In this document: piece after piece, positions 1 through 64,000 of the stretch
How the letters are laid out: each line of letters starts with the position of its first letter
Position numbering within the stretch: the first letter of the stretch is position 1
Assembly: GCA_002084955.1 (NCBI GenBank)
Contig: MZGJ01000004.1
Location: 3,155-67,154 of the forward strand
Length of the DNA stretch: 64,000 bases
Source: a candidate division CPR3 bacterium 4484_211
Lineage (GTDB): Bacteria; Patescibacteriota; 4484-211
Reading direction: 5' to 3'
The notes under the pieces: generated by a model
What the model was told of the DNA's origin: nothing
Database searches by the model: none
The model's input: the letters and a program-made list of their open reading frames with translations, nothing else
Position numbers and translations under genes: made by a program

Positions 1-1
1 T

Positions 2-373
2 GATAGTTTTACTTCTAATGAGTTGGATAACAATGCAGGGATGAGTGACATTATGGACTTTCGGAAGAATTCCTTAGAGACAGCTTCTTCTTTGGTCTTT
101 ATTGTTCAAGGCAATCTTGATATTCAGCCTAGTGCTCGGGTTATTTACGGGATATATTTTGTGAATGGACAGATTTCTACTGGTAATTCTGATAACCGGT
201 TGTTTGTTTTTGGTTCTTTAACATCTTTGCCGGCGGGTTCACTTCAGTTGCAAAGAGATTTAGATGATAACAGTGTTCCCGGGGAAACGGTGATTTCTAT
301 GCCCAAGTACTACTTTAGTCTTCTTAACCTGGTTGGGGAGCCTATTATTACCTGGCAGGAAAGTTCTAGGTAA
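2..373 (+). CDS. 3' end of a large surface/secreted protein gene running off the window edge; paralogue of the C-terminal domain of the 409..2310 product
   Basis: Reading frame is open back to position 2. The C-terminal ~110 aa align by eye with the C-terminus of the next ORF (GIYFVNGQISTG~GVFLCNGEFDTN; LFVFGSLTSLPAGSLQLQRDL~LNLKGGIVALGGVILGRDL; PKYYFSLLNLVGEPIITWQE~PESYFFNEEFVRLVESKTSAHYEWRE). Confidence 0.5.
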   Translation, partial: DSFTSNELDNNAGMSDIMDFRKNSLETASSLVFIVQGNLDIQPSARVIYGIYFVNGQISTGNSDNRLFVFGSLTSLPAGSLQLQRDLDDNSVPGETVISMPKYYFSLLNLVGEPIITWQESSR

Positions 374-408
374 TTATTTCCCACCTTCTCTCTTTTTTTA
401 GAAAAGAC

Positions 409-2310
409 TTGCGTATTTTTCTACTTTATCTGTATACTCTAGAGAGGATGAAGTTCTTGACTCCTCCGGTTACCACGCACTCTCTATCTGGAGTTTTGGG
501 AAATAATGATTGGTATACTTCCACGGTAGATGTAACCTTGAGGGCTTCGGATATAGATTCGGGACCTAAATCAACTACCTATTGGCTGAATGCTTCCGAT
601 CCAGTTACCAAGACTCATACCTCCGGGCAGAATCAGATTGTTAATCCTTCTTTTGAAAACGGGTGGTTTTTTTCTATTAATAATTGGGCGCACAACAGCG
701 GGGCTGGTTTTTGGCAAAGTTGGGTTTTTCATAAGTTTGGCTGGAGATCGGCGGCCATTGGGAATTTACTAAGCGGCGATAAGTTTTTTTACTGGCATAA
801 CCGAGGAAGTTTTGTGCCCACGGCGGAAGGCGAGCATTATTCTGTGTCTGCCTGGGTGAAAACCTTTGATATCGGCGGATTGGGGGCCTGGTTTGAGATT
901 TGGGGCAGGGCGGCCGTTGGGGCTGACGATCAACTTATTGCCGCCAGTGGCAAAGTAAATGGAACTGTGGACTGGACTTTGCTGGAACAGTCTTTTACCA
1001 TGCCGGCGGGTTTTGAGGGTGTCTATGTTAAGCTGGGCATGAAAGATGAGGGCCTGGCGGGCCTGGCCTATTGGGATGGAGTAAGTTTGTACGGCGGGTA
1101 TTCAGCTTTAACAAGTTTTACGGTTGTTGAAAATGGCAGCCACACGCTTCACTACTACAGTGAAGACAATGCCGGTAATATAGAGAGTGAAAAGACCGCT
1201 CCCTTAAAGATTGATACCGTTCCTCCTCATGACTGGAATAATTTTACCTATCTTCCCGGAAGCAATGATCATTCCTATATTGCCTCTATTGAAGTCATTG
1301 ATGAGACTTCAGGTATTGATGTTTCTACGGCTACCTACCGGTGGTATACAGACCACCAAGATTGGGGTTGGAGTTGTGAATCAGAAGAAGAATGGGACCC
1401 GGTGGCGAGTGTTACTCGGGTAAGTGACGGCCTGGCGGCTTCTGATGGAGAAACAACCGAGGTTGAACTAACCACGCCGGAGATTGACTTTGGCAACTCG
1501 GCTACGGTGATGCGGGTGCAGTTTAGAGTTGGTGACATGGCGGGTAGCTCCGCGGACAGCCCGGTTTTAACCATTGAAGGGGCGTGGCTTCAGCTTGATG
1601 GTGGTTTTCTTTATTCTCAGGGTGAGATTTCCATGACAGCTGCCGCTCCGGCAGGGAAACACAATTCCAACAGTTTGGTATTAAGCGGCGGGCAGATTAT
1701 TGGTTTTGACACCTCTACTTCTTGGTTGGATACTTCCTATGCGCACAATTTTAGTTCGGCTGCTGGTGTTTCCGATATCTTGGAAGCTTATGATGATCTA
1801 AGAAGCCGTGCTTCTTCCCTGCCCGATAATAAGTTGCCCACTTCCAGCGGGGTTTATGTTTTTGATGGGGATTATGTTATTGACCACAATTCCACACCGT
1901 CTGGCTTTGAGGGTAATGAATTGGCGGCGGTAATTTTTATTGATGGAGATTTACTGGTAAAAAACGGATATTCTATGGATCCGTCTTCGGCGGTCTTGTT
2001 TGTGGTGGAAGATGATGTCGGGATAGCCGGGGCGGTTGAGGAGATAGATGGAGTATTTTTGTGTAATGGAGAGTTTGATACCAACTATGATAATAAGCTG
2101 CAAAAGCAGCTAAATCTTAAAGGAGGAATAGTTGCTTTGGGCGGCGTGATTTTGGGTCGTGATCTGGGGAGAAAGGGCTCTCCTTCCAACGGAGAGAGCC
2201 CGGCGGAATTAGTTAATTTGCCGGAAAGTTATTTTTTCAATGAAGAATTTGTGCGTCTGGTGGAGTCAAAAACCTCTGCTCACTATGAGTGGAGAGAAGT
2301 AGGCCCGTGA
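409..2310 (+). CDS. Large secreted/surface protein with a CBM4/9-like carbohydrate-binding-type beta-sandwich signature; member of a tandem paralogous family
   Basis: 633-aa ORF. Motif NPSFENGWFF...W recurs in the 1506-aa protein as VPNSSFEKGSG...GW. Ser/Thr/Gly-rich, with no catalytic motifs recognised. Confidence 0.5.
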   Translation: MRIFLLYLYTLERMKFLTPPVTTHSLSGVLGNNDWYTSTVDVTLRASDIDSGPKSTTYWLNASDPVTKTHTSGQNQIVNPSFENGWFFSINNWAHNSGAGFWQSWVFHKFGWRSAAIGNLLSGDKFFYWHNRGSFVPTAEGEHYSVSAWVKTFDIGGLGAWFEIWGRAAVGADDQLIAASGKVNGTVDWTLLEQSFTMPAGFEGVYVKLGMKDEGLAGLAYWDGVSLYGGYSALTSFTVVENGSHTLHYYSEDNAGNIESEKTAPLKIDTVPPHDWNNFTYLPGSNDHSYIASIEVIDETSGIDVSTATYRWYTDHQDWGWSCESEEEWDPVASVTRVSDGLAASDGETTEVELTTPEIDFGNSATVMRVQFRVGDMAGSSADSPVLTIEGAWLQLDGGFLYSQGEISMTAAAPAGKHNSNSLVLSGGQIIGFDTSTSWLDTSYAHNFSSAAGVSDILEAYDDLRSRASSLPDNKLPTSSGVYVFDGDYVIDHNSTPSGFEGNELAAVIFIDGDLLVKNGYSMDPSSAVLFVVEDDVGIAGAVEEIDGVFLCNGEFDTNYDNKLQKQLNLKGGIVALGGVILGRDLGRKGSPSNGESPAELVNLPESYFFNEEFVRLVESKTSAHYEWREVGP

Positions 2311-2381
2311 ACCTCTATTCCAATTTTAAGAATCAGAACCCGGCCAACAAGGCAGGCATCTTAAACATTGGGATTTTAAAT

Positions 2382-2897
2382 CTATTGTCGGTAGTATTCC
2401 CACGCCAATATCAATTCTTGGGCTAAATTATAGCCGGTCTTAAAATCGGCTAGTGCCTCCGCTCCCCTGCCCTTTTCTAGTTTTTCCTTTCCTTGCAGGT
2501 AAAAACTTTCTACGCTGACGGTGGGGATATTTTTCTTTTTCATTTGTAGTATTGTTTCCGAAAGCATCAAGGCGGCCTGGTTGGGGTTGGTGGTAAGCAG
2601 TGTTTTCGGGATGATCGGAGTAATAGGGGTAGGGATTTGTGTAGGTGTGGGTTCCGGGTTAGGCGTCGGTTTGCTTTGTTTGTTGATCAAGTCCAGCCGC
2701 GAAGCAAAATTATTTAGGATGCGGCTGGTTAAGGTCCAAAACCTGCTTTGGTTGGGCTGAGGTTTTTGGGCTTTGTTGTACTGGTGGATTACTGTACAGA
2801 AGAATGCCGTTAGAATTAGAATAAATAGAAGCAGGAGAATACCAATTCCCTTTTTGTTATACCTAATGCGCAGTTGGGGAGAAAATTTTCCGGGCAT
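2382..2897 (-). CDS. Hypothetical membrane-anchored protein with Pro/Thr-rich linker
   Basis: N-terminal TM helix (GIGILLLLFILILTAFFCTVI), then a PTPNPEPTPTQIPTPITPIIP linker; 171 aa. Confidence 0.35.
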   Translation of the reverse strand: MPGKFSPQLRIRYNKKGIGILLLLFILILTAFFCTVIHQYNKAQKPQPNQSRFWTLTSRILNNFASRLDLINKQSKPTPNPEPTPTQIPTPITPIIPKTLLTTNPNQAALMLSETILQMKKKNIPTVSVESFYLQGKEKLEKGRGAEALADFKTGYNLAQELILAWEYYRQ

Positions 2898-3325
2898 GTG
2901 CCTTTATTCTATCATCCAAAATTTAAATAACCAAGATTTTTCTGTGTTTGAAATTTATCATTTGGACTTGGTTTAACATTTGGCGTTTTTTTAATTGGCC
3001 GTTTCGCGACCTCTCCCCTCCTTCAAGGGCATAGTCCTGCAAGAAAAGAAACTACCGCTTCCTGGGCGGTGGAGCTTCACAATTGAATTATGGCTGGGAC
3101 ATAAATGTCTAGAATCGTTGTAGTAGCGCAATTTATTGCGCGCTCTTCGCGCGGACTAAAGTCCGCTATTACAGGCGAAACAGGGAATTATGCAGGGAAT
3201 TATGTCCCGGTCACAATTGAATTTTGAAATTATGTTCTGGACACCGCACACAGTTTGATTGACTTTACCCCTGTATAGTTGTTATTCTTTTACCAAGGCG
3301 TTTTTTTACGCTCTTCTGACTAATT

Positions 3326-6300
3326 ATGGTTGACCTATCTAAAGTGAAAGATGGCTTGTTAAATAAAGGATTGCGGTCGACTGCATTGCTAAAGGGCTCG
3401 AAGAGAAAATTTCTCTATTTAGGTGCCATCCTTTTTGTTCTTGTAATTTTTTTAATTCCCATAAGAAGAAAGTTTTTGATTAATCGTTTAGCCGAATGGA
3501 GAGGGTTGGGGGCAGGGAATCTGGTACCCAACTCTTCGTTTGAAAAAGGATCTGGGGGAATGCCCGAAGGCTGGAGGCGGGTGTCGGGAAGTGTTCAAGG
3601 GGTGTTTGATGATAGGGGTGAAGTTTTGCAGGCGGCGGCTGCTAATTTTACCCGTAATGATGAAACCGCTGTAATGTACGGGACACATGAAATTGCCTTG
3701 GTTGGTGACGGGTCGTATGATGTTGACAATCTCTTTGCTCTTGACGTTGAAGTGTCCTTTACCGCTCCCTCCGGTCTTATTAAAACAGTGGCTGCTTTTT
3801 ATGATGGTGATGATAATTGGCGGGCGCGGGTTTATGTTGATGAAACTGGTACTTGGTCTTGGAGTTCCTCGTCATCGGAGGGCAGTCTTAACGGGGAGGG
3901 AGGAAATTTCTTTGCTCAATCATCGAATTTGCGGGGTATGCTCAGGAAGCATAGTCAAAATTCAAGGCAATTGGTAACCGATGATGGACAAACGTTTATT
4001 AATGTTGCTGATACTGCTTATTTCTTTTTTACGCCGTCGGAAACAGATTGGAGGGAGTATTTACGTCAGGATGCGGATCATGGTATTACCTCGATTAGGA
4101 GTGACGCCTTGGGCGGAGGTTTAAGTTGGGATATGTATTGGACTGATGATTCAAGGACTCAGTTTGATCTACCTAATTTCCAGAATATGGACGAGAGAGT
4201 TCAGTGGTTGCTTGATAATTATCCGGATATTCAGGTGCAGGTGAAATTATTGCCAGGTCCCAGCAGTTACGGGGCTGATGAGGCTGTTTGGCCGACGTTA
4301 CCCCAATCGGTTCGCGAGAATCTGTTGAGTTATATGATTAGTCGCTGGGCAGCTTATCCCAATCTTTTTTTTGAGGTGACCAATGACACTCGATGTTCTT
4401 CTGCCTATCCAAATACCCGCAGTATGGCAGATGAAGTTGGTAATTACTTTCTTGCTCATGACCCTTGGCGACACCTGATATCGTTTGGCCCCACACGCGA
4501 TGCAGAGTTCTGTTTTACTGAGGCTGATTGGGTGGGTTATATCGCTTTAGAGACATCCTACGATTTGTCAGCCGACTGGGTTGATAACTACATTTCGGAG
4601 CCGTTGCATGTTTTTAGTGAAGAAGATTATTATGAAACCTACAATACACCTCTTCATCCACGGTATTTCTATAGAAGGTTAGTTTGGTCTTGGTTGCTTT
4701 CTGGCGGTTCTGCTACCTATGGCGGCGATTGGGACACCCTAACTCCTTATTCACAGTCAGATCTATCTGGGATGGATTCTTTTCCTTATATTGTTTCTTA
4801 TTTCCGAGAACGGGGGATAGATCTGGCTTTGTTTACGCCTGATGATAGTTTGGCCGCGCAGATTAATGCGCCTTCTCCGGAGGGGAATAGCGGGCCAAGC
4901 AGAGCTCAGGTAGCTCGGCGTGAATATGATGAGTTTCTTATTTATGTCCCCAATTCGGAGGATGGTGAGGTGTCCGGTTTTTTGGAGGGAACAAGGTCTA
5001 GTGCGGAGAGGAGTCGGCAGGAAGCGGCACTTAATACGGATGTTACGCCCGAGATTCAGTTAGATCTACGGAGTGCCTTGGGGGAATTTACGGTAGAATG
5101 GTATCGTCCCTATGATGGCTTGGTGCAAACTGGCGGAGTGGTTAATGGCGGTGATTACCGTCAGCTTACTTCTCCGTGGCGGGGGTATGATGTAGTTGTT
5201 AGATTGGTTTTAAGTGCTTCTGCTACTCCTACGCCGATACCTACCCCCTCCCCCTCCCCTACTCCGGCTCCTTCTTGTGAATTTACCTGGCCGGCGCAGC
5301 CGGCGCATAGTGGAGATAGTGCCGTTAGGATTCATGGGAATAGCAGTAGTGCAGATTGCCGAATGGAGATGATAGAGGCAGTAGAAGTATCCCCGAGCAG
5401 CTGGTACGATTTTGGGGGATGGATTAGGACAATAGGCCTTTCGGGAGAAGCGCGCTATCGGTTGATTTTTTATTCGGATGAGGCGGGAGAGAATGAGATG
5501 GGTTTTGCAGACACGCAGGGGATAAGCGGGACAACAGAAAATCCGGATGAAAACGGGTATGTTGAGGCAAGCCGGAGTGTTATGCCTCCAGGGAGTGCGC
5601 GGTCGGTGCGGGTGCAGGCTGTCCTAAATGGCTCGGGGACGGCCTGGTTTGATGATGTCTGGTTAAATCAGGTAGGTGGTCCAACCCCATCACCGACTCC
5701 ATTTTTGTCATCGACGCCTAGCCCCACCCCAACTCCTCCCGAGTGTACCTATGAGGTCAGCAGCAATGCAGAGCTTGCCAGTGCCAACAGTGCTGTACAG
5801 GCGGGAGAAGTGGTTTGTTTGCATGAGGGTTCATATTCTACACCGATTGAACCCCTAAATTCAGGTTCGTCCGGGTACTATATTACCTATCGCTCCTTTA
5901 CTGGGGAAGAGCCAGTTGTTACCGCACGGTCGCATCTGGATGATAAAAGCTATTTGGTAATTAGCGGTATCAGTCTTGCTTCTGATGGTCATACTTGGTT
6001 AAGCACCAATGCCAATTCTCACCATGTAGAGATAATCAACTGCAGTTTTGATTCCTCGGAGGGGGGGAGTTGGAATGGGATTTATCTTTACTATTCGGAG
6101 TACATTACCCTGCGAGGGTGTAAGTTTGGCAGCTGGTGGTATGGTAATGCGATTACGGTCAGTGGGGGCTCGCATATTTTAATTGAAGGCAACGATTTTT
6201 CTCAGGCGGCGGCTGATCATGGATTGGTGATTCTCGGGGCTTCCCATTCGGTTATTCGCAACAACTATTTTCGCAATCCCTGGGATCGGGCTATTTCGGC

Positions 6301-7846
6301 AAGGTGGACAGGTGACGAAGTTGCCGAGAATGTTTTGATAGAAGGTAATTTGTTTATCGATAACGATTGGAACAGGCTTGATCCGCACCCGGGCGAAGGC
6401 TCGAGTCGCGGCTCTATCCAGACGATGAAATTTGATGTTTCCAGGGGGATATTTAGAAATAATCTTTTGGTCCTTTCTAATCAGGGCAAAGACTATGAAT
6501 ATCACTCTAATATCTCTATGGCCACATACGGTGATGCTCATTATCTGGAGCATTTAAGAATTTATCACAATACTATGCATAGGAATAAGGGTAATACTCT
6601 TTGGTTTTCCTTTTTACCGGATCGAGATGAATATGTTTATGGGGATGATAATCGGGTCAAGAACAATATCATCACCCAGTATAACCTCCGCCCGGAGTAC
6701 ACCGATTATTCCATAAATATTGCCAGCAGTAGTCTGCCCTGGCAGACTTTCCGTTTTGAAAATAACCTCCTTTGGGATACAGACAAACAGGAGACTATTT
6801 ATATAGATGATGCCGGCAGTGCTCAGTCGGTGACTACTGCCGAGGCTAACCACGCCGAGCAGTTTAGGGATAACCATTTTGCCGCCCCAATTTTTGTTGA
6901 TGATTCTATTTTGGATGAGGCCGATCTGCGGCCCGAGAGTTATAATTTAGATAATTTAAGGGATTTCTTTTGTGCCTTGTCTCTTCAAGATTCTAGTCCG
7001 GGAAGACGGGAAGCGGCTCCCATAAGTGTAGTAACTCAGTCGGTTAGCGGAGCAACAAGTATTCCCGTGGACGATGCCTTTTACTTTTCTAATGGCAACG
7101 GGGTAGTCGCTGGAGATGGTCTTGTTTTTGCCTCTGGTGATTTTGCTGTGGTAAGTGAAATTCCCGATCAGAATACACTTGTTGTGGACAGGCCGGTTTC
7201 GGTTAGTGAGGGAGAGGGTGTTTATCTGTCGGTGGCTGGTGTTGCCCCAGATGTAGGTGCCTATGGCTGCCGTGCTCTTTCTCCTACTTCTACTCCTACT
7301 TTCACTCCAGCGCCTACTGGTGGGGGGCCGGGGGCGACGGCTACTCCACATCCAACCTCGCCCCCGGCGGCAACTTCCACACCGGCGCCAAGTTCAACTC
7401 CTTTGCCGAGTCCTACGCCGGAATTAACAACTACGCCGGAGCCGACATCTCCACCGGGGCCGACATCTCCACCACTGCCAACTTCTACTCCGGCGCCCAC
7501 TCCCACGCCGTTTCCAGCCTGTGAAGATCAGACCTACCCGGAGTGCTTTGGTGAGTGCGTGGGGGTTTCTATTTTTCGCAGATGTCTTAATTTTAATCAT
7601 TTTATTAATTTAGCAATTTCCTGGGCGGTGTTGTTGGCGCCTCTTTTCTGTTTGGTGCGGCTGGCTATTGGGATCCTGGGCTATATGACGGCTACGGGAG
7701 ATACCAAGAAAATGGAAGAATCCAGGACGACGATGGTTTATGCCCTAGGGGGCTTAATTTTAATCGGTGTAGCCTGGGTATTCTTGAGACTGGCCAACAT
7801 TTTTACTCTCCCCTTCTCCGGCTGGCAGATGTGGTTTGGAGGATGA
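3326..7846 (+). CDS. Giant (1506 aa) cell-surface protein: N-terminal TM anchor, CBM-like modules, possible glycoside-hydrolase-like region, right-handed parallel beta-helix (pectate-lyase-like PbH1 repeats), Pro/Thr-rich linkers, C-terminal two-helix TM hairpin
   Basis: N-terminal TM FLYLGAILFVLVIFLIPI. CBM-like motifs NSSFEKGSGGMPEGWRR and a second SSWYDFGGWIRT...AWFDDVWLNQ. Beta-helix repeats NCSFDSSEGGSWNGIYLYYSEYITLRGCKFG...ITVSGGSHILIEGNDFS...LVILGASHSVIRNNYF. Linkers PTPIPTPSPSPTPAPS and TPHPTSPPAATSTPAPSSTPLPSPTPELTTTPEPTSPPGPTSPPLPTSTPAPTPTP. C-terminal hydrophobic hairpin AISWAVLLAPLFCLVRLAIGILGY...MVYALGGLILIGVAWVFLRLANIF. Confidence 0.7.
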   Translation: MVDLSKVKDGLLNKGLRSTALLKGSKRKFLYLGAILFVLVIFLIPIRRKFLINRLAEWRGLGAGNLVPNSSFEKGSGGMPEGWRRVSGSVQGVFDDRGEVLQAAAANFTRNDETAVMYGTHEIALVGDGSYDVDNLFALDVEVSFTAPSGLIKTVAAFYDGDDNWRARVYVDETGTWSWSSSSSEGSLNGEGGNFFAQSSNLRGMLRKHSQNSRQLVTDDGQTFINVADTAYFFFTPSETDWREYLRQDADHGITSIRSDALGGGLSWDMYWTDDSRTQFDLPNFQNMDERVQWLLDNYPDIQVQVKLLPGPSSYGADEAVWPTLPQSVRENLLSYMISRWAAYPNLFFEVTNDTRCSSAYPNTRSMADEVGNYFLAHDPWRHLISFGPTRDAEFCFTEADWVGYIALETSYDLSADWVDNYISEPLHVFSEEDYYETYNTPLHPRYFYRRLVWSWLLSGGSATYGGDWDTLTPYSQSDLSGMDSFPYIVSYFRERGIDLALFTPDDSLAAQINAPSPEGNSGPSRAQVARREYDEFLIYVPNSEDGEVSGFLEGTRSSAERSRQEAALNTDVTPEIQLDLRSALGEFTVEWYRPYDGLVQTGGVVNGGDYRQLTSPWRGYDVVVRLVLSASATPTPIPTPSPSPTPAPSCEFTWPAQPAHSGDSAVRIHGNSSSADCRMEMIEAVEVSPSSWYDFGGWIRTIGLSGEARYRLIFYSDEAGENEMGFADTQGISGTTENPDENGYVEASRSVMPPGSARSVRVQAVLNGSGTAWFDDVWLNQVGGPTPSPTPFLSSTPSPTPTPPECTYEVSSNAELASANSAVQAGEVVCLHEGSYSTPIEPLNSGSSGYYITYRSFTGEEPVVTARSHLDDKSYLVISGISLASDGHTWLSTNANSHHVEIINCSFDSSEGGSWNGIYLYYSEYITLRGCKFGSWWYGNAITVSGGSHILIEGNDFSQAAADHGLVILGASHSVIRNNYFRNPWDRAISARWTGDEVAENVLIEGNLFIDNDWNRLDPHPGEGSSRGSIQTMKFDVSRGIFRNNLLVLSNQGKDYEYHSNISMATYGDAHYLEHLRIYHNTMHRNKGNTLWFSFLPDRDEYVYGDDNRVKNNIITQYNLRPEYTDYSINIASSSLPWQTFRFENNLLWDTDKQETIYIDDAGSAQSVTTAEANHAEQFRDNHFAAPIFVDDSILDEADLRPESYNLDNLRDFFCALSLQDSSPGRREAAPISVVTQSVSGATSIPVDDAFYFSNGNGVVAGDGLVFASGDFAVVSEIPDQNTLVVDRPVSVSEGEGVYLSVAGVAPDVGAYGCRALSPTSTPTFTPAPTGGGPGATATPHPTSPPAATSTPAPSSTPLPSPTPELTTTPEPTSPPGPTSPPLPTSTPAPTPTPFPACEDQTYPECFGECVGVSIFRRCLNFNHFINLAISWAVLLAPLFCLVRLAIGILGYMTATGDTKKMEESRTTMVYALGGLILIGVAWVFLRLANIFTLPFSGWQMWFGG

Positions 7847-7862
7847 GCTAAGTTTTTTATGC

Positions 7863-7892
7863 TTGACATTTCCTGTTTGGAAAAGGTAGGAT
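7863..7892 (+). promoter_or_regulatory. Candidate sigma70-type promoter upstream of pilM (TTGACA-18 nt-TAGGAT)
   Basis: TTGACA at 7863-7868, 18-nt spacer, TAGGAT at 7887-7892, about 80 nt upstream of the pilM start. An inverted repeat TCCGATCC..GGATCGGA follows at ~7943-7965. Confidence 0.2.
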
Positions 7893-7972
7893 GATGTAGG
7901 ATGCCCGTTAAAGAATGGTTTTAGCGGGTGGTTTTTGATTGATCCGATCCGTGTTGGATCGGATGTTATTAA

Positions 7973-9031
7973 ATGATGCAATTTTTTGGTTTGGACTTTG
8001 GTACGCACACTCTTAAGGCGGTGGAGTTGAGTTACTCTAAGGGTGGTAAGCCTCAACTGGTTGCTTTTGGTTCTGTTCCGGCGCCGGAGAAAAGCATAGA
8101 ATCTGATTCCTCCATTGATCAAGCGGATTTAATTAAATCAATTAAAAGCCTTCTAAAAGAAAGCGGGGTTAAATCCCGCAAAGTGGTCACCGCTTTCCCT
8201 GAGTCTAAAATTTTTAGTCGGGTTATTGAATTTCCGCCTTTAAGCGGGCAGGAATTAAATAATGCCATTGAATGGGAGTCGGAGCGATTTGTCCCTTTAC
8301 CAAAAGATAAGGTAAAAATTAGTTGGATGATTTTGGAAGAAGGTCAAAAACCGCAGGGGGAAAATTCACCCGGGAAAAAAATGAGGATATTTCTGGTGGC
8401 AGCCCCCCTGGATTTAGTTGAACGCTACCTAAATATTATGGAAGGAGCGGGTTTAGAACCGATAGCTTTTGAGTCGGAAATAATTGGGGTGGTAAGGGCT
8501 TTGTCTTTGGGTATGCAGGAAGGGCCGACAACTTTAATTATTTCTCTGGGAGCAAAGACTACTGATCTGTGCATTGTTGACGGCGGCATAATTCAGTTTA
8601 CGCGGAGTATCGGGACAGGCGGCGTAGCTCTGGCCAGGGCTATTGAGCGAGAATTGGGATTTGAGCTGAGTCAGGCCGAAGAATATAAACGAGCCTATGG
8701 TCTTTTGGAAGATAAGTTGGAAGGGAAAATATTGAAAGTGGTTAAACCGGTTTTTGATATTATTGTTAATGAAATCGAAAGGGCGGTTATTTCTTACCAG
8801 ACTAAGATGCCCATGCGGCCGGTTAAAAGGGTTGTCCTTACGGGGGGAACATCTCAATTGCCTGGGGTGGTGGTGTATCTGGCAGAAAGTTTGGGCATTG
8901 AGGTGCAAATTGGCGATCCCTGGATTGGTATTTCTGTGCCGCCTCAATTTGAGACCGAAATTCATTCTCTGGAAAACCAAACCCGATATGCGGTGGCTGT
9001 GGGTTTGGCTCTCAAGAAGTTTGAGAGATAA
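7973..9031 (+). CDS. pilM: Type IV pilus assembly ATPase-like protein PilM (actin/FtsA fold)
   Basis: 352 aa. N-terminus FGLDFGTHTLKAVEL is typical of PilM (GLDIGSSSIK-type). It is followed by a PilN-like and a PilO-like gene. Confidence 0.75.
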   Translation: MMQFFGLDFGTHTLKAVELSYSKGGKPQLVAFGSVPAPEKSIESDSSIDQADLIKSIKSLLKESGVKSRKVVTAFPESKIFSRVIEFPPLSGQELNNAIEWESERFVPLPKDKVKISWMILEEGQKPQGENSPGKKMRIFLVAAPLDLVERYLNIMEGAGLEPIAFESEIIGVVRALSLGMQEGPTTLIISLGAKTTDLCIVDGGIIQFTRSIGTGGVALARAIERELGFELSQAEEYKRAYGLLEDKLEGKILKVVKPVFDIIVNEIERAVISYQTKMPMRPVKRVVLTGGTSQLPGVVVYLAESLGIEVQIGDPWIGISVPPQFETEIHSLENQTRYAVAVGLALKKFER

Positions 9032-9190
9032 TTGTGCTGATTAAGATAGAATGTCCTTTTTTAAATGACCAAAACTTTCCCGTGTTGCGTCCGCTTTCAG
9101 GGCGGGGAAGCTTTACAGTAAAATAAATGGCAAAGAGGGTTTTTGTTTTGAGTTGACTGTAGAAATTGGGTCGATAAGGCATTTTGTGCT

Positions 9191-9763
9191 TTGGTTTTCT
9201 TCTGGGATATGCTTGACAAGGGAATTAATCTTTTACCTCAGGATATTCAGGAAACGGAGCGTCAGCGCTTGGCGCTCCGTAAGACGAGCATTTTGGGGGC
9301 GGGTGTTTTGGCGGTGACCGCGGGACTGGTTCTTTTAGTGTTCTCTTATCGCAACCGGGTGGAAGAGAGTTGGTTTTCACTGCGGGAAGAGATTGCTGCC
9401 AAAGAGGCGGTAATTAATCAGGAAGAAAACCGTCGCCTGGAAGCTAAACTGGTTGTTGTTAGAAGTAAAATTGATAATCTAAAGAGCTACTTTGATAAGC
9501 AGACAGACTTTGCCTCTTTTTTGGAGGTTTTTTTTACCAAAATTCCGTCTGGTGTGGAAATGGTTGCCTTAAGTGAAACAGACCTGCCTGATGGTCAATG
9601 GGAATTTTCCGGAGTGGCTGATAGCTTGGATAGACTGGAAGTGTTTGTTGATAATTTGAAGTCTTGGGATAAAGTAGGTGAGGTAGAGGTCAAAAGTTTG
9701 TCATATAAGGTGGAGAAAAGCTCAATGCCCTTTGAATTGATTATCACAAGAAAGGATAGTTAA
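9191..9763 (+). CDS. pilN: Type IV pilus assembly protein PilN-like (bitopic, coiled coil)
   Basis: 190 aa, single TM (ILGAGVLAVTAGLVLLVF), then coiled coil. Sits immediately downstream of pilM. Confidence 0.55.
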   Translation: MVFFWDMLDKGINLLPQDIQETERQRLALRKTSILGAGVLAVTAGLVLLVFSYRNRVEESWFSLREEIAAKEAVINQEENRRLEAKLVVVRSKIDNLKSYFDKQTDFASFLEVFFTKIPSGVEMVALSETDLPDGQWEFSGVADSLDRLEVFVDNLKSWDKVGEVEVKSLSYKVEKSSMPFELIITRKDS

Positions 9764-9883
9764 GTTAATTGATTTCTGATGTCTGCTTGGGCTGTTGATG
9801 CCGACCTTAAAACGGAACATTCCCGTTTGAGTTTTAAGCGGGCAGACTAGCTTGTTTTGGGTTGGTTATAGAAGCGCAGGTAA

Positions 9884-10579
9884 TTGAAGATTTCTATGCG
9901 GACCTTTAGATTTAAGCAGTCTCCTAAACTTCTTTTGTTTTTTTGCGTCTTCACTATGGTAGTGGTTATTTTCTTTATTGTTTATCCTTGGGTTAAGGAA
10001 ATTGTCTCTATGCGGGCTGATATGGTGAAGGAGAGAGCTTTATTGGAACAAAAGCTTATTCCCAAGGAGAAGGCTCTCCAATCGTTAAATGAAGAAGATT
10101 TAGACAAGATGATTTTACAGTTGGAAGAAGCTTTGCCGTCTTTCCCTTATGAAGTTACGGCCCTGTCCGTACTTGAGTCAATTGCCGTCGCCTCTGGGGT
10201 GAACTTGGGTGGTCTAAATGCCGCGGTGGCGGGTACTGGTTCGGTTGCCGGGGTGGATGCGGTTGTTGTGCCGTTGTTAGCAGACGCGGACAGATCGCAT
10301 TTGGTTGCCTTTTTAAAAAATCTTGATCGGGCTAAAAGAGTTTTGGCTCTTGAGCAGATATCGTTGGAGACGGATGGAGCAGTACTTCATATGACGGCAC
10401 AGGCGCTTGCTCCTTATTGTGAAGTTCCAGGTGAGTTGGGTCGGGTGGAGGATCCCCTGCCTCAATTGACCGCCGCTGACGAGGAGGTTTTGAATAAGGT
10501 TTCTCAACTAAATCTTTACGGGGTTTCTTTATCCAGGGAAGGACAGCAGGTTCCCGCCGGGAAAGAAAATCCTTTCTAA
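9884..10579 (+). CDS. pilO: Type IV pilus assembly protein PilO-like
   Basis: 231 aa, N-terminal TM (LLLFFCVFTMVVVIFFIVYPWV), then coiled coil. Third gene of the pilMNO order. Confidence 0.45.
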   Translation: MKISMRTFRFKQSPKLLLFFCVFTMVVVIFFIVYPWVKEIVSMRADMVKERALLEQKLIPKEKALQSLNEEDLDKMILQLEEALPSFPYEVTALSVLESIAVASGVNLGGLNAAVAGTGSVAGVDAVVVPLLADADRSHLVAFLKNLDRAKRVLALEQISLETDGAVLHMTAQALAPYCEVPGELGRVEDPLPQLTAADEEVLNKVSQLNLYGVSLSREGQQVPAGKENPF

Positions 10580-10827
10580 TCTTTCTCTTCGGCCTCTTTT
10601 ACGTTAAGGAGGATGCGTTTTTTCTCCTGAAGGGCGATCACGTTTAAAAGATTACGGATGGATTTAACTGTCTTACCTCCCTTGCCGATAACCAGGGCGA
10701 TGTCCTCGGGGTGAATTTTAGCCGTAAAGGTGACCACATTTCCCTCTTCACTTTCCTCTTTTTGGATGTCTATGGAGTCGGGGTGTTTAACGATGTGTTG
10801 TAGGATAAATTCAAGTAGTTCCTGCAC
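10576..10827 (-). CDS. KH-domain RNA-binding protein (UPF0109/YlqC-like)
   Basis: 83 aa with VIGKGGKTVKSIRNLL (KH GxxG loop). Lies downstream of rpsP as in the conserved rpsP-KH arrangement. Overlaps the pilO stop by 4 nt (convergent). Confidence 0.7.
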   Translation of the reverse strand: MQELLEFILQHIVKHPDSIDIQKEESEEGNVVTFTAKIHPEDIALVIGKGGKTVKSIRNLLNVIALQEKKRILLNVKEAEEKD

Positions 10828-10914
10828 CGTGATTATGATATTAATATACTATTGTTCTTCAGTTCTTATTATCAGTATTTATTCGAATCATTAGTAGGCA
10901 TTCGTCCATTGGTG

Positions 10915-11142
10915 TCATATTGCCAAGATTTTTCTTACGCCCTCACTCATCTGTGCTCCCTTACCTGTCCAGTATTCAAGACGATCCTTTTTGTATTCTA
11001 GGCGGGGCGGGTTTATCTGAGGGTTGTAATGCCCGATGGTCTCTAAACAGCGCCCGTCGCGTTTGCGGCGTGCGTCAATTACAACTATACGGTAAGAGGC
11101 GTAATGTTTTCGTCCTGTGCGGGACAGACGGATTTTAAGCAT
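10915..11142 (-). CDS. rpsP: 30S ribosomal protein S16
   Basis: MLKIRLSRTGRKHYASYRIVVIDARRKRDGRCLETIGHYNP is canonical S16. The true start is the internal Met; the track ORF extends 30 codons upstream. Confidence 0.9.
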   Translation of the reverse strand: MLKIRLSRTGRKHYASYRIVVIDARRKRDGRCLETIGHYNPQINPPRLEYKKDRLEYWTGKGAQMSEGVRKILAI

Positions 11143-11152
11143 GTAGTGAATT

Positions 11153-11845
11153 CTATAATTTCTCCTCCCATTTTTCAAGTGCGTCTTTGGCGGCCTGGAT
11201 TTCAGCCTGTTGTTTACTGTTCCCCTCTCCAACTCCCATTAGTTTTTTGCCGCAGAAAACCGCCGCCTTAAAGTGCTTGGCATGGTCGGGACCCCATTCG
11301 TCGATTATCTTATAGGTTGGAGTAATTGACAAGGATTCTTGAGTTATTTCCTGGAGGTGTGATTTGGCGTCTTTATAAAGTTTTTGAGCGATAATGGTTT
11401 CTAGACGCGGGAGCAGGAATTTTTTAACAATTTCTGTGCATTTTTTAAGGCCGCTTTCCAGATAGCAGGCGCCCAGTAAAGCCTCAAAGGTATTGGCCAG
11501 AAGGTGCTCGGATTGTCTGCCGCCGCCTTCTTCTTCCCCCTTGGACAGGAGCAAATACTCTCCAAGTTTGAGTTCGGCGGCAGTCTGCGCTAGAACCCGG
11601 GTATTTACAATTGAGGAGCGGTAGTTGGTGAGTGTACCTTCGGGCTCGTCGGGATATTTGCGGAATAAATAGTCGGAGACAATTAGCTCCAAACAGGCAT
11701 CACCGAGAAATTCCAGTCTCTCATTGGATCCGAGATGGAAATCACGGTGCTCGTTAAGATATGAGCGATGAACAAATGCGTTGAGGAGCAGATCCTTATT
11801 TTTAAACTTTAGATTAATTTTTGATTCCAGTTCTAAGAGATTCAC
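11153..11845 (-). CDS. rnc: Ribonuclease III
   Basis: RNase III signature ERLEFLGDACLELIVSDYLF plus a C-terminal dsRBD (AKHFKAAVFCGKKLMGVGEGNSKQQAEIQAA). Confidence 0.9.
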   Translation of the reverse strand: MNLLELESKINLKFKNKDLLLNAFVHRSYLNEHRDFHLGSNERLEFLGDACLELIVSDYLFRKYPDEPEGTLTNYRSSIVNTRVLAQTAAELKLGEYLLLSKGEEEGGGRQSEHLLANTFEALLGACYLESGLKKCTEIVKKFLLPRLETIIAQKLYKDAKSHLQEITQESLSITPTYKIIDEWGPDHAKHFKAAVFCGKKLMGVGEGNSKQQAEIQAAKDALEKWEEKL

Positions 11846-11957
11846 GGAGATATTTTACTATCTAACATTTTGTCATTTGGCACTTCATAAGTACTTTATG
11901 GGTAGGTCATAAAAATGACAAATGGTCAAATGATAAATAGATGGATGGATATATTTT

Positions 11958-12437
11958 TCATTTTTCTTCCCCCATCTTTTCTACTATTGTCCCCAATACC
12001 CCGTTGATAAACTTGGAGCTGTTCGCGCCGCCGAATTCCTTGCCCAATTCTACAGCTTCGTCTATAACAACTTTGCGGGGAGGTGCTTTTTCTTGGGTGA
12101 GCTCTGATAAGGCCATTCTTAGTACGGTTAAATCCACAATGGCAATTTGGTCCAGCGGCCACTCCGGAGCCGCCTGCCCAATGATTTTGTCAAAATGGCG
12201 ATGGTATTTTATGACCTGATGGATAATTTTCTTGGCCAAATCTGCATCTAGGACATTTCCCGGCTGTTGACGAAAATCTGCGATCTGTGTCTTATAGACC
12301 AGCCGTGCCTCTTTTACTAGGCTTCTTTTTTCTTCTTTGCTCAGCTTTTTCTTTAGTTTGTAATTACTGGCCCAGGCAAAAAGCACTTTTAGGGCCAGTT
12401 GGCGTGCTCTATGGCGGGGATCTGTTGATTTTTTCAT
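11958..12437 (-). CDS. nusB: Transcription antitermination factor NusB
   Basis: 159 aa. RHRARQLALKVLFAW N-terminus and all-helical NusB-like pattern. Confidence 0.75.
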   Translation of the reverse strand: MKKSTDPRHRARQLALKVLFAWASNYKLKKKLSKEEKRSLVKEARLVYKTQIADFRQQPGNVLDADLAKKIIHQVIKYHRHFDKIIGQAAPEWPLDQIAIVDLTVLRMALSELTQEKAPPRKVVIDEAVELGKEFGGANSSKFINGVLGTIVEKMGEEK

Positions 12438-12627
12438 AATTGCACAGTTGCATAGTTGAACTCTTAAATGCTTCAGCTATGGCCGCATTTGCTTTTGGGT
12501 TTGATTGCAGCAGCAGATTCTTGCCGTGTGCCGAATGGTACTGCGGCTAGTCCGCAATCTTAAGCGCGCAGTAGGCCTGTAATTCAGTGATTAAAATAGG
12601 AGCCGCTTCTTGAAAAGGGCGAATTCG

Positions 12628-12678
12628 TGAAATGTCAAATTAAAAATGCCAAATGCCAAACCAAATCCAAATGACAAA
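12628..12678. repeat. AT-rich dispersed intergenic repeat (family 2), reverse orientation; core TTTGTCATTTGGATTTGGTTTGGCATTTGGCATTTTTAATTTGACATTT
   Basis: The reverse complement is 49/51 identical to 61322..61374. Related partial copies at 51276..51328 and 56149..56205. Confidence 0.6.
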
Positions 12679-12844
12679 TCTTAAACAAGGACCAAATCAC
12701 AATTTCTAAACTCTAAATACGGGAAAGTTTTGATTATTTAAATTCTGAATTCTGAATCCTGAATTTAGAATTTGTTTGTAATTTGGTGCTTGGTCATTTA
12801 TGATCTCTCCTTACTTCAGCTATGCGGCTTATGTAGCCAGGTAG

Positions 12845-13045
12845 CTATGTTTTATCCTCTTGCTTGGTCTTTACTGCCTGTTTTCCCTTGTAAAAACCAC
12901 AGTGTGGGCAGACTCGGTGGGGTAATTTCAATTTGTGACAGTTCGGGCACTCCGTATACAACTCTCGCTTCTGCTTTTTTCTCCAAGCGGATCTTCGGGT
13001 GCGAGTGCGGTGTTTGGATGGTTTCTTTTTTGGTACTGCTCCCAT
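12845..13045 (-). CDS. rpmF: 50S ribosomal protein L32 (zinc-ribbon type)
   Basis: MGAVPKKKPSKHRTRTRRSAWR...CPNCHKLKLPHRVCPHCGFYKGK. Confidence 0.85.
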   Translation of the reverse strand: MGAVPKKKPSKHRTRTRRSAWRKKQKRELYTECPNCHKLKLPHRVCPHCGFYKGKQAVKTKQEDKT

Positions 13046-13225
13046 GAAGAAAAGCCCAAAGCTCAGAGCGCAGAGTCCAAGACTACAGTTTAAAGCTGGA
13101 AGCTTTACCGGTCTTCAGCCTTTCCCTGATAATTTTGCATTTTATGCTCTGTGTTTTGCGTCTAATAAATTCCGTTGTAATTCACTCTGATGTCAGTTGC
13201 CGTCATAGCTAGTCGCAATTTTAAT

Positions 13226-13792
13226 TCAAACTTTGACTTTTGTCAAAAAGGATACTCCGGTTATTCCATAATTTCTGGTCTCTTCAAGGTTTAGCCCGAT
13301 GAGGGGTGGAACCTTGGTATCCTTGTGGTGCAGGTAAACTACCAAACCGTTTAACTTTAATTTTTCCGGCATTTTAGCTAAGGTATGGGTTATATTCAGT
13401 TCATAAGGCGGATCGGCAAAAATAAGGTGGTATTGGTTGGGCGGGCAGGAAAGAAGAAAGTTGTCGGCACTCATCCGGTGTATTTTAGTTTTGCCGAGGA
13501 AGGTTGAGTATTTGGCGTTTTGTTTTATGGAGCGGCAGGCTTCAATGCTGATATCAACAAAATCCACCCAACAGGCGCCGCGGGAGAGCGCTTCCAGCCC
13601 CAGGGAACCGGATCCGGCGTAAAGGTCAAGCACGCGGGCATTTTTAACCGCCTCATTGATAATGCTAAAAATAGCCTGCCGAACCATTCCCTTGGTCGGA
13701 CGAAGGTCTGGGACCGGCGGAATATGTAGTTGCTGTCCTTTGGCAAGACCTGCAGTGATGCGCACGATTAAAGCGTAGAGCTTAAGGTTCAA
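13226..13792 (-). CDS. rsmD: 16S rRNA (guanine966-N2)-methyltransferase RsmD
   Basis: LDLYAGSGSLGLEALSRGA (SAM-binding) and FADPPY motif. Confidence 0.85.
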   Translation of the reverse strand: MNLKLYALIVRITAGLAKGQQLHIPPVPDLRPTKGMVRQAIFSIINEAVKNARVLDLYAGSGSLGLEALSRGACWVDFVDISIEACRSIKQNAKYSTFLGKTKIHRMSADNFLLSCPPNQYHLIFADPPYELNITHTLAKMPEKLKLNGLVVYLHHKDTKVPPLIGLNLEETRNYGITGVSFLTKVKV

Positions 13793-13864
13793 AACTAAAA
13801 GTTACAGCGCAAAACTCAATGCGGTTGGCAGTGATCAAATGGTTCAGTTGCCTGATTAGTTTAA

Positions 13865-15943
13865 TCACTTTGGATTGTGATTTTGCGCTTTACACTTTAT
13901 CTGCCTATATTCTATCACAGCTTTTCTTGTTTTCTCGATCAATTCCAAATTTTCTAAACTGGCCAATTTTAGATCCCAGAAACCGTGTTGTTTAGTACCG
14001 AATAACTCACCGGGGCCGCGTATTTTAAGGTCAATTTCTGCCAATTTTAGTCCGCTTTCATATCTTTCCAGTGCTTTAAGACGTCTCTTGTGTTCTAAAG
14101 ATTTTTTGGAGGTAAAGAGGAGACAGTAGGCCTGTTGTCCTCTTCTGCCAATGCGGCCGCGCAGTTGATGTAAAGACGCCAGGCCAAAACGTTCTGCGGC
14201 CTCAATGACCATTATGTTGGCTCCGGGGATATCCAAGCCTACTTCCACCACCGGGGTGGATACGAGGATGTCAATTTTTCTTTGACGGAATTTGTTTAAA
14301 ACATCAGTCTTTTGGGCGCTTTTCTGCCGGCCGTGAATAAGCCCCAGCTTTAATTCTGGAAAAGTTTCCTTTTGCAGTTTTTGAAATTCTACGGTAGCCG
14401 CTTTGACCGACTGCAGGGTCTCGGCTTCGGATTCTTTGATTAAAGGGCAGATGATAAATGCCTGATGGTTGTGGGTTAAAATCTGTTCTTTAATCCAGGC
14501 CAGGGCGGCCTGACGTTTAAAAGAAGGAACAACCCAAGTCTTTACCGGTTTCCGGCCGGGAGGCATCTCGTCTAAGATGGATAGGTCTTGATCTCCATAC
14601 AAGGTTAGGGCTACAGATCTTGGTATTGGGGTGGCGGTTAGGCTTAAAATGTGCGGCAGGGCTATAGGGGCTGTTCCTTGCCGAGAAGGATTCCTGTTTA
14701 AAAAGTTTTCCTCCATTGCTTTTTTAACTAATTTGGCTCGTTGCTTTACCCCAAACCGGTGTTGTTCATCGATGATTACCAGTCCTACCTTGGAAAGTTG
14801 AGACTGGTCGTAGAGCAGGGCGTGTGTGCCGACAATGATATCGCCTAAATCTGACTTTAATTTGCCGGGTTTATGTGTACGAGTAAAGATTTGTATTTTT
14901 ATGGGTGCCTGGGAAAAAATTTCACTTAAAGTTTGATGATGCTGCTCGGCCAGAATTTCTGTAGGGGCCATAAAAACTGCCCGGAATCCGCTTAGGCAGG
15001 TAGCATAAGCGGCAATAGCCGCAACTACGGTTTTGCCCGAGCCGACATCTCCCTGTAAAAGTCGGTTCATGGGGGCTTTTTTTTGCAGGTCTTCTAAAAT
15101 TTCCTGACTGAGGCGTTTTTGGGCAGATGTAAGCTCAAAAGGAAGGGTACTGATAAGAGAGTTGATTTTATTTTTTGTTTGCCTAAGATCTAGTTGAAAG
15201 ATTGATTTTCTCTTTTCCCAGTTCTTCCGCCGAGCTAAAGTTTTTAATTGCAAATAAAAGAGTTCGTCAAAAGCTAGGCGGTAACGGGCTAGTTTCATTT
15301 GGCGGCGATTTTTGGGAAAGTGGATCCAGTAAAGTGCCTGGGGTAAAGAAAGGAGTTGAAATTTTTCCCTTAATTTATCGGGCAGGGGGTCTGTCAACAG
15401 TTTTGTTGAGGGTGACACCCCATTTATCCTATTTAAAACTGCTGCAATTCTTGATCTGAGCCATTTGGAGCTAATTCCTTCGGTTTCGGGGTAGATGGGA
15501 ATTAGTGCGCCCGTGTGGATTGTTTGCTTTGGCGGTTCCCCGGCAGGTTCAAATTGAGGGTTAATTAGGGTGAGTTGCTGGTTAAAAGGGTTTGTTTTCC
15601 CCGAGAAATGATATTCTTTGTTAATTTTTAGAGAGCGGGTGACCCAGGGCTGATTCCACCAAACTGCCTGAATAAAACCGGACTGATCTTTGATGAGGAC
15701 GGAAACAAAATGTTTCCCGGTCTTGGTGTGTTTTTGGGAAACTTGACTTACGGTTCCGGTTATTGTCACTTTCTCCCCTGCTCTCACCTGATTGATGGGT
15801 TTTATCTGTGAAAAATCTTCGTATCGACGAGGAAAATGGTAAAGTAGATCTTTAACAGTTCTAATTTCTAATTTTTCTAGCTTTTTGGCTTGGGCGGGGC
15901 CGATGAGGGGGATTTGGTCTACGGGATCAGAAAGTTTCAGCAT
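13865..15943 (-). CDS. recG: ATP-dependent DNA helicase RecG
   Basis: 692 aa. Helicase motif I DVGSGKTVVAAIAA, DEQHRFG (DEAH box), and an N-terminal wedge/OB region. Confidence 0.9.
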   Translation of the reverse strand: MLKLSDPVDQIPLIGPAQAKKLEKLEIRTVKDLLYHFPRRYEDFSQIKPINQVRAGEKVTITGTVSQVSQKHTKTGKHFVSVLIKDQSGFIQAVWWNQPWVTRSLKINKEYHFSGKTNPFNQQLTLINPQFEPAGEPPKQTIHTGALIPIYPETEGISSKWLRSRIAAVLNRINGVSPSTKLLTDPLPDKLREKFQLLSLPQALYWIHFPKNRRQMKLARYRLAFDELFYLQLKTLARRKNWEKRKSIFQLDLRQTKNKINSLISTLPFELTSAQKRLSQEILEDLQKKAPMNRLLQGDVGSGKTVVAAIAAYATCLSGFRAVFMAPTEILAEQHHQTLSEIFSQAPIKIQIFTRTHKPGKLKSDLGDIIVGTHALLYDQSQLSKVGLVIIDEQHRFGVKQRAKLVKKAMEENFLNRNPSRQGTAPIALPHILSLTATPIPRSVALTLYGDQDLSILDEMPPGRKPVKTWVVPSFKRQAALAWIKEQILTHNHQAFIICPLIKESEAETLQSVKAATVEFQKLQKETFPELKLGLIHGRQKSAQKTDVLNKFRQRKIDILVSTPVVEVGLDIPGANIMVIEAAERFGLASLHQLRGRIGRRGQQAYCLLFTSKKSLEHKRRLKALERYESGLKLAEIDLKIRGPGELFGTKQHGFWDLKLASLENLELIEKTRKAVIEYRQIKCKAQNHNPK

Positions 15944-16286
15944 AATTCAATTTTAGCATATTCTCCATGAATTCCTGCCTAGCCGGCGGGCAGGCGTAGA
16001 TGGGGTAGCGGCAATGCCTCAGTGCGGCATTGGTGGTTGGAAGAAACTATTTGAAGATTCTGCCATCTTTTTTCTAGCGGGCAAATAAACTAATGAGCGG
16101 CAAAAGAACCATGGAAAGAAGGGTGATGAAGATAAGAATAGTCCATAATTTTTGGTATTGATGGAAAAACTGCATAGATCTTGAATTTATTTTATTTAAA
16201 TTAACCCGGATAGCCCAGTATAAATAAAATTATAGCCGGGATATAACTTTAAGATTAAGCTGTGAATCTCCCTCGATAGGGTCTCG

Positions 16287-16321
16287 ATAGGGTGACACCC
16301 TTTTCAAGGGTGTCACCCTAT
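16287..16321. repeat. Hairpin repeat (family 3): ATAGGGTGACACCC-ttttcaa-GGGTGTCACCCTAT
   Basis: 13-14-bp perfect arms. Same arms at 48271..48305; half-site GAGGGTGACACCCC inside recG at ~15409. Confidence 0.6.
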
Positions 16322-16456
16322 TTGTGTTGATACTGAAAGCCATTCATTTGTCCCCTGACCGATGCCTTTCTGGATCATGCGTAATATTGGATTTGAGATT
16401 CTGCTCTTAAAAGCAAAATCTCAAACACGTTAGATCCTGCATGAAGCCGTTAACTA

Positions 16457-17668
16457 TTATGCCACTATTTTTACAAATTTCCTTTTGCCAACTTTAATTA
16501 CGGGCTTTTTGGTTGCATCTACGGTGAGTTCTGTGCTTGTTATTTTTTCTCCATTTACTTCTACTCCGCCCTGTTTAATTAGCCGCTTGGCTTCGGCTTT
16601 ACTGGAACAGAGATTGTAGACAGCCAGCAAATCTACGATATTGGTTTTATTTTTCTTAACTTTAATTATGGGAATTTCCTGAGGTATTTGGCCTTCTTGG
16701 ACCACTTTTTTAAAGAAAGCTTCGGCCTTTTCGGCTTCTTTTTCTCCGTGGTAAAATTTCGTTACCGTATAAGCGAGGAGTTTCTTTATTTCCATAGGGT
16801 TTTCTCCCTGATCCAACTGTTCTTGAAAATTGGAAATTTCTTCTTGCCCATAATCGGTGCACATCATGAGGTAGTTGATGATTAATTCGTCTTTTACAGA
16901 CATTAGTTTTCCGTACATATCTTTTGGTGAATCCCAAACATTAATGGTGTTGCCCAAACTTTTACTCATCTTGCGGCCGTCGGTACCCAAAAGCAAAGGA
17001 CAGGTGAAGACAAGTTTTTCTTTGTTTTTTAGCGATTTCATTAGGTTCCTGCCGGCAAGCATATTAAATGTTTGATCGGTTCCTCCAATTTCGGCGTCCA
17101 CATTCATGGCCACGGAGTCATATCCTTGCATCAACGGGTAAAAAAATTCGTGCAAGTAAATTGGCCTGTTTTGTTTAATTCTTTTTTGAAACATGTCGCG
17201 TTCAAGCATTTGTTGAACGGTAAAGTGTGAAGCCAGTTCAATTAAATCACCAAAGGCCAGTTTTGACAGCCAGGTGCTGTTAAATTTAATTTCGGCCGGA
17301 TTATCTCCTTTAAAGTCTATTAATATAGAGACTTGGTCTCTGTATGTTTGGGCATTTTTTTTAACTTCTTGGGGGGTCATTTGTACTCTGGCGGCCGTCT
17401 TATCGGTGGGGTCGCCGATCATGCCGGTGAAATCGCCGATCAGAAATATAACTTTGTGACCGAGGTTTTGAAATTCTCTTAGTTTACGTAAAACTACGGC
17501 GTGTCCGAGATGAATTTGCGGGCCGGAGGGATCAACGCCTATATAAATGGAAATTTGCTTGCCGCCAGTCAGCATTTTTTCGGCCGCCTCTTTTGATGGA
17601 TAGATGGAGTCGATGTTGTAAGATAGAAGATGGTCAAGTTGTTGTCGGGTTGGCTGTTTAATTCTCAC
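16457..17668 (-). CDS. tyrS: Tyrosyl-tRNA synthetase
   Basis: HIGH-type HLGHAV, KMSKS, C-terminal S4 domain. Confidence 0.9.
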   Translation of the reverse strand: MRIKQPTRQQLDHLLSYNIDSIYPSKEAAEKMLTGGKQISIYIGVDPSGPQIHLGHAVVLRKLREFQNLGHKVIFLIGDFTGMIGDPTDKTAARVQMTPQEVKKNAQTYRDQVSILIDFKGDNPAEIKFNSTWLSKLAFGDLIELASHFTVQQMLERDMFQKRIKQNRPIYLHEFFYPLMQGYDSVAMNVDAEIGGTDQTFNMLAGRNLMKSLKNKEKLVFTCPLLLGTDGRKMSKSLGNTINVWDSPKDMYGKLMSVKDELIINYLMMCTDYGQEEISNFQEQLDQGENPMEIKKLLAYTVTKFYHGEKEAEKAEAFFKKVVQEGQIPQEIPIIKVKKNKTNIVDLLAVYNLCSSKAEAKRLIKQGGVEVNGEKITSTELTVDATKKPVIKVGKRKFVKIVA

Positions 17669-17713
17669 TGTAAAGATTATAGCGGTTAGATTTTAATAGG
17701 GCAAGTTGATTGT

Positions 17714-20377
17714 TTGAGAAACTTGTTTGGTCTTTGTATAATCTTAAGGACAGTGAAATTATTCGGACGTACGCGTAAAAAAACACAATATTGGTTGGCA
17801 AGAGTGGGGCGTAAAAAGAGAAGAAAAAATGCCAAAGCTGTTCGGGCGCGAAGACTGCGAATTTTGTCCTGGGCGGCTATGGTTGGCTTTTTTGTAATTC
17901 TTGCTGGTTTAATTTGCGGTGTCATTCTTATTGCCTATTTTTCTAAAGATCTCCCCTCCCCCACTCAATTGTCCCAGCGCCAGGTTCCCCAGTCGACAAA
18001 AATACTGGCTCGAGATGGAAGGCTGTTATACGAAATTTATGCCGAAGAAAGAAGAACGCTGGTGGAGCTCAAAGATATTCCCCAGTGTTTAATAGACGCC
18101 ACTCTGGCCGCGGAAGATGCCGATTTTTACAAACACCGGGGCGTTGATTTTAGGGGTATAGTCTACAGCCTCTACCGGATTGTTTTTGCCCGTTCTCTGC
18201 AAGGGGGGTCAACTATTTCCCAACAGTTGGTAAAGAATGTGCTTTTAAGTCCCGAACGAACTTTGGTCCGAAAAGCCAAGGAGCTTATTTTGACTTTGGA
18301 AGTTGAGCGCCGGTACACTAAAGATGAGATTTTGCAAATGTATTTTAACGAAGTTCCTTATGGAGGTCAGGCTTGGGGCGTGGGGGCGGCTTCGGAAATG
18401 TATTTCGGCAAAAGTGTAAAGGATATTACTCTGGCTCAGGCGGCGCTTTTGGCTGGTCTGCCTCAGTCGCCCACTCTTTATTCTCCGTATGGCGCTTATC
18501 CAGAAAATGCCAAGGCGCGCCAAGAATATGTCTTAAACCTGATGGTTAAGCATGGCTTCATAAAACCTGAAGAGGCGGAGGAGGCAAAAAAAGCGCCTTT
18601 GGGAATTTTACCTCGCGGAAATAGTATTAAGGCTCCTCATTTTGTGATGTATGTTAAAGGCAGGCTGGTGAACGATTTTGGTGAGAAGATGGTGGAGCAG
18701 GGGGGGCTGAGGGTTTGGACAACACTGGATTTAGATCTGCAAGAGATTGCCGAAAATGAAGTTAAGTATCAAATTGACCGTCTAGCTCAGGTAAATGCCC
18801 GCGCTGGCAATGCCGGTCTGGTGGCGGCCAATCCAGAAAATGGTGAAATTTTGGCCATGGTTGGCTCGCGTGATTATTTTGATGTGGAGCATGACGGGAA
18901 TGTTAATGTTACCCTGGCCAATCGCCAGCCGGGGTCGTCAATTAAACCGATTATGTATGTAACGGCATTTAAAGCGGGGTATACTCCGGCCACCTTTCTG
19001 TCTGATATCTATACCTGTTGGGATTCTCCCGACGAGAAATTTTGCCCTACCGAGTCTGATGGTAAGTATTGGGGGCCAATGCTTCTCCGTGATGCTTTGG
19101 CCAATTCCCGCAATATCCCGGCGGTAAAGATGCTGCAGATGGTGGGGATCCAGAATACAGTTGACATGGCTCATCGTTTGGGGATTACCACGCTTAATGA
19201 TGTTGATCGGTATGGGCTTTCTTTAACTTTGGGTGGAGGTGAGGTTAAACTAATTGATATGGTGCAGGCGTTTTCGGTCTTTGCCGCCGGCGGGGTTAAG
19301 CATGACTTGATACCGATAACAAAGGTTCTAGACAGTAAGGGTAAATTAATTAAGGATTATTCTCAAAGCCAAGGCAAGAGGGTTTTAGAGGAGAAGTATA
19401 CCTATCTTATTAATGATATCTTGTCCGATAATATTGCTCGGCAGAGGCTTTTTGGCGCCCGCAACATGTTGGAAATCGGACGCCCGGCGGCGGTTAAGAC
19501 CGGCACTACCAATGATAATCGCGATGCCTGGTGTATTGGTTATACTCCTCAGCTGGTTGCCGGGGTGTGGGTGGGCAATAACGATAATTCGCCTATGTCC
19601 CCAACTATCCAGGGGTCCACCGGAGCAACTCCTATTTGGCACCACTTCATGCGCCAGGCGTTGGAAGGTCGGGAGGTGAAAACCTGGGGGAGACCCAAAG
19701 AGATTATTGAAGTTGCCGTGGATTCGCTTTCGGGTAAATTGCCTCAGGAAGGCAGACAATTCGGTAAGCGGAAGGAAATTTTTATCAAAGGCACCCAGCC
19801 GACGCAGGTTGATGATTTTCATGTGGTGGTAGATGTCTGTAAAGGCAAGGAATTATTGGCTACTGATTATCATAAAGATCATGGTTTGGCTAAAGAAAAA
19901 ACCTATATTACTCTTAAGGAAATCAATCCTTCCTGGCAGCCTTATACCAACAAGTGGATGGAAAAACATAAGGGTTACGGCAAGCCTCCTACTGAGTATT
20001 GCCCTATTGAGGAGGATGGCAAAGAGGTTGACGAGCCGATTGTGGAGATTGTTTCTCCCGAGGATAAAGAGGAGCTTCAGGTCTATGGATTTGAAGTAGA
20101 GGCTAAGGCCTATTCTAATTCCACCATCACCAGCGTGGAGTTCTACTGGGACGATGTATTGGTAAAGGAAATAACTTCAGTCCCCTATAGAGTCAAATAT
20201 GCCCTTTCTATGAATGAGGAGGGAAAACATGAGATCACAGTTAAGGCTTTTGATAGTGAAGGTGATGAGGGATCGGCGGCAATTACCGTAATTCTGCCAA
20301 TAAAGGAAGAGACGGTTCCTACCCCGACTCCCGAGATAAGTCCGACATTGACCCCCGAACTTACCCCCGAGGAGTAG
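17714..20377 (+). CDS. Penicillin-binding protein 1A (bifunctional transglycosylase/transpeptidase) with C-terminal Ig-like and Pro/Thr extension
   Basis: GT51 motifs EDADFYKHRGVD and RKAKE; TP motifs SSIK and KTGTTND. Arg/Lys-rich cytoplasmic N-terminus, then TM. C-terminal ~130-aa extra domain and PT tail ETVPTPTPEISPTLTPELTPEE. The true start may be downstream of the track start. Confidence 0.85.
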   Translation: MRNLFGLCIILRTVKLFGRTRKKTQYWLARVGRKKRRKNAKAVRARRLRILSWAAMVGFFVILAGLICGVILIAYFSKDLPSPTQLSQRQVPQSTKILARDGRLLYEIYAEERRTLVELKDIPQCLIDATLAAEDADFYKHRGVDFRGIVYSLYRIVFARSLQGGSTISQQLVKNVLLSPERTLVRKAKELILTLEVERRYTKDEILQMYFNEVPYGGQAWGVGAASEMYFGKSVKDITLAQAALLAGLPQSPTLYSPYGAYPENAKARQEYVLNLMVKHGFIKPEEAEEAKKAPLGILPRGNSIKAPHFVMYVKGRLVNDFGEKMVEQGGLRVWTTLDLDLQEIAENEVKYQIDRLAQVNARAGNAGLVAANPENGEILAMVGSRDYFDVEHDGNVNVTLANRQPGSSIKPIMYVTAFKAGYTPATFLSDIYTCWDSPDEKFCPTESDGKYWGPMLLRDALANSRNIPAVKMLQMVGIQNTVDMAHRLGITTLNDVDRYGLSLTLGGGEVKLIDMVQAFSVFAAGGVKHDLIPITKVLDSKGKLIKDYSQSQGKRVLEEKYTYLINDILSDNIARQRLFGARNMLEIGRPAAVKTGTTNDNRDAWCIGYTPQLVAGVWVGNNDNSPMSPTIQGSTGATPIWHHFMRQALEGREVKTWGRPKEIIEVAVDSLSGKLPQEGRQFGKRKEIFIKGTQPTQVDDFHVVVDVCKGKELLATDYHKDHGLAKEKTYITLKEINPSWQPYTNKWMEKHKGYGKPPTEYCPIEEDGKEVDEPIVEIVSPEDKEELQVYGFEVEAKAYSNSTITSVEFYWDDVLVKEITSVPYRVKYALSMNEEGKHEITVKAFDSEGDEGSAAITVILPIKEETVPTPTPEISPTLTPELTPEE

Positions 20378-20417
20378 TGAATTATTCAACTGTGATAACG
20401 CCTGAGAGGAAGTTCGC

Positions 20418-21503
20418 CTAGAGGTATTCTTCCAGGTGGTTCTTCCCCATTTCTTTTACCAAGTCTTTTATCTTGATGCTTTTATCTTTATGGACAACGA
20501 GGGCGGCGTCCTTGGTATTGACGACTATAAAGCCGTCTAGGCCGACGGCGGTGAGGAGTTTGTTTTTTTCCTGGTTGTAGACCAGGCAGTCACGGCATTG
20601 TAGGGTGAATGTTTTCCCCTTAACCACATTGGCCTTAGGTGAAGTCTGCATGGCCTCTTTTAGGGCGTATAGGGTTCCCGGGTCGCTCCAGCCCATATTA
20701 ATTTTTAACACAATGGCGCTGGAAGGTTTAATTTTTTCCAAGATAGCTTTGTCAAAATCTATACTCTTTAGGGTGGAATATAGTTTGGCAACCACGGCGC
20801 TTTCTTTGTCTGTGTCAAAAACTTTGGACATTTTTACCAGCGTTTTATACATTTGGGGCTGAAATTGCTTGTATAGAGAAAGGACAAAGTCAATTGAGGT
20901 TACCCAATAGCCCGGGTTCCAAAGCCATTTGCCGGATTTAAATATCTTCCTGCATTCTGCAAGAGGCGGCCGATACCACCATCCTTTGAAGGTAAACATG
21001 GGAATTGTGCTTTTGGTTTTTATCTTCTTGCCTATGTGGATCCACCCCAAATTGTTTTCCGCATAGCGGGGCTTTTCGGCAATACAGATGAACCGGCCGG
21101 GGTTTTCCAGTACCAGTTTCTCGCCCAGTTTTAGTCCTCGTTGAAAAGATTTAACATTTTCCATCAGATGGTCGCTCCAAAGAATGGCCACGGGTTCATT
21201 AATTCCCTGTTTCTTGAGCTTCATAAAGGCATAGCCAATGGCCGGGCCGACATCTCTTTTTTCTGGTTCGGCAAAGATGTTGGAGAGGGGAAGTTCGGGG
21301 ATTTGGTTTTTTACGGTGGAAACATATTTTTCCAGGGTTTGAATATAGATGTTGTAAAGGCCGTAAATATCCCGCACTCGCTCTATGGCCATCTGCAGAG
21401 TTGATTTGCCGTTGATAAGTTTATCAAACTGTTTCGGAGAGTTTTTTCTGGACAGAGGCCAAAGCCGTGTCCCGGCCCCTCCGGCGAAAATAATGATTTT
21501 CAA
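20418..21503 (-). CDS. Mannose-1-phosphate guanylyltransferase-like sugar nucleotidyltransferase
   Basis: MKIIIFAGGAGTRLWPLSRKNSPKQF nucleotidyltransferase signature; 361 aa. Confidence 0.7.
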   Translation of the reverse strand: MKIIIFAGGAGTRLWPLSRKNSPKQFDKLINGKSTLQMAIERVRDIYGLYNIYIQTLEKYVSTVKNQIPELPLSNIFAEPEKRDVGPAIGYAFMKLKKQGINEPVAILWSDHLMENVKSFQRGLKLGEKLVLENPGRFICIAEKPRYAENNLGWIHIGKKIKTKSTIPMFTFKGWWYRPPLAECRKIFKSGKWLWNPGYWVTSIDFVLSLYKQFQPQMYKTLVKMSKVFDTDKESAVVAKLYSTLKSIDFDKAILEKIKPSSAIVLKINMGWSDPGTLYALKEAMQTSPKANVVKGKTFTLQCRDCLVYNQEKNKLLTAVGLDGFIVVNTKDAALVVHKDKSIKIKDLVKEMGKNHLEEYL

Positions 21504-21608
21504 TCTTCTGGTCAGAAGCTGTCAGCTTTCAGCTTCTGGATTGCTGGGTGACTGGTCATGCTTCTTTATTAACTTTTTTAAGCTGTGCGCTGTCGGCTGT
21601 GAGCCAAA

Positions 21609-23729
21609 TTACCGCCTCACCTTTCCTCCTAGATCTTTTTCTATCATTTTCCCAATTCTCCCTACCAACTCTGTTACTCTCGCATGTGACAGAGATCCCT
21701 TTGGTGATTGAAAGGTTAAATGTATGGCCACCGATTTCTCGTTTTTCTTCATTTTTTGAGGGTCAAGGAAAACATCAAAAATTTCTGCTTCTTTTAACAG
21801 CTGTCCCCCGCTTTCTTTGATTTTTTCCAACAATTTATCTAGGCCTATTTTTTGATTAAGAATTATGGAGATGTCCTGTTTCACTTCCGGGTGCGGATAG
21901 ACTGGACGATATAATTTTTGATCCCGGGATAATTTTAGAAGTGTCTCAAGATTAATTTCTGCGGCGGCCACGGCGGCATCTTGAATGCCGAAATTTTTGA
22001 GTATCGTTGGCGAAATTATTCCCAGTTGTCCCCATGTTGAGTTTTGGGCGGTAATTAGTTGCACTTGAGAGAGATTGTTGTGGAAGCGGCCATCTTTGGG
22101 GAAGGGGTAACCCTTATTATTGTTCAATGGTACAAAGTAGAACTTGTCCAGATTTAACTCCCGAAATAGTCGTTCAATTTCTCCTTTTAGCGAGGCGTAA
22201 AGGCGCAGAGGCGTTAATTCCTTTGCCGCTTTTAAAAGGGCGAGGTGCTCAATTTCCCGGGGTAATTTATCAGTTGGTGATGGGATGATGTGTTTGCCGA
22301 TTTCAAATAAACTAAAGGAATCAAAATACTTTAAATTGGCGGCTGTTTTTTCCAGCAAACCCGGTACCAAAGATTGTCTAAGGAGAGTATGATCTCTTGA
22401 CAGGGGGTTTTTAAGTTTCAGATAGTTTTTAGCCTTTAGCCCAGCGGCGCTGACGACTTTCTCATTGGTAAAGGAATAGTTGTAAATTTCGTTAAACCCT
22501 AGGGCGCGGAGGATGTTTTTTATTTTTCGCCGGAAATAGATAGTTTTATTTAACGGTGTGGGTGATATTTTCCGGAGGGGCAAATCCCTTTTTATGTTGT
22601 TAAATCCGTAAAGTCGGGCAATTTCCTCTAAAAGATCTTCTTCAATGCTTAGGTCCGATCTGAATGTGGGAATGGTAATTTTGATAAGGGGCTGCCTGTT
22701 TTTTAGGGACGATCCCTCGTCAACATCTAATTGGAGGGAATTAAGGTATTCAACGATTTGTTTTAGAGAAAGATTAATGCCCAAGAAGGTTTTGACTCTT
22801 TTGGTATCTAGGATAATTGTTTTTTGTTTCCGCGGCCGTGGGTAGATATCTACAATTTCTGAGATAAGTTGCGCGCCGGCGTGCTTTTTTAAAAGTGCGG
22901 CTGTTTGTTTAAATCCTGCTGCAGCCAGGGCGGGATCCTGTCCTTTTTCAAAGCGGGTGGAAGCGTCGGTTCTTATGCCCAATTTGGAGGAGGCCTTTCG
23001 GATAGAGTACATCTCAAAATTGGCAGATTCGAGCATGATGGTGGAGGTTTTATTGGTAATTTCTGTTTCCTTTCCGCCCATGATGCCGGCAATGGCAATG
23101 GGTTTTTTGTGATCGGCAATGATCATCATGCTGGTCTCTAGCGGATGTGTCTTGCCGTCAATTGTTGTCAGACTTTCGGTGCTCTTGGCTTGCCTGACGC
23201 TTATTTTTAATTTTCCGTTTTTTATGTTTAATTTGTCTGCATCGTATGCATGCATAGGTTGTCCGTATTTGAGCATTACATAATTGGTAAGATCAACTAC
23301 ATTGTTCACCGGACGGAGATCCATGGATTTAAGAAATTGCTGAAGCCACCCTGGTGATTTTCTTACCTCTACAGACAGGACGCCTCCAATGTAGCGGAGG
23401 CAAGAGGAAGTTTGGATATTTATTTCCAGGTTTTTGTTAACGCTGATGCTTTTAGGGGGCATCTTTCTTTGGGGGATGCTTTCCAATTTTGCTTTATAGA
23501 AGGCGGAGATTTCTCTGGCAATTCCCCAATGGGAAAAACAATCCGGGCGATGAGTTAAAGCCTTGTTCTCTATTTCCAAAATGTAATCGTTGCCAATTTT
23601 GCTAACCGACTCCACTTCGGCCAGCTTCCGGCTGAGCTCCTCGGCCAACTCCCGAGGGTTTTTATCAAGTTGCGGCAAAAATTCTTTGAGAAGGTTGTAT
23701 GAAATTTTCACGATGATGCTAATATACAA
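21609..23729 (-). CDS. pheT: Phenylalanyl-tRNA synthetase beta subunit (short form)
   Basis: 706 aa with B3/4 and B5 regions and a C-terminal FDVFLD anticodon-binding-like segment. Lies directly downstream of pheS. Confidence 0.8.
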   Translation of the reverse strand: MYISIIVKISYNLLKEFLPQLDKNPRELAEELSRKLAEVESVSKIGNDYILEIENKALTHRPDCFSHWGIAREISAFYKAKLESIPQRKMPPKSISVNKNLEINIQTSSCLRYIGGVLSVEVRKSPGWLQQFLKSMDLRPVNNVVDLTNYVMLKYGQPMHAYDADKLNIKNGKLKISVRQAKSTESLTTIDGKTHPLETSMMIIADHKKPIAIAGIMGGKETEITNKTSTIMLESANFEMYSIRKASSKLGIRTDASTRFEKGQDPALAAAGFKQTAALLKKHAGAQLISEIVDIYPRPRKQKTIILDTKRVKTFLGINLSLKQIVEYLNSLQLDVDEGSSLKNRQPLIKITIPTFRSDLSIEEDLLEEIARLYGFNNIKRDLPLRKISPTPLNKTIYFRRKIKNILRALGFNEIYNYSFTNEKVVSAAGLKAKNYLKLKNPLSRDHTLLRQSLVPGLLEKTAANLKYFDSFSLFEIGKHIIPSPTDKLPREIEHLALLKAAKELTPLRLYASLKGEIERLFRELNLDKFYFVPLNNNKGYPFPKDGRFHNNLSQVQLITAQNSTWGQLGIISPTILKNFGIQDAAVAAAEINLETLLKLSRDQKLYRPVYPHPEVKQDISIILNQKIGLDKLLEKIKESGGQLLKEAEIFDVFLDPQKMKKNEKSVAIHLTFQSPKGSLSHARVTELVGRIGKMIEKDLGGKVRR

Positions 23730-23777
23730 ATAGTACCAATGGTACGAATAGATACGAATGAATTATTGGCGTCATGT

Positions 23778-24824
23778 TTAGAATTGACGGATGAATCTTA
23801 AATCTCCACTGTGAAAATGTCTAATATCCTCAATTCCATATTTCATCATCACCAATCGGTCCAACCCAAATCCCCAGGCGAAACCGGAGTATTTTTGGGG
23901 GTCAATTCCGGCTTCTTTCAATACTTTGGGATGGATCATTCCGGCGCCGGCCAGTTCTATCCATCCGCTTCCTCCACAGGTGGAGCATTGTTTTTTATTC
24001 ATGGTTCCTTTGCCGCGGCAAATGGTGCAGTCTATTAAAAATTCTATCCCCGGTTCGACAAAAGGGAAATAACTTGGCTGAATTTTTATACTAACATCTC
24101 GTTGATAAAATTCGTCTAAGAAAGCTTTAAAAACGCCGATGAGGTGGCGGAGAGTAATGCCCCGATCAACCAACAGGCCTTCTATTTGGTGCAGTGTGTG
24201 CTCGTGTCGTGCGTCGGTAGCTTCGTTGCGAAAACAGCGGCCGACGATAACGGCGCGGAGCGGCGGCTCTTTGGTTGAGAGAATGCGATTTTGCATACTG
24301 GAGGTATGGGTAATAAGGACTAATCCCTGATTTGTCCAGAAGGTGTCCCAGATATCTCGTGCCGGATGTTGCGGGGGCATGTTAAGAGATTCAAAATTAT
24401 GGTAGTCGTCGTCAACTTCTCGGGCCTCAAAGATTTCGAAACCCATGCGGGTAAAGATATCCTCCGCGTATTGGCGCATTTGGGTGATGGGGTGGAGGTG
24501 GCCAAGATTAGTTTTTTCTCCCGGGGCGGTGAGATCAAACCAGTTATTTGGTTCTTGACGGTGGGTTTTGGGGGGTTGGTTTTGTAGATTGGACATCTTT
24601 CGGTCATAGGCTTTTTTGAGGTCGTTTTTTATCTGGTTGATCTGCCGGCCTATTTCCGGTCTTTTGTTGTCGGTAATGCCGGGGAGTTGTTTAATAAGCT
24701 GGGTAATAAGACCCTTCTTTCCCAAATATTGCCGTTTCCACTCCCGCAGTTTGTCTAAATCGAGAAGTTTTTCCAGCTCTCTAGATGCTCTTTTATTGAG
24801 TTCGTTGATGGTCTGTTTATTCAT
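23778..24824 (-). CDS. pheS: Phenylalanyl-tRNA synthetase alpha subunit
   Basis: HPARDIWDTFW, FPFVEPG..., GFAWGFGLDRLVMMKYGIEDIRHF; contains a CxxC...CxxC knuckle. Confidence 0.9.
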   Translation of the reverse strand: MNKQTINELNKRASRELEKLLDLDKLREWKRQYLGKKGLITQLIKQLPGITDNKRPEIGRQINQIKNDLKKAYDRKMSNLQNQPPKTHRQEPNNWFDLTAPGEKTNLGHLHPITQMRQYAEDIFTRMGFEIFEAREVDDDYHNFESLNMPPQHPARDIWDTFWTNQGLVLITHTSSMQNRILSTKEPPLRAVIVGRCFRNEATDARHEHTLHQIEGLLVDRGITLRHLIGVFKAFLDEFYQRDVSIKIQPSYFPFVEPGIEFLIDCTICRGKGTMNKKQCSTCGGSGWIELAGAGMIHPKVLKEAGIDPQKYSGFAWGFGLDRLVMMKYGIEDIRHFHSGDLRFIRQF

Positions 24825-24868
24825 GTATTGTTTAGTTGCCCGATGACCTGGCTGTTTTAAATCTTTTG

Positions 24869-25078
24869 CTAAACATTAAAAAACCAGACGGCGAGCCGCT
24901 TTAGGATAGGAATGACAATGAGGTAGAAGAGGGCAATAAAGGTGCTGGTAATTAGGTATTTGGGTTGGAGCAATTTGGTTGCCACATGGATGGGGTCAGG
25001 GCGTGCCCGATATTCGTACCAGGCGAAGAAAATTTGTAAGCCGGCAAAGATAATAAGAGCTTGCTGGATGACGGTCAT
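24869..25078 (-). CDS. Hypothetical small two-TM membrane protein
   Basis: 69 aa with two hydrophobic helices, between rplT and pheS. Confidence 0.25.
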   Translation of the reverse strand: MTVIQQALIIFAGLQIFFAWYEYRARPDPIHVATKLLQPKYLITSTFIALFYLIVIPILKRLAVWFFNV

Positions 25079-25140
25079 TTTCTTTAATCCCCTAGCCGTT
25101 CTATGCAGGGGTGAAGTTAGTTTAGCCAGTTAAAGGCCTT

Positions 25141-25500
25141 TTACGGTGTTTGCGTTTTTAAAGCTATATTCACTATCTTATTAAATGTTTCCGGATCGTG
25201 GGCGGCGATCTGACTTAGAACCTTGCGGTTGAGCTGAATGTTTGCTTGCTTTAGTTTATGTATAAACACACTATAGGAAATTTGGTGGTCTCTAAGGGCT
25301 CCATTGAGGCGCATAATCCAGAGTTTTCTCATATTTCTTTTTTTAAGCCGGCGGGATTTGTAGGCATATGCCGCGGCGTGCAAGACACCTTCTTTGGCTC
25401 CTTTAAAGGTGGTGCGGCGGTGTTCCCTAAATCCCTTGGCCAGTTGGCGTATTTTTTTATGTCTCGCTCGGCGAACGGTTCCAGTCTTGGTTCTGGGCAT
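25141..25500 (-). CDS. rplT: 50S ribosomal protein L20
   Basis: MPRTKTGTVRRARHKKI...AYAYKSRRLKK. The true start is the internal Met, 8 codons inside the track ORF. Confidence 0.9.
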   Translation of the reverse strand: MPRTKTGTVRRARHKKIRQLAKGFREHRRTTFKGAKEGVLHAAAYAYKSRRLKKRNMRKLWIMRLNGALRDHQISYSVFIHKLKQANIQLNRKVLSQIAAHDPETFNKIVNIALKTQTP

Positions 25501-25549
25501 GATAAAAAAAGCGTAAAAATGCAAGACGCAAAACTTAAAACTCAGCGTT

Positions 25550-25726
25550 TCAATGTGAAACTAGAAAATTCTTGAGTTTTGGCGTTGTACTTTGGCGGCT
25601 TGTAGTTTTGCGGCTTTGTTTTGTTTTGAGATGAGAAGTTTGCACATGTCCGCGCAAAAGCTTTCCCTTGCCTCCTTTGGTGATCTTTATTCTTTTTTTA
25701 AGCCCCTTGTGGGTTTTTAATTTCAT
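25550..25726 (-). CDS. rpmI: 50S ribosomal protein L35 (below the 60-aa ORF-track cutoff)
   Basis: Hand translation of the minus strand gives MKLKTHKGLKKRIKITKGGKGKLLRGHVQTSHLKTKQSRKTTSRQSTTPKLKNFLVSH (58 aa). This matches the L35 KTHKG..KR.K.T..GK pattern and the position between infC and rplT. Confidence 0.75.
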   Translation of the reverse strand: MKLKTHKGLKKRIKITKGGKGKLLRGHVQTSHLKTKQSRKTTSRQSTTPKLKNFLVSH

Positions 25727-25908
25727 GGCATTAAAGTTTTAAAATGTCAAAGAGATATTTTTTCGCTTCATGTTTCTGGTCGGTTGTTGCTTTTTTAATG
25801 AGACTCGAGAAATGCCAGCTTTAGTGCAGATTTTTTGCCGGTTGAATTGAACCCCGAACCGGGCTTATTCTGGACCTGTTCTGGTCTGGGGAGGCTGAGC
25901 CTTTGATG

Positions 25909-26370
25909 TTATTTTGGTCTTACGATTACCATCAGCCTTTTCCCTTCAAACCAAGGTTCTTTTTCCACCTCAGCGATATCTTCTAAAGCTGAAAGAATTT
26001 GGTTTATCTTTGCCTCGCCTACTTTTTTGTGAGTTATCTGACGTCCTAGGAATTGGACGATAAATTTTATTTTATTGCCGTCTTCAAGGAACTCGCGGGC
26101 CCTTTTTAGTCTTATTTCTAGGTCGTGAGGACCGATATTAGGTTTAAACCTTAGTTGTTTTAATTCCTGAGTTTTTTTCTTCTTCCCTCTAAGTGATTGT
26201 TGTTTCTGTTTTTTCTTTTCGTAGATAAATTTTTTAAGTTCTAAGATCTTAGCCACTGGCGGATCAGCTTTCTGGTTTACCACTACCAGATCCAATCCCT
26301 GCTCCTGGGCTTTCTTTAGGCCTTCCTCCCGCGTCATTTCACCCAAATTTTCTCCTTCGGGAGAAATCAC
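25909..26370 (-). CDS. infC: Translation initiation factor IF-3
   Basis: N-domain ...VLVISPEGENLGEM..., C-domain KFKPNIGPHDLEIRLKRAREFLEDGNKIKFIVQFLGRQITHKK. The track start is GTG; the frame stays open upstream (NFNIQSPKVL), so an AUU/AUA start as in other infC genes is likely. Confidence 0.85.
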   Translation of the reverse strand: MISPEGENLGEMTREEGLKKAQEQGLDLVVVNQKADPPVAKILELKKFIYEKKKQKQQSLRGKKKKTQELKQLRFKPNIGPHDLEIRLKRAREFLEDGNKIKFIVQFLGRQITHKKVGEAKINQILSALEDIAEVEKEPWFEGKRLMVIVRPK

Positions 26371-26452
26371 CAGAACTTTAGGTGATTGAATATTAAAATT
26401 GGCTGGAAAATAAATTCCTGTGTTTCTTCTGATGGGGAAATGATATCAGAAA

Positions 26453-26472
26453 ATGCTTGCTAAGGCAAGCAT
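26453..26472 (-). terminator. Candidate intrinsic terminator/attenuator hairpin after thrS
   Basis: ATGCTTGC-taag-GCAAGCAT stem. On the minus-strand RNA it is followed by UUUUCU. Confidence 0.25.
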
Positions 26473-26576
26473 AATTTTCTACTTAACATATATTCATTTA
26501 ACTTTTTAACGTAGGTTTGGGGATTCAATAGAGGGAGGCGCTAATTGGTAATCAGACGATAAATGATAAAGTCACC

Positions 26577-28334
26577 CTACAATTCTAGAGCTTTGCTTTC
26601 AATCCTATCCTTTATCCTCTCTATAAACTCCCCTAGAGGTTGTTCTCCCAGGTCTTTCTCGGATCTTAGTCTCACGCTTACCGTCCCGTTTTGGGCTTCT
26701 TTTCTGCCGACTATAGCCATATAGGGAATTTTTTCCAGTTGAGCGCTACGAATTTTAGACTGCATGGTTTCGTTGCGGGTGTCAATTTCTACTCGGATGT
26801 CGTTTTCTTTCAACTTCTCCCCTACTCTCTCGGCATAGAGGTTTTGTTCCTGCGAGATGGGAATTACTTTAACTTGTACCGGTGACAGCCAGACGGGGAA
26901 ATTTCCCGCGGTGTGTTCTATTAAAACGCCCATAAAGCGCTCCAGAGAACCAAGCAGGGCGCGGTGGAGCATAAAAGGCTGACGGCGTTTTCCTTTTTCA
27001 TCAATATAGGTCATGTTGAATTTTTCAGGGAGGTTAAAGTCTACCTGGATGGTGGTTAACTGTTGATTGCGGCCAAGGGCGTCTTTGTACATAAAATCTA
27101 TCTTGGGGCCGTAGAACGCCGCCTCTCCTTTAAAGCGCCGGTAATTTAGTTTCTTTTGTTTAAGGGCGTTTTCCAGGGCGGTCTCGGCCAGTTCCCAACT
27201 TTTGTTATCCCCCATAAACTTTTCCTTATTTTGGGGATCTCGGACAGACAGGCTGACCAGTGGTTTATGGAAACCAAATTTGTTGTATATATATTCGGTT
27301 AGATTAATCATTTCCACGAGTTCTCCGGGAAGCTGTTTGGGCGTGCAGATGATGTGGGCGTCATCCTGGGTAAATCCTCGGGGTCTAAGAATTCCGTTGA
27401 GTTCGCCGGACTTTTCGTACCGGTAGACGGTGCCCATTTCTGCCAATCTCAGGGGAAGGTCGCGATAGCTGTGTGACTCGGCCTGATATATTTTTACGTG
27501 TCCCGGGCAGTTCATGGGTTTTAGTACGTACTGCTCGTTGTCAATTTGCATCGGCGAGTACATGGAATCGCGGTAAAATTGCCAGTGGCCGGAGCGTTTC
27601 CAAAGATTAAGGTTGGCAATATGCGGAGTGGAAACCGGCTGGTATCCCCGCTTTAGATAGGTATTAAAAGCAAAATCCATAATTTCCTTGCGGATGGTGG
27701 CTCCCTTAGGCCGGTAAAGGGGAAGGCCTTGGCCAAACTCTTCATCAAACAAAAAAAGCTTTAGTGACTTGCCGATTTTTCGGTGATCTCTCTTCTTAGC
27801 TTCTGCCTGAAGTCGCAGATACTCGGCCAGATCTTTTTGTGAAAGGAAAGCGGTTCCGTAGATTCGCGTAAGCATTTTGTTTTTTTCGTTCCCCCGCCAG
27901 TAAGCGCCGGCGATAGATAGCAGTTTATAGGCTTTTATTTCCCCGGTGGATTTAACATGGGGGCCGGCGCAAAGATCTACAAATTGATCTCCTGTCCAGT
28001 AAACGGTAGCCGGTTCGCCTTTTTGTTCTATTTCATCCAGCCATTCCTGCTTGTATTCGTTATTTTTAAAAAGCTGGCGCGCTTCTTTAATGCTGATTTG
28101 TTCGCGATGAAGAGGAAGGTCGGCGTCAATTATTTTCTGCATTTCCTTTTCAATTTTAGGGAAGTCAGATTCGGAAATTTTGTATTCGCCCGGGTCAAAA
28201 TCAAAATAAAAGCCGTTTTCTATGGCTGGCCCCATGGCCATCTTTATTCCCGGATAAAGCTGGTACATAGCCTGGGTTAAGACATGTTCTGTGGTGTGGC
28301 GAAGTGCTTGTAGTTGATTGTTTTTTTCTGACAT
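26577..28334 (-). CDS. thrS: Threonyl-tRNA synthetase (short form, apparently without N-terminal TGS domain)
   Basis: HRDLPLRLAEMGTVYRYEKSGELNGILRPRGFTQDDAHIIC class II motifs; 585 aa. Confidence 0.9.
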   Translation of the reverse strand: MSEKNNQLQALRHTTEHVLTQAMYQLYPGIKMAMGPAIENGFYFDFDPGEYKISESDFPKIEKEMQKIIDADLPLHREQISIKEARQLFKNNEYKQEWLDEIEQKGEPATVYWTGDQFVDLCAGPHVKSTGEIKAYKLLSIAGAYWRGNEKNKMLTRIYGTAFLSQKDLAEYLRLQAEAKKRDHRKIGKSLKLFLFDEEFGQGLPLYRPKGATIRKEIMDFAFNTYLKRGYQPVSTPHIANLNLWKRSGHWQFYRDSMYSPMQIDNEQYVLKPMNCPGHVKIYQAESHSYRDLPLRLAEMGTVYRYEKSGELNGILRPRGFTQDDAHIICTPKQLPGELVEMINLTEYIYNKFGFHKPLVSLSVRDPQNKEKFMGDNKSWELAETALENALKQKKLNYRRFKGEAAFYGPKIDFMYKDALGRNQQLTTIQVDFNLPEKFNMTYIDEKGKRRQPFMLHRALLGSLERFMGVLIEHTAGNFPVWLSPVQVKVIPISQEQNLYAERVGEKLKENDIRVEIDTRNETMQSKIRSAQLEKIPYMAIVGRKEAQNGTVSVRLRSEKDLGEQPLGEFIERIKDRIESKALEL

Positions 28335-28560
28335 AACAAAAAATCACCTCTTGATTGCGGGACTCCGATACAAGACCGGAGGGTTCCATCCCCCTTATCG
28401 CAAGGCGATCTCTTAATTACGCACCGTTCGCAGTGCAGGCGCTGTTGTTGAATGTAAGTGGCATTCGGGGTTTTACTGAGGATTTCTCAACTTCGGCATC
28501 CTTCTCTGTACAGCAAAATCCCCTACACTCTTACCAAACAGATTAGGCTGGTAATTCCTA
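28335..28560 (-). promoter_or_regulatory. Long (~225 nt) structured 5' leader of thrS; weak T-box-like features
   Basis: Minus-strand RNA contains AGAGA, an ACC (Thr) triplet in an A-rich context, AAUUAAG...GGGGGAUGGAACCCUCCGG (partial resemblance to the T-box consensus AAUUAGGGUGGUACCGCGG) and a hairpin CUCCG-gucuuguau-CGGAG just before the SD GAGGUGA. Confidence 0.25.
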
Positions 28561-28591
28561 TTATACGCAATTAGTCAAACAAAGCAACTTT

Positions 28592-28879
28592 TTATCTTGG
28601 TAGTTTGGTTAATCCTTGCTCCACTGCTCTGGCGATGATACCAATAAGGTTTCCGATAATCGGAATATCGCCGTAAAGGCTAAAGGCGTAGGCTATGATT
28701 CCAACTAAGACGGTGGCTCCCATTACCGTACCGAAACCCCAAGCCAGGCCGCCAATGAAGTTATTTCTAAAAATAAGTGAAAGAGGGATTTTGGCTCTTG
28801 CTTCGGCAATTTCTTCGTGGAAAACGTTTAATGCTTTCTTTTTCGGTTGATTGTTTTCCAAATTAACCATATTACCCAT
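28592..28879 (-). CDS. Hypothetical small membrane protein
   Basis: 95 aa with two TM segments (FIGGLAWGFGTVMGATVLVGIIAYAF; IIGNLIGIIA). The start codon overlaps a REP copy. Confidence 0.35.
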   Translation of the reverse strand: MGNMVNLENNQPKKKALNVFHEEIAEARAKIPLSLIFRNNFIGGLAWGFGTVMGATVLVGIIAYAFSLYGDIPIIGNLIGIIARAVEQGLTKLPR

Positions 28880-28899
28880 GAAGTACCCGGTACTTCATG
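28877..28899. repeat. REP copy A (full palindrome CATGAAGTACC-C-GGTACTTCATG)
   Basis: 11-bp perfect arms. Overlaps the ATG of the 28592..28879 gene and lies 100 nt from tRNA-Val. Confidence 0.8.
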
Positions 28900-28998
28900 T
28901 CGCTCTTGTTGCAACCAAAACCGGGTTGCTGTCTCCTGCGGCCTGCCTCGACTCGGGTTGCTTCTTGAAGAGAGTGTGGGGCGGCTGCCCAATATACC

Positions 28999-29075
28999 TG
29001 GTGAGCCCGGGTGGATTTGAACCACCGACCTCTACGATGTCAACGTAGCACTCTTACCAGCTGAGCTACGGGCTC
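28999..29075 (-). tRNA. tRNA-Val (anticodon GAC), CCA encoded
   Basis: GAGCCCGUAGCUCAGCUGGUAAGAGUGCUACGUUGACAUCGUAGAGGUCGGUGGUUCAAAUCCACCCGGGCUCACCA: 7-bp acceptor, D/anticodon/T arms, GUUCAAAUC T-loop. Confidence 0.85.
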
Positions 29076-30202
29076 TTTCCGATTTTTTCTTTTAGCCAAG
29101 AAACTACTTTTCGTTGGCGAAGCATATATTTAATATACTCTCTCTGGGCTTGGTTTTCAAATTGTTCTCTAATTTTACTATCAGAGATCTGGTTAATTTC
29201 GTCGTCTACTTCTTGATCACTCGCTTTGATATTTTGCTCCTGAGCGATATGGTTGAGGATAAGGTCGATTTTTAAGTTACGCTCGATAGCCTGCCGCCAT
29301 CTGTCCCTTAGCTGGTCGATGGTCAGGTTGCGTTGCTTCAAGAATTCCTCAATGGTGGATTGAGTCTGCTCCAGTTGCTTGGTCAGTTGTTTTTCTTCTT
29401 GTTCCAGTCGGGTCTTAACGAGGGTTTCAGGTAATTCCAAGTCGGGGGCGCTGGCGATTAGGAAATTAAAGATTAGTTCTTCCAATTGATGTTCAGCGTT
29501 GGCTCGTTTAATATTTAAGAGCAGTTTTTTTACCTTTTTTCTGAGGGATTCAAGGTTTTGTTCACCAATCATTTTTGCCCAGTCGTCGTCGGGTGCCTGT
29601 TTGGTTAATTTGGCTAATTTTTCTTTGGATTGCCTATTTTCTTTTTGAGCTTTTTTTTCTGCTTCGGCTAAGGTGGCGGCGGTGGCAATTTCACATCTAG
29701 CCTCCTGAGGCTGCTTTTTCTTCCATTCGTTGAACAGTTGTTGTATAGACTGATCAATTTCAGTTTCCTTAATTATTACTGAAGGCCGGGAAATGGGCAG
29801 ATGCTCGTAGTCTTTAATTTTTATCTCCGGACGGACTTCCACGATGTATTCTATGGTGTATTTAGGAAGTCGGTTTTGATTGGAAAATAGCTTTTCTAGT
29901 AGTTTGATATCTTGGGGTAATTTCACTTCCGGTTGACTGATGGGCCAAAGTTTGTGTTTTTTCACGGCTTGTTGAAAAAGATCATTGACCAAAAAATCTA
30001 GTGCTGTGAGGGCCAGTTTAGTGGTATTCACTCGGTCTCGCACCATGGGCAAGGGAGCATTTCCTTTTCTAAATCCTGGGATACTAATTTCCTCGCCTAA
30101 TTTTTTTAGGGCTTTATTCTCGGATTTTTCAAGGTCTTTCTTGGTGGGCGCGGCGGTGATTTTTACTTTACTTTTGGGCAGTTTTTCAATTTTAGTTGAC
30201 AT
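29066..30202 (-). CDS. tig: Trigger factor (short form; PPIase domain apparently absent)
   Basis: Ribosome-binding signature GFRKGNAP near the N-terminus; 378 aa. The stop overlaps the 5' end of tRNA-Val by ~10 nt. Confidence 0.75.
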   Translation of the reverse strand: MSTKIEKLPKSKVKITAAPTKKDLEKSENKALKKLGEEISIPGFRKGNAPLPMVRDRVNTTKLALTALDFLVNDLFQQAVKKHKLWPISQPEVKLPQDIKLLEKLFSNQNRLPKYTIEYIVEVRPEIKIKDYEHLPISRPSVIIKETEIDQSIQQLFNEWKKKQPQEARCEIATAATLAEAEKKAQKENRQSKEKLAKLTKQAPDDDWAKMIGEQNLESLRKKVKKLLLNIKRANAEHQLEELIFNFLIASAPDLELPETLVKTRLEQEEKQLTKQLEQTQSTIEEFLKQRNLTIDQLRDRWRQAIERNLKIDLILNHIAQEQNIKASDQEVDDEINQISDSKIREQFENQAQREYIKYMLRQRKVVSWLKEKIGKSP

Positions 30203-30244
30203 GAAAGGATTATATCATGAAAGGCCAATACACATTTTTGCTCT

Positions 30245-30859
30245 TTGGGCTGGTATAATGTAGCAGTGGAAGATACGCTTGTTATAGACATAGAAACGAA
30301 GAAATTACTGCGTGATATTGGACATAGCGGGATTGAGATGCCCAAATTGGGGATTTCTGTGGTGGGCGTGTATAGTTATGTGCAAGATAAATTTATGGCT
30401 TTCCGTGAGGAAGAGTTTGACGAATTGGAAAAACTCTTGTCGCAGGCAGGACAAATTGTGGGGTTTAATCTTTTTGGTTTTGACTATCCGGTGATGTGTG
30501 GGCATTTGGATTTCGATTTTGCTAGAGTAAAAACGGTGGATATTTTGGATGATATTAGACAGGCGGTTGGTCATCGCCTTAGTTTAAATTCGGTGGCGAA
30601 AACAACTCTTGGTGTGCAAAAAAGCGCCGATGGTCTGCAAGCGGTGCGTTTTTATCAGGAGGGGCGGTGGGAAGAGCTGGAGAAATACTGTTTAGATGAT
30701 GTACGAATTACCCGTGATTTGTTTAACTTTGGCCGCCGGCATAAATTTATAAAAGTTGCCGCCAATTACGGGCTGGGGACAAAGAACGTTCTCGTTAATT
30801 GGAGTTTAATGGATGGCGTTTTTTCTTCTGTAAGTGGTTCTCAAAAATCTTTACTTTAA
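30245..30859 (+). CDS. DEDDy-type 3'-5' exonuclease domain protein (RNase D / DnaQ-like fold)
   Basis: Exo I VIDIET (D-x-E), Exo II GFNLFGFDYPVM, Exo III YCLDD (Y-x3-D). Confidence 0.5.
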   Translation: MGWYNVAVEDTLVIDIETKKLLRDIGHSGIEMPKLGISVVGVYSYVQDKFMAFREEEFDELEKLLSQAGQIVGFNLFGFDYPVMCGHLDFDFARVKTVDILDDIRQAVGHRLSLNSVAKTTLGVQKSADGLQAVRFYQEGRWEELEKYCLDDVRITRDLFNFGRRHKFIKVAANYGLGTKNVLVNWSLMDGVFSSVSGSQKSLL

Positions 30860-30927
30860 AAATTAAAGAGGTTTGATGCTCTATTTTGTCGGGCTTGTTG
30901 CATTTTTAGGAAAGATGTGATGATGAT

Positions 30928-31392
30928 TTAGTTGCCGTTGCAAAAGAAGCTAAAATAGATAACATCCTGTCCGGTGCGGAAGTGATTTTTTAGACTTCCT
31001 TCAGGAATGAAATCCTCTTTTATGGCTAAGATCATCATCGGTTTGTTTTGGGCGTGAATTAAAGCCAGAACCTTTCTAAATCCTTGTTTTCGAGCGTAAT
31101 TCTTTGCGGCTTGCAGTAATCTTCTGCCAATGCCTTGCTTTTTGTATTCGGGGTGAACACTTAGAGAGACTGTCATCCCGATGCCGTTTTTAAGATTGGA
31201 GAACCCAATCATTCCGACGATAGTGTGGTTTTTTTCTGCTACCCAGAATTTACTATGTAAGCTAGTTTCAATTAGCGACTGTTCTGAATATAGATCGCCA
31301 AGGTCTTTTTGATTTAGGTTAATAAGTTTAACGCAGGCTTTGGCGTCGGTTTTTTGAAAGGGGCGGATTTTAAAGGTTAATTGGTCGGGCAT
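30928..31392 (-). CDS. GNAT family N-acetyltransferase
   Basis: Acetyl-CoA binding QGIGRRLLQAAKNYARKQG (Q/RxxGxG/A motif); 154 aa. Confidence 0.75.
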   Translation of the reverse strand: MPDQLTFKIRPFQKTDAKACVKLINLNQKDLGDLYSEQSLIETSLHSKFWVAEKNHTIVGMIGFSNLKNGIGMTVSLSVHPEYKKQGIGRRLLQAAKNYARKQGFRKVLALIHAQNKPMMILAIKEDFIPEGSLKNHFRTGQDVIYFSFFCNGN

Positions 31393-31556
31393 GGCGCTTT
31401 TAATTATAGAAGTTGGGAGGTCTTTATCAACTTCTGTCAGTCTCGAACTTTTTTTGCCCCTCAGCTTTGTTGTTGGAACTATTATTTTTGGTTAAGGGTG
31501 GGATTGGTGAGTTTACCCAGACGATTTGGGCGACTGGCCAGATGGCTGATATGAAG

Positions 31557-31579
31557 GCCTCATGAAGTACCGGGTACTG
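31557..31579 (+). repeat. REP copy B (GCCTCATGAAGTACCGGGTACTG); extended identity from 31542; adjacent internal duplication GGGTACTGCTC x2
   Basis: Exact 23-mer; supplies the ATG of the 31562 ORF (MKYRVLLGY...). Confidence 0.8.
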
Positions 31580-32428
31580 CTCGGGTACTGCTCCTGTTGC
31601 ATATTGGACAGCTGTTTGTTATACTTCGCGTTAATGTCAATCCCACAAGTTTCCTCAAGGAATACCAAAAACGAAATTTTGGCTGCTTATCAACAGTTAC
31701 GGGATATGGTAAGCCAGCGGAAGGAGACTCCGGCGGTGTCATTTCGCGGGAAGATTATTGCCCAGGTGGAGAAAATAGAAGCGAGCTTGGCGGCTAAGCA
31801 GGCCGAGGTAGGTGAATTAGAAGAAAGAATTGCACAGTTAAAGCAGGAGTTGCAACTGGGCGAGAGGATGAAGTTGACTCGGGAGCAGTTGGAAAAGTTG
31901 CAGGAAAAGATTGCCCAAGAAGAGCAGCGGTGGCAAAGACAGCGCCGCCAGTTGGAAGAAGAGCTGAAGGATGTGAGGTTGTGGAATGAGAAGCAATGGG
32001 AAAAAGAACTGGGGCAGAAACGGTGGGAATTGGAAATGGAGGAAAAGAAGAGAATGAGGATTCTTGAGGAAAAGGAAAAACTCTTCGGGCAGAAGGCGGC
32101 AGATTATAAGCAGTTAAAAGAGCAGGTAAAGTCTTTTCCTGAGCGGTTAGAGAAAGCGGCTAAAGATGGTATTTCGGAAGGTTTGGCGTCTGCAAGAGAA
32201 GAATTTGAGGTGGAGAAAAAGAGCATGAGGCAGCAGTTTGAATCGGAAAAGCAACTTTTAAATCAACAGATTGAAAATTTAGAAAACCGCCTGCAGGAAG
32301 AGAAGGAGGCAAAGAAGAGACTGGAACAGCAGTTGGCTTTGGCTTCTCAGCAGATTAAGCAACTGGCAGTGGCGGCACTGGAAAATAAAACATCTAAAGT
32401 TCAAGAAACAACTCCCAAGACTGCATAA
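31562..32428 (+). CDS. Hypothetical coiled-coil protein (E/K/Q/L-rich)
   Basis: 288 aa; heptad-like EELKxxLEE repeats throughout, no enzymatic motifs. Bracketed by direct REP copies. Confidence 0.4.
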   Translation: MKYRVLLGYCSCCILDSCLLYFALMSIPQVSSRNTKNEILAAYQQLRDMVSQRKETPAVSFRGKIIAQVEKIEASLAAKQAEVGELEERIAQLKQELQLGERMKLTREQLEKLQEKIAQEEQRWQRQRRQLEEELKDVRLWNEKQWEKELGQKRWELEMEEKKRMRILEEKEKLFGQKAADYKQLKEQVKSFPERLEKAAKDGISEGLASAREEFEVEKKSMRQQFESEKQLLNQQIENLENRLQEEKEAKKRLEQQLALASQQIKQLAVAALENKTSKVQETTPKTA

Positions 32429-32684
32429 GAATTCTTCTCGTCTAAGTTACTAGAGTTTTGTGGATCCTACTAGTTTCCTTTGTAGAAGTTAGTTTGAGCT
32501 CCGCTGGTGTCCTTTGGGTAATTTTTTGTTGAAAAAGGGCTTCTGTTCGGGTGGAATTGTTTAGAGAACTTGATTAGGAAAGTGGCTCAAATGGCGAGCC
32601 AACGAATTTTTCGCTTGAATAATTGGGATTATTGCTCTGGTAAATGGGTAAATTTAGTTTGATTCCACTATGGCTGATATGAAA

Positions 32685-32707
32685 GCCTCATGAAGTACCG
32701 GGTACTG
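32685..32707 (+). repeat. REP copy C (exact 23-mer); extended identity from 32670 (ATGGCTGATATGAAAGCC...)
   Basis: 37/38 nt identical to 31542..31579. Confidence 0.8.
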
Positions 32708-32728
32708 TCTTGCAAAACTGCGTTTAAT

Positions 32729-33691
32729 TTAAAGTGGATGAATGTTCTGTTTTGGAGCTATCTCGACTACATAATCCCCTTCCCAGACAGTATTTGTGTC
32801 CGCGTGCATAATCACTACGCCGTTTTCTTTAGCCTTGGTAACTATTTCTTTGCCCAGAGTTGCTGATGGGTAGAGTTTGTAAAGTGGTTGCCCTTTGCTA
32901 AAAGATTCTTCTGGGCTTACCAGATACTTAACAAATCCGCTCACTGGAGCACGGTATATTTTAAGTTTGTCAATATAAAACTGTCTGTTCGCGTTGCTAC
33001 TTTTTCCTTTTTGTGTTGTCCTAATCCTGATCACTTCTAGATAATTCAGTATGTTAAGGATGCCTTCTACAGTGCGATCTATGTTTTGTTGGTCGAATTC
33101 GTCGTGTGATCCGCACTCTATAGCGATTGATTTCTGTTTCTCGATTATTCGAGCGGCTGTAAAGGGCATACCTCCACCCTTTTTAGTTGCTTCATGCATG
33201 TCAAAAATTATTGAGTAACACATGTTTGAGGCTTTAGCGATTTTGAGATATTGTTTTGAGGGAATAATGAGATATGGCCTACTCCTATTTGCGGTATGTA
33301 GATCAATGGAGAATTTGCTATCGGATGCCAGATTTGAGAGCTGTCGTGCTAGCCGCTCGGCACCTGTTCCTGAACTTGATCCGGGAAAGTTGCGATTAAA
33401 GTCTTTTCCGTCATAGAGAGAGAATTTTCCGCTGGTATAGTAGTAAATTTTCTGATTCCAGGAGTAAGGATTGCATATGGGTACAAGCGTTATTCTGCCA
33501 AGTATCTTTGTTTTTTGAAGTTCATGTATTAGTTGGTGAAAGATGAAAAAAGTTGTTTCTCCCCCGTGAATACCCCCTTGGATATATATTGATTGACCTT
33601 TGTTGTCAGGCCCGACAATATAATAAGGGAGAGAAATCTTACCTCCTGTAATAGAGTAGCCAATTTGTAGATTTTGTCTTTTCACTTTCAT
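32729..33691 (-). CDS. Succinylglutamate desuccinylase/aspartoacylase (AstE/AspA) family zinc deacylase-like protein
   Basis: GGIHGGETT (cf. GxHGNE zinc site of the family); 320 aa. Confidence 0.5.
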   Translation of the reverse strand: MKVKRQNLQIGYSITGGKISLPYYIVGPDNKGQSIYIQGGIHGGETTFFIFHQLIHELQKTKILGRITLVPICNPYSWNQKIYYYTSGKFSLYDGKDFNRNFPGSSSGTGAERLARQLSNLASDSKFSIDLHTANRSRPYLIIPSKQYLKIAKASNMCYSIIFDMHEATKKGGGMPFTAARIIEKQKSIAIECGSHDEFDQQNIDRTVEGILNILNYLEVIRIRTTQKGKSSNANRQFYIDKLKIYRAPVSGFVKYLVSPEESFSKGQPLYKLYPSATLGKEIVTKAKENGVVIMHADTNTVWEGDYVVEIAPKQNIHPL

Positions 33692-33782
33692 ATCTAAGAG
33701 TATTTTAGCATGAGTTTAACCTGGAGAGGTTCAAGAGAACTTAAAGTTGGCTTGTCTCTTGAACCTCTCACAGGACCCGTTT

Positions 33783-35306
33783 TTATCCAAACATCACTTT
33801 TCGGGCAGCCGGAATGATTTGTTGCCCGAAAATTGTCAGCTCTTCTTGGCTGGAGTGAAAGATGGCCGGTAATCCCCCCCAGCTGTAGACTTGGGCCGGC
33901 GCCAGCAGACGCGGATCCCCGGCCCGGGTTCTCTTGGTGAAGACCTGGCCGGGCCGGGCGGCCCAGCAGAGGATCTGGCCGGTTTTTTCGTTAGCCGGCA
34001 CTAACCGACCGGCCTCCCATTTCCACCAGCCGTTCATGTTGCCCACAACGGGTAATGGCAGCTCGGCCTCTGGCAGAGGGTGGATATCAAACTGCCATCC
34101 TCCAGCTTCGGCCACGCTTTGGCGATTGTACTCCTCTGGCCGAAGCCAGGAAAAGTCTTCTTCGCCTGAGGCGGCGAGAAGCCAGAGACCGAATGTGGAA
34201 GGCCGTCCTTTCATCAGGGCTCGACGGTCGTGTGAAAACGAAGTTCCCTGGTACCGCGCGTTGATTTCGTGCGGGACTACTCGCTCTCCTTCGAGGTCGA
34301 TGATAAAGTCAATCCCGAAGATCCCGATGTATCCGAATTCTTGGTGTAGGTGTTGGCCTACCCGCACCATCACATTTAGGTACTGAACCTGGATCCTCTC
34401 CGGCCATGGATTTGTCCAGTCATCACCGACGGCGCCCTGGGGTTTGCCGCCGGTGATGTGGCTAATCTGACCCGCGGAAGGTTTGTGAGACAAGGGGTCG
34501 ACGAGCACGACCCCACCGGGCAGGACCACTGCCTGCCCATTAGTTTCGTAGCCCTCGACAAACTCGACGACCCGGTACCACATGCCCGGGCCGGCCTCCC
34601 GGAGCATGTGGACTGCGTCGGACCAAGTGTGGTACACTCCGACGATCCGGGTCCCTGACCCTCCGGCAGAATCGTCGGTTTGTACCACGCACTTCTCTCT
34701 GAAGAGAGATCGAACTTCCTCCCATTCTGGGAGTTGGGGCGTGGTCCCCTCTATAAAATGTGGAGGGTCTACACCTGCTCCCTGAAGAATGGGGGCAAAG
34801 TTCTTTTTGGGCTCGATCAGTTTTGTTACCCTGAAGGGGACATAAACCTGAACGAGCCCCCTCTTTTTGGAGAGGCGGTCCGCTTCAGTCCGGAAGCCAT
34901 CCCAAGCTCCGCGTGTAAACACGGAGCTGTACAGGATGTAGGGGCCTACCAAAACTCCATTAGGGTTGGAGAGCATCCAATCCCACAATAAGGGCAGGTG
35001 GGTCCCCTCCGGGTCGAAGACGAGGTCAGGTGTGGGTTGGCCGGGCTTGTCCAAAGTAACGGATAACCGAGCCCGGCCGCGCCCGATGGTGGTCAGCTCC
35101 AAATTGGGCTCGGGAAGAAGCCCGAAGTTGACCAGGTTGTACAAGATTGGCCGCGTGTGGATCGCGGCTAGGGAGCGACTCCAAAGGGCTTGCTGTAACC
35201 GGGTTGCAAATTGGTCTAGCATCTCTGGCCTCCTTTTTGAAAGATTTAAAGAGCAAAATCGAAGTGAATTAAAAACGGGAAGAAAAGAAATAACAAGAGT
35301 AGGCAA
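33783..35306 (-). CDS. ATP-grasp fold ligase (~60% GC, compositionally foreign)
   Basis: VVQTDDSAGGSGTRIV (ATP-grasp K/GSxGxG-like loop) and C-terminal GIFGIDFIIDLEGERVVPHEINARYQG (Mg/ATP E-x-N). Hand-counted GC of 34381-34440 is 60%, against 32% (33001-33060) and 40% (35521-35580) in the neighbours. Confidence 0.6.
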   Translation of the reverse strand: MPTLVISFLPVFNSLRFCSLNLSKRRPEMLDQFATRLQQALWSRSLAAIHTRPILYNLVNFGLLPEPNLELTTIGRGRARLSVTLDKPGQPTPDLVFDPEGTHLPLLWDWMLSNPNGVLVGPYILYSSVFTRGAWDGFRTEADRLSKKRGLVQVYVPFRVTKLIEPKKNFAPILQGAGVDPPHFIEGTTPQLPEWEEVRSLFREKCVVQTDDSAGGSGTRIVGVYHTWSDAVHMLREAGPGMWYRVVEFVEGYETNGQAVVLPGGVVLVDPLSHKPSAGQISHITGGKPQGAVGDDWTNPWPERIQVQYLNVMVRVGQHLHQEFGYIGIFGIDFIIDLEGERVVPHEINARYQGTSFSHDRRALMKGRPSTFGLWLLAASGEEDFSWLRPEEYNRQSVAEAGGWQFDIHPLPEAELPLPVVGNMNGWWKWEAGRLVPANEKTGQILCWAARPGQVFTKRTRAGDPRLLAPAQVYSWGGLPAIFHSSQEELTIFGQQIIPAARKVMFG

Positions 35307-35362
35307 GGGTAAGATGAGCGCTAGGCGGTTATTTCCTTGACTTCCCGTTTTTAAGAGAATTC

Positions 35363-36253
35363 TTATGGACTTTTATAGACTTGCTTGACCACCCAGGAGA
35401 ATCCTCTTGGCCCGATTTGCGGTACAGAGATAATTCTGGGAAATTTTGACAATAAGTTTTTACCATTTTGATCTTGGACATTGTATCCCTTGTCAACTGC
35501 ATGAAGCATTTCTAAATCATTCTCACCATCACCGACGCCAATAGTTTTTATGCGCGTCTTGTGTGTTTTTACAAAGATTTGTGTAAATTTTTTAACAGCT
35601 TTTCCTTTATCGCAACCCTTTAATACATGATAGAATAATCCTCCTTTTAATACGGTATGGCCCCTAGCTTGCAATTCAGATATGACTTCATTTTTGATTT
35701 CCCCTTTTATATCCACATTCTTTTTGAATTGAAAGGCAACATCAAAATACTTTTGGGGTGAACATCCCTCTCGTATTTGTTCTACTGTCCAATGAGGAAA
35801 GTACGGTTGCAATGAGATTATTTCCTCGCTAGATTGGGGCATATCAGGGGAAATTATAAAATAGTTGGGCAATCCATATTTTTGTGAGATTTTATTTTCT
35901 ATATTGTCTAGGTCTCGTAATATTTTATTTCTTTGGACTCCTAAGCAAATGAGTAACCCTTCTGGAATCTCGATGTGTCGATGGGGTACCTGCTTAAATT
36001 TATTTTGGTATTTTTGGGGTATAACGATGCCGCCACCGTTTTCGCAGATAAAAGGCACGTTAAGTTTCATTCTTTGTAAAAGTGTGTAAATGGCACCGGC
36101 CGGTTTGCTAGAGACTGGGACTATTAGGTCGCTATGCCTTTTTATTGTCGTTACAGCCTTCTCACTTTTATGAAAGTTCATTTTTTGATCAACAAGCGTC
36201 CCATCGATATCTGTGAAAAAAAGTTTTTTGGTGGTATTATTTTGGAAATCCAT
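35363..36253 (-). CDS. HAD-IIB family sugar-phosphate phosphatase (Cof / mannosyl-3-phosphoglycerate phosphatase-like)
   Basis: Motif I FFTDIDGTLVD; motif IV GVGDGENDLEM. Start taken as the internal Met (MDFQ...), since the track ORF overlaps the upstream gene by 125 nt. Confidence 0.6.
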   Translation of the reverse strand: MDFQNNTTKKLFFTDIDGTLVDQKMNFHKSEKAVTTIKRHSDLIVPVSSKPAGAIYTLLQRMKLNVPFICENGGGIVIPQKYQNKFKQVPHRHIEIPEGLLICLGVQRNKILRDLDNIENKISQKYGLPNYFIISPDMPQSSEEIISLQPYFPHWTVEQIREGCSPQKYFDVAFQFKKNVDIKGEIKNEVISELQARGHTVLKGGLFYHVLKGCDKGKAVKKFTQIFVKTHKTRIKTIGVGDGENDLEMLHAVDKGYNVQDQNGKNLLSKFPRIISVPQIGPRGFSWVVKQVYKSP

Positions 36254-37352
36254 TTTTTTCAGGTAAGTTGAAATATGCGGAAAGACCAAGTCTGCGAATA
36301 CGTTGAATAACTGGTTCATAAAATGGGGCCGCTCTCTTAGCGGCGTTAGAAATGTATTCATCAGTAGCTGGGTGTCTGAGGCATTCCCATGGCTTGAAGT
36401 GAAACTTTTCTTTTCTTGGGTCTAATCTTTGATGCTGTGTAAATATTGGATAACGTCGCTTAATCAAGTCTTTTACCTTCTGGTTCCGTTTGGTGTCTTT
36501 GGTTTTGTATAGTGTTTGTTGAATTTTCCAAAAAATGTCACTCTTTTCAACTTTATAGAAGTCGTTAAGCATTGCAATCGCACAGTGGCGATCGGTTTTG
36601 ATATAAGCATTCTTATTTTCGTCAGTAATGCTAATAGGGCTTTCCTCGCTGGCAGTAGCCAGCCAATAACCGCGACCGTTTTGGTAGGCTAGTGAAAAGC
36701 CGCATCTAGCTAATTTAAGACTGAAAGTAGTTGCGTCACCCCATTGGGGCACGCCGGGATTTCTTCCGACGTAGTCCTCAATAGTTTTTAATGTTGCTAC
36801 TGCCATTCCGTTTACTGATGAGGACAAGGTAATGTCACAATATTGGGGAAATCTTGTGGCTTCTAGTTCTACTCGCGGCTTGAAGGGCTTTCCGTTGTTA
36901 AGGGATGGAAGCCCGAGTAATCCTAATTTATATTTTATTAAGTTTTCTATCATATATTTTGTAAAGCCATATTGTATTATGGCCACGTCCGCATCTCTGT
37001 GTATCAAGATATCTCCTGTTGCCAAGTCTTTCAGTTGGGTTCTAGCCTCTGGTAGGTTAAATTTATCTGTATAGTTTTCTACAAATTTGACATTCTGCCA
37101 TTTGTCAGAGACGCCTTCTAAGAAGGAGAGAGAGTTGGCAATCCTTTCTCCAATAACCTTGGCTTTCTTGGCAAATCCCCTATATTGGCTACAGAAGAAA
37201 ATACACTCAATAAGATCGGACGGAAAGTCTTCCTGGAGGAATTCCGCTAGCCGCTTCCACCACCGATGGTGGTCAAATGTGGTGGGTATTAGCCAGGAAA
37301 CTAGCGGTCTGGGTTTTTCTGTCTTGTAAGATTTATTTGCTTCAATTGTCAT
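36237..37352 (-). CDS. Putative GT-A fold glycosyltransferase
   Basis: PLVSWLIPTTFDHHRW (cf. the GT2 N-terminal xSVVIPTYN strand) and a DxD-like ILIHRDADVAII; 371 aa. Immediately upstream of the HAD phosphatase, with overlapping stop/start. Confidence 0.35.
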   Translation of the reverse strand: MTIEANKSYKTEKPRPLVSWLIPTTFDHHRWWKRLAEFLQEDFPSDLIECIFFCSQYRGFAKKAKVIGERIANSLSFLEGVSDKWQNVKFVENYTDKFNLPEARTQLKDLATGDILIHRDADVAIIQYGFTKYMIENLIKYKLGLLGLPSLNNGKPFKPRVELEATRFPQYCDITLSSSVNGMAVATLKTIEDYVGRNPGVPQWGDATTFSLKLARCGFSLAYQNGRGYWLATASEESPISITDENKNAYIKTDRHCAIAMLNDFYKVEKSDIFWKIQQTLYKTKDTKRNQKVKDLIKRRYPIFTQHQRLDPRKEKFHFKPWECLRHPATDEYISNAAKRAAPFYEPVIQRIRRLGLSAYFNLPEKNGFPK

Positions 37353-37992
37353 AGATAATCTTTTTAAAGTCGTACCAATTGCAGTTGCGTTCCGGGTTTT
37401 GCTGCTTCCCGTTGTTTCTTTTGGGCATTAGGCAGTTTAGGAAGGAGGAGTAAGGATTGGTCTAATTATTTCACCAAAATACTAGGAATCGGAAATTTTC
37501 ACTCCTCTCCCCTACCCTGCCCCGAACCGAATCTGTGAAAGAACAGGTCGGTTCGGGTTTGAGCCCCCGAGGAGAGCGGGGATGAAGAAGCCCAAGAATT
37601 GGGAAAAATTTGCCTCCTCGGGAACCGGGCGCTATCCCTTAGTTGGATTCGGAAAAATGAAAAATCTCCCGTTCTCCAACTAGACCCTGAACTGAACTTG
37701 TTCTAGTTTAGGGCCAAAATATTAAGTTGTAAAAAAACTTTAATTTCTGTTTTTTCCGTTATCTACATTAGCTCTATGCCGACTCGCTCCGCCAAAGGCG
37801 GGGTCTGTTATCGTGGCTAAAATCTAAAATATTGAATTGCAAAAAGGTTTGGTTTTCATTACTAAACTCTCTCTATTGTTCTTTGTAGCTTTCCGAAACT
37901 TACATCTGTCTCTATTAAAGCCGCGATGGACTAACTCAACCAGTAAAAAGTTTGCCAGTCGGATCTCTTTTCAACAGTATCGCCCAAAAAAA

Positions 37993-38030
37993 CAGCCTCC
38001 CCTTTTTGGGAGGCTTCCTGCTTTCTTTTC
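37993..38030. terminator. Bidirectional-looking intrinsic terminator hairpin AGCCTCCC-cttttt-GGGAGGCT
   Basis: 8-bp GC-rich stem. The minus strand is followed by UUUUUUU, the plus strand by a U-rich CUUUCUUUUCUAUUCUUUUUUU. Lies ~250 nt downstream of the 38273..38683 gene. Confidence 0.4.
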
Positions 38031-38272
38031 TATTCTTTTTTTATTTTTTAGTCTTTATTTTAAATCAATAAGAAACCTCCCCTTACCATTAAAAGCTCCA
38101 TACAAGGAGCATGAAAATAATGGTAAAGAGGATGGCAAAACACGCCACCGTCCTCTTTTGGGAGGAGATTAAATACTTATCTGTCAATTCTAGAGTGTAA
38201 ACTTCCGCAGGCATTTTCCTTATTAAGAATATGTGAACTTATATACCATAGCCTGTCAACTCCTGTCAATAA

Positions 38273-38683
38273 CTATAGGTCGAGATCAATTTGGGGAGCT
38301 TCGTCGAGGTTCGAGAATTCAGCTTCGTCAAACAACGCACCAATAGCTCCCAGCTCATTGTTTTCTTCTGAAGCGGCCACGGTGGGTTCGGTAAAAAATG
38401 ACTTGAGTTCCTCGGCGGCTATTGTAGGAACGGTCGTAGGAGTAGGGCTGGCGGTCGGTGTTGGCGCGGGTGTGGGAGTAGTCGTGGTGATACTTTCCAG
38501 ATGGTCATTTTGCTGTTGCCCATACAAATAGACTAGGGTGGTGGTGAGAATAGCCAGTAACAAGATGATAAATAACAATTTGATGCTGCTTGGATGCGAA
38601 CTGGGTTTAACGAAAGGATTATCAGAGTTTTTTGCTTGCGCATCAGTACTGGTTTGCGTGTTGATATTATTGAATTCGTTCAT
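38273..38683 (-). CDS. Hypothetical secreted/membrane-anchored protein with Thr/Pro-rich segment
   Basis: TM LLFIILLLAILTTTLVYLYG then TTTPTPAPTPTASPTPTTVPT; 136 aa. Confidence 0.35.
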   Translation of the reverse strand: MNEFNNINTQTSTDAQAKNSDNPFVKPSSHPSSIKLLFIILLLAILTTTLVYLYGQQQNDHLESITTTTPTPAPTPTASPTPTTVPTIAAEELKSFFTEPTVAASEENNELGAIGALFDEAEFSNLDEAPQIDLDL

Positions 38684-38765
38684 TGGATGGGTATTAGGCT
38701 CTATCTAGGCTTTAGGTTTTTAGGATTTTCATTGTTTATTCTAGTATCCAACCACCTGTTATCTG

Positions 38766-40010
38766 TCACCTAATGCTTAGACTCGCTTCTACTCCTCCCG
38801 GCAGTACCTTTTTCCACTCATTGCTTCCTCCAATTTGGTAGGTTAAATTGCCCTTTAGCAATACTTTACCTGTGCCTTTGGCAGTTATATCTAATCCGGA
38901 TCCGTTAATAATAACAATTATATTCGAGCCGGTGACTGAAATGGTGCCAATTCCTGTATATTTTACCTCGTTATTCCCTATCTCTTCTTTGTGCCCTTGG
39001 CCGTTGGTGTCAACTTGGGCATCGCCGTTTTGGTCAATAATGGTTAGCGATCCTCCGCCGGCCGGGTCAACTGTTCCTGTTACCGAGCCGTTGCCGAGGG
39101 CGGCCATTTTACCGCTGCCTTTTGTGTGGATTACTCCGGTTCCGGCAAAGACCTTTATTTGTTTGTGCCGGTATTTAGTTAACTTTCTTGCTATTGCGGT
39201 CAAATCTCGATGAGCTTCCCGTAGCAATTGGTTGACTTGTTTTATCTGTTGATGAACTTCGGAAAAAGATAAGTTGTTGCCAGAGTCAGCTAGGCCATTG
39301 CATTTTTCTTGGACGGCATTTAGCTCTTCTCTTGCCTGAGAAATTTTGGTTCTGAAATTGGCAATCTCTTTTAGTAACTCGTCAATATCTTGGTCTTCTG
39401 CCTGTAGGCTTTTAATTTTTTCTTCTAATCGGTTGGCGGTGTTTTCTAGTCTGGTGAGAATATTTTCCACCTTGGCCTGGAGTATTTGGCAGGACCATTT
39501 TCTGGCCCGGAGCCGATTTTTTAACCAGTAATCCTTTAAAGTACGGGCATTTTCTTTAGCTGTCCCCAGGTCGGGGACGGAAGTAAAAGAGTGTTTTTGT
39601 TTCTGCAAATAGTTGATGTCGGTCTGAATTTCGGCTATTAAAGCTTGCTTTTCTTCGCTAGAGAGGGCTGAAGAATTTTCTATCCTTTTTTGGGCAGTTT
39701 CCAGGTAGGAAATCATGGTATCTATGGCGCTAGGAAAGTAAGTCTGGATCTTTTTCAAGAATAGATTGGAATTGGCGGCATTTTGGGCTTGTAAATATCT
39801 TTGTCGGGCAGTTACGAAATCGTCCTTTATTTGTTGATAGCTGCTCAGAACTTGGAGGTACTGTTTTTTTTGAGCTTGGTACTGTCCTGTTAAGTGTTGG
39901 TTGAGTTCAAAGGGTGATAATGCCTGTGGCTCTTGTGGAGAAAGCCAAACTAGAAACGGAGTCAGTAGGAATACAGATGTAAGCGCAACTTTAAAAATCT
40001 TTTTTTTCAT
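38766..40010 (-). CDS. Hypothetical secreted protein: signal peptide, long coiled coil, Gly-rich beta C-terminal domain
   Basis: Start taken at MKKKIFKVALTSVFLLTPFLVWL (signal-like). C-terminus GTGVIHTKGSGK...GSVTGTVDPAGGGSLTIIDQNGD...ISVTGSNIIVIINGSGLDITAKGTGKVLLKGNL. Confidence 0.4.
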   Translation of the reverse strand: MKKKIFKVALTSVFLLTPFLVWLSPQEPQALSPFELNQHLTGQYQAQKKQYLQVLSSYQQIKDDFVTARQRYLQAQNAANSNLFLKKIQTYFPSAIDTMISYLETAQKRIENSSALSSEEKQALIAEIQTDINYLQKQKHSFTSVPDLGTAKENARTLKDYWLKNRLRARKWSCQILQAKVENILTRLENTANRLEEKIKSLQAEDQDIDELLKEIANFRTKISQAREELNAVQEKCNGLADSGNNLSFSEVHQQIKQVNQLLREAHRDLTAIARKLTKYRHKQIKVFAGTGVIHTKGSGKMAALGNGSVTGTVDPAGGGSLTIIDQNGDAQVDTNGQGHKEEIGNNEVKYTGIGTISVTGSNIIVIINGSGLDITAKGTGKVLLKGNLTYQIGGSNEWKKVLPGGVEASLSIR

Positions 40011-40062
40011 CGTTATGCAAAGTCTGTAAAAGCACCACTCTTCAGGTTGAGAGGTAAAACAC

Positions 40063-40602
40063 TCATCTTCTGTCTTGACCAAAATAGGTTGTCTTTCTTA
40101 CGCGGCGTTTTGCTCTTTTTAGTTGTTTTAGTAGTTGTTTTAGTTGTTTTGGATTTCTCGGCAAAGCCGGCTCTTGATTTTTTGAATTCAATTCTCTTTC
40201 CCTTTGCAATATTGCGGGTGAAGTTGCTGCCTTTTCAAATTCTCCCGGGGTTAGTTCTGCTGCGGCTAGCGCATCTTGGACAGATCTCGCTTCTTCCAAA
40301 AGATCACCCCTGCCCTGCTGTTTGGCTGGGCTGCTGTCTCCTGAGATTTCTTCGAAGCCTTCTTGGACTTCTTCCGGCAATTTTCTTCTCCCTGGTTTTT
40401 CCCTCCCCTTGGGGATTCCAGAAGGGGTACCTCTTTTCCTAGTTCCCCTTGTTTTAGCACCGCCATAGAAATCTGTCTGCCTTTTAGGTTCGGTTTTTCC
40501 GGGAGGAGGGTTCCTAAACCTGTTTGCTTGCTCATCGCGTCGATCGAACCACTCCTCTACTCCTGGATCTTCTGAAAGTGGACGAATTTTTCCTACAGTC
40601 AT
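40063..40602 (-). CDS. Hypothetical highly charged/disordered protein
   Basis: 179 aa, R/K/E/P-rich with no motif; overlaps the downstream gene start. Coding status uncertain. Confidence 0.25.
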   Translation of the reverse strand: MTVGKIRPLSEDPGVEEWFDRRDEQANRFRNPPPGKTEPKRQTDFYGGAKTRGTRKRGTPSGIPKGREKPGRRKLPEEVQEGFEEISGDSSPAKQQGRGDLLEEARSVQDALAAAELTPGEFEKAATSPAILQRERELNSKNQEPALPRNPKQLKQLLKQLKRAKRRVRKTTYFGQDRR

Positions 40603-40650
40603 GTGTTATAAAGCCTATCTGTGCGCTGGTTGAAGGCTTAATTTATATCT

Positions 40651-41076
40651 CTAGCCTATCTGCTCTTTGGCCATGTCACCAATTATTGGCAGTTTCCATT
40701 CTTCGTTATTGTAGGCTTTGTAGATTAATACGATCCACAGGGCAAAAGCGGCTAGGTTAAGCGGTATAGACAGCAAACCCAAAAAGTCAAAGAAGCTCAA
40801 GGCAACAGAAATCACAAAGACTGCTATTCCCAAGATGGTTGATTGCATGGCGTGAAAACGGACAAATTTATCTTCGGGTTCAATAAGTAAAAAGACAATT
40901 CCGGTAACTGGTCCTAAAACGTAGGCTAGAGCTCCGGCGATATTAGACTGCAAACCAGTGCCAGATTTTTTTGGCTGAGGACTGGCTTCTTCTGATATTG
41001 GTGTAGATTCCTGCGTTGGTTGGTCTGTTTGGGAAGACTGCGTTTGTTCTGTTTGTTGGTAATTTTCTTCTTGCAT
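40651..41076 (-). CDS. DUF4870-like small membrane protein
   Basis: ALAYVLGPVTGIVFLLIEPEDKFVRFHAMQS matches the conserved xGWITxIIFLxxEKxNxFVRFHAxQS core of that family. Q/T-rich N-terminus. Confidence 0.5.
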   Translation of the reverse strand: MQEENYQQTEQTQSSQTDQPTQESTPISEEASPQPKKSGTGLQSNIAGALAYVLGPVTGIVFLLIEPEDKFVRFHAMQSTILGIAVFVISVALSFFDFLGLLSIPLNLAAFALWIVLIYKAYNNEEWKLPIIGDMAKEQIG

Positions 41077-41291
41077 TATCCTTCACCCCCTTCTTAATGA
41101 TCCCGATATCGCATCGGGAGAACTAGAGCCTGCCTGCTGCCATGACGGCGACACAACTTCGCTAAGCTCTAAAGGCTGAGACGGCTCAGTGGGCATACTA
41201 AAAGCGATCTAAGATAACTTTAATTTAATCCTATTCTAGCTTCTTATTTTTGTCAATGGCAATTGGAGGACGTGTTAAGTGCTGGAGCGGC

Positions 41292-41367
41292 GGAGGGGTC
41301 TCGAACCCCCGACCTTTTGCTTGGCAAGCAAATGTTCTGCCAACTGAACTACCGCCGCAAGCTACTA
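41292..41367 (-). tRNA. tRNA-Gly (anticodon GCC), CCA encoded
   Basis: GCGGCGGUAGUUCAGUUGGCAGAACAUUUGCUUGCCAAGCAAAAGGUCGGGGGUUCGAGACCCCUCCGCCGCUCCA. Confidence 0.85.
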
Positions 41368-41395
41368 ATTTATTATACCAGACTTGGTGGGTTCG

Positions 41396-41472
41396 GTAGG
41401 GCTTGAACCTACGACCTTCTGGGTGTAAACCAGACGCTCTAGCCAGCTGAGCTACGAACCCTATAACATTGT
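41396..41472 (-). tRNA. tRNA-Val (anticodon UAC), CCA encoded
   Basis: GGGUUCGUAGCUCAGCUGGCUAGAGCGUCUGGUUUACACCCAGAAGGUCGUAGGUUCAAGCCCUACCGAACCCACCA. Confidence 0.85.
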
Positions 41473-41530
41473 TGCTGATTGGCAAGAATTGTACCAAAAA
41501 ATTGGCTTGTGGTAAAATAAATCGGTAAGT

Positions 41531-41602
41531 GCTCCGTTAGCTCAGTGGTAGAGCAGTGGTCTCTTAAACCATTGGTCGTAGGTTCGAATCCTACACGGAG
41601 CA
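41531..41602 (+). tRNA. tRNA-Lys (anticodon CUU), 3' CCA not encoded
   Basis: GCUCCGUUAGCUCAGUGGUAGAGCAGUGGUCUCUUAAACCAUUGGUCGUAGGUUCGAAUCCUACACGGAGCA followed by CUUCCA. Confidence 0.8.
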
Positions 41603-41610
41603 CTTCCAAA

Positions 41611-41634
41611 CAGTACCCGGTACTTCATGAGGCC
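41611..41634 (-). repeat. REP copy D (reverse orientation), 5' flank of the RAYT gene
   Basis: CAGTACCCGGTACTTCATGAGGCC is the exact reverse complement of the REP consensus. 9 nt after tRNA-Lys, 20 nt before the RAYT start. Confidence 0.8.
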
Positions 41635-41654
41635 TACGGTGCAAGGAATAAACG

Positions 41655-42422
41655 ATGGCGCGACAGTTGGGTCTTTACACGGATAATTTTTATCATATTT
41701 TTAACAGGGGAGCGTTAAAACGGGAGATTTTTTTGGATGATGGGGATTATTTTAGGTGGGTTAAGTTGATGTACTGGTGTTTACGCTACAATTATTCCCT
41801 TAGTAAATTTCTAAGTCGAGTTGATTTCATGCGCAGGACTGGCGAGGATTCTGGTCAGGTGGAGAAGGAAATCGCCAAATTCTATTCATTACCTCAGAGA
41901 CCTGTTGAGATGATTGCTTGGGTTTTAATGCCCAATCACTTTCACCTTGTGCTAAAGCAGCTTGTGGAGGCAGGCATTTCTAGTTTTATGCATCGCCTTA
42001 CCAGTTCGTATTCTCATTATTTTAATCGCAAATATGAAGGGACAGGGACTCTTTTCCAGGGTCGGTTTCGGGCCGTTCTTGTTGATACGGAGGAACAGTT
42101 CTTGCACCTTTGTCGATACGTTCATATTAATCCGTTATCGGCCGGGCTAGCAAGCAGGCAGACTTTGCCAGACTACTCTTGGTCTTCTTTCCGGTATTAT
42201 ATGATGGGAAAAGATGACTTGGTAACTACGAGAGAATATCTTGAGAGTTATTTTCCTTCGATACGTTTGTTAGGGGAATTTACCTTGGCGGGTTCTGTTA
42301 ATCAAGAGGCCTATTTAATTGAAGGATTAACAATTGATGACGATTTTGGATGGTATGAAGAGAAACGCGCTTGTGAGAAAATACGGCGCGACAATTTGAT
42401 AGAGGAAGTGTTTAAGGCCTAG
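41655..42422 (+). CDS. REP-associated tyrosine transposase (RAYT; IS200/IS605 TnpA-like HuH Y1 transposase)
   Basis: YHIFNRGALKREIFLDD (N-terminal motif), HuH MPNHFHLVL, catalytic-Tyr region SYSHYFNRKYEGTGTLFQGRF, YVHINP. 255 aa, longer than IS200 TnpA, as RAYTs are. Confidence 0.7.
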   Translation: MARQLGLYTDNFYHIFNRGALKREIFLDDGDYFRWVKLMYWCLRYNYSLSKFLSRVDFMRRTGEDSGQVEKEIAKFYSLPQRPVEMIAWVLMPNHFHLVLKQLVEAGISSFMHRLTSSYSHYFNRKYEGTGTLFQGRFRAVLVDTEEQFLHLCRYVHINPLSAGLASRQTLPDYSWSSFRYYMMGKDDLVTTREYLESYFPSIRLLGEFTLAGSVNQEAYLIEGLTIDDDFGWYEEKRACEKIRRDNLIEEVFKA

Positions 42423-42432
42423 TGGCAGTGAC

Positions 42433-42451
42433 ATGAAGTGCCGGGTACTGC
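42433..42451 (+). repeat. REP copy E (direct orientation, 1 mismatch: CATGAAGTGCCGGGTACTG), 3' flank of the RAYT gene
   Basis: 11 nt after the RAYT stop; inverted relative to copy D. Confidence 0.7.
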
Positions 42452-42457
42452 TCTGGC

Positions 42458-43663
42458 TTGGTGGGTATGAGGTATTTTATTAAAACTTTCGGGTGTCAGA
42501 TGAATATGGCGGATTCGGAAAGGTTGGCGGCGATGCTGGAGGGCCGCGGTTTGAAACGGGCGGAGAATATTAGAGATGCTGATTACATAGTTATTAATAC
42601 CTGCATGGTTCGTCAGAGCGCCGAAAACCGTATTTATGGATTGGTAAATAACCTTGGCAGGCAACGAGCGGCAATGAAGAAACCTCAAAAGATTGTTCTT
42701 ACCGGTTGTTTGGTGGGAGTGGCTCTGGGAGATCGAACTGGCAAGATGTTGAAACTTTTTAAAAAAAGGATGCCGGCGGTTGATGAGTTTTTGCCTATAC
42801 AGGAAGTAGGCTTTGATTATGTTCCGAAGCGCTCCCATCGTAGACATGCCTGGGTGCCTATTTCCAACGGGTGCAATAATTTCTGTTCTTATTGCGTGGT
42901 CCCCTACGCCCGCGGGAGAGAGATTTCACGGCCGTTTGCCGATATCTTTAGAGAATGCCGGATACTTAAAAAGCAGGGGTATCAAGAAGTTACCCTGCTG
43001 GGTCAGAATGTGAATTCCTATGGGAATGATTTGATGAAAGATCCCAAATTTCAAGCACCGAATTCTAAACAAATTCAAGATACCAATGATCAAGATCCCA
43101 AACACAAAGAAAGTTGTAAACATTTAAATTTAGATTGTTTAGAATTGGTCGGAAATTACGACTTGGGGTTTGAGATTTCTCACGTCTTTACTTTATTCCC
43201 ATATCTTCTTAAAGCGGTAGCTGAGCTAGGATTTGAGAGGGTTAATTTCATTTCTTCCAATCCCTGGGATTTTTCGGAGGAATTAATAGAGGTGATTGCA
43301 GGCAACGCAAATATTAGCCGACAAATTCATTTGCCAGTACAGTCGGGGGATAATCAGATATTAAAAAGAATGAATCGTCCCTATACAAGAGAAGAGTATG
43401 TTAAGTTAATTGAGCGGATAAGGCAAAGAATACCTGGGGTTTGTTTTTCCACGGATATTATTGTGGGTTTTCCCGGTGAGACTGAACAAGCTTTTCAAAA
43501 TACGGTAAATTTGTGTCAACAGGTTGGTTTTAAAAAGGCTTATATTGCCATGTACTCCCCCCGCCCCCTAACTGCTGCCAGCCGTCTTTACAAGGACGAT
43601 GTGCCGCACCTGGAGAAAAGAAGAAGATGGAGAGTTTTGGAGCAGCTCATTAACAGGAAGTAA
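42458..43663 (+). CDS. MiaB/RimO-family radical-SAM methylthiotransferase
   Basis: UPF0004 N-domain FIKTFGCQMNMADSE...NTCMV; radical SAM CNNFCSYCVVPYARG. Contains a low-complexity insertion (KDPKFQAPNSKQIQDTNDQDPKHKE). Confidence 0.7.
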   Translation: MVGMRYFIKTFGCQMNMADSERLAAMLEGRGLKRAENIRDADYIVINTCMVRQSAENRIYGLVNNLGRQRAAMKKPQKIVLTGCLVGVALGDRTGKMLKLFKKRMPAVDEFLPIQEVGFDYVPKRSHRRHAWVPISNGCNNFCSYCVVPYARGREISRPFADIFRECRILKKQGYQEVTLLGQNVNSYGNDLMKDPKFQAPNSKQIQDTNDQDPKHKESCKHLNLDCLELVGNYDLGFEISHVFTLFPYLLKAVAELGFERVNFISSNPWDFSEELIEVIAGNANISRQIHLPVQSGDNQILKRMNRPYTREEYVKLIERIRQRIPGVCFSTDIIVGFPGETEQAFQNTVNLCQQVGFKKAYIAMYSPRPLTAASRLYKDDVPHLEKRRRWRVLEQLINRK

Positions 43664-43730
43664 ACAGGATGCGGTTATTTTTTAACCTGTTAGTCAGTTG
43701 GTCTGTTACGAACTTAATAACTTTGGCAGT

Positions 43731-45275
43731 TTAAAATAGGGGCCTCTTTTCTTTGAGGTACCACTCATTAATATTTTCAAATCGATCCTGCGGCAGCCAA
43801 AGCTTGCGGATGTTTAGGCCTTTGATTTTAGTGGAGGCGATGTAATAAAGGTTAAGATGTTCCAAAAAGACGGCGGGAACTTCGGCATAAAAATATTTCT
43901 GAAAAGTGGCGTAGGCTTTTTTCCGTTCTTCTAGATCTAATTTTATTCTCCCCTCCTCTAAGGCTTTGTCTATCCGAGGGTGACTTATTCCGGAAAGATT
44001 CATTAACGGAGATTCTTTTTGACTGCTGTGCCAGTATATGTATGGATCGGGATCATGACCGTGTTCTTGGGCGATGAGAAAAGTTTCAAAATCATGTTTT
44101 TCAATTATTTCCTCAATACCTGCTTGATCCAGGGGTTCTACCACAGTCTCTATTCCCAAATCTTTCCATTGGTTTTTAATTGTCTTGGCGGTGTTTAGGT
44201 AAGTGCTTTCGTAGGGTGTTTTGAGATTAATTTTTTTAGGCAGACTAATATTTTTTTGGACTTGGTAGTCTTTGGCTTGTTGGGCATGGGCCCAAGAAAT
44301 TTGCGGGATGGGCGAGGAGGAATGAACACCGGGAGTTTCAAGCTTAAGGCCGGCGGCTAGTGTTTCTCGCACCTTTTTGTCTTTTAATTTTTCGTCTCGT
44401 AAGTTAAAGATTATGACCAGGCTTCTGCCCCAGGTGGGTTTAATTAGCCTGATCGCATTGGGCCAGCTTTCTAGTTTATTAAAATCTTCATAAGTTGGAA
44501 GATTTAGGCTCATAATTTCTCCCAATTTAAATGCGGTAATGGCGTCTGAAGTGGCGGGGTAGAATTTAAAGCGGATGGAATTTAGATAGCCGTCAGGCAG
44601 GCTGAATTCTATCCAATCCACCCAGTTCTCAATCTTAGCGCTAAATTTGATAGCTTTAAATTTGGCCGGTCCGCTTCCTACCGGCCGGAGGTTAAGGGGA
44701 TGGGTTTTGAGTTTATCAAGCGGGATCTGTTGCCATAAATGCGCCGGTAAAATGCCCGTACATAAATTTTCTATGAAGGGGGCAAAGGCGGTTTTTAGAG
44801 TAAATTGAATGTGATTTTGGTCAATTTTGTCAATGGTTACCTCTTCAAAAGTCTTTTTCTCGGGACCGTCATAGGCAGTATTTTGGGTGAGCTGGTAGGT
44901 GAAAACAACATCGTCAGCGGTAACTGGATGGCCGTCACTCCAGTATTGATTGGGTTTAAGCGCAACTACATAGACTTTACCCCCTTCCTTAACTTCCCAG
45001 TTTTTGGCCAGGTCTCCCACCGGTTGATTACGGGCGTTGTATTTAATAAGGCCGCGAAAGACCAGGTGGGACAGTTCGCGATCAATTCGGTTTTGATCAG
45101 CATATAGGGGATTTAGGAGTCTGGGTTGGCCTATAATCCCTTCTACTACTCGACCCCCACCAGCCGGTACCTTGGGAAGATGAAAATACCAGAATGAAAT
45201 TGCCGCCATGGCCATAATACCCAGGATAGGCGGCAGAAAACCAATTAAATGGGAAAAAGGTTTTTTGGGCATCAA
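43731..45275 (-). CDS. ABC transporter substrate-binding protein, family 5 (oligopeptide/dipeptide/nickel type)
   Basis: 514 aa, N-terminal TM/signal. SBP_bac_5-like NWEVKEGGKVYVVALKPNQYWSDGHPVTADDVVFTY. Confidence 0.7.
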   Translation of the reverse strand: MMPKKPFSHLIGFLPPILGIMAMAAISFWYFHLPKVPAGGGRVVEGIIGQPRLLNPLYADQNRIDRELSHLVFRGLIKYNARNQPVGDLAKNWEVKEGGKVYVVALKPNQYWSDGHPVTADDVVFTYQLTQNTAYDGPEKKTFEEVTIDKIDQNHIQFTLKTAFAPFIENLCTGILPAHLWQQIPLDKLKTHPLNLRPVGSGPAKFKAIKFSAKIENWVDWIEFSLPDGYLNSIRFKFYPATSDAITAFKLGEIMSLNLPTYEDFNKLESWPNAIRLIKPTWGRSLVIIFNLRDEKLKDKKVRETLAAGLKLETPGVHSSSPIPQISWAHAQQAKDYQVQKNISLPKKINLKTPYESTYLNTAKTIKNQWKDLGIETVVEPLDQAGIEEIIEKHDFETFLIAQEHGHDPDPYIYWHSSQKESPLMNLSGISHPRIDKALEEGRIKLDLEERKKAYATFQKYFYAEVPAVFLEHLNLYYIASTKIKGLNIRKLWLPQDRFENINEWYLKEKRPLF

Positions 45276-45287
45276 TTCCTTTCTGTT

Positions 45288-45527
45288 TTAGCTGAAAATT
45301 ACGTTGAGTATGGATGTAAAGCTGAACAAGACGGCTAAAATGATCGTGAGGACAAAAATAAATTTTTCTGCCCCGCGCTTGGTGTGGTAAATTTCACCTC
45401 CACCGCCAAATAAACCGGACAATCCGCTTTCTGGCGCCTGCAAAAGTACGGCGCCTACAAGCAGAAGACAGATGAGGATATGGATTATTTGTAAGATTAA
45501 AGGCCAGGGCATTGAACTTAGTTCCAA
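45288..45527 (-). CDS. secG: Preprotein translocase subunit SecG
   Basis: ILICLLLVGAVLLQAPESGLSGLFGGGG is the SecG Gly-rich loop between two TMs. True start probably MPWPLIL (45512). Confidence 0.7.
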   Translation of the reverse strand: MELSSMPWPLILQIIHILICLLLVGAVLLQAPESGLSGLFGGGGEIYHTKRGAEKFIFVLTIILAVLFSFTSILNVIFS

Positions 45528-45547
45528 TTTTCAATGTTTCAATTTTT

Positions 45548-45949
45548 TTATTCTACCAGCCAGTGTAAACAGCCTGAGATCACGCTTATTAATGAAGCTC
45601 CGATGATAGCTATTCCCCAGGCAGGGATAAAGAAAGGAACGATGAAAATTGGTCCAAAATCAATTCCCGGAAACCACATTCCGGAAATTTCAAAATTCTC
45701 TAGTAAGAAGGCGGTTAGATAGAGCATCGCCCCGTTAATAACCAGGCTGAAAAGTCCCAAGGTTATCAGCTGTATGGGAAGAGCAAAAAAGGAGATGATT
45801 GGTTTAACAAAAAGGTTGATAACACCAAAGAATAAAGTGATTACCAATAGGCCGCCAATTCCGCCCTGGTAGGATATGCTGGGAACGAGCCTGGCGGTGA
45901 TGGCCACGGCAAGGGCATTTACTATAACTCTTAGAATGATTTTCTTCAT
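45548..45949 (-). CDS. Four-TM membrane protein of the YvlD / phage-holin-4_2 (PF04020)-like family
   Basis: 133 aa with four hydrophobic helices and conserved Gly/Pro pattern; identified by pattern only. Confidence 0.4.
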   Translation of the reverse strand: MKKIILRVIVNALAVAITARLVPSISYQGGIGGLLVITLFFGVINLFVKPIISFFALPIQLITLGLFSLVINGAMLYLTAFLLENFEISGMWFPGIDFGPIFIVPFFIPAWGIAIIGASLISVISGCLHWLVE

Positions 45950-46049
45950 TCCTGCCTAAGTTTAGCACAACACCGTTTAAAGGTCAAAAGTGCCTTGTGC
46001 GGTGTCAGGAAGCAACTGAGAGCATTAATTCTTGAAAGTTAAACAAAAA

Positions 46050-48122
46050 TTATATTTTTTTAAGCTCCTCAATCTTATCTCTCAAAAAGGCGGCTTTTTC
46101 AAATTCTAAATTTTTGGCGGCTGTTAACATCTGTTGTTCCAGCTCGGCAATAGAGCTGGTAGTTAGATTTCTGTCTTCCTTTAGAAAACTCCCTATTGAA
46201 TTAGTTTTCTTGGTTAACTCTTCTTTCTTTCTCTCAATAACTTTTTCCCGAATTGGTTTTCTTATTGACTTTGGCTTTATTCCGTGTTCGGCGTTATACC
46301 TTACCTGTATTTCGCGGCGGCGGTTGATCTCATCAATAGCTTCCTGCATGGAATTGGTAATTTTATCTGCGTACATAATAACCTCCCCGTTAATGTGGCG
46401 GGCGGCGCGTCCCATGACCTGGATCAGCGAGGTGGCAGATCGCAAAAAACCTTCTTTGTCGGCATCTAGGATGGCCACCAAAGAAACCTCGGGTAAATCC
46501 AGTCCTTCCCGGAGGAGATTAATGCCAACCACCACATCGTATTTGCCGCGCCGTAAGTTTTCCAAAATATCCAAGCGGTCTAGCGTGTCTACATCGGCGT
46601 GTAAATAGCAGGCCTTAATACCTTGCTCACTGAGGTATTCGGTTAGATCCTCAGCCAAACGTTTGGTTAAAGTGGTCACCAGGACCCTTTCTCTTTTTTT
46701 AGTGCGCTTAATAATTTCATCTACCAGGTTTTCTATCTGGTTTTGGATACTGCGCACTTTAATTTCTGGATCCAGAAGCCCGGTGGGGCGGATAAGTTGT
46801 TCGACAATTCCTTTCTTGAATGCCCGGGCTTTGTTTACTTCCCATTTTCCCGGGGTGGCTGAAGTGTAGATAATCTGCGGCGCTTTTTTTAAAAATTCGT
46901 CAAATCTTAGGGGACGGTTGTCCAAAGCTGACGGCAGGCGAAAGCCATAGTCAATTAGGGTCTGTTTGCGTGCCCGATCCCCTTCATACATGCCCCGAAT
47001 TTGGGGAATAGTCATGTGGGATTCATCTATGATGATCAGAAAATCTTTACCAAATCGGTGGGTAAAGAAATCTAGGAGAGTAAAAGGAGGCTCCCCCGGC
47101 GCGCGGCCGTCAAAATAGCGGGAATAATTTTCTATACCGGAACAATAGCCAATTTCGGAAATTAATTCCAGATCGTAATTAGTGCGCTGCTCCAGCCGAT
47201 AGGCTTCTAAGTTTTTCCCCTGCTTTTTGAGTTTGGCTGTTTGTTTTTTTAAGTCTCTTTGAATTGCTTTTATGGCTTGCTTTTTTCTCTCTTCGGCGGT
47301 GATGAAATGTTTCGCTGGATAAAGGGAAAAATTTTTTAGGTTTTCTAAAATATTGCCGCTAAGGGGATCAATTTTTTGAATTTTTACCAATCGGTTATCA
47401 AGTATTTCTAGCCTGATCAGGAAATCAGTATAAGAGGGCCAAAAATCTACCAGCTCCCCTTTGACCCTAAAGGCGGAGCGTTTAAGATGGTAATCATTGC
47501 GCTGGTAGTAAAGATGAAGAAGTCTCTTAATGAGATTCTCGCGGCATAGTTCCATGCCTACGGCCAGTTCAATAATTCTGGTAGCATACTCCGTTGGTGA
47601 ACCCATGTTGTAAATGCAGGAAACAGAGGCTACCACGATAATGTCATTTCGCGTCATTATTGAAGTTGTCGCCGAGAGGCGGAGTTTGTCAATAAATTCG
47701 TTAATGCCGGCGTCTTTGGCGATGTAGGTGTCGGTTTGAGGGATGTAGGCTTCGGGCTGATAGTAGTCATAGTAGGAAACAAAATATTCCACGGCGTTTT
47801 TTGGGAAAAAATCACGGTATTCTTGAAAAAGCTGGGCCGCTAAGGTTTTATTATGGGAAATAACTAGGGCTGGCGTTTGAATGTTCTGGATAACATTGGC
47901 CATGGTAAATGTTTTGCCTGATCCGGTAACGCCAAGCAGAACCTGGTGTTTTAGGCCGGCTTTTAGTCCTTGGGCAAGTTTTTCAATTGCCTCTGGTTGA
48001 TCTCCGGTGGGCTCAAAATTTGAGACGAGTTTAAGTTTAGGCACTGATGCTGGTTTGGAGATAACTTGGTTTCTAGAATTATCTCCGGGAATTTCTGCAA
48101 CTATTGTAACACCAGCCCGCAT
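46050..48122 (-). CDS. uvrB: Excinuclease ABC subunit B
   Basis: Walker A LGVTGSGKTFTMANVI, helicase motifs, C-terminal UVR domain (QMLTAAKNLEFEKAAFLRDKIEELKK). Confidence 0.9.
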   Translation of the reverse strand: MRAGVTIVAEIPGDNSRNQVISKPASVPKLKLVSNFEPTGDQPEAIEKLAQGLKAGLKHQVLLGVTGSGKTFTMANVIQNIQTPALVISHNKTLAAQLFQEYRDFFPKNAVEYFVSYYDYYQPEAYIPQTDTYIAKDAGINEFIDKLRLSATTSIMTRNDIIVVASVSCIYNMGSPTEYATRIIELAVGMELCRENLIKRLLHLYYQRNDYHLKRSAFRVKGELVDFWPSYTDFLIRLEILDNRLVKIQKIDPLSGNILENLKNFSLYPAKHFITAEERKKQAIKAIQRDLKKQTAKLKKQGKNLEAYRLEQRTNYDLELISEIGYCSGIENYSRYFDGRAPGEPPFTLLDFFTHRFGKDFLIIIDESHMTIPQIRGMYEGDRARKQTLIDYGFRLPSALDNRPLRFDEFLKKAPQIIYTSATPGKWEVNKARAFKKGIVEQLIRPTGLLDPEIKVRSIQNQIENLVDEIIKRTKKRERVLVTTLTKRLAEDLTEYLSEQGIKACYLHADVDTLDRLDILENLRRGKYDVVVGINLLREGLDLPEVSLVAILDADKEGFLRSATSLIQVMGRAARHINGEVIMYADKITNSMQEAIDEINRRREIQVRYNAEHGIKPKSIRKPIREKVIERKKEELTKKTNSIGSFLKEDRNLTTSSIAELEQQMLTAAKNLEFEKAAFLRDKIEELKKI

Positions 48123-48270
48123 TTGTGAGATTGAAGTCTCTGAGAGCTATCAGATGTTAAGTTTTAAGAATAGGGTGCGGTAAATGGATAGTATTTTGGT
48201 ATCTAAACAGGACAGCGCCTGTAAAATATTTTTGAGAATGGGTCGTAAATGCCCAGCCCAGCAGTAAAAA

Positions 48271-48305
48271 ATAGGGTGACACCCTCAAAGAGGGTGTCAC
48301 CCTAT
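48271..48305. repeat. Hairpin repeat (family 3): ATAGGGTGACACCC-tcaaaga-GGGTGTCACCCTAT
   Basis: Same arms as 16287..16321 with a different loop. On the minus strand it is followed by UUUUUU. In the uvrB/cca divergent region. Confidence 0.6.
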
Positions 48306-48354
48306 CTGGCTACAGACTAAAGTCTAGTTGCGGAAACGAAGCACAGTTTGGGAT

Positions 48355-48378
48355 AGATGATAGACTAGTCTATCATCT
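48355..48378. promoter_or_regulatory. 24-bp perfect palindrome AGATGATAGACTAGTCTATCATCT (candidate operator 1)
   Basis: Perfect dyad; twin at 48429..48452. Lies between the divergent uvrB and cca genes. Confidence 0.35.
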
Positions 48379-48428
48379 ATTTTGATGAGGTCTGGTGGGA
48401 TTTGCCTTAACAGCAGGTTCTGGGTTAG

Positions 48429-48452
48429 GTATGATAGACTAGTCTATCATAC
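48429..48452. promoter_or_regulatory. 24-bp perfect palindrome GTATGATAGACTAGTCTATCATAC (candidate operator 2)
   Basis: Shares the 20-bp core ATGATAGACTAGTCTATCAT with site 1; centre-to-centre spacing 74 bp. Confidence 0.35.
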
Positions 48453-48497
48453 TGGCGTGATTGTTGGGCAGGTTGTGTTTTATACGATATACTAAGA

Positions 48498-50147
48498 GTG
48501 ATGGGTTTAGAGTTTTTAAGAACAAAACAGGCGGGCATTTACTCGCTAGGCAATTGGCAGCCGCATAGTGTGACAGAAAGAGCCGCACTTGCTCTTGCCA
48601 AGGAGATGAATCAGTATGCTTGGGATAAAGGCTGGGTTAAAGCTAATTGCACCGCGGTGTATTTTGTGGGTGGATATCCGCGTGACTTAATGTATCGGCA
48701 GCTAAAAGGGCGGGATTTTGCGGCTAAAGATATCGATCTAACTACGCCGCTAAGGTGGGAGCAGGCAGCGGAATTCTTAGAAAGTCAGAAGATCACCGAC
48801 CTAACAGTTATAGAGGGGATAGAAAGCGAGAAGAAGAATTTGGTTCATCGCGTATTATACCCGTTTGGCCCTGATGGCAAACGGCTTGAATTTGAAATAA
48901 CCTCCTTTCGCGGTGAAAAAAATTACCGCGGCCATCATCCTCAAGAAGTTTGGCCGACTTTAGACATGCGTGAGGATGCCTCGCGGCGTGATTTTACAGT
49001 TAATGCCCTCTATTTTGATCCAGTTAGAAAGAAAATTATTGACTTTTTTAACGGGATAGAGGCTATAAAGGAGAATCTTTTGGATACGGTTGGTAATCCG
49101 AGACATAGATTTGGTGAAGATCCGGTGAGGATGCTGCGTTTGGTAAGGTTTAGGGCGCGGTATCAGATGAAGGTTGCTTGGCGGGCTGAGGGAGAGGTAA
49201 AAAACTGTCTTTCTGGTTTGGAAGCCGTTTCCGTAGAGCGGATTCGTGATGAAATGGAAAAGATCTTTTTAGAACCCCGTCTGGCTGATTCCATTGACTA
49301 TTTGGTGAAGCTGGGTTTAATGGACTGGGTAATTAGACCAAGCATTTTAGACGGGATGTCTTTTGGCGATCTGGATAAAGTGCAGCATCCGCCCGGGGCG
49401 CCTTATCATAAGGAGGGGAGTGTTTACCGCCACACTTTGGAAGTTTTAAAAGTTTTGGAATCAGAGCGGCTTCTAGGGTACTTTAAGAGGCTTTTTAGTA
49501 TCTTAAATAGGGCAAGCGGGGGGCAGAGTTCTGCAAGGGGCAGTTCCCAAACGAATATAGCTCAAAGTATGTACCCGGAATTAGTTTGGGCGGCGATTAT
49601 GCATGACACCGGTAAAGCTAAAACCCAGAGAGTGGAAGCCGACGGTCGAGTTACTTTTAAAAAGCACGAATATGTTTCCGCTCGGCAGGCGGCAAGTTTG
49701 GCCAAATATCTCAAGATGAGCCGTAGGGAAGCGCAGGGTATAAGCTGGATGGTAGAGAACCATCTGAGAATTAGACTTTTTCCTCAAATGAAATTAAGTA
49801 AAAAGACGGCACTGTTTGATAACGAATATTTTCCTCACCTGGTGATGCTTTTATTTGCTGATCGTTTGGGGACTTTACCGGCCGAAGGCGGATATGAGAT
49901 GATTGATGATTTTTTGGATTCACTTGAGGGTTATACTGAATTTAGGCAGAGGCTGGAGAGAGAAAGCCGGTACCGGCTGCCTATAGATGGCCATGATGTT
50001 ATCGCCGCCGGTGTCCCCCAAGGACCCCGTGTTGGTCAGGTTCTTAAAGTTTTGAAAGAAAAGTTTGATGATTATTTAGATGAAAGAGGCAGGCCGCCAG
50101 AGCAGTCGACGGTTCAAAAATGGCTGGAAGAGGAAACAGCACCTTAG
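48498..50147 (+). CDS. cca: CCA-adding tRNA nucleotidyltransferase (PolyA_pol head + HD domain)
   Basis: YFVGGYPRDLMYRQ...DIDLTT nucleotidyltransferase motif; HD region IMHDTGK...H...D; 549 aa. Confidence 0.75.
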   Translation: MMGLEFLRTKQAGIYSLGNWQPHSVTERAALALAKEMNQYAWDKGWVKANCTAVYFVGGYPRDLMYRQLKGRDFAAKDIDLTTPLRWEQAAEFLESQKITDLTVIEGIESEKKNLVHRVLYPFGPDGKRLEFEITSFRGEKNYRGHHPQEVWPTLDMREDASRRDFTVNALYFDPVRKKIIDFFNGIEAIKENLLDTVGNPRHRFGEDPVRMLRLVRFRARYQMKVAWRAEGEVKNCLSGLEAVSVERIRDEMEKIFLEPRLADSIDYLVKLGLMDWVIRPSILDGMSFGDLDKVQHPPGAPYHKEGSVYRHTLEVLKVLESERLLGYFKRLFSILNRASGGQSSARGSSQTNIAQSMYPELVWAAIMHDTGKAKTQRVEADGRVTFKKHEYVSARQAASLAKYLKMSRREAQGISWMVENHLRIRLFPQMKLSKKTALFDNEYFPHLVMLLFADRLGTLPAEGGYEMIDDFLDSLEGYTEFRQRLERESRYRLPIDGHDVIAAGVPQGPRVGQVLKVLKEKFDDYLDERGRPPEQSTVQKWLEEETAP

Positions 50148-50187
50148 GATGTCTTAATGAAAATCCTAGTTCCCGGTGAGAAGAATA

Positions 50188-50856
50188 TCATGAAGAATTT
50201 AGATGGTCGTCCATTCCTTTAGCGGATCTTGTTTTATATTCACTGTACTTGTGGTAGAGGAAAAAGAAACTGGCGATGATGATTATAGCAAGAACTAAGT
50301 TTTCGTATTTTTCCAGCCAGCCGCCGACTAGTTCCCAGTTTTCTCCCAAGAGCTTCCCGGCGATGGTTAAAGCGGCGGTCCAGATGCCTGTTCCCAGCGT
50401 GGTGAAGAAAAGAAACTTGCCCCAATTCATTTGGGAAAGGCCGGCGGGGATAGATATGAGACTACGGATAATAGGAATTAAGCGGCCGGTAAAAATAATT
50501 AACTCTCCTCTTTTCTTAAATTGTTCAAGGGCTTTGTCCAAATCGGATTCGGACAAAAAAAGATAACGGCCGAATTTCCTAAAAAAATTCCTCACAATAA
50601 TTTCGTTCCCCCACGCGCCGAAGGCGTACCAAAAAATTGCTCCCAAAACTGAACCCAATGTCCCCATTAATATCGCGATTATCAGATTGAATTTCCCTTG
50701 AGTCGCCAAAAAGCCGGCAAAAGGCATTACCACTTCCGAAGGAATGGGAGGGAAAACGTTTTCCAGAGCCATGATGGCAACAATGCCGGGATAGCCAAGG
50801 GCGGAGATGATGTTTAGGGCAAATTGAGAGATTAATGATAAAAGAGCAGGAATCAT
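50188..50856 (-). CDS. DedA/SNARE-associated family membrane protein
   Basis: GYPGIVAIMALENVFPPIPSEVVMPFAGFLA signature. Confidence 0.75.
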   Translation of the reverse strand: MIPALLSLISQFALNIISALGYPGIVAIMALENVFPPIPSEVVMPFAGFLATQGKFNLIIAILMGTLGSVLGAIFWYAFGAWGNEIIVRNFFRKFGRYLFLSESDLDKALEQFKKRGELIIFTGRLIPIIRSLISIPAGLSQMNWGKFLFFTTLGTGIWTAALTIAGKLLGENWELVGGWLEKYENLVLAIIIIASFFFLYHKYSEYKTRSAKGMDDHLNSS

Positions 50857-50930
50857 AGTTAATTTTCAATCCCTTAAATCCAAATTTCAAGGTCCAAATT
50901 TCAAATCAAGTTCAAAGCTCAAAGTTTGAA

Positions 50931-51308
50931 TTATTTCTTCTTTCCCTTTAGTATCGTGGAAAAAATCAAAGTCAGCTCGTGGGCCTCTTTCCATAATTGT
51001 TTGCACTTATCCTTCTTGACAGGATATGCTTTGGTAAGCATTCGTACCCAATGCATCGTTTCTTTAGCTTCCTTCCTGCAGAGACTAATTTTGTGTTTGA
51101 AATCCCTCTTCGATTCTGCCGCATCTGCTTCCATGTAGTTTGCACCAATACTTGTTCCTGATCTAACTACCTGACTTACAAGTGGGCGGATTACGGTCGT
51201 ATTTGGTAATTTTTGGGCAAATTCCACAATACTTTCTCCAAATGTTGCCGTTCTTTCTTCTAGGTCGTATACTTTTTTGTCATTTGGGTTTTGGATTTGG
51301 TTTGTCAT
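50931..51308 (-). CDS. Four-helix-bundle protein (TIGR02436-type, the family often encoded in 23S rRNA intervening sequences)
   Basis: IRPLVSQVVRSGTSIGANYMEADAAESKRDFKHKISLCRKEAKETMHWVRM is characteristic. No rRNA sequence flanks it. Confidence 0.65.
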   Translation of the reverse strand: MTNQIQNPNDKKVYDLEERTATFGESIVEFAQKLPNTTVIRPLVSQVVRSGTSIGANYMEADAAESKRDFKHKISLCRKEAKETMHWVRMLTKAYPVKKDKCKQLWKEAHELTLIFSTILKGKKK

Positions 51309-51328
51309 TTGAACTTTGTCCTTTGACG
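51276..51328. repeat. AT-rich repeat family 2, partial copy (TTTGTCATTTGGGTTTTGGATTTGGTTTGTCATTTGAACTTTGTCCTTTGACG)
   Basis: Shares TTTGTCATTTGG, GGATTTGGTTTG and TTTGAC modules with 61322..61374. Confidence 0.45.
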
Positions 51329-51393
51329 CTTCCCTTATAGATTGAAAATTGTAAATTGGAAGTTGGGGGCTGGATTATTTTTACGTTTTGCAC

Positions 51394-53124
51394 TTATTTG
51401 ACCAGTGTCGAAGTATCTCCTATCGGCAATCCCATTTCTTTGGCTTTCAAAAATCGGCGGACTATTTTGCCGCTTCTGGTTTTGGGGAGAAATTTAACAA
51501 ATTCAATCTCTCGCGGATAGGCGTGCCCGGCCAGATGTTTTTTTACAAACTTCTTAATGTTTTCTTTAAGCTCTTCGGTTCCCCTTTCTCCCTCTTTTAG
51601 AATTACAAAGGCTTTAATAATTTCTCCTCTCATCGGGTCTGGCTTGCCAATGACCCCGGCTTCAATAATTGACGGATGTTCTACCAAAGCCGATTCCACC
51701 TCAAAGGGTCCTACCCTTTCCCCGGAGGTTTTAATAACATCATCGGCGCGGCCGATAAACCAGAAATAGCCATCTTTATCCATATAGGCGCGGTCGCCGG
51801 AAATATACCAATTATTTACAAAATAGCTTTCGTATTTCTGCGGTCTTCTCCAGATCTTCTGCATCATTGAGGGCCAGCCGGGCTTAATGGCTAAGTTACC
51901 TTCCTGCATTGGCGGCAGCACCTTCCCTTTATCATCTACAATGGCCGCTTTTATTCCCGGCAGGGGCTTACCCATGGAGCCGGGTTTGATGTCCATACTT
52001 GGGTAATTGGCAATTAAGATCCCGCCGGTCTCAGTTTGCCACCAGTTGTCATGAAAAGGGATCCCAAAAACCTTTAGTCCCCACCAAACTCCTTCCGGAT
52101 TTAGAGGTTCTCCAACACTGCAGAGATGACGCAGTTGGCGGAGGTCAAATTTTTTGGGCAGCTCGTCGCCGGCGGCAATAAGCATGCGAACGGCGGTGGG
52201 GGCGGTGTACCAGACAGTCACATCGTATTCCTGCAAAATCTCGTACCATTTTTCGGGGTTAAAGCGGCCTTGGTAAACCACGGTGGCGGCGCCGTTGGAC
52301 CAGGTTCCCAAAATTTCGTAGGCAATGCCGGTAACCCATCCGGGATCAGCCGTGCACCAGTAAATGTCGTCTTCGTGGATATCCAGAACCCACTTGGCGC
52401 TCATGTGTTCATGCAAAATTGCCAGGTGTTGATGGATAACCCCTTTGGGCTTGCCGGTGGTTCCGGAAGTATACAGCATAAAAGCCGGCTCGGTGGGCTT
52501 CATATGAGCCGTGCGAAACTCTTCAGAAGCTTTGGCCATAGCCTTGGGCAAACTGACCGATTTGGGGGTATTCTCTTCGGAGTCAATCAGAAGAACTTTT
52601 TCCAAACGCGGGAGCTTGTCTCTTATTTTGTCAAGCCTTTTTTTTAATTCTTTGTTGGTGACCAAAATTTTGGCGGCGCTGTTTTGCAGGCGGTCGAGGA
52701 GTGCTTTTTCGCCAAAAGCGGAAAAAAGAGTTCCGGCAATGGCGCCGGTTTTCAACGTGCCTAAGAAACCATAGTAGAGTTCGGGAACCCGGGGAAGGAA
52801 GAAGAAAACACGGTCGCCGCGCTCAACGCCCAATTTTCTTAAAACATTGGCAAACTTGTTGCTTAACTCCATTAATTCCAGGAAGGTGTATTTTTTCTTT
52901 TCTCCCTTCTCGCCTTCCCAAAAAAGGGCCACCTTGCTCTTGCGATCACCTTGGGCATGGCGGTCAATGGCATTGTGGGCGGCGTTAATCCGGTTGTTGG
53001 GGAACCAGTCTAGTTCATGATAGGCTTTTCTCCACTCAAAAGCCTTGTAGACGCTTGCGTAGTTTTTAAGATTAGGTTCTTTTTTAAGGAGGTCTTTAGT
53101 TTTTTTGATAATTTCTTTGTTCAT
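51394..53124 (-). CDS. acs: AMP-forming acetyl-/acyl-CoA synthetase
   Basis: AMP-binding MLYTSGTTGKPKGV, YWCTADPGW, C-terminal ...GKIVRR; 576 aa. Confidence 0.75.
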   Translation of the reverse strand: MNKEIIKKTKDLLKKEPNLKNYASVYKAFEWRKAYHELDWFPNNRINAAHNAIDRHAQGDRKSKVALFWEGEKGEKKKYTFLELMELSNKFANVLRKLGVERGDRVFFFLPRVPELYYGFLGTLKTGAIAGTLFSAFGEKALLDRLQNSAAKILVTNKELKKRLDKIRDKLPRLEKVLLIDSEENTPKSVSLPKAMAKASEEFRTAHMKPTEPAFMLYTSGTTGKPKGVIHQHLAILHEHMSAKWVLDIHEDDIYWCTADPGWVTGIAYEILGTWSNGAATVVYQGRFNPEKWYEILQEYDVTVWYTAPTAVRMLIAAGDELPKKFDLRQLRHLCSVGEPLNPEGVWWGLKVFGIPFHDNWWQTETGGILIANYPSMDIKPGSMGKPLPGIKAAIVDDKGKVLPPMQEGNLAIKPGWPSMMQKIWRRPQKYESYFVNNWYISGDRAYMDKDGYFWFIGRADDVIKTSGERVGPFEVESALVEHPSIIEAGVIGKPDPMRGEIIKAFVILKEGERGTEELKENIKKFVKKHLAGHAYPREIEFVKFLPKTRSGKIVRRFLKAKEMGLPIGDTSTLVK

Positions 53125-53184
53125 GTTTGGCTAATTTTAGCACGGATGATAAATCCGGCACAAGTAGACTGCATTTCTTTTAAA

Positions 53185-54735
53185 TCATCCAGCAATTAGA
53201 CTTCTTCCGGTCATTTCTTCTGGCTTGGCAATGCCTAAAACTTCCAGTATGGTGGGAGCGACATCAGCCAGAATCCCGTTTCTTAATTTTATATTCTTGT
53301 TGTCTTTTAGTTCTTGGGCCACGGCGATGCAGGGAACCGGCGAGTTGTTGTGGGCGGTGTCAATTTTGCCGGTTTGCGGATCAATCATTACTTCCGCGTT
53401 GCCGTGATCGGCAATAATTAAACAAAATCCGTTACTTCTTAAAATCTCTGGGATAACTTTGCCCAGGCAATCATCAACAGCGCTAACGGCTTTGCGGGCC
53501 GCCTTTAGATTGCCGGTATGCCCTACCATGTCGGCATTGGCGTAATTAACAAGAATAAAGTTGTAGAGATCGGCCTTAATCCTTTCCAAAAGAATTTCCG
53601 TTACCACCGGGGCACTCATTTCCGGTTTTTGATCATAGGTGGCTACCCGAGGCGAGGGAACTTTAATTGTCTGCTCGCCGGGAAAAGGTGCTTCATGACC
53701 GCCGTTAAAAAAATAGGTAACATGAGGGAACTTTTCCGATTCCGCCAGGTGGAGCTGGGTCAGTCCTTGTTCGGAAATGATCTCCGCTAAAGGGTGTTCA
53801 ACATAGATATGTTTGAAGAGAGTTCCGGACACCGGCAGGTTTTTTTCGTAGGGAGTCATCGTGATGAAAAATAGGTCTTTGAGAACTATATTCCTCTTAA
53901 ACCCTGCAAAGTCGGGTTCAACAAAAGCGGAGGTCAACTGCCGAGGTCTGTCGAATCGGAAATTAAAAAAGATTACCCCGTCTTTGTTTTGGATGGGAAC
54001 AAAGTTACCGCCTCCGATTTTGGTGGGTGAGATGAATTCGTCGGTTTCTCCGCGCCGGTAGGCGTCTAAAATGGCTTTGGCCGGCGTTTCGGCCAGATAT
54101 CCTTTGCCCAAAGTCAAGAGGTCGTAAGCCTGCTGTGTCCGGTTCCATCTTTTATCCCGGTCCATGGCATAGAAGCGGCCGATGATGGAACTAATCTGGC
54201 CAAGTTGGACGCGGTTCTTTAGAAAGTCGTTTACTTCATTTATAAATTCCTGCGCTGATTGGGGAGGAGTGTCTCGGCCGTCGGTAAAAAGATGCAGGCA
54301 AACTCTGTCCACATTCTGCTCCTTGGCGGCCCTGAGCAGGGCAAAAAGGTGGTTCGTGGAGCTGTGAACCAACCTGTTTCCCAGAAGGCCCATAATGTGC
54401 AGGGCGGAGTGGTGTTTTTTTACGTGTCTGCAGACATTAATTAGAGCTTCTTTTTTAAAGAACGAGCCGTCTTCAATAGATCGATCTATAACAGCAACAT
54501 CTTGGGGGACGATATATCCTGCCCCAATATTTAGGTGTCCGGTTTCGCTGTTGCCAAATTCTGTTTCCGGCAGACCAACGGCTTTTCCCGACGCTTGAAG
54601 CTGTGAGTGGGGATAGTGGGCGGTTAAGTAGTCAAATGTGGGAGTTTTGGCTGAAGCAACTGCGTTCCCCGGGCTAGGCGGGGCGATGCCCCAGCCGTCA
54701 AGAATAATTAAAACGGCAAATTTATAGGTGGTCAT
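53185..54735 (-). CDS. gpmI: 2,3-bisphosphoglycerate-independent phosphoglycerate mutase
   Basis: N-terminus VLIILDGWG, metalloenzyme domain DHGN, catalytic-Ser region. Confidence 0.85.
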   Translation of the reverse strand: MTTYKFAVLIILDGWGIAPPSPGNAVASAKTPTFDYLTAHYPHSQLQASGKAVGLPETEFGNSETGHLNIGAGYIVPQDVAVIDRSIEDGSFFKKEALINVCRHVKKHHSALHIMGLLGNRLVHSSTNHLFALLRAAKEQNVDRVCLHLFTDGRDTPPQSAQEFINEVNDFLKNRVQLGQISSIIGRFYAMDRDKRWNRTQQAYDLLTLGKGYLAETPAKAILDAYRRGETDEFISPTKIGGGNFVPIQNKDGVIFFNFRFDRPRQLTSAFVEPDFAGFKRNIVLKDLFFITMTPYEKNLPVSGTLFKHIYVEHPLAEIISEQGLTQLHLAESEKFPHVTYFFNGGHEAPFPGEQTIKVPSPRVATYDQKPEMSAPVVTEILLERIKADLYNFILVNYANADMVGHTGNLKAARKAVSAVDDCLGKVIPEILRSNGFCLIIADHGNAEVMIDPQTGKIDTAHNNSPVPCIAVAQELKDNKNIKLRNGILADVAPTILEVLGIAKPEEMTGRSLIAG

Positions 54736-54833
54736 AGGGAAATGGCCGGATGGTAAAATGGCTCAATGGTCAAATAACAAGGCTCTCGGATTTTTTATGA
54801 GAGATGATAACCATCTAGCTATTTAGCCATGTT

Positions 54834-56093
54834 TTATACGATCATCTCATCTATCTCAAGCAAGCGGTTGTACTTGGCCGTTCTTTCCCCTCTGGCCGGC
54901 GGGCCTGATTTGATAAAATCGGCGGCAATTCCCGCCGCTAGATCGGCGATAAAGTTATCGTTGGTTTCTTTGGATCGGTGTGAAACCACCAGTTTAATTC
55001 CTTTCTTTTTGGCAATTTTTACCACGCGCAGAACCTCGGTGATTGTTCCGATCTGATTGGGCTTGATGATCATTCCCTTAATGGCTCTTGATTGGATGGC
55101 TTTTTCCAAATAAACCGGATTGGTTGCGGTTAGGTCGTCGCCAACAACAATGACTGCGGGATTAATTTCGCTGTTTAAAGTTTCCCAGAGATCCCATTTA
55201 TCTTCGGGGAAAGGATCCTCTAATAGTTCCAGAGGATAGTGGGAAGCTAATTCTTTAAAGTATTCTATGGGTGATTCTGAGGCCTCTTTTGGCAAGGCGC
55301 CGGCCGCATCGATTCCCAGAGTGAAGTCCTTGGTTGGCTTGTAGCCGTTTTGGCCGGCAGATTGAATTAACAGGTCTAGGGCTTGGGAATTTCCCTCTAG
55401 CGACGGGGCAAATCCTCCCTCTTCACCGTACCCGCTGATGAGGTTTTTTTCGAGGAGAATTTTTTCCAGATTGTGGAAAGTCTCTGAGGCCATTCTTAAT
55501 TGCTCCCAGAATGATTTTTGGGTTCCTTTTTGTGGGATGAGAAGGAATTCTTGGAAGCTCAGATTGTTGTGGGCGTGTCGGCCGCCGTTAATTAGGTTAA
55601 AAACAGCCCGGGGCATCTGGTACTTATAGTCGGTGGCGCCGATTTTCAGATCTTCCTCTTCTACGATAAGTTCATTAAAGTAGTGGTTCAGATGGACAAA
55701 GAGGTGTCTTTTGGCCACATGGGCGCCGGCTTTGGCCACGGCCATAGAAACGGGCAAAATGGCGTTTACCCCCAGATTGGCCTTGTTGGGAGTGCCGTCC
55801 AGGTCAATAAGTTTGCGGTCAATTTTCCCCTGCTCGATAGGGTTTATTCCCTTGATGACCGGATTAATGGCCTCGTTGATTTTTTTAATCGCATTTGAAA
55901 CTTCTTTCCCTTGGAAACGGGAAAAGTCTTTGTCGGTAAGTTCAATCATCTCCTTGGCCCCACGGGAAATACCCGAAGGACAGGAAGCGGTGAAGTATTC
56001 GCCTTCTTTGTCTAGAGACAGGGTTACCTCCACGGCGGGTTCTCCTTTGGAATTTAGTATTTGACGGGCGGAAAGATTCTTAATCAAAGACAT
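54834..56093 (-). CDS. eno: Enolase
   Basis: SHRSKETNDNFIADLAAG (enolase signature), IKPNQIGT; 419 aa. Confidence 0.9.
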   Translation of the reverse strand: MSLIKNLSARQILNSKGEPAVEVTLSLDKEGEYFTASCPSGISRGAKEMIELTDKDFSRFQGKEVSNAIKKINEAINPVIKGINPIEQGKIDRKLIDLDGTPNKANLGVNAILPVSMAVAKAGAHVAKRHLFVHLNHYFNELIVEEEDLKIGATDYKYQMPRAVFNLINGGRHAHNNLSFQEFLLIPQKGTQKSFWEQLRMASETFHNLEKILLEKNLISGYGEEGGFAPSLEGNSQALDLLIQSAGQNGYKPTKDFTLGIDAAGALPKEASESPIEYFKELASHYPLELLEDPFPEDKWDLWETLNSEINPAVIVVGDDLTATNPVYLEKAIQSRAIKGMIIKPNQIGTITEVLRVVKIAKKKGIKLVVSHRSKETNDNFIADLAAGIAADFIKSGPPARGERTAKYNRLLEIDEMIV

Positions 56094-56148
56094 AATTCTT
56101 TAAGACTTGAGGTTAATTTTCAATTTCTAATTTCCTCTGCTCTTGTAA

Positions 56149-56205
56149 ATTTGTCATTCGGATTTTGGGTTTGACTTAACACTTGAACTTTGTCATTTGA
56201 CATTT
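56149..56205. repeat. AT-rich repeat family 2, partial copy (TTTGTCATTCGGATTTTGGGTTTGACTTAACACTTGAACTTTGTCATTTGACATTTT)
   Basis: Upstream of eno; same modules as the other family-2 copies. Confidence 0.45.
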
Positions 56206-56282
56206 TAGAGGGTTCTGCAGAACGCTGTGGCCGGGACATTTATGGCCTCTTCTCAGGAGGCCATATCAGATGAAAAACGGCG

Positions 56283-56681
56283 CTATTTCTTCTCATCATG
56301 CTTATTAAAGAACTCCTTCACTTCTTCTACAATCTGCTTGGGAGTATAGGCAGATTTAATTAGGTAAGCTTCGGCTCCCACATCAAATGCCTCCTTTATT
56401 AGTGAATCCTGTCCCAGATTGGTCAAAAGGATCACAGGAATGTCCTTGGTTTCGGGCTTGCTTTTCAGCGTCCGCAGGACATCTAGTCCGTTTACTTCGG
56501 GCAACATGATGTCCAAAAGAATAAGCGACCACTTTTTCTCCGATGATTTCACCAGGCCGCTGGCTCCGTCTTCGGCAGATTCTACCTCAAATCCCGCCTT
56601 GGTTAGTTGCCGTTCGTAAAGCTCCTTAATAAACAGATCATCTTCAATAAGAAGAATGGATCTTGATTGTTCTTTAGACAT
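56283..56681 (-). CDS. Stand-alone response-regulator receiver (CheY-like) protein
   Basis: ILLIEDD...LILLDIMLPEVNG...K with the conserved Asp (in LILLD) at the expected position; 132 aa, no output domain. Confidence 0.75.
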   Translation of the reverse strand: MSKEQSRSILLIEDDLFIKELYERQLTKAGFEVESAEDGASGLVKSSEKKWSLILLDIMLPEVNGLDVLRTLKSKPETKDIPVILLTNLGQDSLIKEAFDVGAEAYLIKSAYTPKQIVEEVKEFFNKHDEKK

Positions 56682-56744
56682 AGTTTATTAGGCTCCGGGT
56701 TTTATTCTCTGTTCTAGTGTCTGTGACCTAACACCCAGAAACTG

Positions 56745-59012
56745 CTATCTACTTTGTACCATACTTGCTTCCGCTTTGGCAACTAGTTGTTTAACTTTAT
56801 AAAATGCGTCCGGGTTGACCGAGATAGAAGAGATACCCCATTCGACTAATTTTTGCACAAACTCTGGATAGACGCTGGGCGCTTGGCCGCAGATGGAACA
56901 CAAAATGCGGTGTTTGCGGCATTCTTTAATTACCTTTTCAATTACCTCCATAACTGCAGGATTGGTTTCATTCAGGGTGCTTCCTAAGACGGGGTTGTCT
57001 CGGTCGGCGGCCAAGATTAGCTGGGTTAGATCGTTGGATCCAATGGAGACTCCGTCAATGCCGACGCCGATAAAACGTTCCAACAAGATGGCGCTGGCCG
57101 GCGTTTCCACCATGATAAAGAGTTTAAATGACGGAGAGCGGTAGAGGTTATTGGCGGCCAGTACTTTTTTTATTTCAATTAATTCCTCAACTGTTCTTAA
57201 GAATGGAATCATCAGCCAGAGATTTTTGTAGTATTGTCTGACTTTTTTTATCGCCTCGAGCTCCAGTTGAAAGACCTGCGGGTCTTTAATGTAGCGCAGG
57301 GCGCCGCGCATCCCCAGCATGGGGTTGGCTTCTTCTTCCTCGTATTTATCTCCGCCTTTTAGATTACGGTATTCATTAGTTTTAAAATCAGTTGTTCGGT
57401 AAATTACCGGCCGGGGTTTAAAGGACTTGGTGAAAATACGGAGTCCGTTTTCCAGTTCTTTTATAAATTGATCTTGTTTTCCCTGTTTAATTAAGTATTT
57501 TGGATGCACGCCGATGCCGGCAATCATAAACTCGGCTCTAAGCAGGCCGACTCCGTCCACCGGCAGTTTGGCAATTTCTTCAGCGCGTTCCGGCTCGGCA
57601 AGGTTCACATAAATTTTGGTTGCTGTCTTACTGGCGGCAATTTGCTCTTTATTTGTGGCAACTTGTTGATTTCCGCTTATTTGCTGCGCTAAATCTCCTG
57701 TGTAAACTACGCCGTTTTGCCCATCTATGGTGACCGTTTCTCCGGAGGCTAGAGTGTTGGTGGCGACTTCGGTTCCAACAATGCAGGGAATTCCCAATTC
57801 ACGGGAGATAATCGCCGCGTGACAGGTGGTTCCTCCCTCGTCGGTGATAATGGCCGCCGCTTTTTTCATGGCGGGAACGAAATCGGGAGTGGTCATGGTG
57901 GTGACCAGAATTTCTCCTTTACGTATTTTACTGATTTCCTTGGCGCTTTTAAGTTTTTTAACCTTGCCGCTGACCACGCCCGGGCTGGCGCCCAGACCTT
58001 TGAGGATAATTTTTTCATCAAACACCCCAAAATCAGTACCCGGTACTTCATGAGGCTTTTGTGTAAGGGTTGTCACCGGTCTGGTCTGGACAATATAAAT
58101 TTTGTTTTTCCAAATTGCCCATTCAATATCTTGAGGAAATTGGTAGTGTTTTTCCAGTGCCTTGCCGATTTTAGCCAATTCCTTAATTAGTTGATCACTG
58201 ATTTTTTGCTTCTTGCGCCAGTCCCGCGAAACGGCAACTTCACCTTTTTGGGTAATCATTTTGTCTTGAGGGACAATCTTTTTGGTTACGATCTCTAAAC
58301 TGTCTTTGTTTACCTGGTAGTGATCGGGGGTAATGCTGCCGGAAACAATGCCCTCCCCCAGCCCGTAAATGGCCTCAATGGTGATGATCTTGGGATTGTT
58401 GGAGATGGGGTCTACGGTGAATTCTATGCCGGACATTTGCGACTGGATCATTTTCTGTACGGGTACGGCTACTCCGACTTTAAAATGGTCAAATTTCTTT
58501 TGCTCGCGATAGTATATGGACCGGGCGGTAAATAAAGACGCCCAGCATTTTTTGACCGCCTCTGCCACCTGGTTGGGCCCGCTAATGTTAAGGAAGGTTT
58601 CCTGCTGGCCGGCAAAAGAAGCTTCGGGCAAGTCTTCGGCAGTGGCCGAAGAACGCACGGCTACTTTGGTTCTAGCACCGAGCTTTTTATAGGCCTGCGT
58701 AATTTCCTTTTCTATCTTGGGGGGTATCTGGGATTGGATGATAAGTAACTTGATGTTGGCGCTCGCTTTTTGAAGTGAATTGGTGTTTTCTACTTCTATG
58801 GGATTGAGGATTTCTTTTAGCTTTTGGGTGAGCTTATTTTCTTTTAAAAAATAGAAATAGGCGTTGGCGGTAACACAGAATCCTTCCGGAACGGGAAACC
58901 CGGCCTGGGTCATTTCTCCTAAATTGGCCGCTTTTCCACCGACTTCGTTAAGATCCTTTTTGTTGATTTCCTTAAACCACTTGACAAACTGCATGACAGG
59001 CGCAATCTTCAA
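56745..59012 (-). CDS. ppsA: Phosphoenolpyruvate synthase (pyruvate, water dikinase)
   Basis: N-terminal PPDK_N (VGGKAANLGEM), phospho-His domain GGTTCHAAIISRELGIPCIVG, C-terminal PEP-utilising TIM barrel; 755 aa. Contains an in-frame REP copy. Confidence 0.8.
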   Translation of the reverse strand: MKIAPVMQFVKWFKEINKKDLNEVGGKAANLGEMTQAGFPVPEGFCVTANAYFYFLKENKLTQKLKEILNPIEVENTNSLQKASANIKLLIIQSQIPPKIEKEITQAYKKLGARTKVAVRSSATAEDLPEASFAGQQETFLNISGPNQVAEAVKKCWASLFTARSIYYREQKKFDHFKVGVAVPVQKMIQSQMSGIEFTVDPISNNPKIITIEAIYGLGEGIVSGSITPDHYQVNKDSLEIVTKKIVPQDKMITQKGEVAVSRDWRKKQKISDQLIKELAKIGKALEKHYQFPQDIEWAIWKNKIYIVQTRPVTTLTQKPHEVPGTDFGVFDEKIILKGLGASPGVVSGKVKKLKSAKEISKIRKGEILVTTMTTPDFVPAMKKAAAIITDEGGTTCHAAIISRELGIPCIVGTEVATNTLASGETVTIDGQNGVVYTGDLAQQISGNQQVATNKEQIAASKTATKIYVNLAEPERAEEIAKLPVDGVGLLRAEFMIAGIGVHPKYLIKQGKQDQFIKELENGLRIFTKSFKPRPVIYRTTDFKTNEYRNLKGGDKYEEEEANPMLGMRGALRYIKDPQVFQLELEAIKKVRQYYKNLWLMIPFLRTVEELIEIKKVLAANNLYRSPSFKLFIMVETPASAILLERFIGVGIDGVSIGSNDLTQLILAADRDNPVLGSTLNETNPAVMEVIEKVIKECRKHRILCSICGQAPSVYPEFVQKLVEWGISSISVNPDAFYKVKQLVAKAEASMVQSR
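58034..58056 (-). repeat. REP copy F inside ppsA coding sequence (exact 23-mer, reverse orientation)
   Basis: CAGTACCCGGTACTTCATGAGGC on the plus strand. Read in the ppsA frame it encodes ...KPHEVPGTD... in the linker between the ATP-grasp-like N-domain and the phospho-His domain. Confidence 0.8.
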
Positions 59013-59093
59013 AACCTAGGGTGTGAAACACAGTATAAAACTTAAAACGCGAAAGCCTTGGTTACTTAAAGCTGCAACTTTACATTTTACGTT

Positions 59094-60515
59094 TTACATT
59101 TTGAGCTTATACAGGCTACTTAAATCTACCACAGGATATCTTTCTAGTCGAGACTTAACGAAACCTACAATTTCCTTTAATTTATCTTTGCTTTCCGCTT
59201 CAAATCTCAATGAAAGGTTGGGCGTGGTGTTGGAGGCGCGGATTAAAGCCCACTCGGTAGGTGAAAAGCGGATACGGACGCCGTCAATCTCTATCAACTG
59301 CCAGTCTTTGTGGGAATTGATAATCTCTTCTCTAATTTTTTGTTTAATTTCCTCTACAATTTGGAATTTTTGGTCATCAGGGCAGGGGGCTTTTAGCTCT
59401 TCGGTGTGGGCAGTCTTGGGAACATCAGCAAAAAATTGGGAGTAGGGATGATCTGCTTTGGATAGAATTTCCAAGATTCTTGCCCCGGCATAAAGCCCGT
59501 CGTCAAAACCGTAGTAATTGTCTTTGATGTAGGTATGGCCGGAAACTTCGCCGCCCAGAAAAATGTCCTTATTTTCCATTATGGCAACATGGAAGAAAGA
59601 GTGGCCGGTTCTGGTAATAAAAGGTTGCCCGCCCATTTTCTTTATTTCATTGGCTAAAACATATGAGCTTTTTACATCAAATAAGACTTTAGATCCGGGA
59701 TGATTTTTGAGGACATCTCTAGCCAGAACAATTAGTGTCTTGTCATTTTCATAGATGTTGCCTTTTTCATCAATTACGCCAAAACGGTCGCCATCGGTGT
59801 CAAATCCTAATCCCAGATCTAGTTTTTCTTTAAGAATTATTTCTTTTAAGCCCTGCATGTTAATTTTGGCGCCGGGATCAGGTTGATGGTAGGGATAGTC
59901 GCCGTGGAGATTGCAGTATAACGGGAAGATTTCGCAGGGAAATTGTTTAAACAATCGGACGGCAAAGGCCGAGGCGGTGCCGTTGCCGCAGTCAATAGCT
60001 AATCTGAGAGGCTTTTCCAAGTGGATGCGCGACTTGATGTCAGCAAGATATGTTTCAAAGATTTCGCCGTCGTCGTAGGCAACTTCGGCTTCCCCTCTGA
60101 CAAATTCACCGCTTTCAGCTATTTGTTTTAGTTTTAATAATTCTTTCCCATAAAGAGGATTGGCGTTTTTTAGGTCAAACCTGAATCCGTTGAATTCCTT
60201 GGGATTGTGCGAGCCGGTGATAATGACGCCGGCGTCGGCCTTTGTTTTTATAACCGCATAGTGCACTAGGGGGGTCAAACTTAGTCCCAAGTCTAGGAGA
60301 TCACAGCCTGTAGAGAGAAGACCTTCGGTAAAGTAGGCATTGATCTCGTCAGAGGTAAAGCGGTTGTCGTGTCCTAGGATAACTTTTTTCCGTCCTAGTT
60401 GCTGTTTTTGCAAATAAGTCCCAAAGGCCTGGCCCAAAATTTTTGCCTCTCTGGGCATAAAGTCTTTGCCGACAATGCCTCTAATGTCATAGGCGCGGAA
60501 GATGTTGGAATTCAT
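59094..60515 (-). CDS. Phosphoglucomutase/phosphomannomutase family protein
   Basis: Active-site GVIITGSHNPKEFNGFRF; Mg site DTDGDR; 473 aa. Confidence 0.8.
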   Translation of the reverse strand: MNSNIFRAYDIRGIVGKDFMPREAKILGQAFGTYLQKQQLGRKKVILGHDNRFTSDEINAYFTEGLLSTGCDLLDLGLSLTPLVHYAVIKTKADAGVIITGSHNPKEFNGFRFDLKNANPLYGKELLKLKQIAESGEFVRGEAEVAYDDGEIFETYLADIKSRIHLEKPLRLAIDCGNGTASAFAVRLFKQFPCEIFPLYCNLHGDYPYHQPDPGAKINMQGLKEIILKEKLDLGLGFDTDGDRFGVIDEKGNIYENDKTLIVLARDVLKNHPGSKVLFDVKSSYVLANEIKKMGGQPFITRTGHSFFHVAIMENKDIFLGGEVSGHTYIKDNYYGFDDGLYAGARILEILSKADHPYSQFFADVPKTAHTEELKAPCPDDQKFQIVEEIKQKIREEIINSHKDWQLIEIDGVRIRFSPTEWALIRASNTTPNLSLRFEAESKDKLKEIVGFVKSRLERYPVVDLSSLYKLKM

Positions 60516-60567
60516 GGGATTTTTTAATAAGGGCCGTCCCTAAAGGGGAGGGTGCATAACCGGTTAA

Positions 60568-61290
60568 TCACTGCTTCGGTTTGCTGATTAAATCCGGTCT
60601 ATATTTTTCGGTTAACTCTTTGGCTTTTTCTTTCCTCCACTTTTCAATTTCTTTGTGATTTCCAGAGGTTAGAATTTCGGGTACTTTCATGCCTTCAAAT
60701 TCTTCGGGGCGGGTGTATTGGGGATACTTGAGCAGACTTTTTTGGTAACTAAATGATTCTGCCTGCCTAGAGGCCTCTTTCCCCAGCACCCCGGGTATTA
60801 GGCGGGAGACGGCGTCTACAATAACCATGGCCGGCAGCTCACCGCCGGTGAGTATGTAGTCACCGATGCATAAACGTTCATCAGCTATGTGGTTAAAGAT
60901 GCGCTGGTCAACTCCTTCGTAGTGGCCGCAGATGATGATGATGTGCTGAAGGTCGGAGAGTTTTTTGGCTATTCGGTGATTAAATTTCCGCCCGGCGGGG
61001 GAGGTGAGAATTACGTGGGAAAAGCCTTTTTTCCGTTTACGCTTTTGTGTTTGACTAAATTTATCTTTAAGCTGTTGTACAGCTCTAAATACTGGCTCAA
61101 CTTTAAGAATCATCCCCTCCCCTCCTCCGTAGGGTTTATCGTCCACCGTTTTGTGTTTGTCGGTTGCCCATTTTCTAAGATTGTGGATGTTTATGCTAAG
61201 TAGATTTTTATCAACCGCCCTCTTGATGATAGATTCATCAAAAGGCCCTTTAAACATGTTGGGGAAGAGTGTAAGAATGTCAATGGTCAT
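60568..61290 (-). CDS. trmD: tRNA (guanine37-N1)-methyltransferase
   Basis: MTIDILTLFPNMF...PYGGGEGMIL; SPOUT knot region ILICGHYEGVDQR. Confidence 0.9.
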   Translation of the reverse strand: MTIDILTLFPNMFKGPFDESIIKRAVDKNLLSINIHNLRKWATDKHKTVDDKPYGGGEGMILKVEPVFRAVQQLKDKFSQTQKRKRKKGFSHVILTSPAGRKFNHRIAKKLSDLQHIIIICGHYEGVDQRIFNHIADERLCIGDYILTGGELPAMVIVDAVSRLIPGVLGKEASRQAESFSYQKSLLKYPQYTRPEEFEGMKVPEILTSGNHKEIEKWRKEKAKELTEKYRPDLISKPKQ

Positions 61291-61321
61291 AATTCAGATA
61301 ACCAAAATTTTCCCGTGTTTG

Positions 61322-61374
61322 AAATTTGTCATTTGGATTTGGTTTGGCATTGGGCATTTTTAATTTGACATTTT
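61322..61374. repeat. AT-rich dispersed intergenic repeat (family 2), reference copy AAATTTGTCATTTGGATTTGGTTTGGCATTGGGCATTTTTAATTTGACATTTT
   Basis: Near-identical (49/51) to the reverse complement of 12628..12678. Immediately upstream of trmD. Confidence 0.6.
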
Positions 61375-61410
61375 GCGGCCGTTTGGCCATATCGGCTGTC
61401 CAACTTAAGT

Positions 61411-62541
61411 TTATAATAATCTCGTTTTTTTCTCAATAGCTATGCCAAGATGTTGATATGCTCTTTCCGTTGCTACTCTGCCTTTGGGCGTTCTTTTAAT
61501 GAACCCTTTTTGTAAAAGAAAAGGCTCGATGACCTCTTCCAATGTCCCCTGGTCTTCGGCCAGAGCCGAAGCCAGTGTGGACAGCCCGGCCGGTCCCCCC
61601 TTAAATTTATGGATCAGTGTTTTTAGATAACGCTGGTCATTTTTGTCTAAGCCTTCTTCGTCAACTTCCAAAATATCCAAGGCTTTTTTAACGATTTGGG
61701 GAGTGATCCGGCAGGCGTGGTTTACTTGGGAAAAGTCCCGGATGCGTTTTAGCAGACGGTTGGCAATTCGGGGAGTCCCCCGCGCTCTCTTGGCAATTTC
61801 CCGGCAGCTTGAAGGATCCAGCTGAATGTTTAAAAGGCTGGCTGACCGAGAGATAATTTTGGACAGCTCGTCCTGGTTAAAGAAATCCAGGCGGTGGGTG
61901 ACCCCAAATCGGTCTCTTAGCGGCGAGCTCATTAAGGAGATGCGGGTGGTGGCTCCGATGATGGTGAATTTGGGCAGGTCCAAACGGATGGTTTGAGCGG
62001 ATGGGCCCTTGCCCAAGATAATATCTAGGCAGAAATCTTCCATCGCCGAGTACATAGTCTCTTCCACCGCCTTGTTGAGACGGTGTATTTCGTCAATAAA
62101 GAGGATGTCTCCGGTTTGGAGATTGGTAAGAATTGAGGCCAGATCGCCGGTGCGCTCGATGGCCGGGCCGGAGGTTGCCCGTACATTAACCTTCATCTCG
62201 TGGGCCAGGATGTGCGCTAGGGTGGTTTTACCCAGACCGGGCGGTCCGTAAAAAAGAACGTGATCTAAAGGATCGCCGCGTTCCTGAGCGGCCTGAAGGA
62301 ATATTCTAAGAGCCGAAAAAACTCCTCTTTTTACTGTCCCGCCAAAGAAAAACTCCTTTAATGATCTGGGGCGGAGCGCATAATCTAAAACCTCGGAGGT
62401 GGTTTTGGATGAAGAATTGTGATTAGAATTGTCTAAGGCTGTTTTTTTAGTCATTTGAGCTTGAGGTTGCGGCGCGGCTTTCTGGTTCTTGGGTAGATTA
62501 AAATTCATTTTTTGTATCATCTTCCCAAGATCTTTAGGCAT
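61411..62541 (-). CDS. ruvB: Holliday junction branch-migration helicase RuvB (with ~55-aa low-complexity N-terminal extension)
   Basis: Walker A LFYGPPGLGKTTLA, sensor/Arg-finger regions, C-terminal winged helix. Confidence 0.9.
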   Translation of the reverse strand: MPKDLGKMIQKMNFNLPKNQKAAPQPQAQMTKKTALDNSNHNSSSKTTSEVLDYALRPRSLKEFFFGGTVKRGVFSALRIFLQAAQERGDPLDHVLFYGPPGLGKTTLAHILAHEMKVNVRATSGPAIERTGDLASILTNLQTGDILFIDEIHRLNKAVEETMYSAMEDFCLDIILGKGPSAQTIRLDLPKFTIIGATTRISLMSSPLRDRFGVTHRLDFFNQDELSKIISRSASLLNIQLDPSSCREIAKRARGTPRIANRLLKRIRDFSQVNHACRITPQIVKKALDILEVDEEGLDKNDQRYLKTLIHKFKGGPAGLSTLASALAEDQGTLEEVIEPFLLQKGFIKRTPKGRVATERAYQHLGIAIEKKTRLL

Positions 62542-63092
62542 TCCCTAATTTTATCTTGTACCGATAAATCTGTGCCAATTTTTCTTATTGCCTCTTTGGC
62601 CTCCCTTTTGGCGTATCCCAGACTTACCAAAGCTTCAACAACCTGCTTTGTTTCCGGATCTTCTTCCAGTTGGGAGAGATCAAAATCCTTTTCCTTTCCG
62701 AACTTGGATTTTAGTTCCAAAATGATCCGGCCGGCATTCTTTTTACCAATACCGGGCACGGAGGTAAAAACATGAGTGTAATTCTTTTCTACCGCCTCCT
62801 TGATCTCGCTGACCGAGGCCTGCGAAAGAATACCCAAAGCACTTTTGGGTCCTATGCCGGAAATATCAATGAATAACGAGAAAAGAGTTTGTTGTTCCAG
62901 TGAGTCAAATCCGAAAACTTCTAGTTCATTCTCCCGCACGTAAAGATAGGTGTAAAGGTCTACTTTATCGCCTTTTTTCTTCTGGGACAGTAAGGACAAG
63001 GGGACGCGAACCTTGAAAGATACCGGGCCGAGGCTAATGATTAACGATTGGCTAATTTTTTGTTCAACTGTTCCGCGAATTTTAAAAAGCAC
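62517..63092 (-). CDS. ruvA: Holliday junction DNA helicase RuvA
   Basis: MLFKIRGTV... OB N-domain, two HhH motifs (GIGPKSA, GIGKKNA). The stop overlaps the ruvB start by 25 nt. Confidence 0.85.
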   Translation of the reverse strand: MLFKIRGTVEQKISQSLIISLGPVSFKVRVPLSLLSQKKKGDKVDLYTYLYVRENELEVFGFDSLEQQTLFSLFIDISGIGPKSALGILSQASVSEIKEAVEKNYTHVFTSVPGIGKKNAGRIILELKSKFGKEKDFDLSQLEEDPETKQVVEALVSLGYAKREAKEAIRKIGTDLSVQDKIRECLKILGR

Positions 63093-63229
63093 GGTAGTAA
63101 AATTTAAGATGCGGTAAACTTTGCTTTGTTATGACCGGGAATTGTTTCATTAAAGATTTACTGTAAATTGAGAATCATTTCTACAATATTGCATTATAAC
63201 TTAGGATGTTCTCCCTTTTTGTTGGACAC

Positions 63230-63781
63230 TTATGACTCGTTCTCAACTTGCTTGATTGACCTTTCGCTTTGTGTTTCATGTTTTATGCTTACTGCTGCTG
63301 TATAGGCTACGGCTAGCGCATCGGCCGCATCATCAGGTTTGGGTATTTCTTTAAGGTTTAGAAGGCGCTTGATCATTTTCTGGACCTGGATTTTTGCTGC
63401 CTGTCCGTAACCGCAAACGGCCAGTTTAATTTGAAGAGGGGTAAATTCGCAAATTTCTATCTTGCTGGCCTGTCCAGCCAAGAGAACTACTCCCCTTGCC
63501 TGTCCGACGACAATTGCCGTCTTAACATTCTTGCCAAAAAAAATTTTCTCAATGGCAACTAAATTTGGTTTGTATTGGACGATTAGTTGATTTGTTCTTT
63601 CATAAATTTTCTCCAATCTCTCGCCGAGCTTTTTTTCGGCCGAAGTTTTTATGATGCCGAAATTGCAGCTTCTGATTTTTGATTCCTGACTTTTAACGAT
63701 TCCCCAGCCGGTGGTGGCCAAGCCGGGGTCAATCCCGAGGATGGTGATGGATTTTTTTGGGGGCTTTTGATATTTTGGCAT
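63230..63781 (-). CDS. ruvC: Crossover junction endodeoxyribonuclease RuvC
   Basis: ILGIDPGLATTGWGIV (RNase H-fold start with catalytic Asp), ...ADALAVA. Confidence 0.85.
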   Translation of the reverse strand: MPKYQKPPKKSITILGIDPGLATTGWGIVKSQESKIRSCNFGIIKTSAEKKLGERLEKIYERTNQLIVQYKPNLVAIEKIFFGKNVKTAIVVGQARGVVLLAGQASKIEICEFTPLQIKLAVCGYGQAAKIQVQKMIKRLLNLKEIPKPDDAADALAVAYTAAVSIKHETQSERSIKQVENES

Positions 63782-64000
63782 TTGGGGGGGTGACTACTTT
63801 ACCGTGAGCCCAATACGCAAAAGTTATAGATTTTAGTTTTAAGTTATGGTTTCGAGTTTGGAACTCTGCGCTTTGACTTTTTACCATTCTATCTCTCTTT
63901 TCTTTTCTTGACAAGTTGTGCCATAATGGGGTTCAATAGGGTGCGGGGGCACGTCTAGGGGGCGCGTGGGAAGGCATCTCTCTTAAGAAGGGATGACATC

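Follow-up and report, generated by a model that had tools for sequence, protein, structure and literature searches.

Much of bacterial diversity belongs to the Candidate Phyla Radiation (CPR), or Patescibacteria. Among the described systems that bear on the locus treated here are the cellulosomes of Clostridia and Ruminococcus, in which cohesin-bearing scaffoldins are fixed to the cell via SLH domains or sortase. Others are the VirB2-like pilins, which are widespread across the CPR (PMC12102498). The members of this family (PF18895) described so far, such as the pilins arrayed in Ca. Southlakia epibionticum and in TM7x, are of small size and have their genes within T4SS clusters (PMC12102498, PMC10633639). 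The T4SS with its VirB2-like pilins is essential in the one genetically tractable CPR member, where its function is unexplained (PMC10633639, PMC12857230), and a cultivated Patescibacterium can do without neither its T4SS pilins nor its dockerin- or glycan-binding envelope proteins (PMC10633639). In the literature searched, no description of cohesin–dockerin systems in Patescibacteria was found.

The window analysed here, a stretch of 64,000 nucleotides (64 kb) from the uncultured, ultra-small candidate division CPR3 bacterium 4484_211, contains a giant gene that can be compared with these systems. The reading to which we give a probability of roughly 60%, built on domain identities, homologies, synteny and the conservation of a promoter, is that its product would be a membrane-tethered surface glycan-degrading enzyme of CPR3 (Patescibacteria), with a VirB2-like hairpin as anchor or display module and with the neighbouring pilMNO genes as a separate unit.

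The Giant Gene and Its Probable Membrane Anchor

The gene occupies positions 3326–7846 of the + strand, the strand of pilM, as the first-pass annotation had noted, and codes for 1506 amino acids; in NCBI it is B5M47_00745, annotated as a hypothetical protein. It had been described as a large multi-module, envelope-anchored and glycan-active protein, which agrees with the domain profiles except for the proposed CBM part. A consensus scan finds a weak promoter-like site, TTGACT-18-TATTCT with TG, before the gene (3259–3288, +; 9/12). The upstream intergenic region is enlarged and bears repeats. Rfam gives no match between 2200 and 11300, and the GC and GC3 values of the individual modules carry no trace of recent foreign origin. 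Among the homologue hits there is no second case of the mosaic architecture of this protein.

The N-terminal hydrophobic segment (residues 25–53; 3398–3484, +) reaches a Kyte–Doolittle peak of 2.55 and sits between KGSKRK and RRK, in line with the transmembrane anchor originally proposed. It is probably an N-in signal anchor, which from this topology would start Sec export and leave about 1370 residues outside the cell: DUF5060 and a GH140-like (beta/alpha)8 glycosidase, a beta-module, a PL6/GH120-like beta-helix enzyme, and a stalk. The homologues of this N-terminal segment in relatives are small TM proteins. The segment is followed by a conserved, presumably extracellular motif, NLVPNSSFEKGSGGMPEGW (residues 66–90; 3521–3595, +), which shares 42–50% identity with small TM ORFs that lie in pairs before the scaffoldins of the relative L002 and, as judged by eye, is also present in paired small ORFs of L014.

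The Two Enzyme Modules

The first enzyme module begins with DUF5060, the Ig-like N-domain of this glycosidase family (PF16586; residues 118–183; 3677–3874, +), which is matched with E = 5.7e-10 and 39.7 bits against a threshold of 27.2. The GH140-like (Apiosidase-like, PF13204) catalytic domain follows with its C-terminal beta-sandwich (residues 210–626; 3953–5203, +), at E = 1.5e-8 and 35.0 bits against a gathering score of 26.5, so that the segment first marked as "GH-like?" now has a family. Homologues of the module share 36–44% identity with it, with E-values down to 1e-124, and two weaker ones share 32–33%. When the family profile is compared with the PDB, it matches 4n0r (1e-22) and the Apiosidase 8t9w (4e-6). 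The module keeps the residues that are invariant in its subfamily (D354, E433, D434, Y436, and E437). The likeness to GH140 apiosidase-like enzymes thus consists of Pfam matches above threshold and of subfamily-invariant acidic residues; to the solved apiosidase 8t9w, however, the protein is only distantly related. None of the nearest relatives of the module, those at 36–44% identity, has the pilin anchor, and a beta-helix domain accompanies it in just two of them. A weak hit to Collagen_bind_2 also falls in the glycosidase region.

A first Pro/Thr linker (residues 627–659; 5204–5302, +) leads to a conserved beta-rich module (residues 660–781; 5303–5668, +) of unproven fold, which has no Pfam hit and is homologous to repeated modules in the cohesin scaffoldins of relatives (32% identity, E = 2e-23, to residues 4–161 and 368–521 of one such scaffoldin). 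The two CBM-like signatures reported earlier did not survive: Pfam finds no CBM family for residues 47–120 or 655–800, even at E <= 5, and the best match of these segments to PDB sequences has only E = 0.11. The first of them corresponds to DUF5060 and the second to the conserved module just described. The second linker (residues 782–811; 5669–5758, +) and a long Pro/Thr stalk (residues 1316–1407; 7271–7546, +) complete the linkers that had been recognized from the start. With about 90 residues, the stalk would be long enough to cross the wall.

Between the second linker and the stalk lies an enzyme module built as a right-handed beta-helix, which ends in a small beta domain (residues 812–1315; 5759–7270, +). 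The family PF13229 is matched with E = 9e-17 in the full-length scan and about 1e-18 (1.3e-18) when the module is scanned, and the pectate-lyase-like parallel beta-helix of the first reading is thereby confirmed as a right-handed beta-helix. Full-length homologues, at 45–48% identity, are stand-alone secreted proteins of Patescibacteria and are uncharacterised. The family profile matches, in the PDB, GH120 and PL6 lyases (7dmk, 6qps, 8bwk, 1ofl, and 3vst) as the nearest solved structures. To the PL6 lyases (alginate lyases, chondroitinase B) and the GH120 xylosidase the likeness lies in the right-handed beta-helix and in these profile matches, which cover only part of the module: they are partial for PL6 (8e-17 to 8e-8) and limited to the N-terminal cap for GH120 (1e-19). 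The substrate of the enzymes is likely a host or environmental polysaccharide.

Separate Genes in a Syntenic Relative

Both flanks of the giant gene are syntenic with contig JAHJGY010000022, with 64% identity for a 633/668-aa gene, 41% for a 171/178-aa minus-strand gene, and 69% for PilM, which is followed in this comparison by RNase III and then by a RecG-sized ORF. In place of the giant gene, the relative has a slot of about nine genes. They encode P0188, a pilin-anchored protein of 336 aa; a 618-aa beta-helix protein with a dockerin, to which the beta-helix module of the giant protein is 45.6% identical; two small TM proteins; a scaffoldin with two cohesins and a dockerin; three dockerin proteins, GH5-like and GH140-like enzymes among them; and one further dockerin protein. 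Dockerin-bearing proteins thus number five in all, the beta-helix orthologue included, and the assignments come from scores of 26.7–36.8 bits for Dockerin_1 and from E = 6e-19 for Cohesin.

The giant protein matches four units of the relative in order, through residues 26–83, 626–785, 807–1325, and 1398–1506, so that four of its five units are separate genes or modules there. Since its GH140-like module does not match the GH140 gene of the relative significantly, the fusion is a mosaic rather than a simple merger of genes. What the relative keeps apart as a pilin-anchored protein of 336 aa, dockerin proteins, and a scaffoldin would have been fused into one chain in the giant protein. In a second lineage (L014, L015), a pilin-anchored protein of the P0038 type comes directly after a 1036-aa cohesin and dockerin protein.

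The cluster of the relative resembles the anchoring scaffoldins of cellulosomes in that it combines a cell-anchored protein, a cohesin/dockerin scaffoldin, and five proteins with dockerins, of which several are enzymes. Moreover, the best fold matches of the N-domain of the anchor protein are cohesins: in a Foldseek search with the P0188 model only two hits have E <= 1e-3, both of them cohesins, and many further cohesins appear in the top 50. The AF2 model is nevertheless poor (pLDDT 47.5), BLASTP and hhalign profile–profile comparisons of the N-domain with the cohesins of the same relative are both negative, and Pfam finds no cohesin in P0188-like proteins; for these reasons the fold matches are only suggestive of a possibly cohesin-like N-domain, and the anchor protein is no more than a candidate cohesin. 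Further differences from the cellulosome are that the anchor is a VirB2-like membrane hairpin instead of an SLH domain or sortase signal, and that the units of the giant protein are covalently fused. Pfam detects no cohesin and no dockerin in the giant protein, and neither occurs in the 64-kb window.

The C-Terminal VirB2-Like Hairpin

The chain ends in a Cys-rich beta-hairpin and a VirB2-like T4SS_pilin two-helix hairpin (residues 1399–1506; 7520–7843, +), with the Pfam core at residues 1426–1488 (7601–7789) and two hydrophobic helices within residues 1425–1497. The resemblance to VirB2/TrbC-type pilins, put forward at first as speculation, has become the best-supported part of that proposal. 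When the C-terminal 107 aa are scanned alone, PF18895 is matched with 32.9 bits (E = 6.7e-8), above the gathering score of 26.6; a scan of the whole chain yields 26.4 bits, just under it. An exhaustive HMMER search recovers 217 homologues of the module, 25 of them with E <= 1e-10. The exhaustive search was needed, as a word-indexed search with the C-terminal 108 aa returns only a fragment of the same protein. All of ten sampled homologues match PF18895, six of them above the gathering score. The AF2 model of the module (pLDDT 84) consists of a beta-hairpin and helices 24–56 and 61–95, which form a helical hairpin. The loop motif GD(P/T)xKxExAR is conserved through the family, and the loop TGDTKKMEESR of the giant protein aligns to the consensus S.GDP.K.E.AR.

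Other comparisons of the hairpin were negative. PF04956 (VirB2/TrbC/TraA) gives no hit to the C-terminal module at E <= 5, and the profile of the pilin family retrieves no solved pilin from the PDB, only designed helical proteins and HtrII, which are spurious. Neither VirB4 nor VirB6 is encoded in the 64-kb window, phmmer and a custom HMM detect no further pilin domain in the window or in the pilM loci, and a single-sequence scan of metagenome contigs for the pilin module found nothing.

The module is 55% identical to P0188 and 51% identical to P0036, its closest small homologue, a T4SS-locus pilin of the same MAG. P0036 heads an array of three PF18895 genes that adjoins the genes of a VirB4-like ATPase and of a polytopic, VirB6-like protein of 1491 aa; the genome of the giant gene therefore carries a canonical pilin array by VirB6-like and VirB4-like genes, as in the T4SS of other Patescibacteria. 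The giant protein shares with these pilins the family, the two-helix hairpin, and the loop motif, and differs from them in being a 1506-aa enzyme encoded away from T4SS genes.

Such a paralogue makes it conceivable that the T4SS of this genome, encoded on another contig, extracts the VirB2-like module from the membrane and builds it into a pilus as a minor subunit, in which case the enzymes would decorate a host-contacting conjugation-type pilus. The giant protein also shares the C-terminal P..W..WFG tail of P0036, and N-terminal extensions of at least 100 aa, some with PKD-like domains, are already present in 18 of 65 single-domain members of the family. In solved conjugative pili (F-pilus structures), moreover, the termini of the pilin face outward. 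The top-ranked PDB fold match of the module is an archaeal conjugation pilin, but with E = 0.74 this match is not significant. The cargo is also of another order: the best 150 PF18895-domain hits have a median length of 235 aa and reach at most 658 aa, with N-terminal extensions of up to 373 residues, whereas the pilin domain of the giant protein forms the last 7% of a chain with an extension of 1425 residues, about four times that maximum. The gene lies outside any T4SS locus, and the N-terminal TM segment seems to tether the chain and would hinder its extraction. In the literature searched no CPR T4SS pilus has been demonstrated, the wording being only "potential" (PMC12857230). Taken together, incorporation into a pilus seems to us rather unlikely, at about one chance in a handful, although sequence does not distinguish a hairpin with a purely anchoring role from a polymerised one in a pilus. 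In the preferred reading, the end of the chain, a Cys-rich knot and the VirB2-like (PF18895) hairpin, would re-enter the membrane, and a surface apparatus for glycan degradation would be anchored or displayed through the hairpin.

The pilMNO Genes and the Gap Before pilM

Downstream of the giant gene, pilM, pilN, and pilO can be recognized as first annotated. PilM (7973–9031, +) is a strong match to PF11104 (E = 9e-46) and TIGR01175 (E = 4e-55; 187 bits against a cut-off of 133). PilN (9209–9763, +), with 184 aa from the ATG at 9209 and also called as 184 aa in other assemblies, has an N-terminal GINLLPQ motif, a TM segment, and a weak match to PF05137. The pilO-like gene (9884–10579, +) has a weak T2SSM_b hit and matches by BLASTP (5e-12) a gene of L005 that itself passes PF04350. 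The three products thus resemble the PilMNO alignment subcomplex of the type IV pilus (T4P). Unlike in the usual T4P, they are encoded apart from pilB, pilC, pilT, and pilins, in the source genome as in the closest relative; none of pilB, pilC, and pilT is found in the 64-kb window, and the detachment described before is real.

The stop of the giant gene lies 126 nt from pilM on the same strand. In this gap a promoter-like TTGACA-N18-TAGGAT (7863–7892, +) matches the consensus at 10 of 12 positions; its hexamers and their spacing recur before pilM in the relative L002, where the gene upstream of pilM is a different one and the spacer sequence has diverged. The window contains two copies of the motif, where chance would predict 0.00, and judged by its sequence the element is probably the pilM promoter. 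It had been described as only weakly promoter-like, a view that its score and conservation do not bear out. Two hairpins follow (7902–7962, +), the first of them, at 7902–7930, with a U-run, GGTTTTTG, behind it, and they may be either the terminator of the giant gene or a structure of the pilM 5′-UTR. The intergenic fold has z = -4.3; the hairpins are not conserved in L002 and have no Rfam match.

In the proposal of the first-pass annotation, the giant protein would be an adhesin or enzyme whose expression and action are coupled to the type IV pilus machinery (pilMNO), for instance in episymbiotic attachment. The common strand and the short gap agree with this proposal, as does the lack of a strong terminator between the stop and the promoter-like site, which makes read-through into pilM possible. 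Glycan-active surface genes adjoin pilMNO in the closest relative too, and large surface proteins precede pilM in L022. Against such coupling stand the conserved promoter-like element between the two genes; the second lineage (L014, L015), in which the homologous anchor/scaffoldin pair is not near pilM; and the more distant relatives L005 and L020, in which pilMNO closes an ordinary pilB–pilT–pilC–pilin cluster. In addition, Pfam finds no prepilin (N_methyl) signal in the giant protein, whose anchor belongs to a T4SS pilin family and not to a T4P pilin family. Functional or operonic coupling is thus unsupported and we consider it improbable; the link looks like a positional one, confined to the neighbourhood. 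In the preferred reading, pilMNO would be transcribed separately, from a promoter of its own, and the adjacency would reflect local synteny instead of a functional operon.

Far less probable, and already largely refuted, is an artefact or decaying gene, that is, a chimera or non-functional fusion remnant whose C-terminal hydrophobicity is due to chance or signal-peptide-like: the uniqueness of the mosaic among the hits and the enlarged upstream region with its repeats would fit, but an assembly chimera was rejected because the same 1506-aa product is recovered in assemblies of two separate samples, the contigs of which are distinguished by a 12-nt indel upstream of the gene, the frame is unbroken over 4.5 kb, the GC3 of every module lies within the range of neighbouring genes, the glycosidase retains its family-invariant residues, and the C-terminus exceeds the threshold of a curated family.

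Meaning for the Biology of Patescibacteria

In the giant protein, a VirB2-like module is physically tied to glycan-degrading enzymes by a natural fusion, and in relatives cohesin- and dockerin-bearing genes are clustered around a pilin-anchored protein. This suggests that such pilin modules, which are poorly understood, can serve as tethers or display devices for enzymes, and the clusters of the relatives point to cohesin–dockerin systems in Patescibacteria. Testable hypotheses are opened with regard to anchoring versus pilus display, to the binding of dockerins by N-domains of the P0188 type, and to the substrates of both enzyme modules. More widely, and only as a tentative proposal that we hold to be unlikely as it stands, VirB2-like pilin modules may be a general surface-display system in this branch of the CPR, in which a T4SS-type pilus or a membrane pool of pilins would carry enzymes directly, by fusion, or via cohesin–dockerin contacts, as in the relatives; a conjugation-type pilus would then bear a cellulosome-like apparatus for glycan degradation, with which the cell breaches or feeds on the surface polysaccharides of a host. 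If this were true, the T4SS pilin arrays of the CPR, essential and unexplained, would gain a concrete function.

Layout of the Giant Protein

The 1506-aa protein is encoded by an uninterrupted open reading frame on the + strand (3326-7846), and is 100% identical to the NCBI hypothetical protein B5M47_00745 of candidate division CPR3 bacterium 4484_211. The same product is found in two Guaymas samples, on scaffold_5212 (SAMN06251742) and scaffold_285 (SAMN06251743); because the spacer before the gene has a 12-nt indel between the contigs of the two samples, an assembly chimera is ruled out as the origin of this mosaic. The first-pass annotation had proposed an N-terminal transmembrane anchor and long Pro/Thr linkers, and both are present: a hydropathy scan marks residues 25-53, 1425-1458 and 1468-1497 as hydrophobic, the first of these segments corresponding to the anchor, and three Pro/Thr-rich linkers occupy residues 627-659, 782-811 and 1316-1407.

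The spacer before the gene (2898-3325) is ~330 nt longer than its counterpart in the syntenic relative discussed below. It contains a 29-nt inverted repeat (3076-3104 / 3200-3228, 83% complementary) with a GC-rich core between the arms, and a 12-nt tandem duplication, CAGGGAATTATG x2, at 3181-3204, of which the other Guaymas sample has only one copy. These features would fit a MITE-like remnant or regulatory DNA. The remaining genes of the window are chromosomal housekeeping genes (aminoacyl-tRNA synthetases, RecG, RNase III, PBP1, UvrB, RuvABC, glycolysis). A run of open reading frames (31562-32428, 33783-35306, 36237-37352 and 38273-40602) lacks any Pfam match at E <= 1e-4, and an IS200-like Y1 transposase gene (41655-42422, + strand) adjoins a cluster of four tRNA genes.

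Enzyme Modules

Pfam assigns four domains to the giant protein: DUF5060 (residues 118-183), Apiosidase-like/GH140 (PF13204, 210-466), Beta_helix (PF13229, 897-1049) and T4SS_pilin (PF18895, 1426-1488). PF13204 overlaps the segment 230-520 that had been marked, with a query, as glycoside hydrolase-like, and PF13229 confirms the parallel beta-helix. The two CBM-like signatures of the first-pass annotation did not hold up: profile searches of residues 47-120 and 655-800 were empty even at E <= 5, and the first signature is actually DUF5060.

The glycosidase module has homologues in other bacteria with 36-44% identity (E down to 1e-124), besides two weaker ones (32-33%), and the C-terminal hydrophobic hairpin is absent from all those inspected. 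Its profile matches the PDB entries 4n0r (1e-22) and 8t9w, an 'Apiosidase' (4e-6), plus one DUF5060 protein, and the residues invariant in the subfamily (D354, E433, D434, Y436 and E437) are all retained. Full-length relatives of the beta-helix module (residues 812-1315; 45-48% identity) occur in Patescibacteria as separate secreted proteins 560-880 aa long; two of them end in dockerin-like repeats, and the pilin hairpin is absent from all of them. This family's profile most resembles GH120 xylosidase, where only the N-terminal cap matches, as well as PL6 alginate lyases and chondroitinase B.

The C-terminal Pilin Hairpin

On their own, the last 107 residues reach 32.9 bits for PF18895 (gathering score 26.6). 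With these residues as query, HMMER run exhaustively over 1.84 billion representative proteins retrieves 217 proteins at E <= 1e-3, of which 25 are at E <= 1e-10; ten sampled homologues all match PF18895, six of them above the gathering score. The family shares a Cys motif before the helices, a first helix with W..LLA...RL.IG and a loop with S.GDP.K.E.AR, while a P..W..WFG tail is a feature of the giant protein's own subfamily. The predicted structure of this anchor (AF2, 33-sequence alignment, pLDDT 84) consists of a small beta-hairpin and, after it, two long helices. Its top fold match in the PDB is the conjugation pilin of Aeropyrum pernix, at a non-significant E of 0.74, and its sequence profiles match neither the solved VirB2/TraA pilins nor PF04956. 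The proposed likeness to VirB2/TrbC pilins is upheld, the hairpin being a genuine VirB2-like pilin domain. Membership of PF18895 is firm; that of the canonical VirB2 pilins is only contextual, since neither fold nor sequence ties the hairpin closely to the canonical conjugative pilins.

The architecture is rare. Among the best 150 of the 217 matches, 65 have a single pilin domain and the other 85 carry 2-6 in tandem. An N-terminal extension of at least 100 aa occurs in 18 of these 65 single-domain proteins, and across the best 150 no extension exceeds 373 aa and no protein 658 aa, against 1425 residues, with two enzyme modules inside, ahead of the pilin domain in the giant protein. No other open reading frame of the window or of the examined pilM loci encodes this domain. 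The 85 tandem 'poly-pilins' include P0037, P0040, P0062, P0063, P0124 and P0146, and some also have Cys-rich or Pro/Thr-rich C-terminal regions.

In the proposed arrangement, the N-terminal segment of the giant protein would be an N-in signal anchor, both enzyme modules would be extracellular, the 90-residue Pro/Thr stalk would span the wall, and the VirB2-like hairpin would go back into the membrane with its polar loop on the cytoplasmic side, as in VirB2. The main rival explanation has the enzymes decorating a pilus, into which the hairpin would be incorporated by a type IV secretion system (T4SS) whose genes lie on another part of the genome; the sequence fits this model and plain anchoring alike. 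VirB4 and VirB6 were sought across the 64-kb window and none were found. The closest small homologue of the hairpin, P0036 (B5M47_02355, 51% identity), belongs to the same metagenome-assembled genome (MAG) and is the first of three PF18895 genes on another contig (L009, 9980-20445), after which come genes for a polytopic VirB6-like protein of 1491 aa and a VirB4-like ATPase, an order that has been described for the T4SS of CPR bacteria (PMC12102498; PMC10633639). As contextual evidence for a VirB2-like identity of the hairpin, this is strong. A 23S-rRNA-IVP-family gene sits between the first and second of these pilin genes.

Separately Encoded Units in Related Lineages

The nearest relative whose gene context could be used is represented by contig JAHJGY010000022 from a Patescibacteria MAG. 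The upstream flanking gene (633 aa in the window, 668 aa in the relative) is 64% identical, a minus-strand gene (171/178 aa) is 41% identical, and PilM is 69% identical; downstream of it the relative has pilN, pilO, RNase III and a 694-aa open reading frame the size of RecG. In the 633-aa protein (409-2310, + strand), an OmpL47-type/Big_13 domain is accompanied by a weak CBM_4_9 signal; this protein may be part of the same surface system.

Where the window has a single 4.5-kb gene, the relative has ~14 kb. This slot encodes P0188 (336 aa: signal peptide, all-beta N-domain, Pro/Thr linker, Cys motif and pilin hairpin), a beta-helix and dockerin protein (618 aa), two dockerin proteins (558 and 707 aa), a GH5/Apiosidase-like protein with dockerin, an Apiosidase, CBM6 and dockerin protein, two small transmembrane (TM) proteins, and a 939-aa scaffoldin with cohesin domains and a dockerin. 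The regions 2845-13848 of L012 and 6339-9821 of L002, both on JAHJGY010000022.1, hold five dockerin-bearing proteins, two cohesin domains and the pilin-anchored protein; no description of such dockerin/cohesin clusters in CPR was found in the searched literature.

By BLASTP, the relative's genes are matched in order along the giant protein: residues 26-83 to the small TM proteins (42-50% identity), 626-785 to the repeated N-module of the scaffoldin (32%, 2e-23), 807-1325 to the beta-helix and dockerin protein (45.6%, 5e-152) and 1398-1506 to the anchor of P0188 (55%, 5e-38). None of these genes significantly matches the glycosidase module. The giant protein joins covalently, in one chain, units that are separate genes in relatives, and its N-terminus is a fused copy of such a small TM protein.

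The paired small TM genes lie just 5' of the scaffoldin in two lineages (L002 6339-6671 and 6613-6999; L014 6254-6556 and 6634-6888), with a counterpart in the window at 3398-3595, and their products share the extracellular tail NLVPNPSFE.G.G..P.GW.T.S. An uncharacterised beta-module is found in two copies per scaffoldin and one in the giant protein; the tail may donate a strand to it (strand complementation).

In the second lineage (L014, L015), a P0038-type pilin-anchored protein comes immediately after a 1036-aa cohesin and dockerin protein, in a setting unrelated to that of the window (P-type ATPase, sortase and ribosomal genes). The recurrent partner of the pilin-anchored protein type is therefore cohesin/dockerin machinery, not pilMNO. 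The N-domain of P0188 is possibly a cohesin itself, although it was negative against the relative's own cohesins by both hhalign and BLASTP. Its AF2 model is poor (pLDDT 47.5); with this model, Foldseek gave only two matches at E <= 1e-3, both Clostridium cellulolyticum cohesins, and many more cohesins among the rest of the top 50.

Relationship to pilMNO

A functional tie between the giant protein and pilMNO had also been suggested. PilM is certain from profile matches, PilN carries an INLLP motif, and the third gene is homologous to a PilO of a more distant pilM locus (L005) that passes PF04350; as previously noted, pilB, pilC and pilT are missing from the 64 kb. The 126-nt gap before pilM contains TTGACA-N18-TAGGAT (7863-7892). 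Described before as only a weak promoter-like element, it recurs in L002 with both hexamers, the same spacing and the same distance to pilM, while the spacer sequence and the upstream gene differ. The motif occurs twice in the window (0.00 expected by chance); the second site, TTGACA-N17-TAGGAT at 41228-41256 (- strand), precedes a DUF4870 gene and closely follows two tRNA genes, and supports this as a promoter form used in this genome. In L005 and L020, pilMNO forms the last part of an ordinary cluster that also contains pilB, pilT, pilC and pilin genes, plus pilD in the case of L005, and in L022 it comes after other large surface proteins. Because the promoter-like motif is conserved in L002 and the neighbours of pilMNO differ elsewhere, we take the adjacency to be local synteny, with pilMNO most likely transcribed from a promoter of its own.

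Downstream of the motif are two hairpins (intergenic fold z = -4.3), the first with a U-run. L002 lacks conserved counterparts of them, and Rfam gave no match; the first may be either a terminator of the giant gene or a leader structure of pilM. A 100% identical pilM fragment is present on a 3.4-kb contig (QNBI01000360.1 / Ga0164318_10066157; L001 / L018) of a 'Spirochaetes bacterium' MAG, a placement that is probably a binning error.

Significance

As a membrane-anchored surface enzyme, the giant protein would be a tethered, single-chain counterpart of the cohesin-dockerin assembly of its relatives, acting on host or environmental polysaccharide. This role is a proposal; the domain identities, homologies, synteny and conserved promoter behind it are established. 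Every part of it is from known families. No description was found in the searchable literature of a VirB2-like pilin module as the C-terminal anchor of catalytic domains, or of its association with cohesin-dockerin genes in Patescibacteria, and the finding is of real interest for the role of CPR T4SS pilins.

What the first reader, a model, noticed from the sequence alone, without database searches (positions are those of the whole stretch)
32729..37352. Candidate small-molecule/peptide modification cluster: AstE/AspA-like deacylase, ATP-grasp ligase, HAD-IIB phosphatase, GT-A glycosyltransferase (all minus strand)
Four consecutive co-oriented genes with short gaps or overlaps. The ATP-grasp ligase pairs with an AstE/AspA-family zinc hydrolase. 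As far as I recall, RimK-like ATP-grasp enzymes and AstE/AspA-family proteins are recurrent neighbours in other bacteria. A ligase plus its deacylase suggests reversible amino-acid or peptide tailing. The GT-A glycosyltransferase has its stop overlapping the start of a HAD-IIB phosphatase (DIDGTL, GDGxND). That echoes the two-step synthase/phosphatase logic of glycosyl-glycerate compatible-solute pathways (GpgS/GpgP, MpgS/MpgP). Either pairing would be notable in a minimal genome.
Basis: inference. Interest (0 to 1): 0.55.

Follow-up and report, generated by a model that had tools for sequence, protein, structure and literature searches.

The report
Conserved four-enzyme cassette in CPR bacteria
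Four neighbouring genes in this tiny-genome bacterium (a sugar-transferase, a sugar-phosphate phosphatase, an ATP-driven ligase and a zinc amide-hydrolase) travel together in several related uncultured bacteria, so they probably build and recycle an unknown small sugar-containing compound. The ligase gene has a puzzlingly different base composition from everything around it.

Summary
Four minus-strand genes lie at 32729-37352.

- **AstE/AspA-type zinc deacylase:** Pfam PF24827, 3e-27.
- **ATP-grasp ligase:** 479 aa. Profile hits are sub-threshold, but the fold and the E-x-N-x-R motif are confirmed.
- **HAD-IIB phosphatase:** its closest relatives are mannosyl-3-phosphoglycerate phosphatases.
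- **371-aa protein:** no Pfam or NCBIfam hit. An AlphaFold model (pLDDT 89) is a GT-A glycosyltransferase with an invariant D-x-D.

The four families recur as one cassette in four lineages, in two gene orders. The ligase-deacylase pair recurs in seven lineages with congruent trees. All named sources are CPR/Patescibacteria. Elsewhere the GT-A family sits next to PGM-like histidine phosphatases. That is the other known class of glycosyl-3-phosphoglycerate phosphatase.

Best reading: a cytoplasmic small-molecule pathway. A glycoside is made through a phosphorylated intermediate, and an amide bond is ligated and hydrolysed. The product is unknown.

This recurs in two other lineages. It is not an assembly chimera or an overlapping gene, and it remains unexplained.

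This is a new variant of known enzyme logic and is moderately interesting.

The parts
36237..37352 (-). 371-aa divergent GT-A-fold glycosyltransferase ('X'). It belongs to a rare family with no Pfam or NCBIfam model. Invariant D120-x-D122, N-terminal VSWLIPT strand, C-terminal FKPWECLSH motif.
   Evidence: No family hit. 20 homologues found and aligned. AF2 model pLDDT 89.3. Foldseek against PDB: ppGalNAc-T (GT27) 7e-11 and TarS/TarP (GT2) 1e-9. Viral GT2-like matches 4e-9. No TM segment.
35363..36253 (-). 296-aa HAD-IIB phosphatase of the mannosyl-3-phosphoglycerate-phosphatase (MPGP) type. Its start overlaps the stop of X by 17 nt.
   Evidence: Pfam Hydrolase_3 1.2e-14. NCBIfam TIGR01486 HAD-SF-IIB-MPGP 4.4e-35, at 121 bits below the 164.75 cut-off, and TIGR02461 5.5e-33. 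The three best PDB matches are MpgP or putative MpgP: 3ztw 3e-18, 1wzc, 1xvi. Motifs DIDGT and GDGEND.
33783..35222 (-). 479-aa ATP-grasp carboxylate-amine ligase of a very rare clade. It has an extra C-terminal region of about 110 aa whose fold is unknown. This CDS is the GC island: GC 0.582, GC3 0.665.
   Evidence: Only 3 clusters found in the word-indexed search of 5.8e9 proteins. The exhaustive HMM search gave 8 relatives at E<=1e-30 and 478 at E<=1e-3. 45 of 60 relatives match NF005096/PRK06524. Foldseek: biotin carboxylase, Ddl, L-amino-acid ligase, GARS and BesA at about 5e-10, from a low-confidence model with pLDDT 57. Profile against PDB reaches 2e-9. K139, D305, E319, N321 and R323 are conserved. 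Composition.
35229..35234 (-). AGGAGG Shine-Dalgarno sequence, 6 nt upstream of the ligase ATG.
   Evidence: Read directly from the sequence. L001 has AGGAGG in the same place.
33724..33769 (-). Perfect 15-bp stem with a 16-nt loop immediately after the ligase stop codon. There is no U-tract. It could be an attenuator or an mRNA 3' stabiliser between ligase and deacylase.
   Evidence: RNA fold -33.3 kcal/mol, z -5.8, 0 of 200 shuffles as stable. L001 has a hairpin in the same place with a different sequence (-31.9 kcal/mol, z -5.7) and a U-rich tail.
32729..33691 (-). 320-aa AstE/AspA-family zinc amidohydrolase (deacylase) with an intact metal and catalytic set (H42, E45, H132, E192).
   Evidence: PF24827 3.4e-27, 95.7 bits against a cut-off of 25. 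Closest named family is DoeB, N-acetyl-DABA deacetylase, 3.7e-11 over the full length. PDB 3fmc 3e-21 and 3lwu 1e-20, with H-x-x-E, DLHT and E aligned.
37994..38015 (-). Intrinsic-terminator-like hairpin with a U-run that closes the upstream transcription unit. The cassette's promoter should therefore lie in 37353-37993.
   Evidence: Terminator scan: 8-bp stem, 6 GC pairs, GTTTTTTT tail. Sequence.

Best explanation
The locus is a conserved, horizontally mobile four-enzyme cassette of CPR/Patescibacteria. All four proteins are soluble and presumably cytoplasmic, and they most likely act on a small molecule.

**Module 1 (inferred).** The divergent GT-A enzyme transfers a sugar from an NDP-sugar onto a phosphorylated acceptor, of which 3-phosphoglycerate is the model. 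The MPGP-type HAD-IIB phosphatase then removes the phosphate. This is the two-step synthase/phosphatase route used for glycosyl-glycerate-type solutes.

**Module 2 (inferred).** The ATP-grasp enzyme activates a carboxylate as an acyl-phosphate and joins it to an amine, most likely an amino acid. The AstE/AspA-type zinc hydrolase cleaves that kind of N-acyl-amino-acid bond, either for turnover and recycling or as a deprotection step.

**Link between the modules.** All four genes are inherited together, so the two modules probably act on the same metabolite. One example would be amidation of the free carboxylate of a glycosyl-glycerate-like product.

**Shown here:** the folds, the catalytic motifs, and the conserved linkage.

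**Inferred:** donor, acceptor, product, direction of flux and physiological role.
For: **Enzyme identities.**
- GT-A fold with an invariant D-x-D.
- An MPGP-like HAD. The three best PDB matches are MpgP or putative MpgP.
- ATP-grasp fold with K, D and E-x-N-x-R.
- AstE/AspA with intact Zn and catalytic residues. The closest characterised relatives act on small N-acyl amino acids: DoeB, AstE and AspA.
- None of the four has a TM-like segment.

**Linkage of the four genes.**
- The four families are adjacent in the window and L001 in the order X-HAD-ligase-deacylase.
- They are adjacent in L002-L004 and L017 in the order X-ligase-deacylase-HAD, with overlapping stops and starts.
- All four proteins co-diverge: window against L001 is 52/40/60/57% identity, and window against L002 is 47/34/38/44%.
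- Synonymous sites are saturated, so purifying selection maintains the genes.

**Ligase-deacylase core.**
- The two genes are also adjacent in Moranbacteria (L018), L020 and Daviesbacteria (L025). Their trees are congruent.

**A phosphatase is a recurrent partner of both other families.**
- The ligase has an IMPase neighbour in Levybacteria (L019) and a ligase-IMPase fusion, P0037.
- The GT sits next to PGM-like histidine phosphatases in L015, L021 and L022/23.
- HAD-like and PGM-like phosphatases are the two known non-homologous glycosyl-3-phosphoglycerate phosphatases (PMC3240985).
- APH-type and ROK sugar-kinase-like genes and a HIT gene next to X elsewhere fit sugar-phosphate or NDP-sugar metabolism.
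Against: - No substrate or product is known for any member of the GT or ligase family.
- X gives no hit to the GpgS/MpgS models. Its best structural matches are polypeptide GalNAc-transferases and teichoic-acid GTs, so the acceptor could be a polymer or a protein.
- X also occurs without any phosphatase (L009, L016) and fused to TIR domains.
- The ligase-deacylase pair occurs without X or HAD (L018, L020, L025), so the two modules need not share a substrate.
- A very stable hairpin separates ligase and deacylase. The 140-nt and 91-nt gaps leave co-transcription unproven.
- The HAD score is below NCBI's MPGP cut-off.
- The ligase structural model has low confidence (pLDDT 57).
Confidence: 0.5

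Rival explanations
1. Reversible protein or peptide modification. The ATP-grasp enzyme adds amino-acid tails to a protein, as RimK and tubulin-tyrosine-ligase-like enzymes do. The AstE/M14-related hydrolase trims them, as cytosolic carboxypeptidases do. The GT-A enzyme O-glycosylates the same target.
For: - The best structural matches of X are polypeptide GalNAc-transferases.
- AstE/AspA shows weak similarity to M14 carboxypeptidases (PF00246, E 0.011).
- The best single-sequence PDB match of the ligase profile is an 'ATP-grasp peptide ligase', 8ynd.
- An M20 peptidase lies nearby in L017 and L019.
Against: - The ligase gives no hit to RimK models. Its named relatives are small-molecule ligases and carboxylases.
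- No conserved small ORF or candidate substrate gene accompanies the cassette. In L002 and L017 the genes abut with no room for one.
- The characterised relatives of the deacylase cleave small N-acyl amino acids.
- The recurrent sugar-phosphate-type phosphatase partner has no role in this model.
Confidence: 0.15
2. Cell-envelope remodelling. The GT-A enzyme decorates a teichoic-acid-like or other glycopolymer precursor. The ATP-grasp enzyme acts like Ddl or the pseudomurein peptide ligases on a stem peptide. The AstE/M14-like enzyme acts like the murein-peptide amidase MpaA. The phosphatase acts on a phosphorylated precursor.
For: - TarS and TarP are among the top structural matches of X.
- In L013, X sits at the end of a GT4/GT2 cluster.
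- Ddl is among the top structural matches of the ligase. 5 of 60 relatives touch an archaeal Ddl-like model.
Against: - All four proteins lack TM or signal-like hydrophobic segments.
- No flippase, polyprenyl-phosphate transferase or Mur genes lie in any of the cassettes.
- The HAD enzyme is specifically MPGP-like.
Confidence: 0.13
3. A conflict (anti-phage or inter-microbial) system. X and its partners make or destroy a nucleotide- or NAD-derived signal or toxin. The cassette moves horizontally, and its ligase gene is a recombination hot spot.
For: - One clade of X is fused to N-terminal TIR domains.
- X in L015, L013 and L021 lies among Fic, NYN, PLD, NUDIX, Smr, an N6-methylase, a group-II-intron RT and a patatin.
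- The cassette is sporadic in its distribution and compositionally mosaic.
- A dispersed repeat linked to a Y1 transposase abuts the cassette.
Against: - No PADLOC model hits any of the four proteins.
- No relative was found on viral contigs or plasmids.
- The cassette has no obvious effector such as a nuclease, a pore-former or an NADase.
- The ligase-deacylase pair in Daviesbacteria lies among housekeeping genes.
Confidence: 0.1
4. The ATP-grasp gene is foreign DNA joined to the locus by misassembly or contamination, and the neighbourhood is fortuitous.
For: - The ligase CDS has GC 0.582 against 0.441 +/- 0.026 for the other 47 ORFs (z 5.4).
- Its codon usage looks foreign: CGG is 48% of Arg codons and ATC is 74% of Ile codons.
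Against: - Two other assemblies contain identical junctions (L006 and L007). They are 100% identical to the window, so they represent the same population.
- More decisively, a homologous ligase sits between the same neighbours in L001, L002-4 and L017, from other samples.
- Its tree matches that of the deacylase.
- The composition shift coincides with the start and stop codons. The intergenic DNA on both sides is AT-rich.
Confidence: 0.02

Closest known systems
Two-step glycosyl-glycerate pathways: MpgS/MpgP (mannosylglycerate) and GpgS/GpgP (glucosylglycerate)
   Same: - A GT-A-fold, D-x-D glycosyltransferase gene abuts a phosphatase gene of the MPGP HAD-IIB type.
- In other genomes the same GT family is paired instead with PGM-like histidine phosphatases. 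This mirrors the HAD-like and PGM-like GpgP dichotomy (PMC3240985).
   Different: - X gives no hit to any curated MpgS/GpgS (or any other) model. Its top structural neighbours are GT27 and GT2 enzymes.
- The HAD enzyme scores below the MPGP family cut-off.
- The known pathways have no ATP-grasp ligase or AstE-type hydrolase.
ATP-grasp L-amino-acid ligases and related small-molecule ligases (LdmS, BesA, PylC, BL00235/3vot), and the uncharacterised PRK06524 'biotin carboxylase-like' family
   Same: - Three-domain ATP-grasp architecture, conserved K, D and E-x-N-x-R, and a length of 470-520 aa.
- The predicted chemistry is ATP-dependent carboxylate-amine ligation.
   Different: - All curated models score far below their thresholds: the best is PRK06524 at 23.7 bits against 684.
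- The C-terminal ~110 aa got very low model confidence (pLDDT mostly <50), so its fold could not be assigned.
- The substrates are unknown.
- It is not RimK-like.
AstE/AspA-family deacylases: succinylglutamate desuccinylase, aspartoacylase, DoeB N-acetyl-DABA deacetylase; Shewanella structural-genomics proteins 3fmc and 3lwu
   Same: - Catalytic domain PF24827 above threshold.
- H-x-x-E...H...E set intact.
- Full-length alignment, including the C-terminal beta domain.
   Different: - It is not an equivalog of AstE, AspA or DoeB. Scores are 13-43 bits against cut-offs of 170-403.
- It is obligately paired with a novel ATP-grasp ligase rather than with arginine or ectoine catabolic genes.
Ligase/hydrolase pairs that write and erase an amide (RimK and its partners; TTL/TTLL with M14 carboxypeptidases; NAAG synthetase and aspartoacylase). 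Cited from my own knowledge, not tested here.
   Same: An ATP-grasp enzyme is genetically tied to a zinc hydrolase of the carboxypeptidase-related superfamily. This suggests synthesis and hydrolysis of the same bond.
   Different: - The ligase is not a member of the RimK or TTL families.
- No protein substrate is evident.
- GT and sugar-phosphatase partners are absent from those systems.

Membership tests
GT-A-fold glycosyltransferases | Rossmann-like alpha/beta/alpha GT-A fold | tested here: met
   AF2 model pLDDT 89.3, pTM 0.89. Foldseek probability 1.0, E 7e-11 to 5e-9, to GT27 and GT2 crystal structures. 300 PDB chains match at E<=1e-3.
GT-A-fold glycosyltransferases | D-x-D metal/NDP-sugar-binding motif after a beta-strand | tested here: met
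   D120 and D122 are invariant, and R119 and A121 are at least 90% conserved, in 20 homologues (IHRDADxA).
GT-A-fold glycosyltransferases | Match to a curated sequence family (Pfam Glycos_transf_2 or similar; CAZy family) | tested here: not met
   No Pfam or NCBIfam hit at E<=1. Only a marginal profile hit to PDB 6p61 (E 0.026). The CAZy family could not be assigned with these tools.
Glycosyl-3-phosphoglycerate synthases (MpgS GT55/GT78, GpgS GT81) | Sequence membership in the curated MpgS/GpgS models | tested here: not met
   The NCBIfam scan returned nothing for X at E<=1. MpgS and GpgS structures are not among the top 50 Foldseek matches.
Glycosyl-3-phosphoglycerate synthases (MpgS GT55/GT78, GpgS GT81) | Genetic pairing with a glycosyl-3-phosphoglycerate phosphatase | tested here: inconclusive
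   X abuts an MPGP-like HAD in four lineages and PGM-like histidine phosphatases in three others. The phosphatase substrates are untested.
Glycosyl-3-phosphoglycerate synthases (MpgS GT55/GT78, GpgS GT81) | Transfer of hexose from an NDP-sugar to 3-phosphoglycerate | not testable with these tools
   Needs an enzyme assay.
HAD-IIB, MPGP subfamily (TIGR01486/TIGR02461) | HAD motifs I-IV (DxDGT, S/T, K, GDxxND) with a IIB cap | tested here: met
   DIDGT 15-19, VSSK 47-50 and GDGEND 241-246. Pfam Hydrolase_3 at 55 bits against 20.9. TIGR01484 HAD-SF-IIB at 60.9 bits against 41.8.
HAD-IIB, MPGP subfamily (TIGR01486/TIGR02461) | Score above the curated MPGP cut-off | tested here: not met
   TIGR01486 scores 121.2 bits against 164.75. 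TIGR02461 scores 115 bits against 244.35. MPGP models are still by far the best hits, and the three best PDB matches are MpgP or putative MpgP.
ATP-grasp superfamily | ATP-grasp fold with a pre-ATP-grasp N-domain | tested here: met
   Foldseek E 5e-10, probability 1.0, over about 370-380 columns to biotin carboxylase, Ddl, an L-amino-acid ligase and GARS. The model has low overall confidence (pLDDT 57; core 70-90). A 60-sequence profile hits PDB biotin carboxylases at 2e-9.
ATP-grasp superfamily | Conserved ATP/Mg2+ residues (Lys, Asp, E-x-N, catalytic Arg) | tested here: met
   K139, D305, E319, N321 and R323 are at least 90% conserved across 60 relatives.
ATP-grasp superfamily | Pfam ATP-grasp model above the gathering score | tested here: not met
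   The best is ATPgrasp_YheCD at 17.5 bits against 26.8. The others are 15.7-16.1 bits, and all hits are C-terminal only.
RimK family (ribosomal protein S6 glutamate ligase-like) | Sequence membership in the RimK models | tested here: not met
   There is no RimK hit among the NCBIfam results at E<=1. The best is PRK06524 at 1.2e-5. The family-wide scan is dominated by PRK06524, in 45 of 60 members.
AstE/AspA (succinylglutamate desuccinylase/aspartoacylase) family | Catalytic domain PF24827 above the gathering score | tested here: met
   95.7 bits against 25, E 3.4e-27, covering profile positions 2-191 of 192.
AstE/AspA (succinylglutamate desuccinylase/aspartoacylase) family | Zn ligands H-x-x-E and H, plus the catalytic Glu | tested here: met
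   H42 and E45, H132 (DLHT) and E192 (IECG) align with the same residues of 3fmc and 3lwu.
AstE/AspA (succinylglutamate desuccinylase/aspartoacylase) family | Equivalog of AstE, AspA or DoeB | tested here: not met
   DoeB 42.6 bits against 402.7. AstE 27.4 bits against 305.65. AspA 13 bits against 180.
Known anti-phage defence systems (PADLOC-DB 2.0) | Any component matches a defence-system model | tested here: not met
   No hits for any of the four proteins at E<=1.

The most novel reading that the evidence does not exclude
The cassette encodes a previously undescribed, CPR-restricted pathway for a glycosylated and amide-capped small solute. An example would be a glycosyl-glycerate whose carboxylate is ligated to an amino acid or ammonia. 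The pathway is built on two enzyme families that have no curated model. In addition, its ligase gene is kept GC-rich by a gene-specific process acting in situ. This would be recombination-driven biased gene conversion or selection on the nucleotide sequence, not recent import. The process arose at least twice: once in the window/L001 clade and once in L020.
Probability: 0.2. Interest if true: 0.75.

Novelty: new variant of a known kind. Interest (0 to 1): 0.55.

Why it matters
**Metabolism of CPR bacteria.** CPR/Patescibacteria have very small genomes with very little biosynthesis. A four-enzyme, ATP-consuming cassette that is retained and exchanged among several CPR phyla therefore points to a metabolite that matters to them. 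It could be a stress solute, a storage compound or a compound traded with a host.

**Uncharacterised enzyme families.** Two of the four enzymes belong to families that current annotation calls 'hypothetical'. One is a GT-A family invisible to Pfam and NCBIfam. The other is an ATP-grasp clade with about five close sequences among billions.

**Testable assignment.** The phosphatase-partner pattern gives a concrete hypothesis for the GT: its acceptor is phosphorylated, and probably resembles phosphoglycerate.

**Composition puzzle.** The gene-specific GC island is unusually clean. One gene differs from its operon partners, the pattern recurs in relatives, and synonymous sites are saturated. This makes it a good case for asking what can hold a single gene's base composition away from its genome.

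Tried and rejected
**Rejected hypotheses.**
- **Assembly chimera or contamination for the ligase.** Rejected. The junctions are identical in two other assemblies (same population). Synteny is conserved in other samples. The trees are congruent.
- **A gene overlapping the ligase in an alternative frame (sense or antisense), as a cause of the GC island.** Rejected. The longest alternative-frame open stretches in the window, L001 and L020 fall within the distribution of synonymous-codon shuffles; the fraction of shuffles at least as long is 0.15-0.98.
- **Codon adaptation of a highly expressed gene.** Rejected. The translation genes in the window (L20, IF3, trigger factor, aaRS) have GC3 of 0.38-0.51.
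- **Recent xenologous replacement from outside the clade.** Not supported. The ligase and deacylase trees agree. No GC-rich donor-like sequence appeared in the exhaustive search of 1.84e9 representatives. An unsampled close donor cannot be excluded.

**Searches that found nothing useful.**
- PADLOC: nothing.
- Plasmid collection, for both X and the ligase: nothing.
- Viral contigs: nothing.
- GTDB genomes scanned for X: nothing. Scanned for the ligase: only two loci.
- Rfam on the 920-nt upstream non-coding stretch: only sub-threshold chance hits.
- Literature searches on ATP-grasp/AstE neighbourhoods, COG3608 and mannosylglyceramide biosynthesis: nothing usable.

**Unresolved or unavailable.**
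- Monophyly of the cassette-borne X proteins is not resolved: 2 of 100 bootstraps.

Full report
**Observation**

- The window comes from candidate division CPR3 bacterium 4484_211. The NCBI tags are B5M47_00875 for the deacylase, B5M47_00880 for the ligase and B5M47_00885 for the phosphatase.
- The ligase most likely starts at ATG 35222, giving 479 aa. AGGAGG lies 6 nt upstream, and the public protein P0001 is identical.
- The phosphatase most likely starts at ATG 36253, giving 296 aa. Independent gene callers choose this start, and it matches the N-termini of homologues. It overlaps the stop of the 371-aa gene by 17 nt.
- The other gaps are 140 nt (phosphatase to ligase) and 91 nt (ligase to deacylase).

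**What each gene is**

*Deacylase (32729-33691).*
- It is a clear AstE/AspA-family zinc amidohydrolase: PF24827 at 95.7 bits against a cut-off of 25.
- H42, E45, H132 and E192 align with the metal and catalytic residues of PDB 3fmc and 3lwu.
- The nearest named enzyme is DoeB, but the score is far below equivalog level.

*Phosphatase (35363-36253).*
- It is a HAD-IIB enzyme with DIDGT and GDGEND motifs.
- Its best models are the mannosyl-3-phosphoglycerate phosphatase family (TIGR01486, 4.4e-35). At 121 bits this is below the 164.75 cut-off.
- Its three best PDB relatives are MpgP or putative MpgP.

*Ligase (33783-35222).*
- It has only sub-threshold, C-terminal ATP-grasp hits in Pfam.
- A profile of 60 relatives reaches biotin carboxylases in the PDB at 2e-9.
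- The AlphaFold model is poor overall (pLDDT 57). Even so, Foldseek matches it to biotin carboxylase, Ddl, an L-amino-acid ligase, GAR synthetase and BesA at about 5e-10 over about 370-380 columns.
- K139, D305 and E319-x-N321-x-R323 are conserved across the family.
- It is not RimK-like. The only curated model that many relatives touch is the uncharacterised PRK06524 'biotin carboxylase' family, in 45 of 60.

*The 371-aa protein, 'X' (36237-37352).*
- It hits nothing in Pfam, NCBIfam or PADLOC.
- Its 20 homologues share a VSWLIPT strand, an NxxxSRN helix and an invariant D-x-D.
- An AlphaFold model with pLDDT 89 is a GT-A glycosyltransferase. Its matches are GT27 ppGalNAc-T at 7e-11 and GT2 TarS/TarP at 1e-9, and GT2-like viral proteins.

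None of the four proteins has a TM-like segment.

**One cassette, not two pairs**

The ligase family is extremely rare. The word-indexed search of 5.8e9 proteins found three clusters. The exhaustive HMM search of 1.84e9 representatives found eight relatives at E<=1e-30.

Every close relative that could be placed on a contig sits with the same three partners.
- L001: X-HAD-ligase-(deacylase, cut by the contig end).
- L002-L004 and L017: X-ligase-deacylase-HAD, with overlapping or abutting genes.

The four proteins co-diverge. Window against L001 is 52/40/60/57% identity. Window against L002 is 47/34/38/44%. Four-fold degenerate sites are saturated. The linkage has therefore survived long divergence and a change of gene order.

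More distant ligases (E 1e-32 to 1e-49) are next to an AstE/AspA gene in Moranbacteria L018, in L020 and in Daviesbacteria L025. The ligase and deacylase trees are congruent: ((window,L001),(L002,L017)),(L025,(L018,L020)).

In Levybacteria L019 the ligase is followed by an IMPase-family phosphatase and an M20 peptidase. One relative, P0037, is a ligase-IMPase fusion.

Every source that carries a name is CPR/Patescibacteria.

**X in other contexts**

X falls into three clades.
- One clade carries N-terminal TIR domains.
- In L021, TIR-X is followed 3 nt later by a PGM-like histidine phosphatase.
- In L015 and L022/23, a second conserved module has the order histidine phosphatase, 180-aa protein, APH-like kinase, X.
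- In L013, X follows an APH-like kinase and a ROK sugar kinase at the end of a GT cluster.
- In L009 and L016, X stands alone.

A phosphatase is therefore adjacent in 7 of 10 contexts. It comes from exactly the two superfamilies known to supply non-homologous glycosyl-3-phosphoglycerate phosphatases, the HAD-like and the PGM-like histidine phosphatases (PMC3240985). This is the strongest indirect support for a synthase/phosphatase mechanism with a phosphorylated, phosphoglycerate-like acceptor. It is an inference, not a demonstration.

**The GC island**

*What is seen.*
- The ligase CDS has GC 0.582 and GC3 0.665.
- The other 47 ORFs of the window have GC 0.441 +/- 0.026 and GC3 0.457 +/- 0.049, so z is 5.4 and 4.2.
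- The shift begins and ends at the start and stop codons.
- The three partner genes lie at the low end, with GC3 of 0.35-0.40.
- Codon use is foreign-looking: CGG is 48% of Arg, ATC is 74% of Ile and Lys is 2.9% of residues.

*It recurs.*
- The same gene-specific excess is present in L001 (GC3 0.58 against 0.22-0.30) and in the distant L020 (0.54 against 0.32-0.42).
- It is weak in L017. It is absent in L002, L018, L019 and L025.

*What it is not.*
- It is not a chimera.
- It is not an overlapping gene.
- It is not codon adaptation.
- Import from outside the clade is not supported.

It remains unexplained. The candidates are a gene-specific recombination or biased-gene-conversion hot spot, selection on the mRNA, or replacement from an unsampled close GC-rich relative.

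**Transcription**

- A terminator-like hairpin at 38015-37994 closes the upstream unit. The cassette promoter should therefore lie in the 640 nt before X.
- X and the HAD gene overlap and are surely co-translated as a unit.
- Directly after the ligase stop there is a perfect 15-bp hairpin (-33 kcal/mol, z -5.8) without a U-tract.
- L001 has a hairpin of different sequence but equal stability in the same place, with a U-rich tail.
- Whether the deacylase is read through, attenuated or separately transcribed cannot be decided here.

**Mechanism and rivals**

*Best reading (confidence about 0.5).* This is a cytoplasmic small-molecule pathway.
- X glycosylates a phosphorylated acceptor.
- The MPGP-like HAD enzyme dephosphorylates the product.
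- The ATP-grasp enzyme ligates a carboxylate to an amine.
- The AstE-type hydrolase cleaves that N-acyl bond.
- The specific idea that the ligase amidates the carboxylate of a glycosyl-glycerate-like product is speculation.

*Rivals.*
- Reversible protein tailing plus O-glycosylation, 0.15. It is favoured by the ppGalNAc-T-like fold of X and the M14 relationship. It is disfavoured by the non-RimK ligase, the lack of any substrate gene and the sugar-phosphatase partner.
- Envelope remodelling, 0.13.
- A conflict system, 0.10. It is favoured by the TIR fusions and the island-like contexts of X. It is disfavoured by the absence of PADLOC, viral or plasmid hits and by the housekeeping context of the pair in Daviesbacteria.
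- Misassembly, 0.02.

**Comparison and novelty**

Each enzyme belongs to a known superfamily, and the synthase/phosphatase and ligase/hydrolase logics are both known. Four things are new.
- The fixed combination of the four enzymes.
- Two families without curated models, X and the ligase clade.
- The restriction to CPR.
- The ligase-specific GC island.

I rate it a new variant of a known kind, with interest 0.55. The functional reading is plausible but unproven, and the RimK and GpgS/MpgS family labels do not hold at the sequence level.

Noticed in passing
window 33783-35222 (also L001 2896-4368 and L020 1239-2645): The ATP-grasp CDS alone is a GC island: GC 0.58 against 0.44, GC3 0.66 against 0.46. 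The boundaries fall exactly at the start and stop codons. Its three operon partners are among the most AT-rich genes of the window. The same gene-specific excess recurs in two other lineages despite saturated synonymous sites.
   Followed up: yes
window 31557-31579 (+), 32685-32707 (+), 41611-41633 (-), 58034-58056 (-), 28881-28903 (-, 3 mismatches): A dispersed repeat, GCCTCATGAAGTACCGGGTACTG, with the palindromic core AGTACC-G-GGTACT. None is expected by chance. One copy lies 22 nt from the deacylase stop codon. One lies between tRNA-Lys and the IS200/IS605-type Y1 transposase ORF (41655-42422). Two 38-nt copies bracket the 288-aa coiled-coil ORF 31562-32428. It may be a REP/PATE-like element tied to the transposase.
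   Followed up: partly
P0016, P0018 (L016 8001-9506), P0019 (L021 809-2485): One clade of the GT-A family X carries an N-terminal TIR domain (PF13676/PF01582). In L021 the fusion is followed 3 nt later by a PGM-like histidine phosphatase. A group-II-intron reverse transcriptase and a patatin lie nearby. What a TIR domain does on a glycosyltransferase is unexplained.
   Followed up: partly
L015 5608-9080 and L022/L023 155-3525: A second conserved module around X has the order PGM-like histidine phosphatase, 180-aa protein without any family, APH-like kinase, X. In L022 a HIT-family gene follows.
   Followed up: partly
window 37353-38272: A 920-nt stretch without a convincing ORF lies upstream of the cassette, which is unusually long for a compact genome. 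It contains a strong terminator (38015-37994, minus strand) and a GC-rich, moderately structured piece around 37500-37640 (z -2.6). Rfam gave only sub-threshold chance hits.
   Followed up: partly
window 33724-33769 and L001 4390-4421: Very stable hairpins (about -32 kcal/mol, z about -5.7) lie directly after the ligase stop codon in both lineages. Their sequences are unrelated. The position is conserved but the sequence is not.
   Followed up: yes
P0037 (759 aa) and L019 7001-9360: Distant relatives of the ligase are fused to, or followed by, an inositol-monophosphatase/HisN-like phosphatase. In L019 an M20 peptidase gene lies just beyond the phosphatase gene, on the opposite strand, and in L017 an M20 peptidase gene lies near the cassette.
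   Followed up: partly
window 36237-37352 against the NCBI record: The 371-aa GT-A protein is on record from JGI, ENA and Logan gene calls but not from NCBI. NCBI calls the phosphatase with a 332-aa start that would overlap X by 125 nt. The shorter 296-aa start fits the homologues better.
   Followed up: partly
window 41283-41603 and 28999-29075: A tRNA cluster (Gly-GCC, Val-TAC, Lys-CTT) and tRNA-Val-GAC bracket the roughly 12-kb stretch that holds the cassette and several ORFs with no family. Together with the adjacent transposase, this is compatible with a genomic island.
   Followed up: no

What the first reader, a model, noticed from the sequence alone, without database searches (positions are those of the whole stretch)
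33783..35306. Single-gene high-GC island: ~60% GC ATP-grasp ligase inside a 32-40% GC neighbourhood
Hand counts give 36 of 60 G+C at 34381-34440 inside this gene, against 19 of 60 in the adjacent AstE-like gene and 24 of 60 in the HAD gene. The protein is Trp/Arg/Gly/Pro-rich, consistent with a high-GC donor. The shift is abrupt at both gene borders. This is the signature of a recent horizontal acquisition, possibly from a high-GC host-associated lineage such as Actinobacteria. The gene is intact and tightly spaced with its neighbours, a 91-nt gap upstream and a 56-nt gap downstream.
Basis: seen in the sequence. Interest (0 to 1): 0.7.

Follow-up and report, generated by a model that had tools for sequence, protein, structure and literature searches.

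The report
Conserved GC-rich, hairpin-dense ligase gene
One ATP-grasp ligase gene in a four-gene operon of a tiny CPR bacterium really is much more GC-rich than its surroundings, but the same gene is equally odd in a distant relative and is packed with hairpin-forming sequence, so the oddity looks like a maintained property of the gene and not the scar of a recent gene transfer.

Summary
The GC island is real. The coding sequence (CDS) 33783-35222(-) has 58% GC and GC3 0.67. The window mean is 44% and the flanking genes have 37-41%. The shift coincides with the CDS borders. Three independent assemblies give the same junctions, so it is not a chimera.

The "recent single-gene import from a high-GC donor" reading is poorly supported.
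- The gene is an integral member of a conserved operon: GT-A glycosyltransferase, HAD-IIB phosphatase, ATP-grasp ligase, AstE-like hydrolase.
- A second, more AT-rich contig (L004; 63% protein identity) carries the same operon with the same single-gene island (54% vs 27-35% GC). Fourfold synonymous sites between the two copies are saturated.
- The nearest relatives of the protein are the AT-rich orthologs of this operon. No donor appeared in 15 billion proteins, GTDB genomes, plasmids, phages or viral contigs.
- About half of the GC excess comes from amino-acid composition.

A new observation: both GC-rich orthologs, but not the AT-rich ortholog or control genes, fold 18-29% more stably than codon- or dinucleotide-shuffled versions (z -5 to -11). 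In both, the 5' leader is complementary to the stop-codon region.

Best reading (about 0.45): a resident gene whose GC-richness is maintained by selection for dense nucleic-acid structure. An ancient foreign origin remains possible.

The parts
33783..35222 (-). ATP-grasp-fold ligase CDS (479 aa; NCBI B5M47_00880). This is the GC-rich (58.2%), hairpin-dense gene.
   Evidence: 100% match to P0001. GC and GC3. ATP-grasp fold. Excess folding energy. Inverted-repeat density is 29 per kb against a mean of 4.9 per kb in other genes.
35229..35235 (-). Shine-Dalgarno sequence AAGGAGG, 6 nt upstream of the ATG at 35222.
   Evidence: Read from the sequence. L004 has AAGGAGG at the equivalent place.
35269..35354 (-). 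Stem-loop in the HAD-ATPg spacer. The arms are 22 nt and 86% complementary, with a core of 14 perfect pairs (UUAAAAACGGGAAG / CUUCCCGUUUUUAA).
33776..33785 (-). UAAAAACGGG overlapping the stop codon. It is complementary to the 5'-leader element at 35270-35279, so the cistron can be closed by long-range pairing. This pairing competes with the local leader hairpin.
   Evidence: Only 0.55% of shuffled spacers give a complement of this length (P = 0.0055). L004 has an analogous 14/16 complement between 2848-2863 and 4369-4384 (P < 0.001).
33724..33769 (-). Perfect 15-bp stem with a 16-nt loop in the ATPg-AstE spacer. No T-run follows it.
   Evidence: unique in the window. L004 has a 12-13-bp GC-rich stem followed by a T-rich tract at the same place.
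32729..33691 (-). AstE/AspA-family zinc amidohydrolase-like gene (320 aa), the last gene of the operon.
   Evidence: PF24827, E = 3.4e-27. It is adjacent to the ATP-grasp gene in every locus.
35363..36253 (-). HAD-IIB phosphatase resembling mannosyl-3-phosphoglycerate phosphatase (296 aa).
   Evidence: TIGR01484 scores 60.9 bits, above its 41.8 cutoff. The MPGP models hit at E = 1e-35 to 1e-30 but below their cutoffs.
36237..37352 (-). Gene 'X' (371 aa), with no Pfam family. It has a GT-A glycosyltransferase fold with an invariant D120-x-D122. It overlaps the HAD gene by 17 nt.
   Evidence: AlphaFold2 model with pLDDT 88. Foldseek hits to ppGalNAc-T, TarS, TarP and RmlT at E about 1e-11 to 1e-9. 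Invariant columns.
30928..31392 (-). GNAT acetyltransferase; a possible fifth, loosely linked member.
   Evidence: Pfam hit. It is 28% identical (E = 4e-10) to the GNAT that directly follows the operon in L008.

Best explanation
The ATP-grasp gene is a long-standing, vertically co-inherited member of a four-gene small-molecule pathway operon of CPR-type bacteria: GT-A glycosyltransferase, HAD-IIB phosphatase, ATP-grasp ligase, AstE-type amidohydrolase.

In one branch of this operon family (this window and L004), the ligase cistron alone has become a GC-rich, densely self-complementary sequence. That state has been kept in both lineages against AT-biased backgrounds. The GC island is therefore mainly the product of two things:
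(i) an intrinsically Gly/Arg/Pro/Trp-rich, Lys/Asn/Ile-poor protein, which accounts for about half of the excess;
(ii) a gene-specific force on synonymous and some replacement sites that favours stable base-pairing throughout the cistron, plus a leader-to-stop-codon closing stem.

Inferred consequence, not shown: the ligase segment of the polycistronic mRNA is a structurally insulated, nuclease-resistant and/or slowly translated module. This would set the level or the temperature response of the ligase independently of its neighbours.

Shown: the composition, the operon conservation, the synonymous saturation, the excess predicted folding and the bracketing complementarity. Inferred: that selection on structure causes the GC-richness, and what the structure does.
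For: - Operon conservation and gene order.
- L004 shows the same CDS-limited island: GC 0.536 and GC3 0.58 against 0.27-0.35 and 0.22-0.30 in its neighbours.
- All four genes have diverged 37-55% in protein sequence. Fourfold sites are saturated in all of them.
- Observed minus expected GC3 under the host's own codon usage is +0.17 in the window and +0.29 in L004. It is -0.05 in the AT-rich ortholog L005.
- The tree ((window, L004), (P0003, P0004)) has 100% bootstrap.
- No donor was found.
- Excess folding, summed MFE against synonymous shuffles: z = -8.7 and -10.9, i.e. 19% and 28% more stable. With 40-codon block shuffles: z = -4.9 and -7.4. With local dinucleotide shuffles: z = -8.9 and -8.1.
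- Controls: 23 other window genes have mean z -0.74 and minimum -2.5. Four GC-rich genes (58-69% GC) have z +0.9 to -3.0. L005 has z +1 to +1.9.
- Strand folding on homologous 300-nt segments gives z = -5.66, -5.53 and -0.23.
- Perfect inverted repeats of at least 8 nt: 18 vs 4.6 expected in the window and 26 vs 4.0 in L004.
- Leader/stop-codon complementarity occurs in both lineages with unrelated sequences.
- Hairpins decay quickly under drift. Their excess in two lineages with saturated synonymous sites implies active maintenance.
Against: - Only two GC-rich orthologs exist, both from metagenome assemblies.
- All structure is predicted in silico at 37 C.
- The excess is strand-symmetric. 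Watson-Crick-only z is -4.4 to -6.5 on both strands. So sense RNA, antisense RNA and single-stranded DNA cannot be told apart.
- Positional conservation of pairs is marginal: 35 shared pairs against 14-18 +/- 8 in synonymous-shuffle nulls. The RNAalifold consensus is only -49 kcal, against -154 and -137 for the individual sequences.
- GC is also raised outside the perfect repeat arms: 0.57 and 0.51 against 0.68 and 0.70 inside them.
- GC1 and amino-acid usage are shifted GC-ward relative to L005. This is also what long residence in a GC-rich genome would produce. By the codon-position relations I recall from Lawrence & Ochman 1997 (memory, not checked here), GC1/2/3 look like a gene equilibrated at about 53-58% GC.
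- A test of whether C-vs-G and A-vs-T preferences track each host was in the expected direction but not significant.
- No reason is known why this gene alone should need such structure.
Confidence: 0.45

Rival explanations
1. Ancient xenologous displacement. Before the window/L004 split, the operon's own ligase gene was replaced by an ortholog from a moderately GC-rich lineage carrying the same operon. The GC-richness is inherited from that donor. It persists for unknown reasons, and the hairpin excess is a property brought along or evolved later.
For: - GC1, GC2 and GC3 and amino-acid usage are all shifted GC-ward relative to the L005 ortholog, as expected after long residence in a GC-rich genome.
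- The gene order differs between the two clades: X-HAD-ATPg-AstE against X-ATPg-AstE-HAD. In the GC-rich clade the ligase has long spacers, its own strong SD and flanking hairpins. This is compatible with an old insertion or rearrangement.
- The ligase's outgroup distance is inflated relative to X, HAD and AstE.
Against: - It does not explain how GC3 of 0.58-0.67 survives synonymous saturation in hosts whose other genes sit at 0.22-0.46. A maintaining force is still needed.
- No such donor lineage is visible in 15 billion proteins or in GTDB.
- The pair is the sister group of the AT-rich operon orthologs, not of another branch of the family.
Confidence: 0.22
2. One reading: recent horizontal acquisition of the single gene from a high-GC donor. 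Given L004, this would have to have happened independently in two CPR lineages, from related donors.
For: - The gene is a strong compositional outlier with sharp borders.
- The codon-position GC pattern shows no obvious amelioration gradient (the relation is from memory).
- A 10-nt direct repeat, TAAAAACGGG, lies after the HAD stop and at the ATPg stop (D13). It could be read as a junction duplication.
- tRNA genes and an IS200-like Y1 transposase lie about 6 kb away.
Against: - It requires two independent, exact, ORF-sized replacements in the same operon slot.
- The donors would have to be 63% identical to each other yet absent from every collection searched. The 90% protein cluster contains only the CPR3 contigs.
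- The nearest relatives are AT-rich CPR-type orthologs.
- Four exact direct repeats of 10-11 nt occur in this 2.3-kb stretch, and my own rough estimate of the chance expectation is about 2.5. The repeat flanking the gene is also part of an inverted-repeat system.
- Half of the GC excess is protein composition.
- Donor composition does not explain folding beyond composition-matched shuffles.
Confidence: 0.1
3. A neutral, self-reinforcing mutational process. Complementarity between Gly (GGN) and Pro (CCN) codons seeds quasi-palindromes. Template-switch repair perfects them and GC-biased repair raises GC. The result is a runaway hairpin-rich, GC-rich gene with no function for the structure.
For: - The excess is strand-symmetric and pure Watson-Crick.
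- It is spread over the whole gene and poorly conserved in register.
- The protein is Gly/Pro/Trp-rich.
Against: - The AT-rich ortholog L005 has almost the same Gly and Arg content but no excess.
- There is no precedent known to me for a gene-confined process of this size.
- It does not predict the leader/stop-codon complementarity outside the CDS in both lineages.
Confidence: 0.1
4. Assembly chimera or contaminant fragment inserted into a CPR3 contig.
For: The source is a metagenome-assembled genome and the island has two sharp breakpoints.
Against: - Three separate assemblies give identical junctions: an ENA scaffold, a SPAdes node and a Logan assembly of run SRR6301444.
- A different organism (L004) shows the same arrangement.
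- The gene has a native-looking SD and lies in the frame of the operon. Its orthologs sit next to the same neighbours.
Confidence: 0.02

Closest known systems
Horizontally acquired compositional islands and the amelioration model (Lawrence & Ochman 1997; cited from memory)
   Same: A gene whose GC and GC3 are far from the host mean, with sharp borders. Any composition-based HGT detector would flag it.
   Different: The same island is present in an anciently diverged ortholog in the same operon slot, with saturated synonymous sites and no amelioration. No donor exists and there are no mobility genes at the borders. Half of the signal is amino-acid composition.
Selection for extreme mRNA secondary structure in coding sequences (Gebert, Jehn & Rosenkranz 2019, PMC6544989; Katz & Burge 2003 from memory)
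   Same: The native arrangement of synonymous codons gives much more stable folding than shuffled arrangements that keep the protein and the codon usage.
   Different: The effect here (19-28% more stable, gene-level z of -5 to -11) is far outside the 27 control genes tested. It is coupled to a rise in GC of about 14 points over the window's gene mean (about 20 over L004's flanking genes), and up to about 27 points over individual neighbours. It is confined to one cistron of an operon and recurs in an ortholog.
[quoted passage not shown]
   Same: Pervasive stem-loops run through the coding sequence. Folding-energy differences are of the same size (HCV 7-9%, SARS-CoV-2 15%, maximum about 24%). 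The structuredness is conserved between relatives while the positions and identities of the pairs are poorly conserved.
   Different: This is a bacterial chromosomal gene, not a viral RNA genome. The shuffling methods and fragment sizes differ, so the percentages are only roughly comparable. The strand and the molecule (RNA or DNA) are unresolved here.
ATP-grasp carboxylate-amine ligases (L-amino-acid ligases, D-Ala-D-Ala ligase, PurD, BesA, biotin carboxylase domain)
   Same: The predicted fold matches these enzymes. The Mg/ATP motif E-x-N is invariant. The weak PDB sequence hit is to an 'ATP-grasp peptide ligase', 8ynd.
   Different: No curated family reaches threshold. The family is rare, with 478 representatives at E <= 1e-3 among 1.8 billion. 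The substrate is unknown.
Two-step glycoside compatible-solute pathways (MPGS/MPGP, GpgS/GpgP, OtsA/OtsB logic; established biochemistry, from memory)
   Same: A nucleotide-sugar glycosyltransferase is paired with a HAD-IIB phosphatase most similar to mannosyl-3-phosphoglycerate phosphatase. X homologs elsewhere pair with His_Phos_1 or HAD phosphatases.
   Different: X belongs to no known GT family by sequence. MPGP equivalog cutoffs are not reached. The added ATP-grasp ligase and AstE-type hydrolase pair has no counterpart in those pathways. Some X homologs are fused to TIR domains.

Membership tests
Recently acquired horizontal-transfer island | Composition and codon usage atypical for the host | tested here: met
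   GC z = 5.4 and GC3 z = 4.1 against 41 genes. Observed minus expected GC3 under native usage is +0.17 (other genes sd 0.049).
Recently acquired horizontal-transfer island | Gene absent from, or in a different context in, related genomes (patchy distribution) | tested here: not met
   Orthologs lie in the same operon next to the same neighbours in L004 and L005-L008.
Recently acquired horizontal-transfer island | Closest homologs in a distant donor clade with matching composition | tested here: not met
   The only close relatives are the operon orthologs. The tree is ((win, L004), (P0003, P0004)) at 100% bootstrap. There was nothing in GTDB representative genomes, viral contigs, plasmids or phages.
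Recently acquired horizontal-transfer island | Recency: little divergence from other copies, composition not yet equilibrated | tested here: not met
   The only other GC-rich copy is 63% identical, with fourfold sites at chance identity (31.6% vs 26.4%).
Recently acquired horizontal-transfer island | Mobility signatures at the borders (integrase, tRNA, flanking repeats) | tested here: inconclusive
   There is a 10-nt direct repeat at the borders, but four such repeats occur in the 2.3-kb stretch against my rough chance estimate of about 2.5. The tRNAs and the Y1 transposase are about 6 kb away, not at the borders.
ATP-grasp superfamily | ATP-grasp fold | tested here: met
   The Foldseek top 50 are all ATP-grasp enzymes at E = 5e-10 to 6e-8. 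The model is of low confidence (pLDDT 57, pTM 0.62).
ATP-grasp superfamily | Match to a curated family model above threshold | tested here: not met
   PF14398 scores 17.5 bits (cutoff 26.8). NF005096 scores 23.5 bits (cutoff 684). Homologs are likewise sub-threshold.
ATP-grasp superfamily | Conserved metal/ATP-binding E-x-N motif in the C-terminal half | tested here: met
   H318-E319-I320-N321-A322-R323 is invariant in alignment A1 and aligns to the same motif of 8ynd.
Coding sequence under selection for high secondary structure (GORS-like) | Native folding energy significantly below shuffles that preserve the protein and codon usage | tested here: met
   z = -8.7 and -10.9 with global shuffles, and -4.9 and -7.4 with 40-codon blocks.
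Coding sequence under selection for high secondary structure (GORS-like) | Also below dinucleotide-preserving shuffles | tested here: met
   z = -8.9 and -8.1 with local 150-nt shuffles. The tool's own shuffles give z = -5.66 and -5.53 with 0 of 200 shuffles folding as well.
Coding sequence under selection for high secondary structure (GORS-like) | Structure spread along the sequence, with pair positions poorly conserved between relatives | tested here: met
   Per-window z is mostly between -1.5 and -4.7 across the gene. About 7% of pairs are shared. The shared count is only marginally above the synonymous null.
Coding sequence under selection for high secondary structure (GORS-like) | Structure demonstrated physically and shown to affect fitness or expression | not testable with these tools
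   This needs DMS/SHAPE probing and recoding experiments.
MPGS/MPGP-type glycosyl-phosphoglycerate pathway | MPGP-type HAD-IIB phosphatase | tested here: inconclusive
   The HAD-IIB subfamily model is passed (60.9 > 41.8). The MPGP subfamily and equivalog models are hit at E = 4e-35 to 1e-28 but below their cutoffs.
MPGS/MPGP-type glycosyl-phosphoglycerate pathway | Synthase belonging to a known MPGS/GpgS glycosyltransferase family | tested here: not met
   X has no Pfam or NCBIfam hit. Only the generic GT-A fold and the DxD motif are shown.

The most novel reading that the evidence does not exclude
A cellular protein-coding cistron whose base composition is set by selection for pervasive nucleic-acid folding, not by ancestry or genome-wide mutation bias. 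It would be a GORS-like, end-closed 'structured mRNA module' inside an operon, conserved as a property (not as a fixed architecture) across anciently diverged CPR lineages. It mimics a horizontal-transfer island. It could act as an expression or stability device, possibly temperature-dependent, for the ligase step of a glycoside-modifying pathway in organisms with very few regulators.
Probability: 0.35. Interest if true: 0.75.

Novelty: new variant of a known kind. Interest (0 to 1): 0.6.

Why it matters
- HGT detection. Composition-based methods would call this gene foreign with high confidence. If its GC-richness is instead maintained by selection on structure, it is a concrete example of a false-positive class. 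It would also show that one cistron can hold a base composition well away from its genome's (14-20 points of GC over the local gene mean) across deep time.
- A cellular analogue of GORS. Virus-style pervasive structure in a bacterial gene would give a tractable case for asking what such structure does: mRNA half-life, nuclease or Rho evasion, translation rate, or thermosensing.
- CPR gene regulation. CPR bacteria have minimal regulatory repertoires, so cistron-level RNA architecture may be one way they tune operon stoichiometry.
- An unstudied pathway. The operon itself is uncharacterised: a novel GT-A transferase, an MPGP-like phosphatase, a rare ATP-grasp ligase and an AstE-type hydrolase. 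It may make a modified glycoside solute.

Tried and rejected
- Assembly chimera: rejected. Three assemblies are concordant and a second organism shows the same layout.
- Amino-acid composition as the sole cause: rejected. Expected GC is 0.517 against 0.583 observed, and 0.426 against 0.537 in L004.
- Conserved overlapping or antisense ORF: rejected. The antisense ORFs are fragmentary, lie in different frames and regions in the window and L004, and are expected in GC-rich DNA.
- Known RNA family inside the gene: none. The Rfam scan of the window found only 4 tRNAs.
- Donor search by protein, profile, DNA pattern and tblastn in all available collections: nothing.
- Recurrence of the downstream hairpin as a REP-like repeat: no other copy in the window.
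- IS200/PATE-like cassette: the flanking hairpins are unrelated to each other, so this was not pursued.
- Strand assignment through G-U pairs: inconclusive.
- Host-tracking of C/G and A/T synonymous preferences: right direction, not significant.
- Positional covariation between the two orthologs: a few compensatory pairs, but the overall overlap is only marginally above a synonymous-shuffle null.
- Curated family for the ligase and for X: none above threshold.
- AlphaFold model of the ligase: poor (pLDDT 57) because only 3 sequences were available.
- Literature searches for this operon or for GC islands in CPR: nothing specific found.
Full report
**Source and observation**

The window is a contig of 'candidate division CPR3 bacterium 4484_211'. 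The ORF product is 100% identical to its hypothetical protein B5M47_00880. The surrounding genes are ordinary CPR housekeeping genes: trigger factor, ThrRS, IF3, L35/L20, PheRS, RecG, UvrB and PBP1.

The GC island is real.
- The true CDS is 33783-35222(-). Its ATG is preceded by AAGGAGG and it encodes 479 aa. The TTG at 35306 is not the start.
- The CDS has GC 0.582 and GC3 0.665.
- The 41 other genes average GC 0.443 (sd 0.026) and GC3 0.459 (sd 0.050), giving z = 5.4 and 4.1.
- No other 1-kb bin exceeds 0.52.
- At 60-nt resolution the rise begins at the ATG and the fall begins about 45 nt before the stop codon. Both spacers are AT-rich.

The flanking genes have 37-41% GC.

Three independent assemblies reproduce the junctions at 99.9-100% identity: a 65.9-kb ENA scaffold, a SPAdes node and a Logan assembly. 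A chimera is therefore excluded for practical purposes.

**What the gene and its neighbours are**

The product gives only sub-threshold hits to curated ATP-grasp models. Several other lines support an ATP-grasp carboxylate-amine ligase of an uncurated, rare family (478 representatives among 1.8 billion):
- its invariant HEINAR motif;
- a weak PDB sequence hit to an ATP-grasp peptide ligase;
- a Foldseek list made up entirely of ATP-grasp enzymes, from a low-confidence model (pLDDT 57).

The gene sits in a same-strand cluster:
- X (36237-37352). It has no Pfam family. A confident AlphaFold model (pLDDT 88) shows a GT-A glycosyltransferase fold with an invariant DxD motif.
- A HAD-IIB phosphatase most like mannosyl-3-phosphoglycerate phosphatase (35363-36253).
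- The ligase.
- An AstE/AspA-type zinc hydrolase (32729-33691).

A glycosyltransferase plus a dedicated phosphatase is the usual logic of two-step glycoside solute synthesis (established biochemistry, from memory). An ATP-grasp ligase next to an AstE-type amidohydrolase suggests addition and removal of an amide-linked group. This functional sketch is inference only.

**The key comparative result**

The four genes recur together elsewhere.
- L004 (Logan SRR26701722) has X-HAD-ligase-AstE.
- L005-L008 (groundwater metagenomes) have X-ligase-AstE-HAD, followed in L008 by a GNAT.
- A GNAT also lies 1.3 kb beyond the AstE-like gene in the window.

In L004 the ligase is again the only GC-rich gene: GC 0.536 and GC3 0.58, against 0.27-0.35 and 0.22-0.30 for its neighbours. 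Again the shift is confined to the CDS. In L005 the ligase has host-like GC3 (0.27).

Window and L004 proteins are 52% (X), 45% (HAD), 63% (ligase) and 58% (AstE) identical. At fourfold sites of conserved residues the two ligase genes agree at 31.6%, against 26.4% expected from composition (n = 152). They are saturated, as the neighbours are.

A distance tree places (window, L004) as sister to the AT-rich operon orthologs (P0003, P0004), with 100% bootstrap against more distant family members.

No closer or GC-rich relative was found anywhere:
- the 5.8-billion-cluster protein search, run twice;
- the exhaustive profile search of 1.84 billion representatives;
- GTDB species genomes;
- JGI metagenome contigs;
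- viral contigs, plasmids and phages.

**Consequence for the HGT reading**

A recent, private acquisition is not what the data show. There are two alternatives. Either the GC-rich state arose once before an ancient split and has been held in two AT-biased genomes. Or two related, unseen donors each replaced exactly this ORF in the same operon slot. The second is unparsimonious.

Held-over donor composition alone cannot explain the first. At synonymous saturation, GC3 should have relaxed to the host value, as the neighbours' GC3 has (0.35-0.40 in the window, 0.22-0.30 in L004).

**Decomposing the excess**

With the window's own synonymous codon frequencies, this protein sequence would have GC 0.517 and GC3 0.493. 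About half of the 14-point excess is therefore amino-acid composition: rich in Gly, Pro, Arg and Trp, poor in Lys, Asn and Ile. The AT-rich ortholog shares much of this composition.

The remainder is synonymous choice. Observed minus expected GC3 is +0.17, against an sd of 0.049 for other genes. In L004 it is +0.29, and in L005 it is -0.05.

The three neighbours in the window are slightly AT-shifted relative to native usage, by -0.06 to -0.09.

Both GC-rich ligase genes are far more self-complementary than their composition allows. The measure is the summed local minimum free energy (MFE), compared with shuffled versions of the same sequence.

| Shuffle type | Window z | L004 z |
|---|---|---|
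| Synonymous codons, whole gene (19% and 28% more stable) | -8.7 | -10.9 |
| Synonymous codons, 40-codon blocks | -4.9 | -7.4 |
| Dinucleotide-preserving, within 150-nt windows (18% and 29% more stable) | -8.9 | -8.1 |

The whole-gene synonymous shuffle was repeated once with 24 shuffles, giving z = -6.3 and -9.5.

Controls:
- 23 other window genes: z mean -0.74, sd 0.90, minimum -2.5.
- Four genes of 58-69% GC from L015: z +0.9 to -3.0.
- The AT-rich ortholog L005: z +1.0 to +1.9.

The standard tool gave z = -5.66, -5.53 and -0.23 on homologous 300-nt segments of the window, L004 and L005.

Perfect inverted repeats of at least 8 nt number 18 against 4.6 expected in the window, and 26 against 4.0 in L004. 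In L005 the count is not significant.

Further features of the excess:
- It is spread over the whole gene.
- It is Watson-Crick and strand-symmetric, so RNA and DNA cannot be distinguished.
- It is mostly not in register between the two orthologs. They share 35 pairs, against 14-18 +/- 8 in synonymous-shuffle nulls. The RNAalifold consensus is -49 kcal, against -154 and -137 for the individual sequences.
- A few helices are shared, some with compensatory changes. One example is the stem GUGGUACA/UGUACCAC, which encloses the DSAGGSxTR motif.

This combination of conserved structuredness and poorly conserved pairings, with energy differences of this size, is what is described as genome-scale ordered RNA structure in RNA viruses (PMC7642675). 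It is an extreme case of the selection for high CDS structure reported across life (PMC6544989).

**The cistron is bracketed**

In the window the leader element CUUCCCGUUUUUAA (35269-35282) has two possible partners. It can pair locally with UUAAAAACGGGAAG (35341-35354). It can also pair with UAAAAACGGG, which overlaps the stop codon at 33776-33785 (P = 0.0055 by spacer shuffling).

In L004 an unrelated leader sequence (2848-2863) is 14/16 complementary to the 16 nt right after the stop codon (P < 0.001).

Both loci also have a strong stem-loop between the ligase and the AstE-like gene. These regions were chosen after seeing the repeats, so the P values are indicative only.

**Interpretation**

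Hairpin excess decays quickly under drift. Its presence in two lineages with saturated synonymous sites means it is actively maintained. A force favouring stable pairing would by itself favour G and C. It would act only on the cistron, and it would persist. It therefore explains the island's extent, its sharpness and its conservation without needing a donor.

I favour a resident operon gene whose GC-richness is maintained by selection for dense structure (0.45).

An ancient xenologous origin of the branch (0.22) remains possible. It is suggested by the GC-ward shift at first codon positions and in amino-acid usage, and by the rearranged gene order. It still needs a maintaining force.

The other readings are less likely: independent recent transfers (0.10), a neutral quasi-palindrome or biased-repair runaway (0.10), and an assembly artefact (0.02).

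The function of the structure is conjecture. Candidates are mRNA stabilisation, insulation from neighbouring cistrons, translation throttling and temperature response.

**Limits**

- There are only two GC-rich orthologs.
- All structures are predictions at 37 C.
- The strand and the molecule are unresolved.
- The ligase model is weak.
- The substrates of the pathway are unknown.

Noticed in passing
window 36237-37352, and loci L010-L017: Gene X defines an uncurated GT-A glycosyltransferase family with 20 homologs. Outside this operon it sits next to APH-like kinases, His_Phos_1 or HAD phosphatases, a ROK kinase and a HIT protein. In three homologs (P0165, P0167, P0168; P0168 is named by NCBI as from a Desulfocapsaceae MAG) it is fused to TIR domains. 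This hints at a nucleotide- or signal-related role and not plain solute synthesis.
   Followed up: partly
window 32729-33691, 35363-36253, 36237-37352: The three operon neighbours are AT-shifted relative to the window's own codon usage (GC3 observed minus expected -0.06 to -0.09, z -2.5 to -3.1). HAD is the lowest-GC gene in the window. Other named CPR3 genomes carry '35' in their names, which I read as about 35% GC. The whole operon may therefore be compositionally older or foreign relative to this 44% GC genome.
   Followed up: partly
window 16287-16321 and 48271-48305: The same 16-nt palindrome arm, ATAGGGTGACACCCT(T/C), with a 3-nt loop, occurs twice about 32 kb apart. Further palindromes (ATAGATGATAGACT and related) lie at 48353-48452, upstream of gene 48498-50147. 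They may be operators or REP-like elements.
   Followed up: no
window 41283-41603 and 41655-42422: A tRNA cluster (Gly-GCC, Val-TAC, Lys-CTT) lies directly next to an IS200-like Y1 transposase gene. Another tRNA-Val (GAC) is at 28999-29075. The roughly 12-kb segment between them holds the operon and several coiled-coil or unknown genes.
   Followed up: no
window 3326-7846: A 1506-aa protein combines a DUF5060/apiosidase-like glycosidase region, a right-handed beta-helix and a C-terminal T4SS-pilin-like segment. This is an unusual surface-protein architecture for a CPR bacterium.
   Followed up: no
L009 4037-8428: A distant paralog of the ligase (31% identity over the core) lies in a low-GC contig, in a cluster of three ATP-grasp genes behind a multi-pass membrane protein. 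It shows no GC elevation.
   Followed up: no
window 31562-32428 (+) and 38766-40082 (-): Two long coiled-coil proteins of unknown function flank the operon region. The first is inserted on the opposite strand between the AstE-like gene and the GNAT, and it has the most deviant synonymous usage in the window.
   Followed up: no
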